From IMG/VR virus record IMGVR_UViG_3300033068_001265, positions 1-64,000 of that record: a DNA stretch of 64,000 nt; one strand, written 5' to 3'. A program made the translations under genes and the position numbers. The first letter of the stretch is position 1, and every line of letters begins with the position of its first letter. The DNA is from a virus (lineage: Duplodnaviria > Caudoviricetes). A model generated the notes under the pieces. It saw only the letters and a list, made by a program, of their open reading frames with translations, had not been told where the DNA came from and did not search any database. This document shows positions 1 to 64,000 of this stretch, in pieces.

Positions 1-448
1 TGCAACCGCAGGAGACGGGGGAACTGCAACCGCAGGAAAGTGGGGAACTGCAACCGCAGGATACGGGGGAACTGCAATCGCAGGAAACCGGGGAACTGCA
101 ACCGCAGGAGACGACGGAACTGCAACCGCAGGAAACCGGGGAACTGCAACCGCAGGAGACGACGGAACTGCAATCGCAGGATACGGGGGAACTGCAACCG
201 CAGGAGACGGGGGAACTGCAACCGCAGGAAAGTGGGGAACTGCAACCGCAGGATACGGGGGAACTGCAACCGCAGGAAAGTGGGGAACTGCAACCGCAGG
301 ATACGGTGGAACACTCATCTTGCGGTGGTGGGATGGTTGCCGTGACCGCACTGTCGTCGGCCATGTTGGCGAAAATGGAATCTTGGCGAATGTAGCTTAT
401 CGGTTGAACGAAAACGGAAAAATGGTGAAGGTAAGGGTAGAAGAGTGA
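1..448 (+). CDS. 5'-partial octapeptide-repeat protein (ATAGxxGT x13, ice-nucleation-like beta-solenoid) with short C-terminal domain
   Basis: Frame starting at nt 2 reads ATAGDGGT ATAGKWGT ATAGYGGT ... LILRWWDGCRDRTVVGHVGENGILANVAYRLNENGKMVKVRVEE*. TGA at 446-448 overlaps the GTG of the next gene (GTGA). Not in the ORF track because its start lies outside the window. Confidence 0.8.
   Translation, partial: ATAGDGGTATAGKWGTATAGYGGTAIAGNRGTATAGDDGTATAGNRGTATAGDDGTAIAGYGGTATAGDGGTATAGKWGTATAGYGGTATAGKWGTATAGYGGTLILRWWDGCRDRTVVGHVGENGILANVAYRLNENGKMVKVRVEE
2..313 (+). repeat. 13 tandem 24-bp coding repeats GCAAYCGCAGGA-NNNNNN-GGAACT
   Basis: Directly visible. The variable hexamer codes DG/KW/YG/NR/DD. 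Confidence 0.95.
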
Positions 449-1116
449 AATGCCAACATGATGGTACCCCCCTCTACTTTCCTGATGAGATGGCTCTTCA
501 TCCTTCTGGATTGAATTGTAACGAGTATCAGGTAAAACCAGATTTTGGACTGTATGCTGACTTTGCATGGCGACCGACTTGGCGAAACGAATTCATCAAC
601 TGGCCAGACTTCAGGATTCCGGTTGATCTAGATTTGGCGGTACAACAGATCTGGGATGCCTGTGAGCGAGCGAGTTGTGGTGAGGTAGTAGAGGTAGGTT
701 GTATCGGTGGACATGGACGAACGGGAACCATCCTTGGGTGCGCTGTCACATATTCTGTTGGTTTAAGCTGTAGCACTGAACAAGCAACCGAATGGGTCCG
801 AACTAATTACTGTGATAGGGCCATCGAAACCGCATTACAGCAATGGTTCATAAGCTACTTTAGGTCCCAGATCTTTAATCTAGAGGTTCCACCGAAGCCA
901 ACCCCTCAAACGGTAAAAACTTCCATGGATACCTACTGCTCCAAAACCAATCATTATGCAATGTGGATACAGGGACATTCAAAGTGCGCCGATCGTTCAT
1001 CGTGTCCAGTATGGGCATCTGATGTAAGGTCCTTTGAGTCGGGTACCATTCCACAGAACATTAAAACATTTGGGGCAGCACTGCTTTCAAGGTACAAACA
1101 GGACGGGAGGTCTTAA
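445..1116 (+). CDS. protein-tyrosine/dual-specificity phosphatase-like protein
   Basis: CX5R P-loop VGCIGGHGRTGT, upstream WPDF acid loop, downstream AIETxxQ. Confidence 0.8.
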   Translation: MKCQHDGTPLYFPDEMALHPSGLNCNEYQVKPDFGLYADFAWRPTWRNEFINWPDFRIPVDLDLAVQQIWDACERASCGEVVEVGCIGGHGRTGTILGCAVTYSVGLSCSTEQATEWVRTNYCDRAIETALQQWFISYFRSQIFNLEVPPKPTPQTVKTSMDTYCSKTNHYAMWIQGHSKCADRSSCPVWASDVRSFESGTIPQNIKTFGAALLSRYKQDGRS

Positions 1117-2568
1117 ATGGGTTATGGCGTAACAACAAAAAACCCTTGGCCTAAAGTAAAGTTCGACCCAGATGACACCAGCACCGATTGGGGGGCGATA
1201 TTCAAGACTCTTCGACCAAAAGAATCTGACCCCTTTCAAGCTGCGGCAGACTTCTATTTACTGTTTGGAATTGTTAATGGTTCGTTTGTTGCAATCCGAA
1301 AGGATACGATCCCCCCTTTACAGTCAGCGATCCAAGCTGCTTCAAAGCTTGGATTGAGTCTAGAGGATATGGAATGGAGGAATCAATACCTTAAAGAGGT
1401 CAAGGAATTTGGCCCTTGGGAGATTCTTCGTAATCTGACGACCCTAGCTAGAATTGAGTTAGTGGCTCGTGTGGATTATTGGGACGAGCAGTTCAGTAAC
1501 TACATTGAGTTAGCTTGTGGCGGAGAGATTCGACATCATCAAGCCATCGGAAATGTGGTTCTTTCTGGAACACGCAAAACAGCTTGGACCCAGTGGCCTC
1601 GGGTTGTAGCTCTTTATGGGATCGAATCAGCTTACACAACGATGTCGAATTTATTTGATGAATTCGGCCCGGGCTCATTTGGGGGCAGACCATGGGCGAT
1701 AGCGGCTGAGTTAGTAAGAGATAGACTACTTGGTAAGTTGGGTCCCACTGATTATCTGAACAAGCAAATGTTTGTTGATCGGGTGTTTACGTTACAACAC
1801 AACGGAGGATCCTTCCTAAACAAGTTAGACTGGGCAAACAACAGGATGATACGTGGTCTTCCTTACAGTGAGGGAATTGGATCCATGCCTGCTACGGTCT
1901 TGGAGTTTCAAGCATCTAACCCACCCAACATCGAGGGACTTTGGAAGTATGCATCTTATGAAGCCCAAGAAATTGTAAAGCAGTTTCTAGATACAGCCAG
2001 TGCTTACAACTTGGAAATAAATGGCACTTGGGATCCTGCGAAAAACCTCAGCTCAGCTGGATCAACAGATGACTTAATCACAGGCAGTTCCACAAAAAAC
2101 CACGTTACCTTCATCCAAGGAGCAACGCATGATGCGTTCATTCAAGGGTCACCGACGGTAACTCATTATTGCTATGGCGATGGGTGCCCCGAGTTGTTGA
2201 TAACGACGGGTAAGTCTGGTGGAGTAAGCTCGGGAGCGATAGACTACGTGTTGGATGTCGAACCATCCTGTTTGGATGCCCTCTGCCACACATCAAAGAT
2301 GTGGACGGTCGCTATTAGTTGTGGGATTACGGTGAAAGGGATCAGTGATTGGGTAGATGTTACAAAAACCTACACAGAAGAGGAACTGATGACAAAGAAG
2401 TTCCACTGGAAGCACTTCACTAAAAAGAAATACCCAGGAGCAACACCAGACAGTATTACCATAACCTTTACCTCACCCGAACTCAGGGTGACATTTGATA
2501 CCATCGAGTCACCCTGTAAAGCATTCAAGTATGTCAAATACGCAGAACATTACCTATCAACCACCTAA
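1117..2568 (+). CDS. hypothetical phage protein (GEIRH / FGGRPW / HNGG motifs)
   Basis: 483-aa ORF abutting the previous gene, with conserved-looking motifs. Function unknown. Confidence 0.6.
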   Translation: MGYGVTTKNPWPKVKFDPDDTSTDWGAIFKTLRPKESDPFQAAADFYLLFGIVNGSFVAIRKDTIPPLQSAIQAASKLGLSLEDMEWRNQYLKEVKEFGPWEILRNLTTLARIELVARVDYWDEQFSNYIELACGGEIRHHQAIGNVVLSGTRKTAWTQWPRVVALYGIESAYTTMSNLFDEFGPGSFGGRPWAIAAELVRDRLLGKLGPTDYLNKQMFVDRVFTLQHNGGSFLNKLDWANNRMIRGLPYSEGIGSMPATVLEFQASNPPNIEGLWKYASYEAQEIVKQFLDTASAYNLEINGTWDPAKNLSSAGSTDDLITGSSTKNHVTFIQGATHDAFIQGSPTVTHYCYGDGCPELLITTGKSGGVSSGAIDYVLDVEPSCLDALCHTSKMWTVAISCGITVKGISDWVDVTKTYTEEELMTKKFHWKHFTKKKYPGATPDSITITFTSPELRVTFDTIESPCKAFKYVKYAEHYLSTT

Positions 2569-2577
2569 GGAGAAACA

Positions 2578-3519
2578 ATGACTGACTACAAGAACTACAC
2601 CGATCACCTCCTGAATTCTGAGACCCCTTTCATTGGGGCACTTTCATGGTACTCTGTTTCAGACAGTGCCAGAATTCAACACCCAGATCTCATCAAGTGG
2701 GTCGAGGAATTTGATGCACCAATTAAGGTTCCAGCTGTAGCTAAGCCCGGTGATGTTTTCCGGCGAGCCACTAAGCAAGCACAGCGGAATAAGGTTCCTA
2801 CAGGTAAGCCAGGAACGTTCTACAACTTCATGATTCGTGACTTAGGTTATGATGATAACTTTGTACGACGAATGCTGGTGGCCGAGCAGGTTGACTCCAA
2901 GGATCGTGACGTCGATTATGACAAGCTTTCCAAGATCACCTTTAACAAGATCAACAGGGAAATCACTTTCGAAGATTACGACGAGAGAGACGATGCCACC
3001 ATTAAGGTTGCATCTGAGATCAAGGACTTCATCACAACCTTTGTGGCTCAGAACTCCTTCACAGTAGCCCCTGTGGTTGTTCGATCTATTATCAGGGATT
3101 GCTTAGAGACAACTTTAAATGGTACAGCTGTACGTCCGGGTGGAGGTGTCTATTTCCTCTCCCTTGAACGCCTAGAGGAATTAGAGGCAGCTTACAAGGT
3201 GTTCGCAAACCTTGATGGTGCCTCCATCCATTATCACCCACTGGTTGATGACGAGCGTCAACGTGCCATGGTTAAGGAGGCCTTTCAGTCAGAGTGTGAG
3301 AGTTCCATCAGGGACCTTGTAAGTGACGCCCAGGACCTGCTAAAGTTGGATGGTCCAGTTCCAGCACGACAGTTCAGTGAGCTATCCAACAGATTAAAGG
3401 CAACCAAGTCAAAGCTAGGTGTTTACTCGTCAATTCTAGAGGGTCAACTGTCCAAGACTGAATCTGACCTAGAGATTGCAAGAGCTCAAATCGAGAAATT
3501 GCTCAATAAGACCCACTGA
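2578..3519 (+). CDS. DUF6744/DUF3150-like phage protein
   Basis: SD AAGGAG; GALSWYSV, DVFRRAT and RPGGGVYF motifs recalled from this family. Confidence 0.6.
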   Translation: MTDYKNYTDHLLNSETPFIGALSWYSVSDSARIQHPDLIKWVEEFDAPIKVPAVAKPGDVFRRATKQAQRNKVPTGKPGTFYNFMIRDLGYDDNFVRRMLVAEQVDSKDRDVDYDKLSKITFNKINREITFEDYDERDDATIKVASEIKDFITTFVAQNSFTVAPVVVRSIIRDCLETTLNGTAVRPGGGVYFLSLERLEELEAAYKVFANLDGASIHYHPLVDDERQRAMVKEAFQSECESSIRDLVSDAQDLLKLDGPVPARQFSELSNRLKATKSKLGVYSSILEGQLSKTESDLEIARAQIEKLLNKTH

Positions 3520-3938
3520 TGGCAGACAGCCAACATCACCCCTTGGACGATGTACAAAAGGCATTATTCGACCAAGGGTTGACACCCAAGGAGAAGTACG
3601 CACTCTTATTCAACGCTCAAAAGATGATAGATCCCAAAGTAATCCATCCGATTCTTGACCCAGCTAAATGGAGTGCCAGTCATCAGACTTTGGTGGTGTT
3701 TGAAGTGTCAGCAGATGCTCCCATGACTCACGTTGAAAGAGCTATCAGGATGGCTACAGGACTGAACACCAACACAACCATAAAGTCAGATATCCTCAGT
3801 GTTGCTGATGGTGTATACTACTCAGGGTTGGTTTGGGTTGGTGATTCACCGGGAGGAATTCCCGAAGATCAGATAACTAAACAAGCACAGTCATGGGGAT
3901 ACAATCAATTATTCATCCACAAATACGTAGGACCATGA
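3519..3938 (+). CDS. hypothetical protein
   Basis: TGATG coupling with the upstream gene. Confidence 0.6.
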   Translation: MADSQHHPLDDVQKALFDQGLTPKEKYALLFNAQKMIDPKVIHPILDPAKWSASHQTLVVFEVSADAPMTHVERAIRMATGLNTNTTIKSDILSVADGVYYSGLVWVGDSPGGIPEDQITKQAQSWGYNQLFIHKYVGP

Positions 3939-3939
3939 G

Positions 3940-4116
3940 ATGTCTCTTGTCGACTCACCCGAAGCACATCTTGTAGAGTTCGAAAACTTAGATCAATGTA
4001 TCCGAGTCTTCTGTTGCTGTGGATACTCCTGTATTACTGCAAAATCTAGTGATCCGGCTATACTAGAAACCTTTGCTGTCGCCCTAGAGAAACGACACTA
4101 CACACTAAACACCTGA
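3940..4116 (+). CDS. small Cys-rich hypothetical protein (58 aa, MSLVDSPEAH...)
   Basis: Fills the gap; ATG at 3940 after AGGA, TGA at 4114-4116; below the ORF-track cutoff. Confidence 0.45.
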   Translation: MSLVDSPEAHLVEFENLDQCIRVFCCCGYSCITAKSSDPAILETFAVALEKRHYTLNT

Positions 4117-4131
4117 AAGAGGAACAAGTTT

Positions 4132-5025
4132 ATGCCAGACAATACACTTACACCACAATCATGGGAGGCATTTGTTGGCCAGGAAAAGCTTAAGCGACGC
4201 CTTCAAATCAAGATAGATGCGGCACTGGAACGAATGGAGCCATTGGGACATATCCTATTCCACTCTTCACCCGGTGCTGGTAAAAGCTCTATTGGTATGC
4301 TGATTGCCCAGCAACTTGGAGTTGGATTTACCACCGTTGATATGCCCATCAAGATCAAGGCACTCAATAAGCTCCTGATGGAGACTGATGGTGTTCTCAT
4401 GTTAGATGAGACCCATCGTCTAAAGAAGTCAGACCAGGAGAATTTGCTTCCCGTTCTGTGGAAAGGAATTGTTCAGTTTGACAACGGTAAGCAGGTCAAG
4501 TTACCACCACGGGTAACGATCATTGGTGCCACGACTGAAATTCAGTCCATCATCAAGCCACTACGCGACAGGTTCCATTACGTCGCTAAGTTTGATCCTT
4601 ATACCGATGAAGACATGGCTAAGATTGTTACAAGGATGGCGACACGGGTTGACCTAACTCCAACTCCGGAAGAGTGCAAGGCACTAGGACGTGCCAGTGC
4701 TGGAACACCCCGACAAGCAAGGAATCTCATTCTTACTGCTCGGGACATCGGAACTTGCGACCCATCTCAGGTCCTAGAGACAGCTGGAATCACCTTTGAT
4801 GGTTTGACCGAGGATCATACTGAATACCTATTCGCACTTGACCAAATGGGTCAGCGGGCAGGAGTCGACAACCTCTCCAACCTCACCGGTCAGCCCAAGG
4901 ACATGATTATCGAACTTGAGAAGTTGCTTGTACTCAAAGGTTTGATCATGTACACTGCCAAGGGTCGGGAGTTGACTGTCGAGGGGATGCAAAAGATTAG
5001 ACTTCTGAGGGAGGGAAAGGACTAG
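4132..5025 (+). CDS. ruvB: RuvB-like AAA+ branch-migration ATPase
   Basis: FVGQ, HILFHSSPGAGKS (Walker A), LDETHRL (Walker B), IIGATT, PLRDRF, GTPR, TAKGR winged-helix end. Confidence 0.85.
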   Translation: MPDNTLTPQSWEAFVGQEKLKRRLQIKIDAALERMEPLGHILFHSSPGAGKSSIGMLIAQQLGVGFTTVDMPIKIKALNKLLMETDGVLMLDETHRLKKSDQENLLPVLWKGIVQFDNGKQVKLPPRVTIIGATTEIQSIIKPLRDRFHYVAKFDPYTDEDMAKIVTRMATRVDLTPTPEECKALGRASAGTPRQARNLILTARDIGTCDPSQVLETAGITFDGLTEDHTEYLFALDQMGQRAGVDNLSNLTGQPKDMIIELEKLLVLKGLIMYTAKGRELTVEGMQKIRLLREGKD

Positions 5026-5086
5026 GATACCCAACCAATTAAGTTATACCAGTTAATCCAACTACCAAACAACAGAAGGAATTACA

Positions 5087-5875
5087 ATGGCACCTAGAAC
5101 ATTTGCTAACGACGTGACCCTAACCTTTGGACCCTTGTCTGCCCGAGGCAGACTTGTGGGAGTCAAGGATTCTTCGGCTGGAGAGCCAGGATTCAAGCTT
5201 TGCTCACCCAATGGCAAGGCCGTAGAGCAGCGATATGTAGATGAGGATGGAAACGTCTTTGAGCGCGACCAGCTTGGGCGAGCCTACATTGACGATGAGG
5301 GTAATCTCGTTCAGGTTGATCCAGAAATGATTGCTGAGGCAAAGAGTTCTGTTCTACCCCTGAACAGTATTACGCTGAGATCACATCCTGCTGACGAAGT
5401 AAATAAGTACCTTTACCCCTCTGGCAAGCACCAGGGATACATCTTTGAGCCAACTTGGCGGAATTCAAAGAACAAGATGGTCAGGGAAGATGCCAACACT
5501 CAGGTGTATGATCTGCTTGCAGCAATCGTAGAGAGTTCACCGCTGGCATTTCTGTCTCAGGCTAACATTCAAAATCACGAGGGTTTGTTCCGTGCTGGAA
5601 TCTACCAAGGAATGATTGTCATTCAGAGGCAGCTTGTTCCATCTGAGCTTCACCAGTTCAGCTATGATCCGGCCAGAATTCAAGCCAGTGTTATGAAGAA
5701 GGCCAAGGCTCTCGCTGATTCGTTGGTCGAGGAATTCAATTTCGACACCTACAAGAATGAAGTCACTGAGCGACTGTTGACTGCTCAGACAAATGGGTTT
5801 GCTCCCGGTGACATGCCAGATCGTGAGCCTACGGCGATCGACTTTGACAAGGTCTTGGACGCGTTCCTTAAGTAA
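5087..5875 (+). CDS. ku: Ku-like DNA end-binding protein
   Basis: N-terminal MAPRT..LTFGPLS, VEQRYV, late FNFDTYKNE..ERL pattern and a size matching prokaryotic Ku (divergent). Confidence 0.7.
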   Translation: MAPRTFANDVTLTFGPLSARGRLVGVKDSSAGEPGFKLCSPNGKAVEQRYVDEDGNVFERDQLGRAYIDDEGNLVQVDPEMIAEAKSSVLPLNSITLRSHPADEVNKYLYPSGKHQGYIFEPTWRNSKNKMVREDANTQVYDLLAAIVESSPLAFLSQANIQNHEGLFRAGIYQGMIVIQRQLVPSELHQFSYDPARIQASVMKKAKALADSLVEEFNFDTYKNEVTERLLTAQTNGFAPGDMPDREPTAIDFDKVLDAFLK

Positions 5876-5904
5876 CCCACTCTACAGAAACAAGAAAGGC
5901 AACC

Positions 5905-6558
5905 ATGTTACCTACCACCCCCGCCCTTGAAGGTGAGCGACAGGACCTTTACTGGAAGGTCGCTCAAGCATTCTTTGATGCCCCTGATGGACGCTTGGCA
6001 ATCGAAGACTTCGGTTCTCGGGCTGAGTGTACCCCTATTTCCCCAATCATCGGACACCTCCGTCGACGCTCTTCAACGGAGGTACGTATCGAGTTAGGGT
6101 TATCTGTCAGGAAGAGGAATCGGATATATGGGGCTATCTTTTCCGACCGGGTAGGGCATTACCGTTGGGACCCGAATTTCATGTGGCCATCTGTTGGTGA
6201 GGTGGACGCTCGGGTTATCGAAGCACAAGAGAAGGCTCGTTTACGCGAGGCAAACTCGGTAAAGGCTTCTCCGAGGAAGCCTAAAATCCGAGTGGATGAA
6301 GTGGTGGAAAACGAGGATGTCCAACTGACGTTCTCGGACCCACCCCCGCTCGGCTCAGGTGCCTCTCTCCCGCCCGCCACCGACCCCCCGCCCCCTACCC
6401 CCACCGACCCCCCCAGCGTCGCTCCTGAGGCCACACAGGCCCCTCAGGTGGCCGACGAGCCTACCTGCCGTCTGCTGGCGCTAACCGATAGCGTGGTCGT
6501 GCTCCAAACGGCAGACAAGATCATCGTTGCGGATGTAAAATCCGTTTCAGCGATCTAA
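5905..6558 (+). CDS. hypothetical protein with Pro-rich linker
   Basis: SD GAAAGG; 217 aa. Confidence 0.6.
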   Translation: MLPTTPALEGERQDLYWKVAQAFFDAPDGRLAIEDFGSRAECTPISPIIGHLRRRSSTEVRIELGLSVRKRNRIYGAIFSDRVGHYRWDPNFMWPSVGEVDARVIEAQEKARLREANSVKASPRKPKIRVDEVVENEDVQLTFSDPPPLGSGASLPPATDPPPPTPTDPPSVAPEATQAPQVADEPTCRLLALTDSVVVLQTADKIIVADVKSVSAI

Positions 6559-6561
6559 AGC

Positions 6562-6604
6562 TTCATCGGAGGTTCAGGGGTTCGTTCCCTGAACCTCCGA
6601 TGAA
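6562..6604. terminator. perfect 18-bp stem-loop, possible terminator or processing site
   Basis: TTCATCGGAGGTTCAGGG-7nt-CCCTGAACCTCCGATGAA; intergenic; no U-tract. Confidence 0.55.
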
Positions 6605-6624
6605 TTCAAAGAAACGAGAAACGT

Positions 6625-6867
6625 ATGGAAATAACTTTTACCTACCCACCCCAAGACATTGCCCAAGATCTTTTAGATCGGTTAGATTTCTCTAACATCC
6701 ATTTTCAGTCAGACTATGCAGTGCAAAGTCTTGTAGCGTTGCCTTCACCAGTTGGAATGGTAGTGACGATTGAATTAGAGCATGAAAGCGGACCTTTCTG
6801 TTCTAAGCAAGACTTGCTGGATGATGCGATGAGTCAACTAAACCTTGGGGAGTCTCATGGCTCTTGA
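6625..6867 (+). CDS. hypothetical protein
   Basis: ORF in operon. Confidence 0.5.
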   Translation: MEITFTYPPQDIAQDLLDRLDFSNIHFQSDYAVQSLVALPSPVGMVVTIELEHESGPFCSKQDLLDDAMSQLNLGESHGS

Positions 6868-7168
6868 AAACGAAAAGAAACTACGAGACGCAATAAACAG
6901 AACTGTGAAGGACCTTGGGCTTCAAGTAGATAAAGTAGCCTTCATTCCGGGCAATGAAACCTCACCGGATATGATGGAACTCACTTTAGGGGTTTCCCAA
7001 GAAGCTCTGATGAACATGGATGAACGGGAACAGGCTAAGGTGGATGATATTTTCACCAGCCTAACCTCAGGGTTTGATCTAGAAACCGGAGAGGATAAGC
7101 CCGTTATCCCTGATCAACGTAAGTTCGATATCAAAGCCCAAATTGATGATTGGCTCAACGATGATTAA
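6857..7168 (+). CDS. hypothetical acidic protein
   Basis: SD GGGGAG before ATG 6857. Confidence 0.55.
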   Translation: MALENEKKLRDAINRTVKDLGLQVDKVAFIPGNETSPDMMELTLGVSQEALMNMDEREQAKVDDIFTSLTSGFDLETGEDKPVIPDQRKFDIKAQIDDWLNDD

Positions 7169-7343
7169 GGAAGAGAGTTTCCTCTATGGTCAGTTGATCA
7201 TTAAAGTCCACTGGAAGGCTACCGTGGTTCCAGTATGTAGTTGTGAACCTGAAACATTCAAACATGGGCGTTGCCTCAACTGCCTGCAACAACTTAACCC
7301 AGATTCTCACAAGGGTGTCACCTATGACTTCCACGAACCATGA
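7161..7343 (+). CDS. small CxC/CxxC hypothetical protein
   Basis: Fills the gap and overlaps its neighbours. Confidence 0.4.
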   Translation: MIKEESFLYGQLIIKVHWKATVVPVCSCEPETFKHGRCLNCLQQLNPDSHKGVTYDFHEP

Positions 7344-8130
7344 GCTACCCAGCCTTCCCACTGCCATCACGAATCCAACCAAATATCTGAACGACCCTAA
7401 CTACCTAATCTCACAGAAGATCGATGGTCGTCGGTTGGTGGCTGGAGTGAGAGACAGAAAGCCCTTTGCCTACAACCGATCAGGAGATTCACTAACCCTA
7501 CCACCCCATCTTGACGAGATACTTAAACGCAGATTTCCCGGATCATGGCTCTTCGACGGCGAACTCATCGATAAAGATTATTACATCTTCGATGTCTTGG
7601 AATTTCCCGGTGGCAAGTTGACCAACAACCCCTACTCGGAAAGGCTCCAGTTGATCGAGTCAATTCTTTCTGAGGGACAAATCCCAGTTCTCCATTATGT
7701 ACCATCATATGGACTTAACAAGCACCAGTTCTTTGAGCGTTGCCAGCGTGACAATTACGAAGGCGTAGTATTCAAACGAATAAACGCCCCTTACTCGCCA
7801 GGACGAACCAAGAGTCAACTCAAGTTCAAATTCACTCACACTGTTGACTGTGTTGTTTTAGCTACCGGATCAGATGGTAAAGACAACCTCACACTCGGCC
7901 TTGGTAATGGTGATAGAATGGTTGAAGTCGGCCGAGTGTCAGCCTTGACTGGAGACGGTGACAAGGTTACAATCGGTGATGTTGTGGAAGTGACCTGTCT
8001 TTATGTCACTGAAGACGATAAACTATACCAACCGACCAAACCCAAACTGAGGCAGGATAAGTACCCGGATGAATGTGACATCCTGCAATTAGAGAGTTGT
8101 CGCCCCAATAAATCGATCATTGGAGTATGA
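7324..8130 (+). CDS. minimal ATP-dependent DNA ligase (NTase + OB)
   Basis: Motif I SQKIDGRR, III FDGEL, IIIa FDVL, IV EGVVFK, V KFK, OB ending QPT..KLRQDK. Confidence 0.9.
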   Translation: MTSTNHELPSLPTAITNPTKYLNDPNYLISQKIDGRRLVAGVRDRKPFAYNRSGDSLTLPPHLDEILKRRFPGSWLFDGELIDKDYYIFDVLEFPGGKLTNNPYSERLQLIESILSEGQIPVLHYVPSYGLNKHQFFERCQRDNYEGVVFKRINAPYSPGRTKSQLKFKFTHTVDCVVLATGSDGKDNLTLGLGNGDRMVEVGRVSALTGDGDKVTIGDVVEVTCLYVTEDDKLYQPTKPKLRQDKYPDECDILQLESCRPNKSIIGV

Positions 8131-8564
8131 TGTCTAATGACATAAAGAAAGCGAAGCAGGCACTGAAAACGGAAGTCGACGCTTTACAGGCTGAAGAAGC
8201 TAGTCGCATTCAGTACATGCTGTCACACTTCGACATTCATTCACAGGCCGGGAGAACATCCATCGACCAACAGAAAACTTTCTGCATAGCGATCTCAGAA
8301 CTTTCGGCACAAGCCGCTTCGCAATTATTTAGGCCAGCGAACGAGGTTTACATTCCGGTACATGAATCTGCCCCAATAGTTGTCCGTGAACTGATGGCTA
8401 TACTGGAAACGTATGATGTTCTATCATTTCCCGGTATTGCCGTCGTCTACGACGAACACAATAAAGTCAAGGAACTAGGGGCTGTAGTTATTCCCTACAA
8501 CCAATTCAAACCATTCACCAAACTGCTAACCAACTCACTAACCAAAGGAAACCTAAATGACTAA
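8127..8564 (+). CDS. hypothetical protein
   Basis: ATGA overlap. Confidence 0.55.
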   Translation: MMSNDIKKAKQALKTEVDALQAEEASRIQYMLSHFDIHSQAGRTSIDQQKTFCIAISELSAQAASQLFRPANEVYIPVHESAPIVVRELMAILETYDVLSFPGIAVVYDEHNKVKELGAVVIPYNQFKPFTKLLTNSLTKGNLND

Positions 8565-9726
8565 GAATGACCTCGGCCTCCGCGAGAAGTTTCTCGCTTT
8601 AGAAACAGAACTCAATGGAGAGATTTTTGAACGGCAGGATGAAATTCATTCCGCACTTCTTGCCCTTATCTCTCATAGCCACCACTTCCAGTATGGAACC
8701 CCAGGCGTAGGGAAGTCCTTTCTGGTGGACCGATTGGTACCACGAATTGAAGGACTAGAGGGTGATGCTTATTTCAAGTGGTTGCTCACTAAGTTCTCTA
8801 CTCCTGAGGAATTGTTTGGTGGTCCCAACTTGAAACTCTTCAAGGAAGAAGGTATTTACAAGAGGATCACTGATAAAAAGCTTCCAGTTGCTACGGTGAC
8901 CTTCGTTGATGAAACCTTCAAGGCAAACAGTGCTATCTTGAATGCACTCTTGAAGATCCTCAATGAGAGAGAATTTGATAACTGTAATGAGGACCCACAC
9001 ATTCCACTCATCACTATGTTTGGTGCTTCAAATGAGATTCCATCTTCCAAGGAATTGGAAGCACTTTCGGACCGGTTGCACCTATGGCATCACGTCAAGC
9101 CTATGCAGGAGCCATCCAATTTTGTGAAGATGCTCCAATTGCAAATCGACCCAAATCCACCAAAGGTTCTTTCCTTGGAGGATTTGGACGAGGCACACGC
9201 AGCGGCGTCCGAGGTGATCATACAGGATCACATCTATGAAATCTTCGTAGATCTACAAGCTGAACTGCGTACGGCTGACATCTTGGTAACTGACCGTAGG
9301 TTCCATCAATCAATCGAGGTCATTAAAGCCGAGGCATGGTTAAACAACCATGAAACAACTGAGGTCTTCGACATGAAGCCTCTCATGCACATGCTCTGGA
9401 AGGACCCTGCTCACATTGATACGGTTAGGTCAATTGTGTTGGGTCTAGTTGATCCACTGGAAAAGCAGATCATGGATCTCTCGGATAACTACCGCAAGGC
9501 AATTGCTGAATGGGAGAGGTCACTGCTGGATTCCGACACGGCTCCGATGCGGACCGAAGCAACCATGCAAATGTACGACAAGTTCACAAAGGCCAAGAAG
9601 GAATTGGCTGAGTACAAGGAGTCCGAGAAGAGTACCGGACGTTACTGTCGGTCATTGCATGAGTTTGAGGGGTACCTGAAGTCCACTGCCCTTCAGATCC
9701 GAACAGGATTGGGTATCGATGACTGA
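8557..9726 (+). CDS. MoxR/RavA-family AAA+ ATPase
   Basis: GTPGVGKS, LLTKFSTPEELFG, FVDETFKANSAILNALLKILNER, GASNE, ALSDR. Confidence 0.9.
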   Translation: MTKNDLGLREKFLALETELNGEIFERQDEIHSALLALISHSHHFQYGTPGVGKSFLVDRLVPRIEGLEGDAYFKWLLTKFSTPEELFGGPNLKLFKEEGIYKRITDKKLPVATVTFVDETFKANSAILNALLKILNEREFDNCNEDPHIPLITMFGASNEIPSSKELEALSDRLHLWHHVKPMQEPSNFVKMLQLQIDPNPPKVLSLEDLDEAHAAASEVIIQDHIYEIFVDLQAELRTADILVTDRRFHQSIEVIKAEAWLNNHETTEVFDMKPLMHMLWKDPAHIDTVRSIVLGLVDPLEKQIMDLSDNYRKAIAEWERSLLDSDTAPMRTEATMQMYDKFTKAKKELAEYKESEKSTGRYCRSLHEFEGYLKSTALQIRTGLGIDD

Positions 9727-9985
9727 GGAACTGAGGGTCCTTCCCCTGTGTAGAATGGGACTCGGGGGAAGGACCCTAGGGTTCAAGGTGGAGGTCGATC
9801 ACATGGCGTACTGCTGGAATTGCTTGTGTCTTCCGTCCTCTGTGGAAGGAATCCGGGAACACTTGGGCGATATCACCTCAGGTTTATCGAGCTTCGCCCA
9901 AGATTTACGCAGCGTAGAGTTTTATGACGGGTTACAAGTTAAACCTCGCCCCCACGTACCTAATTACGAAAGCGACAAAGAATGA
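9719..9985 (+). CDS. hypothetical protein (CWNC)
   Basis: Overlaps both neighbours. Confidence 0.45.
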   Translation: MTEELRVLPLCRMGLGGRTLGFKVEVDHMAYCWNCLCLPSSVEGIREHLGDITSGLSSFAQDLRSVEFYDGLQVKPRPHVPNYESDKE

Positions 9986-11592
9986 AGTACTTAGACGAAT
10001 TTCTGAACAACAAATCAGTTAGACAAAACCCAGACTCAAAGTACGCAATTTCCCATGACAAGTGGGATAAGCGTAAGGCCAGTGACATTGCTGCTGAATT
10101 GGTCGATTTTCAGCAAGCGTCTAATGAGTTGTATAAGGTAGCCAAGACCGGACACGAAGCGTTACGTGACACACTACTTGCTTTGTTTAAGGTGAGTCCA
10201 CAATTACGTGACCCAAAGGAAGTTAGGCCATCTTTCCTTATCAATCACAGGATTGAACAAGAAATGATGGAACTTCCCGAGTACCAGAAGCTACATGGAA
10301 CAACCCGCGGTGATTCCGTTGCTGCTGGGCTGGCCTGTGTTGATTTGGAACCAGAGCTAGAGGTTCTGTTTGACAAACTACAAGAACAGCAGAAGCAGTC
10401 AGAAGCACTAGAGGATATGTTGGGTGAAGCAGGGGACCTAGCAGACAACCTAGATGAAATGATGGCTGCCGCTGCTGCTGCCGCTGCTGCTGGCGAAGAC
10501 GAGGAAGCTAAGAACTACCAGGACCAAATGGAGGCTATTCAAGAACAACTTGAGGAACTTCGTAAGCAAATTGAAGAAGGCACCTCGGAGTTGGAGGATG
10601 GACTGGATAAGGTCCAGCCTGAAATGAAGGCCGCTCTTAAAGAAGCTATGAATGACGCACAAAACAATGCTGAGGCTTTAGCATCGTTTGATTCTTGGTC
10701 TCTTCAACCGGGTGCTCTCAAGAAGATGAATCCCCAAGCGCGGATAGCTCTTTCAAAGAAACTCCAGACTCCCAAGTTCAAGCGAATGGCTGAAATCATT
10801 GGACGGATGCAGTCCATGGCTTTAGCCGAACAAATCAACAAAACCAATTGGGCACAAGAAGAAATCTTCGACGTGACCCTAGGATCTGATCTGACCAAGA
10901 TGATCCCAAACGAGATCATTGCCATGTCAGACGATGATCTCGTTTGGGATTGGATGCATCGCTGGATCGAAGGCAATCTACAGGAATACGCACTACGAGG
11001 CACCGAAACTGTGCAGCGTGGTGGTATCGTGTCCGCCGAGGACGGATCCGGGAGTATGAATGGGGAGCGCGAAATTTGGGCTAAGGCAATCAATCTCGCT
11101 TTACTCAAAATCGCCACGATGCAACACAGATCATTTACCTGCATTCATTTCGGCGGTGTCGGTCAATACATCTTGTTCGAATTCGACACCTCGGGCAATG
11201 AACTGAAGTTGAAGATGACTTATGGGAAGCAGGTGAGGGAGTACTCAGGGGTTGAAGCCGTTGTCGAATTTGCTGATAAGAGCATGTCATCCGGCACGGA
11301 TTTCGTCACTCCTATGTCGGTAGCTATTGATTGTATGCAAAAGGAGTTTGATGAGAAGGGTATTACAGAATCAGACTTCATCTTTCTGACTGATGGTGAA
11401 TGTGGTGTGCCACCACAGTTCTTGGAGGACTTCAAGAAGAAGCAAGCCGAACTAGACTTCAAGGTCTACGGTGTAGCTGTTTGCACCAATCCCAAGAGTG
11501 AGCCATTGAATACCATTTGTGATGGACAGGTAGCTTCTATTCAAGAGATCGCTGATCTATCCAACATGAAACCGATCTTTGGGAGCATTTGA
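9982..11592 (+). CDS. VWA-domain protein (ViaA-like), partner of the MoxR ATPase
   Basis: MIDAS DGSGSM, SGTDF, FLTDG; long N-terminal coiled coil. Confidence 0.85.
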   Translation: MKYLDEFLNNKSVRQNPDSKYAISHDKWDKRKASDIAAELVDFQQASNELYKVAKTGHEALRDTLLALFKVSPQLRDPKEVRPSFLINHRIEQEMMELPEYQKLHGTTRGDSVAAGLACVDLEPELEVLFDKLQEQQKQSEALEDMLGEAGDLADNLDEMMAAAAAAAAAGEDEEAKNYQDQMEAIQEQLEELRKQIEEGTSELEDGLDKVQPEMKAALKEAMNDAQNNAEALASFDSWSLQPGALKKMNPQARIALSKKLQTPKFKRMAEIIGRMQSMALAEQINKTNWAQEEIFDVTLGSDLTKMIPNEIIAMSDDDLVWDWMHRWIEGNLQEYALRGTETVQRGGIVSAEDGSGSMNGEREIWAKAINLALLKIATMQHRSFTCIHFGGVGQYILFEFDTSGNELKLKMTYGKQVREYSGVEAVVEFADKSMSSGTDFVTPMSVAIDCMQKEFDEKGITESDFIFLTDGECGVPPQFLEDFKKKQAELDFKVYGVAVCTNPKSEPLNTICDGQVASIQEIADLSNMKPIFGSI

Positions 11593-11891
11593 TGAATTGG
11601 GACTATCTCTCAGATGATGAACTCATCGAGTGGCATGATAACCACGCATTAGGGGGTTTCGGAATTGTTCTTATCTTGGGAGGGGTATCAGCTGGACTGC
11701 TGTTGTCCACTACCATTTCTGACAAGTTGTCAACCTGGCTCAGTTTGATGTTGCTTGGGGTTTCCTGGCTGCTCGGCGCTTATGTCAAAAACAAGTGCAA
11801 GAAATGGATGGCCGAGATGGATATCCGCAATGCTAGACTCCAAGCAGAGATAGACCAATTAAGCGCACAACTACGAGATTGGGATAACTGA
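11589..11891 (+). CDS. two-TM membrane protein
   Basis: Two hydrophobic helices followed by a coiled tail. Confidence 0.55.
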   Translation: MMNWDYLSDDELIEWHDNHALGGFGIVLILGGVSAGLLLSTTISDKLSTWLSLMLLGVSWLLGAYVKNKCKKWMAEMDIRNARLQAEIDQLSAQLRDWDN

Positions 11892-11892
11892 A

Positions 11893-12798
11893 ATGACTCG
11901 TGCAGCCCTCAAAGAAAAGACCAATAGAATAGTCAAGGAACTACAAAAGCCCATTCCGGAGGCGATCGCCTATAGCCGTGGTCCCATTCGGGATGAAATC
12001 ATGACGATGAGCGTCAATAACGGAGAGTTGTTGCGCTTATGGGCAGGAACCGCTGAGTTTGAGGTGTTCTCTGATAAATCACACGGACAGGCTGTACTGC
12101 AAGTAAACGAGGAAGCGAGGATAATCTCAGAAATCCTCAATGTTAATAGATGGAATCGAACACAACACGATAAGCGCCTTACAGGGCTACAAATTCCTAA
12201 CGATAAGATTAGTCGCAATATTCTCCTCGAAGTCACTCCAGAGATACAAAACTGGATCAACCCTCCAGGTTATAGTGTTACCTCGTCCGACCTCCAGAAG
12301 CACTTTGACACGAGTGATTGGAAGATTCCGAGTGGCGTCTATTTTGAGGGTTCTGTGGTGCTAGAACTTATTCACGAGGTCCCGGAAACAGACGCCACGT
12401 TTTTGGTTGGAATGGACGAGACAGCCCATTTCATTGCCCAGTTACCAGAAAAAGTTGAGTCAGTTGATGAAGCACATGATGTCCTGAAACCAGCACTCGC
12501 TAAGAATAGGGATGACATCAAGCGTCAAGGCGAGTGGTTTTTTGTTCCAGTAACCAATCCATCCATCCTCAGGGAACTTGAGAAGAGGGAATCTAGACTG
12601 GCGCTACGACGCCTAGAAAACTCTTCGTCGCATTCTGCAACAACGGTTTTCTACCAGAATAGACAGTATGCACTAGGACTCGTAGTTGACAGAAGGAAGG
12701 GCCACCACAAGACTCTATTACTCCCCACTTGGCACCGTGTCATTCGTAATCTGGAAGTGAATCAGCCTCGAACTCGCTCTCGGCGTAAGTGGGATTGA
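11893..12798 (+). CDS. hypothetical phage protein (RQGEWFFVP motif)
   Basis: 301-aa ORF in operon. Confidence 0.6.
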   Translation: MTRAALKEKTNRIVKELQKPIPEAIAYSRGPIRDEIMTMSVNNGELLRLWAGTAEFEVFSDKSHGQAVLQVNEEARIISEILNVNRWNRTQHDKRLTGLQIPNDKISRNILLEVTPEIQNWINPPGYSVTSSDLQKHFDTSDWKIPSGVYFEGSVVLELIHEVPETDATFLVGMDETAHFIAQLPEKVESVDEAHDVLKPALAKNRDDIKRQGEWFFVPVTNPSILRELEKRESRLALRRLENSSSHSATTVFYQNRQYALGLVVDRRKGHHKTLLLPTWHRVIRNLEVNQPRTRSRRKWD

Positions 12799-13292
12799 TG
12801 ATTTCATTAGGTCAAGTTTATCTTCGACGGAAGTTTGCCTTCTCCAAACACTTGGAGGATGTGGACAGTAGACCACGTCGTCTTCTCGGCAAGTTCCCTC
12901 GAAGAAAGCACGGGTGGCTTAGTGGTCGACTCGTCAGCTACACTGGCGATGCTTACATTACGGATGAGGGTCAGGCCAACTTAATCACATCGGAACTCAT
13001 TGAACCCAAATTATATGACGGTCAATCAACTCATGCTCTGACCTTGGACATCGACCATCCTGCGCTAATGATTCAATCAAGGACCCCAGGTCATTACCAT
13101 CTTTACATTGATCATCCTATGCCATGGACTGACTATGTAGAGGTTCTACATGTGCTTGGCAAGGTGGGGATTCTTCAAAAGGGGTATGTCGACGCATCTA
13201 TCAATCAAGGGAGAACTGCGCTCAGGAAATCTCGCTGGGACTTGCATTGGGGTAAGATTCGGGATGCTCTAAGCGATCTGGAGGACTTGTGA
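12798..13292 (+). CDS. hypothetical protein with DxD / SxTPGHxH motifs
   Basis: TGATG coupling; LDIDHP and SRTPGHYHLYID. Confidence 0.55.
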   Translation: MISLGQVYLRRKFAFSKHLEDVDSRPRRLLGKFPRRKHGWLSGRLVSYTGDAYITDEGQANLITSELIEPKLYDGQSTHALTLDIDHPALMIQSRTPGHYHLYIDHPMPWTDYVEVLHVLGKVGILQKGYVDASINQGRTALRKSRWDLHWGKIRDALSDLEDL

Positions 13293-13705
13293 AGAGGAAG
13301 TGGTCACCATACAGCAAACCTACACGTCCATCAAAACCACTCGAAACCTTTCAAGATGACCGACCTATCCTAAGTTTCACTCTGTCTCCTTATGAAGTGG
13401 TAGAATTTACCCCGGAGCAACGAGAAGTGCTTCACTCAGCTACGAGGTGTGAACTCACTGATATTGAGTGCGACTATGAGTCCGGACACTCCTATGCTTA
13501 CTTGGTGTTTAGGACCAGTGAAGAGCGAAAAAATCCCAACTACGAAGAAGATCTGATTGCATACAAGCAAAAATACGCTGAATATAGGGAGGAATTGAAG
13601 TGGTGGAACTCGGAAAAGAAAAAGAGGGATGCCATCGAGGCGGAAGAAAAACAAGCGAAGGAAATACGCGAGTACGAACGACTTAAAGCTAAGTACGGAG
13701 ACTAA
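13289..13705 (+). CDS. hypothetical protein
   Basis: GTGA overlap, SD GGAGG. Confidence 0.55.
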   Translation: MKRKWSPYSKPTRPSKPLETFQDDRPILSFTLSPYEVVEFTPEQREVLHSATRCELTDIECDYESGHSYAYLVFRTSEERKNPNYEEDLIAYKQKYAEYREELKWWNSEKKKRDAIEAEEKQAKEIREYERLKAKYGD

Positions 13706-13726
13706 CCACAAGACTGGACTTCAACC

Positions 13727-13972
13727 ATGACTATGAGTGAAGAAGATCCATTTGATGATATCATCGCCGGTTTGACGATCGAAATAGACGAGAGTGATGT
13801 GGTGGATGTCACTAAACTTGGAAACGAAGAACTCATAAACCTCTTCAACTCACTTGATGATGAAGTCACTAGAGGTCATCAAGCAATACACCCAAACAAG
13901 CAATGGGCTAGAGACAAGCACTCTCTACGAAACGCTACTGAAATAGAGTTGCGTAAGCGAGGGTTTAAATGA
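13727..13972 (+). CDS. hypothetical protein
   Basis: ORF in operon. Confidence 0.5.
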   Translation: MTMSEEDPFDDIIAGLTIEIDESDVVDVTKLGNEELINLFNSLDDEVTRGHQAIHPNKQWARDKHSLRNATEIELRKRGFK

Positions 13973-14301
13973 GGCTTCCAGATTCTAAACAATGCGCTTC
14001 ATGTAAACGAGTTTTGAAGGCTGGTAAGTTCAAGTACCTTCAAACCTCCCCAGACCATCTTGATCGTAAATGCACCACATGCCGATGCTGGAAAGGTGGA
14101 GGTAACCCATCCCTAAGTCAGGTTGAGATGGGTGAAAAATGGTTGCTACAAATGGTATCGAAGGCCAAAGAAAAATACGACCCGATAGAGGATCGGATAC
14201 TCTTTGAGGAACTGCTCTATAAACTCATGCTAGCAGAAGGGTATTTAGAACATTGGAAACCCCCAGTCTGGCTGAACACGACAATCTTCCAAAACGACTA
14301 G
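13969..14301 (+). CDS. CxxC zinc-binding hypothetical protein
   Basis: CASC...CTTC; SD GAGG. Confidence 0.5.
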   Translation: MRLPDSKQCASCKRVLKAGKFKYLQTSPDHLDRKCTTCRCWKGGGNPSLSQVEMGEKWLLQMVSKAKEKYDPIEDRILFEELLYKLMLAEGYLEHWKPPVWLNTTIFQND

Positions 14302-14312
14302 AGGAACTACAG

Positions 14313-14585
14313 ATGGTATACCTGAAGATAAAGAGAGAAGATATTAAATGGCAATGGATCTATGATATTAGTGAGGTCATCTCGATTGGATACGTTGATT
14401 TAGGTAGCTTTGACCCAACCGAATATGGTGCCCGGGTCATTGATGTGCTGAATGATGGCAGCGGCGATCCTTACGTTATCATCGTGTGTATCAAGGATGA
14501 AATGAAGGCATTAGCTTTTTACGCCACTGAGGCATACCTATGTGATCAACGATCAGCCTTTACAATCGAACGGTTGGTTCGGTGA
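14313..14585 (+). CDS. hypothetical protein
   Basis: SD GAGGA before ATG 14313. Confidence 0.5.
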   Translation: MVYLKIKREDIKWQWIYDISEVISIGYVDLGSFDPTEYGARVIDVLNDGSGDPYVIIVCIKDEMKALAFYATEAYLCDQRSAFTIERLVR

Positions 14586-14621
14586 CTAAGAGACAAACCC
14601 AGGAAATAAAGAACCTTAAAG

Positions 14622-14960
14622 ATGGAAAATCCAAAGCAGAGCGACGAATCCAAGAGCTTTACAAGAAATTCACTCAAGGTAATTCCACAAAGTGAGTTAG
14701 TTGTTGGTGGGATTTATCAGGTTATTGCTCGCAATTTCAATGTTGGCGTGTGGGACGGAGTCGCCTTTAGGGGTGTTACAGCAGAGCATGGACGGTACCG
14801 GGTCATTGCTGAAGCTCCATGGTCGAACGGGTGGCCCACGGGCACGGCAGACGCACTGGTAGCCCTAAATGATCAATCCCCCATCAGCATCTTCGATGGA
14901 TCTGACCTCATTGGGTTGCTCCTAGCGACCGAATCCGCCTTAAGCCAAGAGTCACAATAG
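14622..14960 (+). CDS. hypothetical protein
   Basis: ORF in operon. Confidence 0.55.
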   Translation: MENPKQSDESKSFTRNSLKVIPQSELVVGGIYQVIARNFNVGVWDGVAFRGVTAEHGRYRVIAEAPWSNGWPTGTADALVALNDQSPISIFDGSDLIGLLLATESALSQESQ

Positions 14961-14966
14961 GTGCCT

Positions 14967-14996
14967 TGCCTCCCTGTCCTGAATCATGTTATCTTG
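14967..14996 (+). promoter_or_regulatory. possible sigma70-type promoter
   Basis: TTGCCT-18nt-TATCTT with TGn extension, upstream of the ORF at 15066. Confidence 0.3.
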
Positions 14997-15065
14997 TGTG
15001 TGTGGGGGGACCGGAGGCGGATGGTCCGCCTTAGCCCAACTGGTAAAGCGGACGGAGACCCGCAA

Positions 15066-15431
15066 ATGAGAGTATCAAGCACAACAATAAACACGAGAAA
15101 GCAGAAAGTCCTTTCCAACCTCAGGACTCTTGGGACAGCAGATCTGGAGGCTGCAACTCAAGGGCTGGACTTAAACTACAACCAAAAGATCACCCTTATG
15201 AAGTCTTTGGTGAATCAAGGCACGGTAAAGCGTGTGGGTAAGGATGGGGCAAAGGTTCTCTACCAACGCTCTATCCCAAGGGCTACAGTCCAAAAAGCAT
15301 CTGCCCATCTTGGACAGCAACTGACTGTCACTGGTGCTCATATGGATGGAGCCGAACTCATCTGGGAGCTAGAAACTCCAGCTGGAGGTATCCTCTCAGT
15401 GAGGTTACTTGAATCACCAATAGCCGCCTAA
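15066..15431 (+). CDS. hypothetical, possibly winged-helix DNA-binding protein
   Basis: SD GGAG before ATG 15066; basic LVNQGTVKRVG segment. Confidence 0.5.
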   Translation: MRVSSTTINTRKQKVLSNLRTLGTADLEAATQGLDLNYNQKITLMKSLVNQGTVKRVGKDGAKVLYQRSIPRATVQKASAHLGQQLTVTGAHMDGAELIWELETPAGGILSVRLLESPIAA

Positions 15432-15470
15432 CCTTAGGGGATCTTCCCCAGCGACCCCTAAGTTGGCGAT

Positions 15471-15517
15471 ACAAACTCCCTACCTCCGGTGGACAGAGGT
15501 AGGGAGTTTGTGGTTTT
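15471..15517 (+). terminator. rho-independent terminator
   Basis: 16-bp stem ACAAACTCCCTACCTC/GAGGTAGGGAGTTTGT followed by GGTTTT; a second hairpin CTTAGGGG..CCCCTAAG lies just upstream. Confidence 0.65.
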
Positions 15518-15547
15518 AGATAACCAATCAGACTAAGGAGAAATACA

Positions 15548-15823
15548 ATGAGTTTCAACAGGGAAAATGTTATCTGGGAGTCCAAGGATGGAACTTGGAA
15601 TCGCGGGTTCTACGAAGCCTTCTCCGTAGGAGAGGACCCAGAGTGGGATGTAGAGTACAACTACCAAGAATTTTCCTGGGTTACCGTCGGGCTTTTATCG
15701 GAAGAACTCGCTCATCAATCTTGGCGTGGTGCTAACCCTGGTGGATATGAACTTTACCACTATTCCACAAAGTGCGATGAACTAGATGCCATGGCATTAC
15801 GCTGTCGACTCGGGCAGGGCTGA
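15548..15823 (+). CDS. hypothetical phage protein
   Basis: Strong SD TAAGGAG. Confidence 0.65.
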   Translation: MSFNRENVIWESKDGTWNRGFYEAFSVGEDPEWDVEYNYQEFSWVTVGLLSEELAHQSWRGANPGGYELYHYSTKCDELDAMALRCRLGQG

Positions 15824-15964
15824 CCCCCCTGTGGCCCCCCTGTGGCCCCGGCCCCCTGTGGCCCCTGTGGCCCCCTGTGGCCCCTGTGGCCCCTGTGGCC
15901 CCTGTGGCCTGCCCCCCCGGCCCCCTGTGGCCCCGGCCCCGGCCCCCTGTGGCCTGCCCGCCCG
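15824..15964. repeat. A-free C-rich tract with 10 copies of C(n)TGTGG
   Basis: 141 nt with no A on the + strand; 9-11 nt units. Confidence 0.9.
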
Positions 15965-16169
15965 ATCTAAACCCCTTTCGTTGACCCTCTCACAGAGACC
16001 CGAGTTCAATCATGTCTGGAAACATCAGGATAATAGAAAGGCGACTAGATGAATTGGAGCGTGCAATAAGGTTAAGGAATTGGACTGGGGTTGAGTGGGA
16101 ATTCGATAGAGTCCAACGAACAATAACTAAGTACAAGAGAGAAGAACTTACAACCAAGGAGATAAGAAC

Positions 16170-16691
16170 ATGGGATTAGATCAGTACCTGTACCTTACCC
16201 TTCCAGAGGGTACAATTGAGGACTTGACTGGAATTAAATTCTGGGAAGACTCGTATTGGTCCGAAAGCACGGACCTATGTAGAGAGGCTCTAATATCACG
16301 GGGGCTTCCTCGTGTAAATGACTACATAAACATCAGCAAGGCTGGTGCTGTCAGGATCGAGGTAGCTTACTGGCGAAAGGCTAACGCTATCCACCGATGG
16401 TTCGTAGAAAACTGTCAGGATGGCAAAGACGAATGCCAACTCAGTGACCCTATCAGTCCAGAACAATTAGCTTTCTTGAGTGACTTGTGTCAGTCAGTGC
16501 TGGATGATCCCGCCTCAGCAAGTAATCGCTTGCCTACTCAGAGTGGGTTTTTCTTTGGAGGAACTGAGTACGACGAGTGGTATTTCAAAGACCTAGAAGA
16601 AACTATCAAACAAATAAATGCCGCTCTTGAACTGGCAACATCCCCGTTGTGGCAGGGTTCCCGGGAGTTCCGCTACCAGTCCAGTTGGTGA
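16170..16691 (+). CDS. widespread conserved phage hypothetical protein (MGLDQY...YWRKANAIH...SGFFFG...YQSSW)
   Basis: SD AAGGAG; recognisable motif set; function unknown. Confidence 0.75.
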   Translation: MGLDQYLYLTLPEGTIEDLTGIKFWEDSYWSESTDLCREALISRGLPRVNDYINISKAGAVRIEVAYWRKANAIHRWFVENCQDGKDECQLSDPISPEQLAFLSDLCQSVLDDPASASNRLPTQSGFFFGGTEYDEWYFKDLEETIKQINAALELATSPLWQGSREFRYQSSW

Positions 16692-16692
16692 G

Positions 16693-16808
16693 ATATCTTA
16701 CGACACGGTTGCGATCGTCGTAACCGTGTCGTAAGATATATGTATGGCCCGTGAGGGGTCGACCGGAGGCCGATAGGTCCGGACGACAATTCACCGGGTC
16801 ATTTTTTA
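16693..16808 (+). promoter_or_regulatory. two tandem long stem-loops, the second ending in a U-tract (terminator/leader)
   Basis: 16693-16739 near-perfect palindrome; 16744-16802 bulged hairpin with GATA loop followed by TTTTTT. Confidence 0.5.
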
Positions 16809-16829
16809 TTGCCCTAACATTGGAGAAAT

Positions 16830-17255
16830 ATGAAACTCAAACGTCTAGCCATCATCGGTAGTATTGTTATTGCAACAGCCCTCACAGCTTGCACACCAAC
16901 ACAGATAGCAACCTTTCAGTCACTGGATCCCACAACACAACAAACGGTCATTCAACAAATTAGAGCACAAAATCAAACAAAATCGTCTGATTGTTATCAG
17001 GCGATTGACAAACACTGGCCAGCCAACACTCGCTCGTGGGCACGCAGCATCGTCCGTCGAGAGTCCAATAACCAGCCCCATGCACAGAATCGGTCGTCAT
17101 CGGCGGCAGGATGTTTCCAGCTTACCCGGGTACATGCTGGGCGATTTCAAGACTTGGGTTACAGTTGGAGCGACCGTTACAATGCCGACGTAAACACATT
17201 AGTTGCTTTAGACCTTTACAGGGATGCTGGAACATCGCCTTGGAGGCTAGCCTAA
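16830..17255 (+). CDS. lipoprotein lytic transglycosylase (SLT/lysozyme-like)
   Basis: Signal peptide with lipobox LTAC; catalytic RES, AQNRSSSAAGCFQL, terminal PW. Confidence 0.8.
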   Translation: MKLKRLAIIGSIVIATALTACTPTQIATFQSLDPTTQQTVIQQIRAQNQTKSSDCYQAIDKHWPANTRSWARSIVRRESNNQPHAQNRSSSAAGCFQLTRVHAGRFQDLGYSWSDRYNADVNTLVALDLYRDAGTSPWRLA

Positions 17256-17753
17256 TTAGATCCAAGTCAATAGAAAAGGCCGAGACACCGGGGGAGTGTC
17301 TCGGCCTTTATACGTTTTAACTACTTCTGAGATATAATCCATGCATTTCACAAAGATGTAACCCTTAGGCCTCGTTATTCTCGTTATCTCAGACAATCCA
17401 TCGTTAATAAGTGCCTGCAATTCCTTCGGGGAAGTCGGCGCATTAAACAGTCCAAACCTACCGTACAGATCCTTAACCTTTGAGGTTGCTCGTCCACCAA
17501 CTGAAACGTACGGTGGGTCGTATGCTGCACCATCAAAGGTGTTGTCAGCGTAAGGTAACGATCTGAAATCTACACCGTCTAAGGCAATATCATGGATAGT
17601 TAGATAGTCCGGCTGCCACACCGTCCACCAGTTCCCCTTGCCGTAGGTAGGATCTATGATGGTCCCGGCATCTTTCCAATAGAGAGACGCCGCATCAGCT
17701 ATAAGGTCTCCATTAGAGGCCCATGTGGTGGCTGCTAGAATCGGTTTACTCAT
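17256..17753 (-). CDS. DNA amino-methyltransferase (N6A/N4C), possibly C-terminally truncated
   Basis: DPTYGKG SAM motif and DPPY catalytic motif; last 20 codons run through the terminator. Confidence 0.65.
   Translation of the reverse strand: MSKPILAATTWASNGDLIADAASLYWKDAGTIIDPTYGKGNWWTVWQPDYLTIHDIALDGVDFRSLPYADNTFDGAAYDPPYVSVGGRATSKVKDLYGRFGLFNAPTSPKELQALINDGLSEITRITRPKGYIFVKCMDYISEVVKTYKGRDTPPVSRPFLLTWI
17274..17310. terminator. bidirectional terminator at the convergence of the two transcription blocks
   Basis: AAAAGGCCGAGACAC-7nt-GTGTCTCGGCCTTTA. Confidence 0.75.
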
Positions 17754-18739
17754 GAATCCAACAATGCTGATACATACCGATTGAACAACTCAGAGTCACC
17801 CTCAACATGATTAGCCGCATTAAGTTTACCCTGGCCCAGCTTTTCACCGGTTTCAGCATCAGCAAACCAAGCGCCAGACTGCTTGATTAACCCCCCAGCA
17901 ACACCTAGCTCTATCAGGGTGGACCCATTGCTGATCCCTGACTCATAGTAGATGTCGAAGGTACTGGTTTGGAATGGTGGAGCGTGACGGTTTTTGGTGA
18001 CTTTAACCTTGACCTGATGGCCTATCACGGGGTCGGCACCCAGATTCTTGATCCTACTGACCTCTAGTCTGGTCGAACACCAGAATGAAAGTGCTTTACC
18101 ACCTGTTGTGACTGTTTGTGGTCCGTACCCCATGGACTGAATATTGGCCCGCAGCTGGTTAACCCAAAAGATAATGGCATCAGATCGAACACTGGTCATC
18201 TTCGAACGGAGTTTTCTCAACCCTTGGCTCATCAGACGGGCCTGAACGGCCATCTGAGCGTCGCCGTAGTCCCCGGAGATTTCCGAGCGAGGCACCATCC
18301 CAGCGACCGAATCAACGACAATGAGAGGGATCTCATCGACTTCTAGGAGTTCATCCAAGATTGTCAGGGTATCCTCGGTTGACTCGGGTTGAGCGATCAT
18401 GAGTTTGGAAATATCCACTCCGGAAGTTTCAAGCATGTGTGGGTCCAGAGAATGCTCTAGATCCACATAGACACAATTCCCCAACTCCTGAGCCTGAGCA
18501 ATAGCTGATTGAGCAATGGCTGATTTACCTGAACCAGCAACACCAGCAGCCTCAACAAAGGTTCCCTTAGGAAGCCCACCCCCGAGAATCTTATCTACTG
18601 CCAGGACCCCCGTAGGGATGCGCTCAACTTCTAGAGCTTCATCATCTAAGCTCGTCAGGACCCCATCCCCCAAAGTCTTCGCTATAGACATCTTCACGTC
18701 CGCGAGGCTTTTTTTGGTGGAAGTTTTTTTTGTTGCCAT
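17750..18739 (-). CDS. recA: RecA recombinase
   Basis: IPTG, GGGLPKG, GVAGSGKS, VVDSVAG, QARLMSQGLRKL, NQLR, TTGGKAL, GAWF, GQG; start at MATKK after GGAG. Confidence 0.95.
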   Translation of the reverse strand: MATKKTSTKKSLADVKMSIAKTLGDGVLTSLDDEALEVERIPTGVLAVDKILGGGLPKGTFVEAAGVAGSGKSAIAQSAIAQAQELGNCVYVDLEHSLDPHMLETSGVDISKLMIAQPESTEDTLTILDELLEVDEIPLIVVDSVAGMVPRSEISGDYGDAQMAVQARLMSQGLRKLRSKMTSVRSDAIIFWVNQLRANIQSMGYGPQTVTTGGKALSFWCSTRLEVSRIKNLGADPVIGHQVKVKVTKNRHAPPFQTSTFDIYYESGISNGSTLIELGVAGGLIKQSGAWFADAETGEKLGQGKLNAANHVEGDSELFNRYVSALLDS

Positions 18740-18833
18740 TCTCAATCTCCATTTGATGTTGCTTCTGCAACTGCTTTCTTTGCTGTGCCTTAGCACGACG
18801 AGATTGAGACCAACGACCCTCACTCACAGAAAA

Positions 18834-19040
18834 TCACCATAAGGTTTCCTTTATCAACAACCGCCAATGACGAGGGATCATTCCGTGTTTTATAAGTGAA
18901 GACCACCCATCTGTCGGTGGCACTGAAGCACCCCACACTCCGCAAGGGAATGAATGACCTGAGGCGATGCAGTGGAATTGACTGTTACGTTCTAGAAAAG
19001 CTTCTATAAGAACGTCTAGGTCAATGTCTTCTTCATCCAC
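18834..19040 (-). CDS. hypothetical protein
   Basis: SD GGGGA. Confidence 0.4.
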   Translation of the reverse strand: MDEEDIDLDVLIEAFLERNSQFHCIASGHSFPCGVWGASVPPTDGWSSLIKHGMIPRHWRLLIKETLW

Positions 19041-19073
19041 GGTCCCCCGTTCATGAATAAACTACATATTCAT

Positions 19074-21542
19074 TCAACGGGCAGCGTAAGAAAGGAATAG
19101 GGTTTTGATCTCATTTCGCATTTGTTCAGTGTTGTCTACATAAAACTCATCTGATAGAACCAATGTGGTCGATTTTGTAATATAGATCCCAACAGGGACA
19201 CTCCCCTTATGTGTCAATAAAATTGACTTAAGCTGAGAGAGTGCTCCTGAGTCCTGAGCGAACCCCTTAGGCATCATCAGTTTGAACACATCACCCTCAA
19301 CTTCCTCGACTGTATCAACATTGACTCGTTCCCAACGATTGACGACGTAGGAGCGTTCCTCATCTCTATCTCGCCCCACTCGTAGTCCTACTTTGATGAT
19401 ATCACCAACAGTTGGAACATTGATCTTCTCAAACGTCTTAGGGAAGACGACCGCTTCAAAAGATCCGGTTTGATCCTCAAGCAGAAGAGTTGCCATCTTA
19501 GCTCCGGCCTTGGTGTATCTGACCTCAACCTCAGACACAACCACCAGAACATCTACCCATTGGCCCTCTTGGTCGTCCAAGTCGATGACCATGAAGTCTA
19601 AGGGTCTCATTCCATCAAGAGGATGACCTGAAACATAAATACCCACAGCTTGTTTTTCTAGAGCCATCCGCTGGTTCTGTGAATACTCTTGAGTGGGGAT
19701 ACTGAATTCCAAAAACTCATCAGTATCAAAAAGAGAATCCGGCTGAGCCTTACGATCTTTGCGACCTTGAACCAGCAACTCTTCAGCCACCGTACAGATA
19801 CCTAGACGGGTTCCGAACGCATCTAAGGCACCCCCCTGAGCTAGGGACTTTAGTTCCCTCAAGTTGGGGTTTACTCGCCGGACGAAATCGAAGATGTCCA
19901 CAAAGGGACCATCAGCATTTCGTGCAGTAAGAGTATCTTCTGCCGCACGACCCACGAATTTGAGTGCCCCTAGCCCTACAAGAATTTCATTATCATTGGC
20001 AGTAAAATTGTATTCTGACAGGTTTATGTCAGGAGTGGATACCTGAAGACCCATTCGTTTTGCTTCGTATAAGTACAGTGAAGTTTTCTCGATATCATCA
20101 GAAACAGAGGCGCAAGTTGCGGCCATAAATTGCGCTGGATAATGGGCTTTTAAGTACGCCGTTTGATACGATATGACGCTGTAGAGAAAACTATGGGATT
20201 GATTGAATGAATACGCCGAAAATCCTTCAATCATTTCAAAAAGATCTTCGGCAAAAACCTTGTCATATCCCTGTCCAAGACAGCGCTCAATAAATACGTC
20301 CCGCTCTTCGGCCATCTTATCACGTTGTTTTTTGCCAATAATGGAACGAAGTGTATCCGCTTCAGCCATAGTATATCCAGCAAATTTCTGGGCAATTTTC
20401 ATAACCTGTTCTTGGTATAAACAAATACCCCAAGTGTTTTTTAAAATGTCTTCGGCGTCAGGGTGGAAGTAGGTGACTGGCTGCCGAAAGTTCTTTCTGT
20501 CAGCATAATCATTATGCATATTGGAAGCCATTGGCCCCGGCCGATACAACGCCAGAACAGCAGCAATATCATCCAAGGATTCTGGCTGCATTCTACGCAG
20601 CAAAGCCCTCATTCCAGATTCGCTAAGTTGGAAAACTCCAACGGTATCTGCTTTACATAATAGCCTGTAAGTTTCTGGGTCATCATAGTTGTCGGAAATC
20701 TCGACATCCAGCCCAATCATATCAATTGTATCTCTAATGATGTCCAGGTTTCGCAGGCCCAGAAAATCCATTTTAAGAAGACCAAGTTCTTCAATGGTTT
20801 TCTTATCAAACTGAGTAACCAGAGGACTGTCTGGTTTCTTTTGAACTGGGACAAGGTTAGTCAACGGCTCGGGAGATACCACTACGGCAGCAGCACCAAT
20901 GCCATCTTGTCGAATAAGACCCTCTAAGCCTTGGGCAATGTCAATCACCTGAGCGGCTTCAGGGTCAGTGTTGTAGAGGTTTCTTAGGTCCTCAGCATTC
21001 TTGTAGCCGAAATCGTATCTATCGCTATGAGTGAAACAATCCTTGAGTGGAGTCTGCTCTCCCATATGCAGTGGTGGCATGGCCTTGGAGATTTTATCAC
21101 CAACCTGTGGTGGTAATCCTAGGATCCTTGCAGCATCCCTGACCGCAGATCGAGCTTTCATCTCAGAAAAGGTAATGACCTGAGCAACCCTGTCTCTGCC
21201 ATACTTTTCTATGGTGTAGTTAATTAATTCTTCCCTGCGACTTGTTTCAAAATCTAAATCTATGTCTGCGCACGATGGCGGCTTACCCCTTCGAACAATC
21301 AGGCTATCGGGATATCGTGTTGGTGGATCATTGGTGATACCAATCACAAACGCAACAGCGGAACTGTTCGGGTTGGTGAATAACTTCCCCGAATCGAATT
21401 TATTTAGGAATTCCTCGGTTAGGTCACTGGAAGATTCGATAGCTGCAAGTTCGTCACTTAGCCACTCTGCGGCTATCCCACTATTACGTGGAGATGACCT
21501 CACGAGATGGCGTAAACGGTTCGATCTGTTAATATCAAACAT
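19074..21542 (-). CDS. dnaE: DNA polymerase III alpha, C-terminal part (catalytic palm, thumb, fingers, HhH, OB)
   Basis: DIDLDF, KMDFLGL, GVFQL, ALYRPGP, YQEQVM, YSFNQSH, YLKAHYP, GIYVSGHP; ATG 21542 after CAGGA overlaps the upstream stop. Confidence 0.9.
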   Translation of the reverse strand: MFDINRSNRLRHLVRSSPRNSGIAAEWLSDELAAIESSSDLTEEFLNKFDSGKLFTNPNSSAVAFVIGITNDPPTRYPDSLIVRRGKPPSCADIDLDFETSRREELINYTIEKYGRDRVAQVITFSEMKARSAVRDAARILGLPPQVGDKISKAMPPLHMGEQTPLKDCFTHSDRYDFGYKNAEDLRNLYNTDPEAAQVIDIAQGLEGLIRQDGIGAAAVVVSPEPLTNLVPVQKKPDSPLVTQFDKKTIEELGLLKMDFLGLRNLDIIRDTIDMIGLDVEISDNYDDPETYRLLCKADTVGVFQLSESGMRALLRRMQPESLDDIAAVLALYRPGPMASNMHNDYADRKNFRQPVTYFHPDAEDILKNTWGICLYQEQVMKIAQKFAGYTMAEADTLRSIIGKKQRDKMAEERDVFIERCLGQGYDKVFAEDLFEMIEGFSAYSFNQSHSFLYSVISYQTAYLKAHYPAQFMAATCASVSDDIEKTSLYLYEAKRMGLQVSTPDINLSEYNFTANDNEILVGLGALKFVGRAAEDTLTARNADGPFVDIFDFVRRVNPNLRELKSLAQGGALDAFGTRLGICTVAEELLVQGRKDRKAQPDSLFDTDEFLEFSIPTQEYSQNQRMALEKQAVGIYVSGHPLDGMRPLDFMVIDLDDQEGQWVDVLVVVSEVEVRYTKAGAKMATLLLEDQTGSFEAVVFPKTFEKINVPTVGDIIKVGLRVGRDRDEERSYVVNRWERVNVDTVEEVEGDVFKLMMPKGFAQDSGALSQLKSILLTHKGSVPVGIYITKSTTLVLSDEFYVDNTEQMRNEIKTLFLSYAAR

Positions 21543-22875
21543 TTTCCTGACCAAGGTCCCAGAGAGATACGGGCTTATTGTCCCTTGATGTATATCCTTC
21601 GTACAGAACCCTCTTCCGTGAACCCTCTAACTCTGTAAACTGCGGAAGATATTCGAAAAAATCTGGCACAGAAATTCTGGACGGATTCAGAAATCTCTCA
21701 AAGGGTAAATCGTATTTCAGGGGATCAATGGTTGTGATACCTAAGCACCAAGCTAAACAACTCCCTCCGACCGACCCCCTTCCAGGGCCTGTTTGGATGC
21801 CCTGTTCCTTGGCAAACCTCATCAAATCCCAGACGATCAAGAAGTAACTTGATACACCCATCGAGTCAATGACACTTAACTCATAAGCGAGACGTTCTAG
21901 GTACTCTTGAGATGTTAGGCCCTTAGCTAATAGCCCATCGAAAGCCAGTTTACTCAAATAGGCTGCCGGTGTCGGGTATTCTGGTGGCACAGGGAAGTTC
22001 GGTAGATGTAAAGTCTGGAAGTCCAGAGTAACATTACATCTCTCATTTACTTCAAGGGTGTTATCACATGCTTCAGGAATCTCTTTGAATAGGTCCCTCA
22101 TCTGTCCAGCAGGCATCAAATAATGCTGGTCTGACTGGAACTGGAACCTGTTCGGGTCTGATAGTTTCGCTCCAACCTGACAACACAAAAGAGCGGAATG
22201 ACTGTCAACGTCCTTAGCATCCACATAATGTAGATCCATAGCTGCAAGAGTCTTTAAGTTAAGCCTTTTTGCGATATCAATGAGCCACGGATTGGTTTTG
22301 TGTTGCTCCGGTAGTCCGTGGTCTTGAAGCTCAACGTAGACGTTCTCTTTACCCATAATATCTACAAGTCGTTGAGTGCGGGCTAATGCCTCGTCGTAGT
22401 TGTCGTGCAGCAACTCTTGAAGAATGGGACCACCGAGACATCCGGTAGTGATAATCAGACCCTTACCGAACCGTTCTAATAGCTCCCAGTCGGTTCTTCC
22501 CTTGAAGTGGAAACCTGAGATGAACGCCTCGGAGGACATTCTCATCAAATTCTGATAACCATCGTTATCAACAGCCATTGTGGTTAGGTGGAAGTATCTC
22601 TTATCTGAACCGTCGATAGAGCCGGTTTTAGCCTTAGCTCCCTTGACTGTTCTGTCGTCGCAGAAATAGAACTCTTCCCCGATAATGGGGTTGATGTCGT
22701 ATTTCTTGCATTCCTTATAGAACTCCACAACGCCATACATATGGCCATGATCACAGATATGTAATCCCGGCATATTGTATTCAGCTGCACGAGCTACAAG
22801 GTCTTTGATCTTCGCCGCACCATCTAAGAGGCTATAGCTAGTGTGACAATGGATTGGAACGATTGGGTCAGTCAT
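21535..22875 (-). CDS. dnaE: DNA polymerase III alpha, N-terminal part (PHP domain plus start of palm)
   Basis: HCHTSYSLLDG, CDHG, TGCLGG, DLHY, GPGRGS, FERFLNPSR. Confidence 0.9.
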   Translation of the reverse strand: MTDPIVPIHCHTSYSLLDGAAKIKDLVARAAEYNMPGLHICDHGHMYGVVEFYKECKKYDINPIIGEEFYFCDDRTVKGAKAKTGSIDGSDKRYFHLTTMAVDNDGYQNLMRMSSEAFISGFHFKGRTDWELLERFGKGLIITTGCLGGPILQELLHDNYDEALARTQRLVDIMGKENVYVELQDHGLPEQHKTNPWLIDIAKRLNLKTLAAMDLHYVDAKDVDSHSALLCCQVGAKLSDPNRFQFQSDQHYLMPAGQMRDLFKEIPEACDNTLEVNERCNVTLDFQTLHLPNFPVPPEYPTPAAYLSKLAFDGLLAKGLTSQEYLERLAYELSVIDSMGVSSYFLIVWDLMRFAKEQGIQTGPGRGSVGGSCLAWCLGITTIDPLKYDLPFERFLNPSRISVPDFFEYLPQFTELEGSRKRVLYEGYTSRDNKPVSLWDLGQENV

Positions 22876-23093
22876 TTAATCCAAGTTCTTGAAGTGCGCG
22901 TTTCGATGATCCACCAAGAGCTTTCAGGGTGAAGTAATTGGTAGGTGGAGAGAGGGATCTTTGTGAGAAAATGCTTCTCTAACGTATCTATGTATTTACC
23001 ACAATTGTAGCATTGGTATCTGAGACTCCGCCCCTCTCGAACCAAACGATGAACAGATGTTTTGGGATCGCAAAATGGCTCCACCACCAACAT
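22872..23093 (-). CDS. hypothetical protein (CYNC)
   Basis: Coupled ORF. Confidence 0.45.
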   Translation of the reverse strand: MLVVEPFCDPKTSVHRLVREGRSLRYQCYNCGKYIDTLEKHFLTKIPLSTYQLLHPESSWWIIETRTSRTWIK

Positions 23094-24365
23094 TTATCCC
23101 ACTTCCTCCAAGTCCACATATTCGTCAGAGTTTTTGAGGTATCCCTCTAGGACCCCGAAATCGAAACTCTTTGACTTCAGGAACCCTACCACACCATCAG
23201 AACGCTCCACCCGGATAGCGACACCCTCTCGAATGTGGCCTTGGTCCAAGGTGGAGGGTCCGTTCTCGTACTGATCCACAAGGAACTTGACCGCCTCTAC
23301 GTCCTCGTCAGAGGAAATGAGTAGGGGACCTGCTAGTTCTGGGACGTAGCTTATTCCGAGTTCATCGCAGCGAGCCTTGACTTGAGACCAAGGCTTTTCG
23401 GTAATAACCCCATCTTCATTTACTTGGATGATTCTATAAACAAAGAATTTACATTCACCCGGAATGCATCCGTAAGAATAGGTCATGTTGGGGCCGTAGG
23501 CAGCCTTGATGTCTTTTAGTTTAGATGTGTCCTGAGTCCCCATAACAGGTGTCTCAGAGTCCACGTAGCCGACGACCTCACCAAAGATCACCTCGCCCTT
23601 ATGGATGTTCTCTAAGAAGGATTCTATAACTCTGTGTCTAAAGGATTCATCCTCATAAAACCCTTGAGTGGGGTCCCTGAGGACGACATTTCTGGTCCCG
23701 ACAACAAATCTCCATTGTTGAGTTTCGCCTGGTGAGCTCCTGGTGAGCTTATGGAACCAACGCAGTTTCTTCTGGGTAGTCTCTAGACTATATGACTGAC
23801 GCTGGGAGGTACCGTGTAGCTTCTCGGTAAGATAAGCGATCGACCCCGGGACCAGCCACTCGTTAGCTTCGTACTGAAACTTCTTTGTCTCAATGTGCTT
23901 GGGGAACATCACAAGCTGCCGCCGTGGGCCGGTGGCCTTCATCTGCCGCAAGGTGGCAGGCGTGTAATACTTGTTGCAGATCGGCACTCCATTTAGAGTG
24001 TCAAAAACCATTCCCTCAGTCAGGGATGAAGGATCAACCTTAGTAAAGGCTAAGGTATCTAACGTGGCCCAAAAGCCGTCAGATTTCTCTTTCCTCAGTC
24101 GCTGGGATCGAACCCGTCGATTCGCTGAGAAGTAACCACCCGCACGCTCTCCCGTTACGGGATCCTTGCGTTCAATAAGGTCATTGGATTCGGCGTATTC
24201 CTGAGACAGTTGGCCATCACAGGGGAAGAAAATTCCTAACTGACCTTCGTAGTTCTCTAAGCCGACCACAATTTGGTAACCTGACACGGTTGCTAATTGT
24301 AACCTGTCGGCATTTGGATGAGGTCTAACATTTACCAGTTTCGTAATTTTTGCTTCGTAACTCAT
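23094..24365 (-). CDS. RNA ligase, DRB0094/Rnl5-type with N-terminal OB domain
   Basis: HPNADRL, TEKLHGT (motif I), FGEVVG, EGVAIR, LKSKS. Confidence 0.85.
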   Translation of the reverse strand: MSYEAKITKLVNVRPHPNADRLQLATVSGYQIVVGLENYEGQLGIFFPCDGQLSQEYAESNDLIERKDPVTGERAGGYFSANRRVRSQRLRKEKSDGFWATLDTLAFTKVDPSSLTEGMVFDTLNGVPICNKYYTPATLRQMKATGPRRQLVMFPKHIETKKFQYEANEWLVPGSIAYLTEKLHGTSQRQSYSLETTQKKLRWFHKLTRSSPGETQQWRFVVGTRNVVLRDPTQGFYEDESFRHRVIESFLENIHKGEVIFGEVVGYVDSETPVMGTQDTSKLKDIKAAYGPNMTYSYGCIPGECKFFVYRIIQVNEDGVITEKPWSQVKARCDELGISYVPELAGPLLISSDEDVEAVKFLVDQYENGPSTLDQGHIREGVAIRVERSDGVVGFLKSKSFDFGVLEGYLKNSDEYVDLEEVG

Positions 24366-24583
24366 TTCCCTACTTCTATGTTGAAGACATTACAAAGACG
24401 ATCACGCTGATCTTGGGTCAGTTCCATTTCTAGAATTATCCCGGGTTTATTGGGATGCCGAAACTGAATCAGTAGCGAATCATACAGAACGCTGCGCCCG
24501 CTTGACCCCCGATACGGTCGACGTTTCCAAGTGAACCCCCACTGCGGAACTGACTTGAACCAACCCATAGCAAGCTCCTTCAC
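24362..24583 (-). CDS. hypothetical protein
   Basis: Coupled ORF. Confidence 0.45.
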   Translation of the reverse strand: MKELAMGWFKSVPQWGFTWKRRPYRGSSGRSVLYDSLLIQFRHPNKPGIILEMELTQDQRDRLCNVFNIEVGK

Positions 24584-24633
24584 AAAGCCGAATCTGCTAC
24601 CAAGATCTGTTCACCAACCCAACGTACCACGGG

Positions 24634-25095
24634 TTACCCCTGTTTCGCACTACCGATCTCATCGACTCTGTCTAAATACACCGGAATGGTGCAGGTTGGA
24701 TTCGCTCCAGATTCCCTGAGAGAGACGTACTCCAAAAGAATCTCCTGCCAAAGACCCTTATCTGAATGAACCGTTTCATGGCAGGTGGCGCAGAGGGTGA
24801 TGAGGTTGCTTGGGTCGTGTGTGCCACCCTCGGACCTGTATTTTATGTGGTGTAAATGCAGCAGGTAAGTTCCATTACAGAATCTACATTTCCAGCCATC
24901 AGATTCATACACCCCTTGTCTTGTCGCAGGAGGCATCTGCCTATCCGTAGCACGCTGCCTTAATCTAGACCTACCGTTTCGCTCTTTTGTGAATTCATCT
25001 CTATGCTCTTTAGAACAAAACGTGTACCACCCAGAGCGAGTCGCCGTGTCACGGTCAATGTAGTCTTTGCATTGCTTGCATTTCACGACTGGCAT
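24634..25095 (-). CDS. HNH endonuclease
   Basis: CRFC, HHIKYRSEGG, NLITLCATCH. Confidence 0.85.
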   Translation of the reverse strand: MPVVKCKQCKDYIDRDTATRSGWYTFCSKEHRDEFTKERNGRSRLRQRATDRQMPPATRQGVYESDGWKCRFCNGTYLLHLHHIKYRSEGGTHDPSNLITLCATCHETVHSDKGLWQEILLEYVSLRESGANPTCTIPVYLDRVDEIGSAKQG

Positions 25096-25223
25096 TATCC
25101 ATCCCCCAAAACATCAACAGGTGAATGTGTTTCTCAGCTGGTTCTGACCCTAAATCAAACAGGCAATTATCGCAACGGAAAGTGATGTCGCTGGCATGAA
25201 TAAACATGCACCATCGTTCGACT

Positions 25224-25529
25224 TCAACAAGCAACGTCGGCTCTAAATTGGATAGAGTAACGTCGCTGTCTGGCTGTGAGCTTGACTCTTTCTTCCTCAG
25301 TTAAACCGCCCCTCACACCCATGCTGTCCCCAAAGGAGATGGCGTCATTTAAACACTCCATTCGGCAGGGGCACTTGTCACAAAATGTCTTTGCTTCTTC
25401 AACTCTGTCCGGGTCGAAAAACAACCCCTCTTCCGTATCCAAGCAAAGAGCATGATCTCGCCATTCTGAGGTGAATACTGCCGCTACCTTTTTGTAGAAT
25501 TCATTAATCTCCAACCGGATCGCCCTCAT
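25224..25529 (-). CDS. whiB: WhiB-family transcription factor
   Basis: WRDHALC, FF, AKTFCDKCPCRMECL, GVRGGLTEEER. Confidence 0.85.
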   Translation of the reverse strand: MRAIRLEINEFYKKVAAVFTSEWRDHALCLDTEEGLFFDPDRVEEAKTFCDKCPCRMECLNDAISFGDSMGVRGGLTEEERVKLTARQRRYSIQFRADVAC

Positions 25530-25809
25530 CTTGCTGATTCCGGTACAGGGTTTTTAACCCACCGCCTTGTCGCATTGGTGGATTTCGAATGATGACTTCA
25601 ATGTGTTCTACTAGGTTAGCTAAATACTCCTGTAGATCCATGTAAGCAGTTTCAAGCTCCCTGTCATCAATCTCGGCAGAGACCATTCTTGCGATCTGCG
25701 CTGTATCACCTTGTTCTCGGCCGATGAGATACGAAATCTCAATCGTATTCAGAGTAAATGTGACACCCGTAACGATTGTGTCTTGATTTAAGACATTTTC
25801 AACACCCAA
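25504..25809 (-). CDS. hypothetical protein
   Basis: SD AGGAG. Confidence 0.5.
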   Translation of the reverse strand: MGVENVLNQDTIVTGVTFTLNTIEISYLIGREQGDTAQIARMVSAEIDDRELETAYMDLQEYLANLVEHIEVIIRNPPMRQGGGLKTLYRNQQDEGDPVGD

Positions 25810-25817
25810 TGTAACTC

Positions 25818-26372
25818 CTAAATTTCCACGGTAGAGAACTGCTTGGGTCCTCTAGATGTTGGTGTGTCCATGAAATCCAACCATGAAGGTTGATGAGGCT
25901 CATCTTCCTTAACTCCCTCTGTATGGCTCTCTAAGGGGTTTGAGTCTGTTTCATGGGGTTCGGTACCCCAAAGCCCTTCACTCTCGTTAGACGGCTCTGT
26001 GGAGGCCTCTGGTTTGAATGTGGTTAATTCAGCCTCGATCAGACCAGAATTAACCCCCTCGACCTGAACATCACAATTGTCATACAGATACTTAGCCATA
26101 TCAGGAGATATCATTACAGAAGCTTCGACCTTGAAGGTGTTCTGCCTCTTGAGTTCTAGGGTCTTACGAACCCGAGTAAATTTAGGAGCTTCAGCACGAA
26201 CAGTCACAATGAAAGTAAACTGCTCTGAGTTACAGATTTCGATACCATCCTCTTCTGGGAGGGGGAATGACCCCGAGAATCTGCCCTCGTGAAGCTTGAC
26301 AACCTCCCCGTCGAAAACTTCTTTTCCGTCCTTAATCTGCTTAGTCACCAGATGCCTCCTGAGTGAGTGCAT
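25818..26372 (-). CDS. hypothetical protein (start probably GTG near 26348)
   Basis: ORF fills the gap. Confidence 0.5.
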   Translation of the reverse strand: MHSLRRHLVTKQIKDGKEVFDGEVVKLHEGRFSGSFPLPEEDGIEICNSEQFTFIVTVRAEAPKFTRVRKTLELKRQNTFKVEASVMISPDMAKYLYDNCDVQVEGVNSGLIEAELTTFKPEASTEPSNESEGLWGTEPHETDSNPLESHTEGVKEDEPHQPSWLDFMDTPTSRGPKQFSTVEI

Positions 26373-29070
26373 TGCCCTGAATAGTCGTACTGCCTGTCCT
26401 GTGCATTTCGGCTGCCTCCTGCCAACTCAACCCCGCCCAAGCCATCTTCTTTTCTAGAAGTGCCCTTTCCTGAAGAGGATCAGATCGTGGCACCAAGGCA
26501 AGAGTTAGTGGGGCAAACTGATAAATCACCTTGGCGTTTACCCCTCCGTCTCTAGACTTAAGAATCGTCATATGGATTTCTTTCTTTTCATCCGCCTTAT
26601 CAATCCCCGGTGACTGGTCTGTACTGAAGATCGACAAAACCATATCTGCCGTTTCCTCAACAACTCCAGAACCCCTCATACTGTCCAGCCTTAACTGTTC
26701 AGCAAACCCAACCTGACGATTAGCCTGATGAGGTACAAAGAACACGCACTCATGTTCCTTGGCGATTGCCTTAAGACCCATGATAGCAGTTGAGGTTCTT
26801 TGGTACTCTTCTCCATGGAAAGACCTAGCGTAATACCCCAGGTAATCAACCACTACAATATCTGGAGAATGACGAGTCTCATACCTATACTGATCAATCG
26901 CTACTTCAAGTTCAGCTTCAGTGACTCTGTTCTTATCTACTAGATACAGATTCTGCTCCCAGAAGCGCACTGTTTCTATAGTAGAAGCCCCCGGTTCATA
27001 GAAGTTGTGGATCCGATGCGCTCGCTCATACCATTCATTCTTGGTCTGTTCCAAGGAAAGTAAGAGAATTCTAATGCCGGGATTAAGTAGCTTCATTCTA
27101 TGTAGGATATTGAAGGTGCTCAACGATTTTGATGAATTATGAACCACAAACTCGTTGGCAATGAAGTTATGGGGATCATCCAGCACCTCTATATCGTAAG
27201 TGTCTCCCATTCCCACGTACTCTATGTCGACAACTTCAGTAAGACCTGTTTGGTACAGAAACGGTGGAGGGCCATCTGTTGCATGGTGCCTTAAGTGCTC
27301 AACTCGGTCTAAAAGTTCTAGGTTGGAAATAGAATTATTTGCTTTATCTTCATCAAGATGATGAACCGTATGAGTTTTAGGGTTAATGAAGGTTAACCCA
27401 TCTATGTCACCCGTTTGGCAAGCCTGAACAAAATCATCAAATGTCATATCATTTAGATAAGCTTCATATACAACTCTGTGAAGCTGAACAGTGTTACCGG
27501 GGGTATCACGAAGAGGGTATATTTTTCTTCTAGTACGGTAAGGATGATGAGTTAGTCCGCTTTTTTGCTTGTAGTGGCCTGCTTCCTTCTTCGGCAGACC
27601 TAATCCCTTACCCTGATTCACATAGACGCAGTCACCTACGAAGATATCTTTTAATGGTCTGAAACCGTTTTCGGTCATGAATCGATGATCCGTTGTGGAT
27701 TTTATTTTCTTACCACAAGCAGTAGTAACCTCCCATAGTTCCTTTTCGCCCGAATACCAAATGTCCTTCAGTTCAACCAATCTAACAGTGCCATCATGCC
27801 AGCGACGCTGCACCATGATGGTGTTATCTTCACTCCATGTGTATTTTCTACCATTGACACCCACAACCCCGTCACCCTTGAGCATATTAAAGACGTATTC
27901 AAGAGTGTAATGCCTTCCAACGCCACCACGATTTACGATGATTTCCGTATCAGCTGCCAGACAATTCGTTTTTCCTACCAAAACCACCACTTGACCTGGC
28001 GTCAATCCATGGTTTAATTCAGTATCCAATTCCTCAATATTAAATCTGAGACCAACTCTGTTGGGATTACCCTCTACCTCTAACCAGCGATCGAATGCCT
28101 CGGCTACAGAAACAAGAAGTCCACCCTTGGCCTTACTAAACAACCACTCAAAGGACTCTCTGGTCTTATTGTGGTTAACTACCCATTCGGTAACATCGAT
28201 CTTCTTCTGACCAGCAGACGCCTTGGGCATCTCAACCACACGAGAACGGGGACCGAGTTCTTTAGCAACCTTCTCTGAACCAGCACGACCGGCAGCATCA
28301 TTGTCGAACACGACATAGATACGTCGTGCTTCATCTAGGGTTTCAGTCCACTCTGGTTTCCAGATGTTTTCACCAGGAACACCGACAGCAGCAAATCCTA
28401 ATTGCTGCAATAAGGCACAATCGAATTCCCCGGCCGTCAAGACAACCGTTTCCTCACCACGGACAGCATCAACTCCGTAAAGCTGCGCCCTTGACCCGGG
28501 TAGAGAAAGGTACTTCCCACCGAGTTCCTTGCCACGAATAGTGGTCGTGTTGCCCCACTCAATATATGGAATGGTTATCTTGGACTGAAAGAAATCGAAT
28601 CCATGGAGATTAACTAGACCAGTATCCTTAACCTCTTCAGGGGAGAAGCCTTTGTCCATGAGGTGTTTAAGGACCCCACCGTCCGCCCAACCGAAACGTA
28701 GTTTCTCGATTGTCTGATCCGACAGCCCTCGTTCGATCCTAAGGTACGTGTAAGCATCAGGGTTCTCTAGGAGTTGGTTAACATAGTAATCTGTGGCAGC
28801 ATTTAATATGTGAAGAACCTTGTACGATGGCTTATCATCTAAGGGTGGGTCACCAAAATGTTTTCTGAGTGTGTTTACACTGCCTTTAGTGTCACACAAA
28901 AAACATTTGAACAATCCCCACTTATCCGAGTCGGGGTCATTGTTGAAGTATAATCTACCTGGACGAGATGGATCCTCATCACAGAAAAAACAAGTCGTAT
29001 GGATTTGTGACGTTCCCCCAGATCTAACTTCTATACCCTTGGATTGAAGATACTCAATCAAATCCATCAA
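26341..29070 (-). CDS. DNA primase-helicase fusion (Zn finger, TOPRIM, DnaB-like SF4 helicase) containing an intein
   Basis: CFFC/CFLC, AGEFD, FDNDAAG, spliced Walker A GKTNSSKS, SLEQ, VDYLGY, HQANR, GSGVVEETAD, KSRDG. Confidence 0.9.
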   Translation of the reverse strand: MMDLIEYLQSKGIEVRSGGTSQIHTTCFFCDEDPSRPGRLYFNNDPDSDKWGLFKCFLCDTKGSVNTLRKHFGDPPLDDKPSYKVLHILNAATDYYVNQLLENPDAYTYLRIERGLSDQTIEKLRFGWADGGVLKHLMDKGFSPEEVKDTGLVNLHGFDFFQSKITIPYIEWGNTTTIRGKELGGKYLSLPGSRAQLYGVDAVRGEETVVLTAGEFDCALLQQLGFAAVGVPGENIWKPEWTETLDEARRIYVVFDNDAAGRAGSEKVAKELGPRSRVVEMPKASAGQKKIDVTEWVVNHNKTRESFEWLFSKAKGGLLVSVAEAFDRWLEVEGNPNRVGLRFNIEELDTELNHGLTPGQVVVLVGKTNCLAADTEIIVNRGGVGRHYTLEYVFNMLKGDGVVGVNGRKYTWSEDNTIMVQRRWHDGTVRLVELKDIWYSGEKELWEVTTACGKKIKSTTDHRFMTENGFRPLKDIFVGDCVYVNQGKGLGLPKKEAGHYKQKSGLTHHPYRTRRKIYPLRDTPGNTVQLHRVVYEAYLNDMTFDDFVQACQTGDIDGLTFINPKTHTVHHLDEDKANNSISNLELLDRVEHLRHHATDGPPPFLYQTGLTEVVDIEYVGMGDTYDIEVLDDPHNFIANEFVVHNSSKSLSTFNILHRMKLLNPGIRILLLSLEQTKNEWYERAHRIHNFYEPGASTIETVRFWEQNLYLVDKNRVTEAELEVAIDQYRYETRHSPDIVVVDYLGYYARSFHGEEYQRTSTAIMGLKAIAKEHECVFFVPHQANRQVGFAEQLRLDSMRGSGVVEETADMVLSIFSTDQSPGIDKADEKKEIHMTILKSRDGGVNAKVIYQFAPLTLALVPRSDPLQERALLEKKMAWAGLSWQEAAEMHRTGSTTIQGNALTQEASGD
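27136..27963 (-). mobile_element. 276-aa intein with HNH homing endonuclease in the helicase P-loop
   Basis: Starts CLAADTEI; block B TTDHRF; HHLDEDKANNSISNL; ends YDIEV..HNFIANEFVVHN followed by +1 Ser. Confidence 0.92.
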
Positions 29071-29291
29071 AGTGGCTCCACGTCCCTACCATACTTCTCT
29101 GTAAATGCCACCAAACCCTCTTCTTTCGTCTCGAAATTTCCCTCTGGGACTGTCCTGCACCTACCGCAACGACCTACTGGACTCCAAGTTGCAATAGGCC
29201 ACACATAACACTCGCAATGCATATAGACAATAGGACCTACCAAATCCATCATCGCCTTTGCCTTTATCTCGTGGAAAGAAACTTCAGACAA
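29067..29291 (-). CDS. small Cys-containing hypothetical protein
   Basis: CEC, CGRC; overlaps the primase start. Confidence 0.45.
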   Translation of the reverse strand: MSEVSFHEIKAKAMMDLVGPIVYMHCECYVWPIATWSPVGRCGRCRTVPEGNFETKEEGLVAFTEKYGRDVEPL

Positions 29292-29297
29292 ACTCTC

Positions 29298-29368
29298 GTA
29301 CCCGGCCCTGAGTCGAACAGGGGTCGTCCCACTTACAAGGTGGGGCTCTGCCGTTGAGCTACCGGGTT
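29298..29368 (-). tRNA. tRNA-Thr(UGU), atypical acceptor stem, no encoded CCA
   Basis: AACCCGG TA GCTC AACGGCA GAGC C CCCAC CT-TGT-AA GTGGG ACGAC CCCTG TTCGACT CAGGG CCGGGTA C. Confidence 0.75.
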
Positions 29369-29384
29369 TTATCAGATTCCTAGA

Positions 29385-29858
29385 TCAGAAGGACTCTTCG
29401 GTGAGGAAATTCTTGGTCCCTGAGGCCCGGAGAACGTCTTTGACCGCATGAGCCTTCGTTCCGTCCTGCTTGGTCTTGTTCCGAACCAGCACACGACAAC
29501 GTAGACCCGTCAGATCTGGAGCAACGTTGTTCTCGTCCAGACGGAGAGTGTAATCGTCGGGGAGCCGATCAAGGCCATAAATGGCCGTCAGCCAATGCCG
29601 AAGACGGCAGGTATCCGAATCATTCAAGTACGGCTTAGCAGAGCCGAAAATCCACTGATTCTTGAACTCACCCTCGGTGATCTTGAACGAGAAAGAGATC
29701 TCACTCTCATCAGTAATGCCATACCGTGCTCGGAATTCGGGGCTGATCTCGCGAAGTTCAACCTTGACCACTTCCACATCGACTAGCTCGTTCTCTGGGA
29801 TAACCGGCCACTTAGGCTCATCCTTTAGTGCCGTTCCAGAACTCATTGCAATTTCCAT
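29385..29858 (-). CDS. putative single-stranded DNA-binding protein (OB fold)
   Basis: Position after the exonuclease and AAA_24 genes; FKITEGEFK, DLTGLRCRVLV, acidic end ending in F. Confidence 0.55.
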   Translation of the reverse strand: MEIAMSSGTALKDEPKWPVIPENELVDVEVVKVELREISPEFRARYGITDESEISFSFKITEGEFKNQWIFGSAKPYLNDSDTCRLRHWLTAIYGLDRLPDDYTLRLDENNVAPDLTGLRCRVLVRNKTKQDGTKAHAVKDVLRASGTKNFLTEESF

Positions 29859-29886
29859 TTACAGTTTCCTTTTCAGTTTCAAAGTC

Positions 29887-30843
29887 TCAATTTTTCTTCT
29901 TGAAACAGTCCTCACAATGGACTGCCCCAAATCTTAACGTGGATAAATCGACCCACGTCTTGGGGACATCTGTCGCCCCACAAGATTCACAAATATCTCC
30001 CCCATTAACAGATTCTTGATTTACTGGGTTAGGATTGTTTTCTTCAGCTGCTATAGCTTCATCAATACTGATCTGACCGGGGATTTCTGTAGAAAGTTCC
30101 TCGGCTTCTTGAGGTTTGTCTTCAATCACCTCAGTCAAGGATGGTCGAACACTTCTAGAATCCAAGGCCTTGAATAGGGTCTCAAAATCCGAGACGAAGT
30201 TTACATCCTGATACCCAGATGTTGTTCTAGTAAAATCAGAACACCACTCAGCTTCAGCAACAGGTGCTGTGACTAGATAGAACTCTTGGGTGCTTGGGGC
30301 ATCTCCCGATTCTGGGGTGGTGTTAGCCCTGAGCCAAAGCATGTGAGTAAAAAACTGAGCCATCTGATTCTGGAAAGCCCCCTGAACAGAGGGGAGCATA
30401 ACCGATCTGTTCCCAACCTGAACATCCTTGATACCCGTTGTCACCACCACATGAACGTCCAGAGTAGATAGTTTCGTGAAGATGGCTCGAAGGCGTTTCT
30501 CCAACCACTTCCAGTCATCGAAATTCAACTCATTTCGATGCTCCCGCTTTAGGCGATTATCTAAAAGGATATTTTGAAACGAATCTAACCCGTCTAGGAT
30601 AAGAGTCTCAAATTCGGACTCTTCAATGACTTGAGTTAGTTGAAATAAATCATCCTCGCTGCCAATATCAGTATACTTGTATTCCAGTACAGCCAACTCT
30701 GTTGAATTAGAGCCAGACGCTGCAACGATGGGATTTGGGAATTGCCGAGCAAATTCCAGTTTCCGAACTCCAGCCCCACCAGCCAAAAGCATCTTCAGCT
30801 TCTGGGGGTACTCGTCCGTCCCGGCTTGCTTAACTTCGATCAT
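29887..30843 (-). CDS. AAA_24/Sak4-like ATPase-fold protein with C-terminal Zn finger
   Basis: LKMLLAGGAGVRK (degenerate Walker A), TLILDGL, CESC..CEDC. Confidence 0.65.
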   Translation of the reverse strand: MIEVKQAGTDEYPQKLKMLLAGGAGVRKLEFARQFPNPIVAASGSNSTELAVLEYKYTDIGSEDDLFQLTQVIEESEFETLILDGLDSFQNILLDNRLKREHRNELNFDDWKWLEKRLRAIFTKLSTLDVHVVVTTGIKDVQVGNRSVMLPSVQGAFQNQMAQFFTHMLWLRANTTPESGDAPSTQEFYLVTAPVAEAEWCSDFTRTTSGYQDVNFVSDFETLFKALDSRSVRPSLTEVIEDKPQEAEELSTEIPGQISIDEAIAAEENNPNPVNQESVNGGDICESCGATDVPKTWVDLSTLRFGAVHCEDCFKKKN

Positions 30844-30852
30844 CTATTTCTC

Positions 30853-31665
30853 CTAGATCCCGACAAATGAAGGACATACGTCCTGGTATGCACAAAACTT
30901 GCAAGAATCGCCCGTAATCGTCGGAACATACACATCCTCTCTGATGGCTCTCTCGATCGAGTCACACAAATAGATCATCCTGTCGATGTCACGCTGGTCA
31001 CGCTGGCCGACATCATACTCCTTGTGCTTGCGAGCATCGTACCAGACAACTCGGATGTCTGAACCTATGAACTTCTTGAACAAGTTCTCGCCGTCAGAAA
31101 CGCCTGCATACTTTTCGATTTCTGGCTCCCAGCCAACCCAGAACTCTCGTTGCTGGATGGCGTACCAGTAGGAGGTCATTTGAAGATCAGCGCGAAGATT
31201 GTCAAAGTTTGGACGTGATCCCGTCTTTAGGTCCTCGCAGATGAGGGTATTGGTATCCGGGTCAAACTGAACGTTGTCAACTATACCAGAAATGGTATGG
31301 TTTCCGAGGGGAACCTGAAATCGAATCTCTGTTCCTATGATTTCTCGGTTGAGCCACTTCTGGTTTTCGTGGTACCCTTCAATCGCTTCTATCCCACGTT
31401 TGCGATAGGCTTCATGACTTGTTCTCTGCGGATAGTAATCCGGGAGGATGTCCATCGCAACAGGGTTATCCCAGACCATTTTAAAGAAATCAAGACAGTC
31501 CTCGATTGGTTTACCCAGTAGATACATCTCGATGCATTTATGCACCAAGGTTCCAAAGCTAGCCGCCGCTGATTTTAACTCGATAACATCAGGATATTCC
31601 TGGGCCAGCTTGTATTGCAAGTTGCAGGACTGGAACTTCTTCAGCATACTTGGATTAAATTTCAC
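30853..31665 (-). CDS. PD-(D/E)xK RecB/Cas4-like exonuclease
   Basis: FQSC, FGTLVH, GIVD, EDLKTG, QMTSY, CKFCAYQDVC. Confidence 0.85.
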   Translation of the reverse strand: MKFNPSMLKKFQSCNLQYKLAQEYPDVIELKSAAASFGTLVHKCIEMYLLGKPIEDCLDFFKMVWDNPVAMDILPDYYPQRTSHEAYRKRGIEAIEGYHENQKWLNREIIGTEIRFQVPLGNHTISGIVDNVQFDPDTNTLICEDLKTGSRPNFDNLRADLQMTSYWYAIQQREFWVGWEPEIEKYAGVSDGENLFKKFIGSDIRVVWYDARKHKEYDVGQRDQRDIDRMIYLCDSIERAIREDVYVPTITGDSCKFCAYQDVCPSFVGI

Positions 31666-31958
31666 TTGCGCAACAACTCCAACAAAAACTGGACCTCTAA
31701 ACTAGAACAATCCAAAGCATCCATTATTCGAACAAATTTATCAGCTGACGGGACCTGCCCACTCTCAATCTTCGAGACATACGATGATGATGCCCCGATT
31801 TCAGCAGCCAAAGCCCTAGAGGACATTTCTTTACGGCTACGTAGATACTTGATAACGGCACCCAAATCGTACGGTTCAGCGATGGTCTGCAAAAACGATA
31901 GACTTTCCACAATTAAAACACGTCCAGTAGTCTTGATCTTGATCCAGCCAACCCCCAT
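31662..31958 (-). CDS. XRE-family HTH regulator (start uncertain)
   Basis: LGAVIKYLR..MSSRALAAEIGASSSYVSKIESG. Confidence 0.75.
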   Translation of the reverse strand: MGVGWIKIKTTGRVLIVESLSFLQTIAEPYDLGAVIKYLRSRKEMSSRALAAEIGASSSYVSKIESGQVPSADKFVRIMDALDCSSLEVQFLLELLRK

Positions 31959-32307
31959 ACTTTGACAGATGGGGGCAGGTTACAGCAAACTTGAAGATGC
32001 TAGGCATTGCCTCAATTGCATTTTCCGGGGTAAGGTAGATGTCATCAGCCGAGATCATTTTCTCAGACTGTATCCAGCCTAGAATCGTCCCACGAGATTC
32101 GAACACGGTAACATCCGTATATGGTGGATCAGTGTACAGCATCTTCTCGCGTCGCTCAGCTGTTAAGATACTTACAGAGGTTCCTGCTATATCAAAAAAC
32201 CTGACCCCTCTCGGGGTGTAATTTTTGGATACATCTAAATCTGGGTGATACTGATCACAGAAACCCTTCATGGCTTCTTTGGCCGAAGGTGAAAGCAGAA
32301 CCGTCAT
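31876..32307 (-). CDS. hypothetical protein
   Basis: Coupled ORF; CPH..CFNC. Confidence 0.5.
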   Translation of the reverse strand: MTVLLSPSAKEAMKGFCDQYHPDLDVSKNYTPRGVRFFDIAGTSVSILTAERREKMLYTDPPYTDVTVFESRGTILGWIQSEKMISADDIYLTPENAIEAMPSIFKFAVTCPHLSKYGGWLDQDQDYWTCFNCGKSIVFADHR

Positions 32308-32591
32308 CCGAAACTTGCCCCCTGCAACCTGTAATCATCGGGATAAGCTCTAGCTGCCGCTTGAGCTAGAACTCGCCACTGTAAATCATGGATGTGGCTG
32401 ACGAACTCTGATAAGTCACGCTCGAAGTTGGGTCCCGGCTCAAGAATATCGTGTTTGTAAGTAGAGGCACACTCACCTAGTACCCTGATGACATCCTTCT
32501 CAGCCGGAGTTAAGAATTCCTTCTTCTTACTCACTATACATCTCCTCATAGGGATCAGATAGCCAGAATAAAATATCAACCCAGTTAGCAA
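32304..32591 (-). CDS. hypothetical protein (start probably GTG near 32534)
   Basis: HDLQWRVLAQAAARAYP resembles small actinophage proteins. Confidence 0.5.
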   Translation of the reverse strand: MLTGLIFYSGYLIPMRRCIVSKKKEFLTPAEKDVIRVLGECASTYKHDILEPGPNFERDLSEFVSHIHDLQWRVLAQAAARAYPDDYRLQGASFG

Positions 32592-32922
32592 CAGAAACAG
32601 ATCTACTGAAAACTACCACTCCATGCAGCGGAAGGTCGCCAGTGTAGTTCTCTGCATATTCATCCATGGATGCGCCAGTTGTGTACACATCATCAACCAC
32701 CAGATGATAAGCCCCATCTGGACTCGTGTAATTTTCCAATTCTGTAGCTAATCGAGTACCCCCCGTGGGAATTCCTGACACGGAAGCGAAGGGCTTCTTT
32801 CGTGTAGCAATCAGATAAGCTAAAGCTGTGATGTCTTCATTAGTAAAACCATCGCAATCAATTTTCCAACGTGAACGTTCTCCACTGTGCAGGGTGAACT
32901 CACCAAATCGGAATAAAGTCAT
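32527..32922 (-). CDS. orotate-phosphoribosyltransferase-like PRTase (short)
   Basis: FGEFTLHSG..S.WKID, GIPTGG, PRPP motif LVVDDVYTTGAS. Confidence 0.8.
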   Translation of the reverse strand: MTLFRFGEFTLHSGERSRWKIDCDGFTNEDITALAYLIATRKKPFASVSGIPTGGTRLATELENYTSPDGAYHLVVDDVYTTGASMDEYAENYTGDLPLHGVVVFSRSVSVANWVDILFWLSDPYEEMYSE

Positions 32923-33215
32923 CCGGATTCCTTCCGTGAACGTCTTGTTGCCACCCTACCACCAACCAGACGCACCGGATCACATTGGCGAACCTTTTCT
33001 GGAAAAAAGAAATCGAACAAGTGCAGAGTGAGAAGAGTCCACGCCACGATCAGGGGCCATCTATGAATCGGGTGAGCCAACCCCGATCGAAAGGCGGTGG
33101 ACATGGTGTAAAATCCATCTTTACCCCTCCGCTCAAATGAGATTAAAATTATATCAGCAGTTACGATGTAGGCCGTTAACCCAAGCCAAGCGTAATGAGG
33201 TGGCTGTAGGTTCAT
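32919..33215 (-). CDS. small membrane protein (actinophage AW..L / TMS / HL type)
   Basis: Two hydrophobic segments; at the end of the tail module. Confidence 0.5.
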   Translation of the reverse strand: MNLQPPHYAWLGLTAYIVTADIILISFERRGKDGFYTMSTAFRSGLAHPIHRWPLIVAWTLLTLHLFDFFFPEKVRQCDPVRLVGGRVATRRSRKESG

Positions 33216-33589
33216 GACCAATCCAATGCAACCGCCTCAATCTGAAACGAATGATACCAAGGAGCTTGTCTCTTCAATTGCCTGGTTAAACTCAGGTCGG
33301 TAATATAGAACCAAATATCTTCACCCAAATCAGTAGTCATGCGAATTTGAGAGCGGGTATTTGTAAGAAACTTCAGTGTGTTCATCTGATTTTCTTCTAG
33401 GGTTACGCCTGACATAGAGTATTGAGTAGGGCCATGCCGACCTTCAAAAGAAACAACCTGACCAGCACAAGTCCTAGATGTTGAAATACTTTTTTTACTC
33501 AAAGAAACTTTAAAGGTACTCGGGTTAATTTCCAAACCTTGACTTAATCCTGAAACCGGGTCGTACCAAACCCATGGAATCCGTGACAT
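33212..33589 (-). CDS. putative tail-tip/distal-tail-like protein
   Basis: Context; paralogous pattern to the upstream gene (EINP / EVNP ... TDLG / DDLG). Confidence 0.5.
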   Translation of the reverse strand: MSRIPWVWYDPVSGLSQGLEINPSTFKVSLSKKSISTSRTCAGQVVSFEGRHGPTQYSMSGVTLEENQMNTLKFLTNTRSQIRMTTDLGEDIWFYITDLSLTRQLKRQAPWYHSFQIEAVALDWS

Positions 33590-33981
33590 TACAGCACCTC
33601 CAGCACATAACCAGTGAAAGAGAATTCCATTCTATTCGGATGAGCACGCTTAGGTGCCCTAGTGAACTCCAGAGAATCTAAGTATACCAGAGAGGATTGG
33701 CCTAGGTCATCTGTGAGTATTAAAGGCTCCTCTTTAGAATACCACTCTGAGAGACTGGTATTCTGTCCGGCTGTTAACAATACCCCACTGTACTGAACCC
33801 TGGCTATTTCGTCGGTTGTTTCATGCACGACGGTTTTACCAGAATACCCTGCCGCAACGGCGTAGGTTGGAGATTTGCTTACTCCCAGCGACCCACCATC
33901 TGCTTTGGGGTTGACTTCGAAATAGTAGATCTCGGGAGTCGTCCCTGTGGTGGCCAATGACCAAGCTGCTCTTGACATCAT
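33589..33981 (-). CDS. putative tail-tip/distal-tail-like protein
   Basis: Context; FEVNP...LTDDLG. Confidence 0.5.
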   Translation of the reverse strand: MMSRAAWSLATTGTTPEIYYFEVNPKADGGSLGVSKSPTYAVAAGYSGKTVVHETTDEIARVQYSGVLLTAGQNTSLSEWYSKEEPLILTDDLGQSSLVYLDSLEFTRAPKRAHPNRMEFSFTGYVLEVL

Positions 33982-34406
33982 ACAGCCTTCCCGTATATCT
34001 GGACAGCTATATCTTCGTGCTCAGACTCGCCAGAGAACGCTACAGCTATCCAATTATCCGATGTTATGATGGGGTAGTTCATGGTTCTATTTGGAAGCCC
34101 GACCACGCCAGAAACACTTCTTTTGGAAGCCACCAAATCAATCGACGCCACGATGGATCCAGCTGTATTAAAAAGCTCATCTCCCAGGAGTAGGGCTATA
34201 GTTAAGGTCGATGTGCCAGTGGTTAAGGCTGTAACATACCACTGTTGAAGAAAGATTGAGTGAGGTGGAATCCATCGCTGGGTTGTAATTTGTAACGATG
34301 GGCCAGCTAAACTAAATGGTGGAATGTAACTGGACTCGGGTCTTTCGCTGGATACAAAAACGTTTGAATCTGTATTTTGAACGAACCGCATTGTTTGACG
34401 AGCCAT
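33978..34406 (-). CDS. putative minor tail protein
   Basis: Context; beta-rich. Confidence 0.45.
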   Translation of the reverse strand: MARQTMRFVQNTDSNVFVSSERPESSYIPPFSLAGPSLQITTQRWIPPHSIFLQQWYVTALTTGTSTLTIALLLGDELFNTAGSIVASIDLVASKRSVSGVVGLPNRTMNYPIITSDNWIAVAFSGESEHEDIAVQIYGKAV

Positions 34407-34408
34407 GA

Positions 34409-34810
34409 TCACACCGGATTCGAGTAGGCTGTCCCGTCCATATGCCAAATAGCAAATAAACGAGAACCGGGAGGTCCCTTAGTTACAACACCCAAAGTTG
34501 CTCCTGTGTATAGATTAGAAAATGGGGGAATGTCCTCTATCCTCCACTTAAGCACCACCATTGAAATAGACGGCATTCTGGTCGGAATCAAAAGGTCTCC
34601 ATCTCGCACTTCAGCCGCAAAGGACAGTAAGGGCTTTTCCGAGAACTTAACTGGAAAAATAACCTCAACCTCGACCTCTCCCATGCCATCAAGTAGGAAT
34701 TGACCAGAAGCCCTAGTGGGACCAGCACTCATGTCGCTAAGCCCCCTGGTGTCAAACCTGTCTTGATTTAGTTTGCGTCTAAATCGCTCTAATTCGCTCA
34801 TAATAATCAC
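34409..34810 (-). CDS. putative minor tail protein
   Basis: Context. Confidence 0.45.
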   Translation of the reverse strand: MIIMSELERFRRKLNQDRFDTRGLSDMSAGPTRASGQFLLDGMGEVEVEVIFPVKFSEKPLLSFAAEVRDGDLLIPTRMPSISMVVLKWRIEDIPPFSNLYTGATLGVVTKGPPGSRLFAIWHMDGTAYSNPV

Positions 34811-36621
34811 AGGTACTTGGTACTAGCCAAAGTTAAGGTATCGAAATTATCGCTATAGATACCAATACGAAGAATAGCCGTCCCTGACTCACCCCTATCA
34901 CCGTAAATTGAAATCCTGTAAACTCCCTCCTCTAAGTTGCCTAACGACAACCGACCATTGCCCGTAGGTAACTCACTCGCCAAATAGAATGGCGTAGCAC
35001 TATCATTTTGGATCAAAATGGATCCGTTTAACAGAATCTTCTCTGAGATAGAAGCTACTCGCAACTCCGCTCCAATCATTTCTGACGGAACTGTCAGTAT
35101 CCCAGTAAAGGACCACCCATAATTAGACGTGGATAACTGTGGTGAGTTGAAGAAAGGTGGAGTAGATCCACTCAAGTCAACGAAGGCATAATCTCCGCTA
35201 TCCAGATTGTCATTCATTAATTCCAGATAATCATTTGCGCCGTCTTGTGCTGCATACCCAAAACCGGTCCCATCCATAATAACCAAAGGGGTTGATCCCA
35301 CCAAAGATTTTAAGTACTGAATAACCAAAGGCCACTCACCACTATCAAATTCGCCCGAAATGGCTACACCATCAAAAGTGAACTCCGGTGTTGCTGCCTG
35401 CGATGAAGCCAGAAATAGTTCCAAAAAATCTATATCCCTGGAGTCCAGGGATACACCATTGAACAAATCATCATACCCCTCACCCCTCGCCCCTAGATGA
35501 ATGTTGGGGCCATACAACCGCACCCCCGGTCGGACAGAACGAAATGTGGTATCAACGGCCTGGAACAACTCGGCGTACCGTCGATAATCCCAACTACCCA
35601 TGGTGCAGCCAGGGGTAGCATCGTAATATGATGACCCACTATCTGATCCGCATAACATGCCTAAATTATCTTTCCAAACAATAAAATCGTTTACAGTCGG
35701 GTAATCAGACAGAATATCTACCCAAGCATCGACAATACTAAGTTCAGGTGCCCCACTGGGGGTTGCATCATTTGACACGTATTCACTCGGAGCAAATGCT
35801 AGAGTGCAAAATGGAATAAGGGATTGATTCTGCATCTCTGTTAAGAGGGAAACGAATTGGGTATCGTCGGATCCCAGAACCGGGAGATTCCCTAGGTCTG
35901 GCCAAGGAAACTCATCCCCATCATAAACCATGGTCTCGCTAAAATTCAACCCCCTTTCTGTGGCTATAACATCAAAGGTGGCTCCATCAGTAACTCCACC
36001 TACAAAATCACGTACCTTACAGTTCCTAAATCTGGTCAGCAGACTAAACCCGACAGGGTTATGAGTTCCATCCACAACAAACAATGTTGCATTGCCACAA
36101 ACAGTCGTAAGCCCACCAACACCATCCCACCTAAATTCGAAAAGTGACTCACCGGAAATGCTCACTGATGTAGTTTTTAAGACTGTCTCACTTCCGTTGA
36201 CAACAGAGGAAATGGAGAGCACCCCATCACTACTTATTTTAGCAATGTACCCATCATCTGCATCCAAAATACAAAGAGCGGCTTCCCAAACCCCTGGCTC
36301 CGGAGTTACGTGAATAACTACCCCTGACCCCCTGGTCCCTACTTTAAGATTGGTGAAAGTGAATGCAGCTAAATCTGTGCTGTTGAATGGGTGAGCAAAG
36401 GTCCCATCACAATAAACCGGAGTATCACCAAGGTCAATAAAAGGTGATGGATCAAGAGCTAAAGAACCCGTGGATGCCGCTGGAGTTGCTGAGCCTGCGA
36501 GCTCCCCTGTAATTCCCATGTCAGCAAAAACACAATCGACCTGAGGGATTGCGGCCTTCAGGAGGGTGTTGGGGTGGGTTTGAATACCTAAGTTCGGATA
36601 GGAACCATCAAATCTAGGCAT
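34807..36621 (-). CDS. minor tail/receptor-binding protein with degenerate GH-A (GH39-like) barrel
   Basis: YAELFQAVDTTFRSVRPGVRLYGPN, FDGVAISG, PLVIMD. Confidence 0.55.
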   Translation of the reverse strand: MPRFDGSYPNLGIQTHPNTLLKAAIPQVDCVFADMGITGELAGSATPAASTGSLALDPSPFIDLGDTPVYCDGTFAHPFNSTDLAAFTFTNLKVGTRGSGVVIHVTPEPGVWEAALCILDADDGYIAKISSDGVLSISSVVNGSETVLKTTSVSISGESLFEFRWDGVGGLTTVCGNATLFVVDGTHNPVGFSLLTRFRNCKVRDFVGGVTDGATFDVIATERGLNFSETMVYDGDEFPWPDLGNLPVLGSDDTQFVSLLTEMQNQSLIPFCTLAFAPSEYVSNDATPSGAPELSIVDAWVDILSDYPTVNDFIVWKDNLGMLCGSDSGSSYYDATPGCTMGSWDYRRYAELFQAVDTTFRSVRPGVRLYGPNIHLGARGEGYDDLFNGVSLDSRDIDFLELFLASSQAATPEFTFDGVAISGEFDSGEWPLVIQYLKSLVGSTPLVIMDGTGFGYAAQDGANDYLELMNDNLDSGDYAFVDLSGSTPPFFNSPQLSTSNYGWSFTGILTVPSEMIGAELRVASISEKILLNGSILIQNDSATPFYLASELPTGNGRLSLGNLEEGVYRISIYGDRGESGTAILRIGIYSDNFDTLTLASTKYL

Positions 36622-39600
36622 CAGTCAAACCCTCCATTGAGGGTAGCCAAAGAAGACCCATCTCCATGGAACTGTAATCCCTTATTAAGGGCATACTGCC
36701 ACCTATCAACTCGCTCCGAAACTCCGACGTGGGTAATTGGATTGTAGGTATTACTAGATGTGATGACCCAATCATCAGCGTCTCCTAGCCAATTAGTTTG
36801 AAGTTGCATCGTCCAGGTTCCTTGGTCTAAGTCAATGTTCGATGAAATCGCATTTATAATGTGATTATACACTTCACTCGTATTCCGTTCAATTAATCGG
36901 ATTTGATCGTTGATCGAAAAACATGGATTACCAATTACAGTAGCCGAACCAGTCCTCTGAGCAAACCAAATACGAAGAGAGATTAATTCGGCCATCAATA
37001 AGTTTTCTGTATCATTTTCAAAATGAGAATTAACCCATGCAGCAGGTCGATTAATGCCCCTAAGTGCCGGTACACCGGGTCTGACCTCTTCAGTTGCTGC
37101 TGGAGGGACGAAGCGAACGAACTTAGTTCGTGAAGGGTCATTGGGGTCCGGAAGATCTGACCCAATGATAATCTCCGATCTCAACGTATCACCATCTAGA
37201 GAGGCTTGGTATTCTAAAAGGTTCAACGCTTCATGTGCTACCGGAACATATGGTTCGGCTCCGGGAACCCCCTCTTCAACAAAATCCCAAGAACCATCCA
37301 TTTCGTACTTCACGAAAAGTTTCGTTCCACTAGGCGAACGGTTACCTGACTCCCAAAAATTTGGAGACTCAAAACGAAAATGCCCCTCTTCATCTACTTG
37401 AGCGGTGTACGCAACAATTTGTTTTAGTTCATTAATGCAATCAATCAATGTTCGTTTATCCCACTTCGATCCATCAAGCACTGAAGTAGTTGGTATTCCC
37501 ATGGTTTCTATATTACCTAGAATAGGAGGGCGTTCACCACTAGCCGAACCCACCCCGGTTGGATCTGCTGAATTGTAGTAAACAAACCCCGCCCAAGCTA
37601 AAAGATCCTTGATGATATCTGACATATCCTTTGTGTTGCCATCATGCCATCTATACCCTTGGCGATTCTTCCAACCCGGCTGCCCCCACCACTCAGCATT
37701 ATACCCTAGAACAGATCCATCAGCAATCAACACCCAAAACCCTGAACCATCCGGATCTCTTGAAATGCCCCAAACAAGCCCACGAAAAAAGCTCCAGTCT
37801 TGATTGTCGCCAGGGGTTGGAAGTTCTCCTATCTGACTATTATGTTCATAAACATATTGAGAACCTTGGTTTGTGGCGTCACCAAAGGCCGCTATATGTC
37901 CAGAAGGGAAAAGCAACCAGTAACCATTGCCAGATTGAGTCGTCTCTATCTGAACGGTCCACTCAGAGGGGTTTAGTTGGAAATTATTTGCCGCCCCTTG
38001 ATTGTACCAGCGATTTGTTAATTCACCATGAAATTCAGCCTCACCATAAGCAAAAACCTGACCACATCCGTCCGCTGCCCAAAATCCCATCTTCGTAGGA
38101 TGACCAACTACGCTAGTGCAAGCACGGTGGAATGAGTAAGCAGAGGACGGTGCGTATCGCACCTCAAATCCATAAGGGTTCCCCGCTGGATAAAGGTACA
38201 AGTAGGTGGGACCATAATTGACCATATAATTATATGCTGGAGTTATGGGTAGAGTTGTGTAGCTTGGAGTTGCATCACCAAAGCCGATAATGACACCATT
38301 TGAATAACAGACCCAATACCCGTTGCCTGTGTAGGTTGGGGTTATATCCATGGCATTATGTCCATCCATATAAGGATGAACACCAATCACCGTTTCACCA
38401 AAATGAGTAGCTGCCCCATAGGCATAAACCTTGCCGGTATTATCTAGAACCCAATACCCCTTGCCGGATGGATGGGCAGCTATTGATATAACATGAATGT
38501 TGTTTGCGCCATTAATCCCAGCAGAATACCCAATTGGAACAGCCCCATAGGTGGAGGAGTCATAATCTGCCGCATCACCAAATCCATAAATATTTCCATC
38601 ATCATCTGCTACCCAATATCCACGGACGGGGTGAGAAGCCATAGCGTATGTCCAAAGAACAGTATCAAATGGCGCATAATAATCCTCGACCTTCGCACCA
38701 GTTCTCTGAGCGATGCAAGTTCTTAAACCAGAACGATAATATGTTCCTCCACCATCAGTAACACCCGAGTAATAGAAGGAGGGTCCAAGGGTAATTCGAA
38801 CTTGCGTAGCTGTTACGGGGGCATCTAGCTGGATCACCAACTCAGGCTCAAACCCATCAGGTAGATGGTATGGTATCTGCATCTTCTTTAGATATGGAAC
38901 ATTCCCAACACCTATTTGTGGAACTGTATCACTACCCAACCAAGAAGATCCATCATAAACAGAAACATAAGCGGTATAACCTCCAGCCCATGCCCGAATA
39001 TCTACGGCATCAATAACCTGAGCACCACCAACGGTACTAAAACCCCACCAGTGATATGATGAACCAGATAAAGAATCTGATAGTGACGGTGACCAAGACC
39101 AGTTCGTTCGGTTCATATCAGCGGCCTCAGACCCATAATGTCCCGCTATTGCCCCATTTCCAAAGCTAGAATTCAAGTAATCCAATCGGACTTCAGCAAT
39201 AGAAGCAAGACCCACTCCAGTAACTGGCTTAGCCCCGAACGAACTATCGAAAGCTGATTTTCCTGGGGGAAAATATTCCAATGGATACAGAGCGGTCGGA
39301 ATAACCGGAGGAAATACGATCTGTTCCAGTAGTAACCTGCCAACATCCCTACATTCAATGAGCAAAGTTCCACCAGAACCGCCTGAAATGCGGTCAATTA
39401 ACCACACTCCTGTCATCATGATATAGCCTTGGCTCTCGGCATCCTCAATGGACAGATTTAGCCCACCATAACCCGCCCTTGTACGAATCAGCGCATTAGG
39501 AATAAGAACATTACTCCACTCAAAAGCAGCATCCCAAGTTCCATCACTGTAGTAAGCGCCGGTGGCGACCGACTGATTCCAGAGCAAGTTAGCTTCAGAT

Positions 39601-39953
39601 GAATCACCCCGTTTAGGCCAAAAGTATCCCGGTTTACCTAGTTGGGTTCCTAATTCAGGGGCGATGGTATTTCCATTATGGTACTGGTTGTAAAGAACGA
39701 TCTTACACGTAGCTATATCTTGTGATGAAGACCTGTCTATTTGGATGGATTTAATGTGCGGAATTTCAACCTCGGTTCGGGTATCAGTAGCATCTACATA
39801 ATACCTGTACGGTCCACGTAAAGTGTTTGCGTAAGTCGTAGTAGTCGAATGTAACTGCCAGTCTGGTTCCACGGTAACACGAGCATGGACACGGTCAGAA
39901 CCGATTAACCGACCGGCATCGATCTTATCCATTAAGAACTTGTTGGCTCTCAT
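36621..39953 (-). CDS. large tail-tip/central-fibre protein with inserted GYW..G...FGDA repeat propeller
   Basis: Directly after the tape measure gene; hub-like N- and C-termini (ECRDVGRLL; GNPCFSINDQIR); six repeats. Confidence 0.75.
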   Translation of the reverse strand: MRANKFLMDKIDAGRLIGSDRVHARVTVEPDWQLHSTTTTYANTLRGPYRYYVDATDTRTEVEIPHIKSIQIDRSSSQDIATCKIVLYNQYHNGNTIAPELGTQLGKPGYFWPKRGDSSEANLLWNQSVATGAYYSDGTWDAAFEWSNVLIPNALIRTRAGYGGLNLSIEDAESQGYIMMTGVWLIDRISGGSGGTLLIECRDVGRLLLEQIVFPPVIPTALYPLEYFPPGKSAFDSSFGAKPVTGVGLASIAEVRLDYLNSSFGNGAIAGHYGSEAADMNRTNWSWSPSLSDSLSGSSYHWWGFSTVGGAQVIDAVDIRAWAGGYTAYVSVYDGSSWLGSDTVPQIGVGNVPYLKKMQIPYHLPDGFEPELVIQLDAPVTATQVRITLGPSFYYSGVTDGGGTYYRSGLRTCIAQRTGAKVEDYYAPFDTVLWTYAMASHPVRGYWVADDDGNIYGFGDAADYDSSTYGAVPIGYSAGINGANNIHVISIAAHPSGKGYWVLDNTGKVYAYGAATHFGETVIGVHPYMDGHNAMDITPTYTGNGYWVCYSNGVIIGFGDATPSYTTLPITPAYNYMVNYGPTYLYLYPAGNPYGFEVRYAPSSAYSFHRACTSVVGHPTKMGFWAADGCGQVFAYGEAEFHGELTNRWYNQGAANNFQLNPSEWTVQIETTQSGNGYWLLFPSGHIAAFGDATNQGSQYVYEHNSQIGELPTPGDNQDWSFFRGLVWGISRDPDGSGFWVLIADGSVLGYNAEWWGQPGWKNRQGYRWHDGNTKDMSDIIKDLLAWAGFVYYNSADPTGVGSASGERPPILGNIETMGIPTTSVLDGSKWDKRTLIDCINELKQIVAYTAQVDEEGHFRFESPNFWESGNRSPSGTKLFVKYEMDGSWDFVEEGVPGAEPYVPVAHEALNLLEYQASLDGDTLRSEIIIGSDLPDPNDPSRTKFVRFVPPAATEEVRPGVPALRGINRPAAWVNSHFENDTENLLMAELISLRIWFAQRTGSATVIGNPCFSINDQIRLIERNTSEVYNHIINAISSNIDLDQGTWTMQLQTNWLGDADDWVITSSNTYNPITHVGVSERVDRWQYALNKGLQFHGDGSSLATLNGGFD

Positions 39954-39962
39954 TTACTTACC

Positions 39963-42900
39963 TCAGTACAATCTCGGGTCACGACCCGAGGTCCCTGTTC
40001 CCAGTGCTTGATTAAGCACATTAATCATCTCTGCCTGATCAGCCCCATTGTTGATATTCAACGTAATAGTCACAACTCGGTTGTCATTGTAGCCTGCTGC
40101 TTGACCATCAGCACCTACACTTTGATTCAGTCGTCTCACCTCATACAACGTCGGCAGGGCTAAGCTAGTAGGAAGATTCATCTGAAGGCCACCAGAGATG
40201 TCGTCCTTGAGTTGCTTGATCGTCAACTCCAGATCCTTAAACTGCTTAGTTCCAGGAATAAGAGTGGATTTCAATCCCTCAAGATAATTGACGTACTCCA
40301 TCTTTGTTAGAGTACCCATCTCATACATGAATCGGTAATCATCCAACCTATCATTAAATGCTGCATCTGATGCTGACTTATCAGCACTTGCTACAGCAGC
40401 ACGAAGTCGGTTTAGTTCAGCCTCTCCACCACCCTTACCTTGAGCAGCCAGGCCTAGAGCTTCCTGTAATTGTGCCCTAGCCTTCTGTGCCTGTACCTGA
40501 GCAGACCCAACATCATCGCCCATTGCAGCAAGTTCAGCTGCTCGCAGGTCATACTTTGAATCACGGACATCTGACATGGCCTGTTGTAGGGCTCTCTCAG
40601 CTTCAATCAACTGCCGTTGAGCGTCGATCTTCTCATCTTCATTCTGAGCCGCCGAGAGTAACGTTTGAGCCGTCTGAAGATCAGTGTTGGCCCCAGCTAC
40701 TGGATCGTTCTGTTTGGCCTTCTCAAGCTCTCTGAGGGCCTTGTAGCGGGCAATGAGAGAATCTCTTGCAGCTTTCTCTGCTGCCTGAAGATCCAGTAAC
40801 GCTTGAGGCTTTTCGTCTCCGATAGCATTATTAGCCTTAAATCGAGCAATATCTAGATTAATTACAGCATCCTGAACACTATCGCCCTTTGAATTGAGTT
40901 TCTTCAATTGCATCGAATCAACGATTTTAGCGATTTGGGCGTCTCGGATTGCTGCTAGAGCCGTAATCTTATTTGCCTGCGCTTGCTTTGCTTCAGGCGA
41001 ATCAGCAGACCCGGTTGTTTCTATGGCTGTTTTGTAGTCGATGTCGGCTTGAGCAACATCGGCTAAGGCCGCTCCAACCGAGTCCTTTCTTGCCATAGCC
41101 TGAGCCTTAACAACCGCCATGGTTGCTTTGGTTTTTTCTGCAAGGATTTTCTTTAACTGATTTTCAGCGTCAACAACCCGAGCCTCAGCCTGAGTTTCTT
41201 CAGCGAACGAAGATCCCTCTGCATTTGCCCGCATCTGTCTCGCTACAGCTAGGTCTGCCAAGGCACCGGCAACTGAATTATTCCCAGCCCGCGCTTTAGC
41301 TAAGGCCCCCATCGCTTGAGCGTTAGCATCATTGATCTGCCTAGCTTGGGCTGCCTCAATCTTTGCTGGATCTAGATATCCGGGGAGCTTTCCACCATTA
41401 ATTTCTGTAGCATCCAGAATATCTTGAATTCCAGCAGAAGCCCCTTTAAGATCCTGTGCTTGTTTGGTATCCCCCCTGCCCCTGCGCTCAAGATTTTTGC
41501 GTTCTGCATCAAATTCCCTTTGTTTGGCTTCCAACTGGGCAGTGACCTGCTCCGGTGTTAGTTGCCCTGCTTGTTGGCCACGAACAAGTCCACCGATAAA
41601 AGCCCCACCAGAGCTACCAGTTGCTTGATTGAACTGTGAAGACCACCGATTCCAATTACCTGTTACGGAACCAATGGTCCCAATGACGTTTGAAACATTC
41701 GTATTGGGATCGATCTCTATCTGCTGAGCAAGGATTGCCCGAGCTGTCTCGGGATCAGCCTGCTTTGCCATCTCAATCTGAGCTTCCTTGCGAGCCTGAA
41801 CAGCAGAGGTTACAAGCTGCCTACGAGACTCTGGATCCGTAACTTTCCCGCTCTTCAGAAGCTTTGTGTATGTTTCCAGCTTAGCCGTGGCCGCATCTAG
41901 GGGGGTATCAAATCCGGACAATTCAGCGTCAGCCAAGCTCATCTGAGCAAAGGCCATCGCCTTAGCTGAAACAGCTTTGTTGAACTCAGCCAGCCCAGAG
42001 AAGAACATTTGGAGAGTCTGATCTGAGGGGTCCTTTTGCTCCCTCAGCATTTCTCTCATGTTATTCAGGTTTCTAGTGGCAGCTTCTTCGTATTGGCTGA
42101 AACTTATGACCCCTGTATCACGGTTCTTTGTGATCGTCTCTAGGGTTTGGCTCTTGCGGGCCACCTCAAGTTGGGTTCGAGCCTTCTGGGAAGCTTTAAT
42201 AACCTCTGGATCTCTTTCAGCGGCCTCTAGTATTGACAAGGCCTGTCGCTTGTCATCCTCTGTATATTTGGTACTGTACGAAGTTGCTATTTCTTGGAGG
42301 TCTCCGTATGGATTCTTTCCCCCGAAGGCCTTAGAGACCTCTTCGGTAACATCCTTTATGTCATCGACACCAGCCATTTTAGCGACGCGCTTTTTCAGTG
42401 CATCTTCAGCTTTACCGGTTTGATTTCCACCAAACAACCCAGTGAAGGTTTTGAGTTGGGTGCGGACTGCTGTTATACCGGTCCCCCTACCAAAAATCTG
42501 AGCAGCCAGCGACCCCTTTCCGAACTCACCTTTTTGGAAATCTCCATTCGCCAGATTAGCAAGAGCTTCTCTCTGCGCCTCTCTGATATCCTGTCGAGCG
42601 CTCGCTGAAGCCTCAGCTTCTTCAGGAGTTCCCTTCTTGAACTTCGGCTTCTCGATGAGAGAATCCTGTAGCGCTTTGTTTACCGCCGAAGAATCCAGTG
42701 ATCCAATAGCATCTAGGCGATCTTTACTTATGTTCTTAGTGAAAGCTACTGACCTATAGATATCAGCGTCACCAAGGAATCTTTCACCCGTGAAGAATGA
42801 ACCAATCCTTGCTAGATTTCCCGGACCGGAGTCTCTAGACTTTGCCAGAGCCTCAAGTTCTGTAGCGGAAACGTCAGTTTCTGAAGCCCACTTGAGGATC

Positions 42901-45900
42901 TCTTCAGCGTGTTTACGCTGGTGGTTTACCCCGTTGCGGATCGCTAAGTAGGCAACAGCAAGACCAGCTAAAGCCACCGAACCAACACCTAATGCTGCTG
43001 TAGAAATACCCAGGAACCCAGCAACTCCCGTTGCCATCCCCTTGGCTCCGGCTGTAAGGCCAGTAAGTCCTCCGGCAAACAATGTTCTGGCTCCAGCAGC
43101 AGCGCCACCTGTAGCGGCGGCTTGTTGCCCGAATGCCGCTGCACCAGTTCCGGCACCAGCTTGCTGTCCAAGAAATCCCAGGGACCCCATGCCAGCAGCC
43201 TGAGCGGCCTGAGTAGCTTGAGCCGCCCGAGTGGCTCGGATTCCTTCAAAGAGTCTTCCGAATGTCCCCAATCCAGCACCCTGAGCAGCGGCTGAACCAG
43301 CGGCCCATCTGCTTGCCATGAATCCGCCCAGTTTAGTGGGGGCAAGCTTACCAGCTAAAATAGGGAGGATGCTAGAACCAGAAGCGGTTGCTGCATTACC
43401 CCCAACAGCGATAGCTAAGTGCTTACCAGTGAATGCTGATGCTAGAGATAGGAGCTTAACAGCAGCAACTACGCCTAGAATCTTCCCGGGCAACCCACCA
43501 AAGAAATCGTTGATTCCACCACTGATCTTAAGAATACCCTCCAGAGCCCTTACGAAAAGACCGACGGTAGTAATTAGACCAGAGAATACTTCACCAAGAC
43601 CACCCTCAAACAAAGACGCAACCAAGAGGTTAAATTCCTGACGCAACCTCTGCATCTGGTTAGTCAGGGTCTTCTGAGCAGACTCAAATCGTGCCTGAAG
43701 AACTCCCTCGGAATTTTTTGCACCCTTTGTATACTCTTCGATCTGCCCCCGAGAATCTACTACCGAAAGCAATGTCTGGGCTTCGCGCCTACCACCTAAA
43801 AGATTGGTGATGAAGTCCTGAGACTCCTTGGTAAGTCCCTTGAAGTTCTTGAGCATTGCAAAGAGAACATCTTTGGTTGATCCATCACTCAATGCCTTGA
43901 CGAATTCTGGAGTCCTCAAAGCATCATCAGCGGCAGCAAGTTGCAGCAACTGGGTCTTGGCCTGTGAGATGGCAGGAATGATCCTGCCAAAGGACTCAGC
44001 TAGAGCAGTACCAGAACGACCAGACTTTTGCTGGGCAACAGCAGCTAATGCAGCAAACTCTTCGGCGGAGAACCCGGCTTCTTTACCAACAGGGGCAACG
44101 TCACCGATGAAACCAATGGTTTCTTTAGCGGTCACACCCGATAGAGACTCTAACCTAAGAGCGATATTGCCGATCTCTTCATTTGTTTTGTCAAATCCAA
44201 ATGAAGCAGCAGTCAGTCCATCGGTAAGTTCAGCTGCCGGAATCTTAGTTGCAACCGAAAGTTTTGCAGCAGCATCAAGCTGACTCTCGACCAAATCCTG
44301 CCCAGAAAGATTACCAATAGTCTGATCACTAAAGGCCCCTTGGAACTGCATCCCGAGAGATGCCAGAACATCTGCCTGCACACCAGTCGTCTTGGAAAGA
44401 TCAAGGATATTGTCCTTGAAGCTCTGGAAGATCGGATCAGCCCCAGACCCAAACGTATCCTCCATCTGGGCTTTGACTTTTTCCATCGTGAACTGGAACT
44501 CTTGAGCTTCCCGCACACCGGATGAGATTCCCCCCATGGCCCCATAAAGAGCCATGGATGGGAGTCCGTACCTCAGCGTGGATAAGGCACCAGTACCAAA
44601 GAATGACGCCGCCCCACCAGCACCACGAACGCGAGCCAGAACCCGACTGAACCGTCCCAGTTGTTTAGGTGGTGGCTCACCAGAACCAAAACTGAACGGG
44701 TCATTAGGATCAATTGGCCCACCACCACCGCCACCACCGCTTCCACCGCTTCCGCCGCTCCCACCGCCACGACGAGAATCACTCGTTGTCATCCAATCCC
44801 AGAAACGCCTACCACCACTTCTAGTGTCTTTGTATGTAGGTGAAGTTACAGGTTCCTGTGGGAACAGTTGAGCCCCCAGAGGAGAAATTCCACCCCTGAG
44901 TTTTTGGATGTCTTCCCTGGTTTGAGAGAGTCTTTTTAGTGAACCTGAATCAAGGCCTTTGACATCAATAGTTGCAGCTTCCTGCTCTAACTTCTCAAGA
45001 AGTGCTAGTAACTCCCTGAACTTAGCCTTGGCACCGGAAGTATCCGCTCCCACCCGGATGAGTTCAGTTGTTTGCATCCCCAGGGTGCTGAATTCACTTT
45101 TCAGAACCCCATGGTAATCCTGAAGGGCCTTGACACCATCTTGGCGACGACCCATCTCTTCGGTCGTACGAACTTTTTGGGCCTTGGCAACATCTTCCCT
45201 TGACCCCGGACCGGGGGATTCCTTTCGAAACTCTAATTCTTCAGCTGCTTCACCAATCAGCCGCTGGGCAGTTAGCTTTCGTTCCCCGGAAAGGCCATCT
45301 GGGATAGCTACGCTATCAGCGAATTTCCGAGCTTCTTCAGCTTCCTTAAGAAGCCCGGTAAGAGTTGTTTGACCTTCTGGCGTTCTAAAGTCGTGCAAAC
45401 CAGAACGTCTAACTGCTGCGGACAACTCTTTCGCCCGCGCCTCTGCAACCTTAAGACTTTCTGCATCAGTTAAGGCTCCGGTGACTTCATCACCAATAGC
45501 ATACTGCTTCCGACGAGCTAACGGAACAAGATCCAAGCGGCCACGACCAATAGCCTCTTCGTCCCTTAATCTCTGTCGATGAGCCTTAGCTTCAGCAGCA
45601 TCGACGTCGGAGTGCATCTGGCTAGCCGACAACTCCTCATCGTTCTCGATCTCTTTCTGGGTATCAGCATGAAACCGTCCCGCTGCAACTTGATCCTCAG
45701 CAGCCTTCCGCGGCGTGTAGACATCTTCATCTTCTAGATCTTCAAAGCTTTTAGCCCCAAGAGCACGTTCTGAGATGGTTCGATTGGCTCGGGCTTCGAT
45801 CCTATTTGCCCGAGCGTCAGCAGCGTCCAGACCTTCAAGCATGTACTGCTGATCGGCCTTAGCACTTGCTGATGCCGTCTCTAAGAAATTCAGTCGCTCT

Positions 45901-48900
45901 GGTCTGGTTACCTGAGCCCTTAATTCTGCTAGCCTAATTTTTACTTCAGCGATTGAAGCTAGCGCTGAAGTCGGATCTATTAACAGTTCAGCTGTTTCTA
46001 GTTCTTTATCGAGAGACCCTAGTCGACCTTTCTTGGCGTTTCCACGCAAAGATTTGGCATATTCAGACCGAGTAATTCCCTCACCCGTATCAAGGAAGGG
46101 CCAGTCTACATCCAACCCCCTCCTAAAGTTACCAACATCAGCAGCGAATCGTGCTCGTGCAGCGGGAGTTTCCGAGCCACTGTTCTTAGTCAGATCCAAT
46201 GAGCCTAAATTAAATGGATCCTTGCCCAGTAGGTATTTGGTGCGAGTAGACCCAGGTGGAATGATGTCCATGATGTTCTGCCGCCATCTAGCAGCAGCTT
46301 GGTCCGCCTCAAATTGCGCCTGTCCATTCTTACCCAGCAGGTATTTAGTCCTAAGAGCACCCGGAGGAACTGTGTTAATAACCCCCTGCCGCCACTTGTA
46401 AGCATTCATTTCCTCTTCGGAAACGTATCTCAATGCCTTAGGAGCAGGAGTATCTGGTCCCACTGGAGAACCAGACAGGAGCCTTCGTGTTCTTTCTGCC
46501 CCCGGAGGCGTATTAGCAATAACCCCTTGACGCCATTTGTAGGCGTTCATTTCTGTTTCAGAAACAGGTCTTAAGGTACGAGCGGCCTCGGCATCCAACC
46601 GACGACGCATTTGTTCACGTTGCTGCCGAGCAATCTCACGACGACGGAATTCGTCGTCCCAATTACCCCCACCAAGAGCATTGGTCGGTGGTTTACGGGG
46701 AGGAGCACCAGCACCACCAACACCCAAAGCAATCGGCCCCAGTGTAGACGGCAGTTCTAAAGTTGTTGCCGCCCTTAACTGTGCAGTAGCTTTACGATAT
46801 TCCGAGGCATACTGGTTACGGGCTAATACAAGTGCTGTTGACGCCTTCGATTCAAGCCCCAACATCTCCCGAATCTGATGATTTTGGAGAAGGGAGTAAT
46901 CCGTAGCTGGGTCACCTAGCCTTACTGGTGCGTTGTGAATAGGTAAGTATGGGGAGTAAGGAACTTCACCGCCAAGAGCCGCACGAATTGCATCCTTCAA
47001 CTCTTGCGGTCTATTGGGTGATGCTAAAACATCTTCAAAATAAGAAGTCCCTACTGCTGTCTGTGGAACAACGATTGAATTTCCATACCCCTCACCTATG
47101 TTCTTGTAGGTGACACCTTGCCCCCCTTCAAAGGCTGACATGGCCTGATCCACGGCGGGATTAGTTTGGCGGTAGGCTAGAAGCTCTTCCTCGGCTAAAT
47201 CCATCCAAGAGTCTAGTTCCCCAGCAATCTCATCAGCGACCGAACTGACAGAGTCCCTAACGGATTTCCTAACTTCACCCAATTGACCCTTGTCAGCAGC
47301 AAAAAGTAAATGGGCATCATTAGCCGCCTGATCTGAAATGCCTCCCGGAAATAAATTCCCACGAGCTATTCTTCTAGAATAAAGCCGAGGATTAGTGACA
47401 CCAAAGCCGTCACTAAGTAATTCCCTTCTGGTAAGCCCGACGTCGGACGGCTTTCCAAACCGACCTCTAGTCAGAGCTAGTGATTGATCTACATTCCCGA
47501 AGTGTGTAAGGGGACCTTGGTCAAATCCCTCAACCATTGTTGCATGACTATATACATCGGGACGTTTCATCCACTCCTGGAATGAGTAATCTCCCGGATG
47601 CCTACCCGATCCAACCGCAATTGGTTTATCACCAGACGGCAACACAGAACGAGCTTCGGCTTCATGTGCTTTAGTTGCTCGCCTTACACCAGCGATATAA
47701 TCTCTTTGTGCTGCAACAATATCGGTGGTTGTTTTAGTAGTGGAGGCTGGGATACTCTTAACCTGGGCTTCTGTTTGAGCCCGAAGTTGTGACTGGATTT
47801 GTTCCCGTTGTGCTCTAGCTGCATCACGTCTACGGAACTCAGCCTCAAGAGGGGCAAGTGCTCTGCCTGTTGTTTCAATAACTGGTCTTGACTCAGAGAA
47901 ATGCGGTCCATACTCAGGACCACGCACGGTCGGAGGAATAATCTCATCAGGCTTAAAGACGCCACTAGAGGCACCCGGCGTTGGGGACTTCTTCATATCT
48001 AGAGCAAACCGAAGAACGGCAGCCTCTCGATCAGAAAGCCTTGACCAAAAATCCTTTCCGGCAGCAATAGGTTGCCCACTTGAAGGCAAGACCGACTGCA
48101 TTTCGGCCTCGATAGCTCTCCTGGTCCTGCGAGCTTGACCATATCGCTCTATTTCATTTCTTGTATCTAAAGCAGATCCACCAGCACCAAGTTCCAGAAT
48201 AGGTCGACCAAGACTCATGGCCTGGACATTGCCGCTCAAAATGGCCTGAGCAGTAGGGCTTAGTATTCTACCAAGTGCCTCTCTTCGAAGATCGATCGCC
48301 TCAGACCATCCAGACTGAATCCCTGTCAGGCCACTAAATTTGTTCGCTTCCGCCGCTAGTACAGCACGACGCCGACTCGGATTAGATAACGATTCATTCA
48401 TCACTGAGTAAATGGCCCGACCCAGGCCCGAAGGAGTGCCGGTCAGAGACTGAGTGAAGGATTCTGCAAACAGTTCTTGGGGATCGGTCGCTGCATAACT
48501 AGAAATAGTTTCGACACTTCTATCTAAAAGCTCTTCAACTAACCCCGGATCCCGTTTCGTAAGATTCTCAGAAAAAAATTCTTCATTGAGGTCTTTAGAT
48601 CTAACACGATCCACGGTGTGTCCGAATTCATGCACAGCAACACTTGTCGCCCCCAGATTTCCACTAACGCGTCCAGCGGAAGAGGCAAGATTAAAGTCCC
48701 TCAGGATACTACCGAAGGGTGTATTGTACCTATCACGGGGGTTTATAACAATCGATGACCCACCTGTTCCGGTGGGACCAAGATTAAATGCCACAACCCC
48801 CTCGTCAGAGAAGGCTGAATGGAGCCTGATAGCAGACTGCTGGGTTTTATTAATAGGGGCAGTCCTTGCACCCGTTGGGGTTCCTACGAAGGACAGATCT

Positions 48901-64000: not shown

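What the first reader, a model, noticed from the sequence alone, without database searches (positions are those of the whole stretch)
21230..21960. DnaE split at the catalytic motif, with a degenerate duplicated palm segment and no intein
Seen: the N-gene follows DnaE through GPGRGS...FERFLNPSRISVPD, then diverges (FFEYLP...) and stops. The C-gene has its own SD, an 8-nt start/stop overlap, and reaches the catalytic DIDLDF after ~90 aa. Those 90 aa echo the end of the N-gene: WLSDELAAIES vs RLAYELSVIDS, and SSAVAFVIGITNDP vs GSCLAWCLGITTIDP. They lack GRGS. Known: canonical DnaE reads FERFLNPERxSMPDIDxDF continuously, and cyanobacterial split DnaE uses a split intein, whose motifs are absent here. 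Inference: a two-subunit replicase arisen by partial duplication and fission, with GRGS and the catalytic aspartates on different chains. Splicing or ribosomal bypass (~400 nt; e.g. a TCT|TGC junction giving RISCADIDLDF) is the alternative.
Basis: partly seen in the sequence, partly recalled or inferred. Interest (0 to 1): 0.72.

Follow-up and report, generated by a model that had tools for sequence, protein, structure and literature searches.

The report
Two-piece phage DnaE without splicing
This wastewater phage encodes its DNA-copying enzyme as two separate genes cut through the catalytic centre, a layout linked to a selfish endonuclease cassette and shared by dozens of related phage lineages. 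Conserved extra end-pieces, not an intron or intein, most likely hold the two halves together.

Summary
On the minus strand, an N-gene (21535-22875, 446 aa) carries the PHP domain, the first palm part with GPGRGS and FERFLNP, and a 40-aa tail. It overlaps by 8 nt a C-gene (19074-21542, 822 aa) that starts with a 92-aa head, followed by DIDLDF, the rest of the palm, fingers, HhH and OB. The same arrangement recurs in independent assemblies from at least six samples, so it is not a misassembly.

It is not an intron, intein or bypass. Rfam finds nothing, and RNA-library contigs cross the junction unbroken. In relatives the halves are separated by a LAGLIDADG homing endonuclease gene, or lie 3.6 kb apart.

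The head is a conserved, helical, diverged copy of the first palm part (profile-profile E 4.6e-6). It defines a family of at least 51 clusters, always at the start of C-halves. One lineage has a fused form, and close relatives (90% identical) have an uninterrupted gene.

The N model (residues 1-401) and the C model (from residue 85) tile solved Pol III alpha exactly, so head and tail are add-ons.

Best reading: a fractured gene whose halves reassemble non-covalently, with the endonuclease lost here. The closest precedent is phage Aeh1 nrdA/mobE. This scan has noted the same phenomenon on other DNA.

The parts
21535..22875 (-). dnaE N-half gene (446 aa): PHP domain, first palm part, tail
   Evidence: ORF. 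Pfam PHP 5.5e-47 and DNA_pol3_alpha profile 17-104. AF2 model residues 1..401 align to E. coli alpha 2..397 (2hqa, Z 37.2, 384 aligned).
22318..22854 (-). PHP domain (N residues 8-186)
   Evidence: Pfam PF02811, 160.6 bits.
21673..21978 (-). intact first palm part (N residues ~300-401), with GPGRGS at 21772-21789 and FERFLNP..R
   Evidence: P364, G365, R366, G367, S368, E393, R394 and F395 are invariant in 43 N-half and unsplit sequences. Helices H303-317, H323-339, H342-357 and H367-377 in the AF2 model.
21538..21657 (-). N-tail (N residues 407-446): non-DnaE add-on, stop codon at 21535-21537
   Evidence: No homologue aligns beyond residue 406 except other split N-halves. The tail sub-type is shared with L006 and L020. 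pLDDT <50 when folded alone. Not significantly similar to the post-DxD palm (E 0.32).
21535..21542 (-). 8-nt stop/start overlap ATGTTTGA, with AGGA 2 nt upstream of the ATG
   Evidence: Read directly. The same junction occurs in L009-L014. No terminator-like or strong promoter-like site lies between the halves.
19074..21542 (-). dnaE C-half gene (822 aa): head, catalytic DxD strand, rest of palm, fingers, HhH, OB
   Evidence: ORF and Pfam. AF2 mean pLDDT 86.9. Model residues 85..594 align to E. coli alpha 394..910 (2hnh, Z 23.2, 493 aligned).
21267..21542 (-). C-head (C residues 1-92): conserved helical domain, a decayed copy of the first palm part
   Evidence: hhalign E 4.6e-6, head 8-77 against N 305-388. 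The head profile finds 51 cluster representatives, nearly all matching at residues 1-100 of C-halves. S61 and P74 are invariant; E31, N57, A64, G68 and T70 are nearly so. Five helices at pLDDT 83-94.
21249..21266 (-). catalytic motif DIDLDF (C residues 93-98)
   Evidence: Read directly. D93, D95 and D97 are invariant in 31 C-halves.
21234..21660 (-). stretch with no counterpart in the uninterrupted relative L001 (427 nt here against 30 nt there)
   Evidence: blastn of the window against L001: matches end at 21661 and resume at 21233.

Best explanation
This is a fractured ('genes-in-pieces') replicative polymerase gene. A mobile cassette interrupted dnaE just before the catalytic DxD strand. 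In relatives the cassette consists of the N-tail, a free-standing LAGLIDADG homing endonuclease gene and the C-head. In this phage the endonuclease gene is absent, most likely lost, so the two halves abut with an 8-nt stop/start overlap and are probably co-transcribed and translationally coupled. Two separate polypeptides are made. The N-half supplies the PHP domain and the triphosphate-binding part of the palm (GPGRGS, FERFLNP..R). The C-half supplies the catalytic aspartates, fingers, HhH and OB. The halves reassemble non-covalently into one enzyme with a composite active site. The 40-aa tail (disordered alone) and the 92-aa helical head (a decayed copy of the first palm part) are add-ons that most likely dock or stabilise the two halves, as shown experimentally for the tails of the split NrdA of phage Aeh1. 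Shown here: the split, its recurrence, the family, the endonuclease in relatives, uninterrupted close relatives, the homology of the head, and the tiling onto solved structures. Inferred: assembly, the role of head and tail, and loss of the endonuclease.
For: (1) The split is real and recurrent: an identical N-half with the same 8-nt overlap to an 822-aa C-half occurs in six listed assemblies from six samples and in 94 index blocks, and in DNA runs of at least 5 studies. (2) No splicing is needed. In L008 the two halves lie 3.6 kb apart with 7 genes between them. In L021 and L022 the C-half has no N-half upstream. (3) A homologous LAGLIDADG gene (PF14528, 25 bits, above the cut-off) sits between the halves in L002, L003/L004, L006 and L020. 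L006 and L020 have the tail sub-type closest to the window's. (4) Empty-site relatives exist. P0002/L001 (90% aa identity) and P0003 (sister of split P0006) read straight through the motif. Window against P0002 is 97% identical in the 100 aa before the last palm tract, then about 62% in the 53 aa next to the break (nt identity 55-58%), as expected for a recombination or co-conversion tract. (5) The add-ons are under selection. The head profile finds 51 representatives of 50%-identity clusters in 1.84 billion proteins, nearly all at residues 1-100 of ~770-830-aa C-halves, and canonical DnaE does not hit. The head has invariant residues. (6) N(1-401) aligns to E. coli alpha 2-397 and C(85-594) to 394-910, so together they make one complete alpha, with tail and head left over. 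(7) GPGRGS and ERF stay invariant in N-halves, and D93/D95/D97 stay invariant in C-halves, so both are still needed. (8) Precedent: the Aeh1 NrdA-a/NrdA-b tails created by the mobE insertion are essential for activity (Crona et al. 2011, PMC3045599).
Against: There is no protein-level or biochemical evidence. The window holds no endonuclease gene and no recognisable remnant of one, so its former presence rests on relatives only. Alternatively this lineage acquired an already endonuclease-free allele. The RNA-library contigs could derive from contaminating DNA. What head and tail do is inferred by analogy.
Confidence: 0.75

Rival explanations
1. The C-half is a self-sufficient polymerase. Its head, a copy of the first palm part, takes the canonical palm position, and the N-half works as a separate PHP exonuclease or accessory subunit rather than contributing to the active site.
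For: The head is collinear with N residues 305-388 and folds confidently as a helical unit. The halves are unlinked in some genomes. PHP domains of actinobacterial DnaE1 are proofreading nucleases (own knowledge).
Against: The head has lost GPGRGS and FERFLNP..R in all 31 C-halves, while these motifs remain invariant in the N-halves. They have no known role outside the polymerase active site. In the AF2 model of the C-half alone, the structural alignment to alpha starts at residue 85, so the head is not superposed on the canonical first palm part.
Confidence: 0.12
2. The halves are decaying remnants of an inactivated dnaE, and the phage relies on the host replicase.
For: The gene is interrupted at its catalytic motif. 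Annotation pipelines would call this a pseudogene or frameshift.
Against: Both ORFs are full length and open. All catalytic and nucleotide-binding motifs are intact. The architecture is conserved across at least 51 clusters at 50% identity. In one variant most differences fall on third codon positions (read by hand).
Confidence: 0.05
3. The ~400 nt between the motifs is removed or skipped to give one chain, by a group I/II intron, by a ribosomal bypass, or by a +1 frameshift at GTT-TGA that would fuse the two frames.
For: The break lies in a highly conserved motif, as intron and intein sites do. A fused single-ORF form with both add-ons exists in another lineage (P0168). An AGGA lies shortly before GTT-TGA, loosely recalling the prfB shift site (own reading).
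Against: No Rfam family matches at E<=10 other than chance hits. RNA-library contigs of two studies cross 20989-21809 and 20700-22300 with no joint. The head is conserved as protein, with invariant residues. Relatives have the halves kilobases apart or separated by an endonuclease gene, where none of these mechanisms can work. The proposed take-off and landing codons differ (TCT against TCG).
Confidence: 0.04
4. Tail and head are the two parts of a split intein, active or dead, that ligates or clasps the halves.
For: 'Fractured genes' with a homing endonuclease between split-intein halves are known, including three DnaE loci (Dassa et al. 2009, PMC2677866). Earlier notes of this scan describe intein relics at other DnaE breaks.
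Against: No Hint/intein family matches head or tail even at E<=10. There is no conserved Cys/Ser at the tail start and no His-Asn plus Cys/Ser/Thr at the head end; the next residue is Asp. The head is all-helical in the model, whereas Hint domains are beta-rich (own knowledge). The head is homologous to the DnaE palm instead.
Confidence: 0.03

Closest known systems
Phage Aeh1 nrdA-a / nrdA-b split by the free-standing endonuclease gene mobE (Friedrich et al. 2007, recalled from memory; Crona et al. 2011, PMC3045599)
   Same: An essential nucleotide-metabolism or replication gene is cut at a conserved active-site region by a free-standing homing endonuclease. No RNA or protein splicing is involved. 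Unique C- and N-terminal tails are created at the break. Uninterrupted alleles occur in relatives.
   Different: The host gene is DnaE, not NrdA. The endonuclease is LAGLIDADG with an N-terminal HTH, not HNH. The endonuclease is absent in this window. The N-terminal add-on is a 92-aa folded domain derived from a copy of the host gene's own palm. The arrangement is spread over dozens of lineages, including unlinked halves and a fused form. Function of the add-ons is untested.
Fractured genes: split inteins with a free-standing endonuclease gene between the halves (Dassa et al. 2009, PMC2677866)
   Same: The gene order is host N-part, endonuclease, host C-part, in phage-like environmental DNA. 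DnaE is among the hosts.
   Different: Those loci carry Hint-domain split inteins with catalytic Cys/His/Asn, and GIY-YIG or Vsr-like endonucleases, at other DnaE positions. Here intein features were tested and not met.
Cyanobacterial split DnaE with the naturally split DnaE intein (as summarised in PMC2677866)
   Same: The replicative Pol III alpha is encoded by two genes that may be unlinked.
   Different: There the halves are ligated by protein trans-splicing into one chain, at another site. Here no intein is present and the enzyme most likely stays a heterodimer.
Canonical single-chain DnaE / Pol III alpha (E. coli 2HNH/2HQA, M. tuberculosis 5LEW)
   Same: All domains and motifs are present. 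N(1-401) plus C(85-end) superpose on the solved chains end to end.
   Different: There are two chains. An extra 40-aa tail and 92-aa head sit at the break, just before the DxD strand.

Membership tests
C-family replicative polymerase DnaE (Pol III alpha) | PHP, palm (DNA_pol3_alpha), fingers, HhH and OB domains in this order | tested here: met
   Pfam on both halves. Foldseek and VIA-align to 5lew, 2hnh, 2hqa, 2hpi: Z 23-41.
C-family replicative polymerase DnaE (Pol III alpha) | Nucleotide-binding GPGRGS / FERFLNP..R and the catalytic DxD aspartates are present | tested here: met
   Both are present but on different chains: N residues 363-368 and 392-400, C residues 93-97. They are invariant in the family alignments.
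Endonuclease-fractured gene without splicing (Aeh1 nrdA/mobE type) | A free-standing homing endonuclease gene lies between the two halves | tested here: not met
   Absent in the window (8-nt overlap; no remnant). Present in relatives L002, L003/L004, L006 and L020. The window is best read as an endonuclease-free derivative.
Endonuclease-fractured gene without splicing (Aeh1 nrdA/mobE type) | Close relatives carry the uninterrupted gene (empty site) | tested here: met
   P0002/L001 (90% aa) and P0003.
Endonuclease-fractured gene without splicing (Aeh1 nrdA/mobE type) | Novel tails at the break that are required for assembly or activity | not testable with these tools
   The tails exist and are conserved.
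Split intein / fractured gene with intein (Dassa 2009) | Hint-domain blocks, with an N-terminal Cys/Ser, and a C-terminal His-Asn followed by Cys/Ser/Thr | tested here: not met
   No Pfam intein/Hint match at E<=10. The residues are absent in 5-31 aligned members. The head is helical.
Group I or group II intron | Match to the intron covariance models, and RNA lacking the insert | tested here: not met
   cmscan at E<=10 gives only three chance-level hits to unrelated families. RNA-library contigs are contiguous with no joints, which is weak evidence because contigs drop rare forms.
Programmed translational bypass (T4 gene 60 type) | Matched take-off and landing codons flanking a non-coding gap in one gene | tested here: not met
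   The proposed codons differ (TCT/TCG). The 'gap' encodes conserved protein. The halves are unlinked in relatives.

The most novel reading that the evidence does not exclude
The family is an obligate heterodimeric C-family polymerase that arose by in-frame tandem duplication of the segment around the DxD strand, followed by complementary decay and fission. P0168 would be a surviving single-chain intermediate or re-fusion. The decayed copies are not junk: tail and head would pair with each other into a pseudo-palm module. That would interlock the chains in a domain-swap fashion while the intact copies form the real active site. This would be a natural, intein-free way to reconstitute a split polymerase.
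Probability: 0.3. Interest if true: 0.75.

Novelty: new variant of a known kind. Interest (0 to 1): 0.6.

Why it matters
It shows that the active site of a replicative C-family polymerase can be divided between two polypeptides: the nucleotide-binding loop on one, the catalytic aspartates on the other. This state has been kept for a long evolutionary time in many phage lineages, without RNA or protein splicing.

It extends the single well-studied case of endonuclease-fractured genes (Aeh1 NrdA) to the replicase itself. It also adds a twist: one docking add-on is a recycled copy of the enzyme's own palm.

Practically, such loci are easily mis-annotated as frameshifted pseudogenes. The head and tail pair could also serve as a natural, intein-free module for split-protein reconstitution.

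The family displays occupied, endonuclease-free, unlinked, fused and empty alleles side by side. That makes it a good system for studying the life cycle of homing cassettes and gene fission.

Tried and rejected
- A single-sequence search of IMG/VR with the head found nothing. A word-based search of the head region found only itself. tblastn of the head against 50,697 deposited phage genomes found nothing at E<=1. The family appeared only with a profile.
- The tail against the post-DxD palm gives hhalign E 0.32, so the idea that the tail is also a decayed duplicate is not supported statistically.
- Pairwise BLASTP of the head against its own N-half gives E 6.9.
- The head profile against PDB sequences gives only chance hits at E about 1.
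- The ESM Atlas gave only weak feature-level hits to short viral DNA_pol3_alpha proteins, which is a lead at most.
- No remnant of the endonuclease was found in the window or in the 92.5-kb record.
- Head and body identities across relatives are too flat to prove independent cassette transfer.
- The Foldseek table gives no ranges, so VIA-align ranges were used instead.
- The position of the head in the C model is known only from alignment ranges, not from coordinates.
- RNA-library contigs cannot prove transcription or exclude a rare spliced form.
- Promoter and terminator scans are at background level.
Full report
**What is there**

The finding lies on the minus strand.
- ORF 21535-22875 (446 aa) carries a PHP domain (residues 8-186) and positions 17-104 of the Pfam DNA_pol3_alpha profile (residues 319-406).
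- ORF 19074-21542 (822 aa from its ATG) carries profile positions 69-260, then fingers, HhH and OB.
- Profile positions 69-104 are therefore matched twice.
- The stop of the first gene and the ATG of the second overlap in ATGTTTGA (21542-21535), with AGGA two bases before the ATG.
- No terminator-like site or above-background promoter-like site separates them.
- The N-protein tracks every homologue up to residue 406 and then diverges for 40 residues, the 'tail'.
- The C-protein starts with 92 residues, the 'head', before DIDLDF.

**Not an artefact**

The window is bases 1-64000 of a 92.5-kb IMG/VR virus record. An identical N-protein followed by the 822-aa C-gene with the same 8-nt overlap occurs in six listed assemblies from six different samples, and in 94 index blocks in all. 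The 1-kb stretch is held completely by DNA runs of at least five wastewater or activated-sludge studies from 2015-2021.

**Not an intron, bypass or intein**

- cmscan of 20800-22200 at E<=10 gives only three chance-level hits to unrelated families.
- Contigs of RNA libraries from two studies cross the junction without any joint: 20989-21809 in X15 and 20700-22300 in X16. This is weak evidence, because such libraries can contain DNA and contigs drop rare forms.
- Relatives are decisive. In L008 the N-gene and C-gene are 3.6 kb apart with seven genes between them. In L021 and L022 the C-gene has no N-gene upstream.
- Head and tail give no Pfam hit at E<=10, and none to intein/Hint families.
- The nucleophile and His-Asn positions of inteins are absent from all aligned members.
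- The head is predicted all-helical.

**A conserved family tied to a homing endonuclease**

Among proteins of N-half length, eight are true split N-halves of 436-468 aa with a tail. In L002, L003/L004, L006 and L020, a 256-285-aa gene lies between the halves. It has two LAGLIDADG motifs (PF14528, 25 bits against a cut-off of 22.5) and an N-terminal HTH, and it overlaps both halves slightly. L006 and L020 have the tail sub-type closest to the window's. In the window, L019 and L023 the halves abut without an endonuclease gene.

A profile of five heads (A2) searched against 1.84 billion cluster representatives finds 51 proteins at E<=1e-3, of which 22 are at E<=1e-10. Nearly all match at residues 1-100 of ~770-830-aa C-halves. 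The longer ones are C-halves with genuine inteins further downstream. Canonical DnaE palms do not hit. None of 50,697 deposited phage genomes has the head.

**Empty and fused alleles**

P0002 (locus L001) is 90% identical to the N-protein and reads straight through the catalytic motif into sequence matching the window's C-gene. The window has 427 nt (21660-21234) where L001 has 30.

Identity between the two is mosaic:
- 100% over the first ~200 nt, about 80% over most of the gene, and 55-58% in the ~100 nt encoding GPGRGS and the following helix.
- At protein level, 97% in the 100 residues before that tract and about 62% within it.

This is a sharp recombination boundary about 50 codons upstream of the break, as co-conversion with a cassette would leave.

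In a tree of N-bodies, a phage clade of nine rows (support 99) holds seven split genes and two uninterrupted ones, P0002 and P0003. Each uninterrupted gene is sister to a split gene. Split P0051 sits among cellular-type Actinomycetota sequences. The split label needs at least 4-5 changes (FastTree, not tested further).

P0168, found in five contigs of a phage-like genome, is a single 1114-aa ORF. It contains the intact first palm part, a tail-like stretch, a head-like stretch and then the DxD strand.

**What head and tail are**

Profile-profile comparison aligns head 8-77 collinearly with N 305-388 (86.5%, E 4.6e-6; an independent run gave E 7.4e-6). This agrees with the Pfam overlap and with the same succession of helices in the two AF2 models.

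The head keeps a Gly, a Ser and the 'A...G.T...P' helix (S61 and P74 invariant; N57, A64, G68 and T70 nearly so). It has lost GPGRGS and FERFLNP..R. These motifs are invariant in the N-halves. The tail is not significantly similar to the post-DxD palm (E 0.32), and it is predicted disordered when the N-half is folded alone (pLDDT <50 from residue 398).

**Structure**

- The N model (mean pLDDT 82.9) aligns with residues 1..401 to E. coli alpha 2..397 (2hqa, Z 37.2, 384 aligned, rmsd 7.3).
- The C model (mean pLDDT 86.9) aligns with residues 85..594 to E. coli alpha 394..910 (2hnh, Z 23.2, 493 aligned, rmsd 4.0).

The two halves thus tile one complete alpha subunit, with the seam a few residues before the catalytic aspartates. 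The head (pLDDT 83-94, five helices) is not superposed on the canonical first palm part. This likeness to solved single-chain structures is expected for halves of a split gene. It is not evidence of binding by itself.

**Most likely mechanism**

Two polypeptides are made, probably from one transcript with coupled translation. They reassemble non-covalently, with GPGRGS and FERF..R from the N-half and DxD from the C-half forming one active site. Tail and head act as docking or stabilising add-ons, by analogy with the Aeh1 NrdA-a/NrdA-b tails that arose with the mobE insertion and are essential for activity (PMC3045599).

The LAGLIDADG gene seen in relatives would home into uninterrupted alleles. 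The window represents the endonuclease-free stage. The origin of the head by duplication of the palm segment is supported. A full 'tandem duplication, complementary decay, fission' route, with P0168 as an intermediate or a re-fusion, is plausible but not shown.

**Relation to what is known**

Fractured genes with an endonuclease between the halves are known, including three DnaE loci, but those carry split inteins and GIY-YIG or Vsr-like nucleases at other sites (PMC2677866). A survey of bacterial Pol III alpha (PMC3919608) and a recent actinophage intein survey (bioRxiv 10.1101/2025.01.02.630785) do not describe this intein-free split. I found no paper that does.

Earlier notes of this scan report the same kind of LAGLIDADG-split DnaE with conserved add-ons on other DNA: e1-5837147, and e1-3308615, which also mentions a decayed duplicate and fused phage forms. 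Within the scan, therefore, this is a further member, here without the endonuclease.

**Limits**

There is no biochemical or proteomic evidence. The complex predictor was closed. The tree is a quick one. The direction of evolution (loss against gain of the split) is unresolved.

Noticed in passing
window 26341-29070 (-): The primase-helicase (DNAG_N + DnaB_C, 909 aa) carries an intein (Intein_splicing, residues 434-645) with an HNH_3 nuclease inside. The same gene in other assemblies of this phage is called at 632 aa (L009) or 800 aa with an intein (L012), so intein presence and size appear polymorphic.
   Followed up: partly
window 21535-21548 (-): The N-gene ends GTT-TGA with AGGA a few bases upstream. 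A +1 slip there would enter the C-frame and give a fused protein resembling the natural fused form P0168. This is only a resemblance to the prfB shift site. It is not needed, because relatives have unlinked halves.
   Followed up: no
window 21554 and 21558: A variant in RNA library X18 changes the last residues of the tail (L441P, D440N, read by hand). Most of its other differences in both genes fall on third codon positions. The extreme end of the tail seems less constrained.
   Followed up: partly
window 24634-25095 (-) and 23094-24365 (-): A free-standing HNH endonuclease gene (153 aa) lies next to an RNA ligase gene with a PHA02142 OB domain, just upstream of dnaE. A RecA gene at 17750-18823 follows dnaE.
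   Followed up: no
window 39963-50411 (-): A single ORF of 3482 aa lies among other large minus-strand ORFs. It was not examined.
   Followed up: no
L003 1751-4621; L019 8251-9783: Relatives with split DnaE carry further mobile elements in replication genes: a 956-aa primase-helicase with a LAGLIDADG_3 hit (L003), and a PDDEXK nuclease interrupted by an intein (L019).
   Followed up: no
L017 1898-5242 (P0168): A single-ORF DnaE of 1114 aa keeps both the intact palm part and tail-like plus head-like stretches in frame. It occurs in five contigs and is a candidate intermediate or re-fusion.
   Followed up: partly
L008 552-1862 and 5528-6862; L005: In this sub-lineage, RNA ligase (RNA_lig_T4_1) and polynucleotide kinase-phosphatase genes lie between the two DnaE halves (L008). 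In L005 they lie before the N-half. Gene order around the halves has therefore been rearranged.
   Followed up: no
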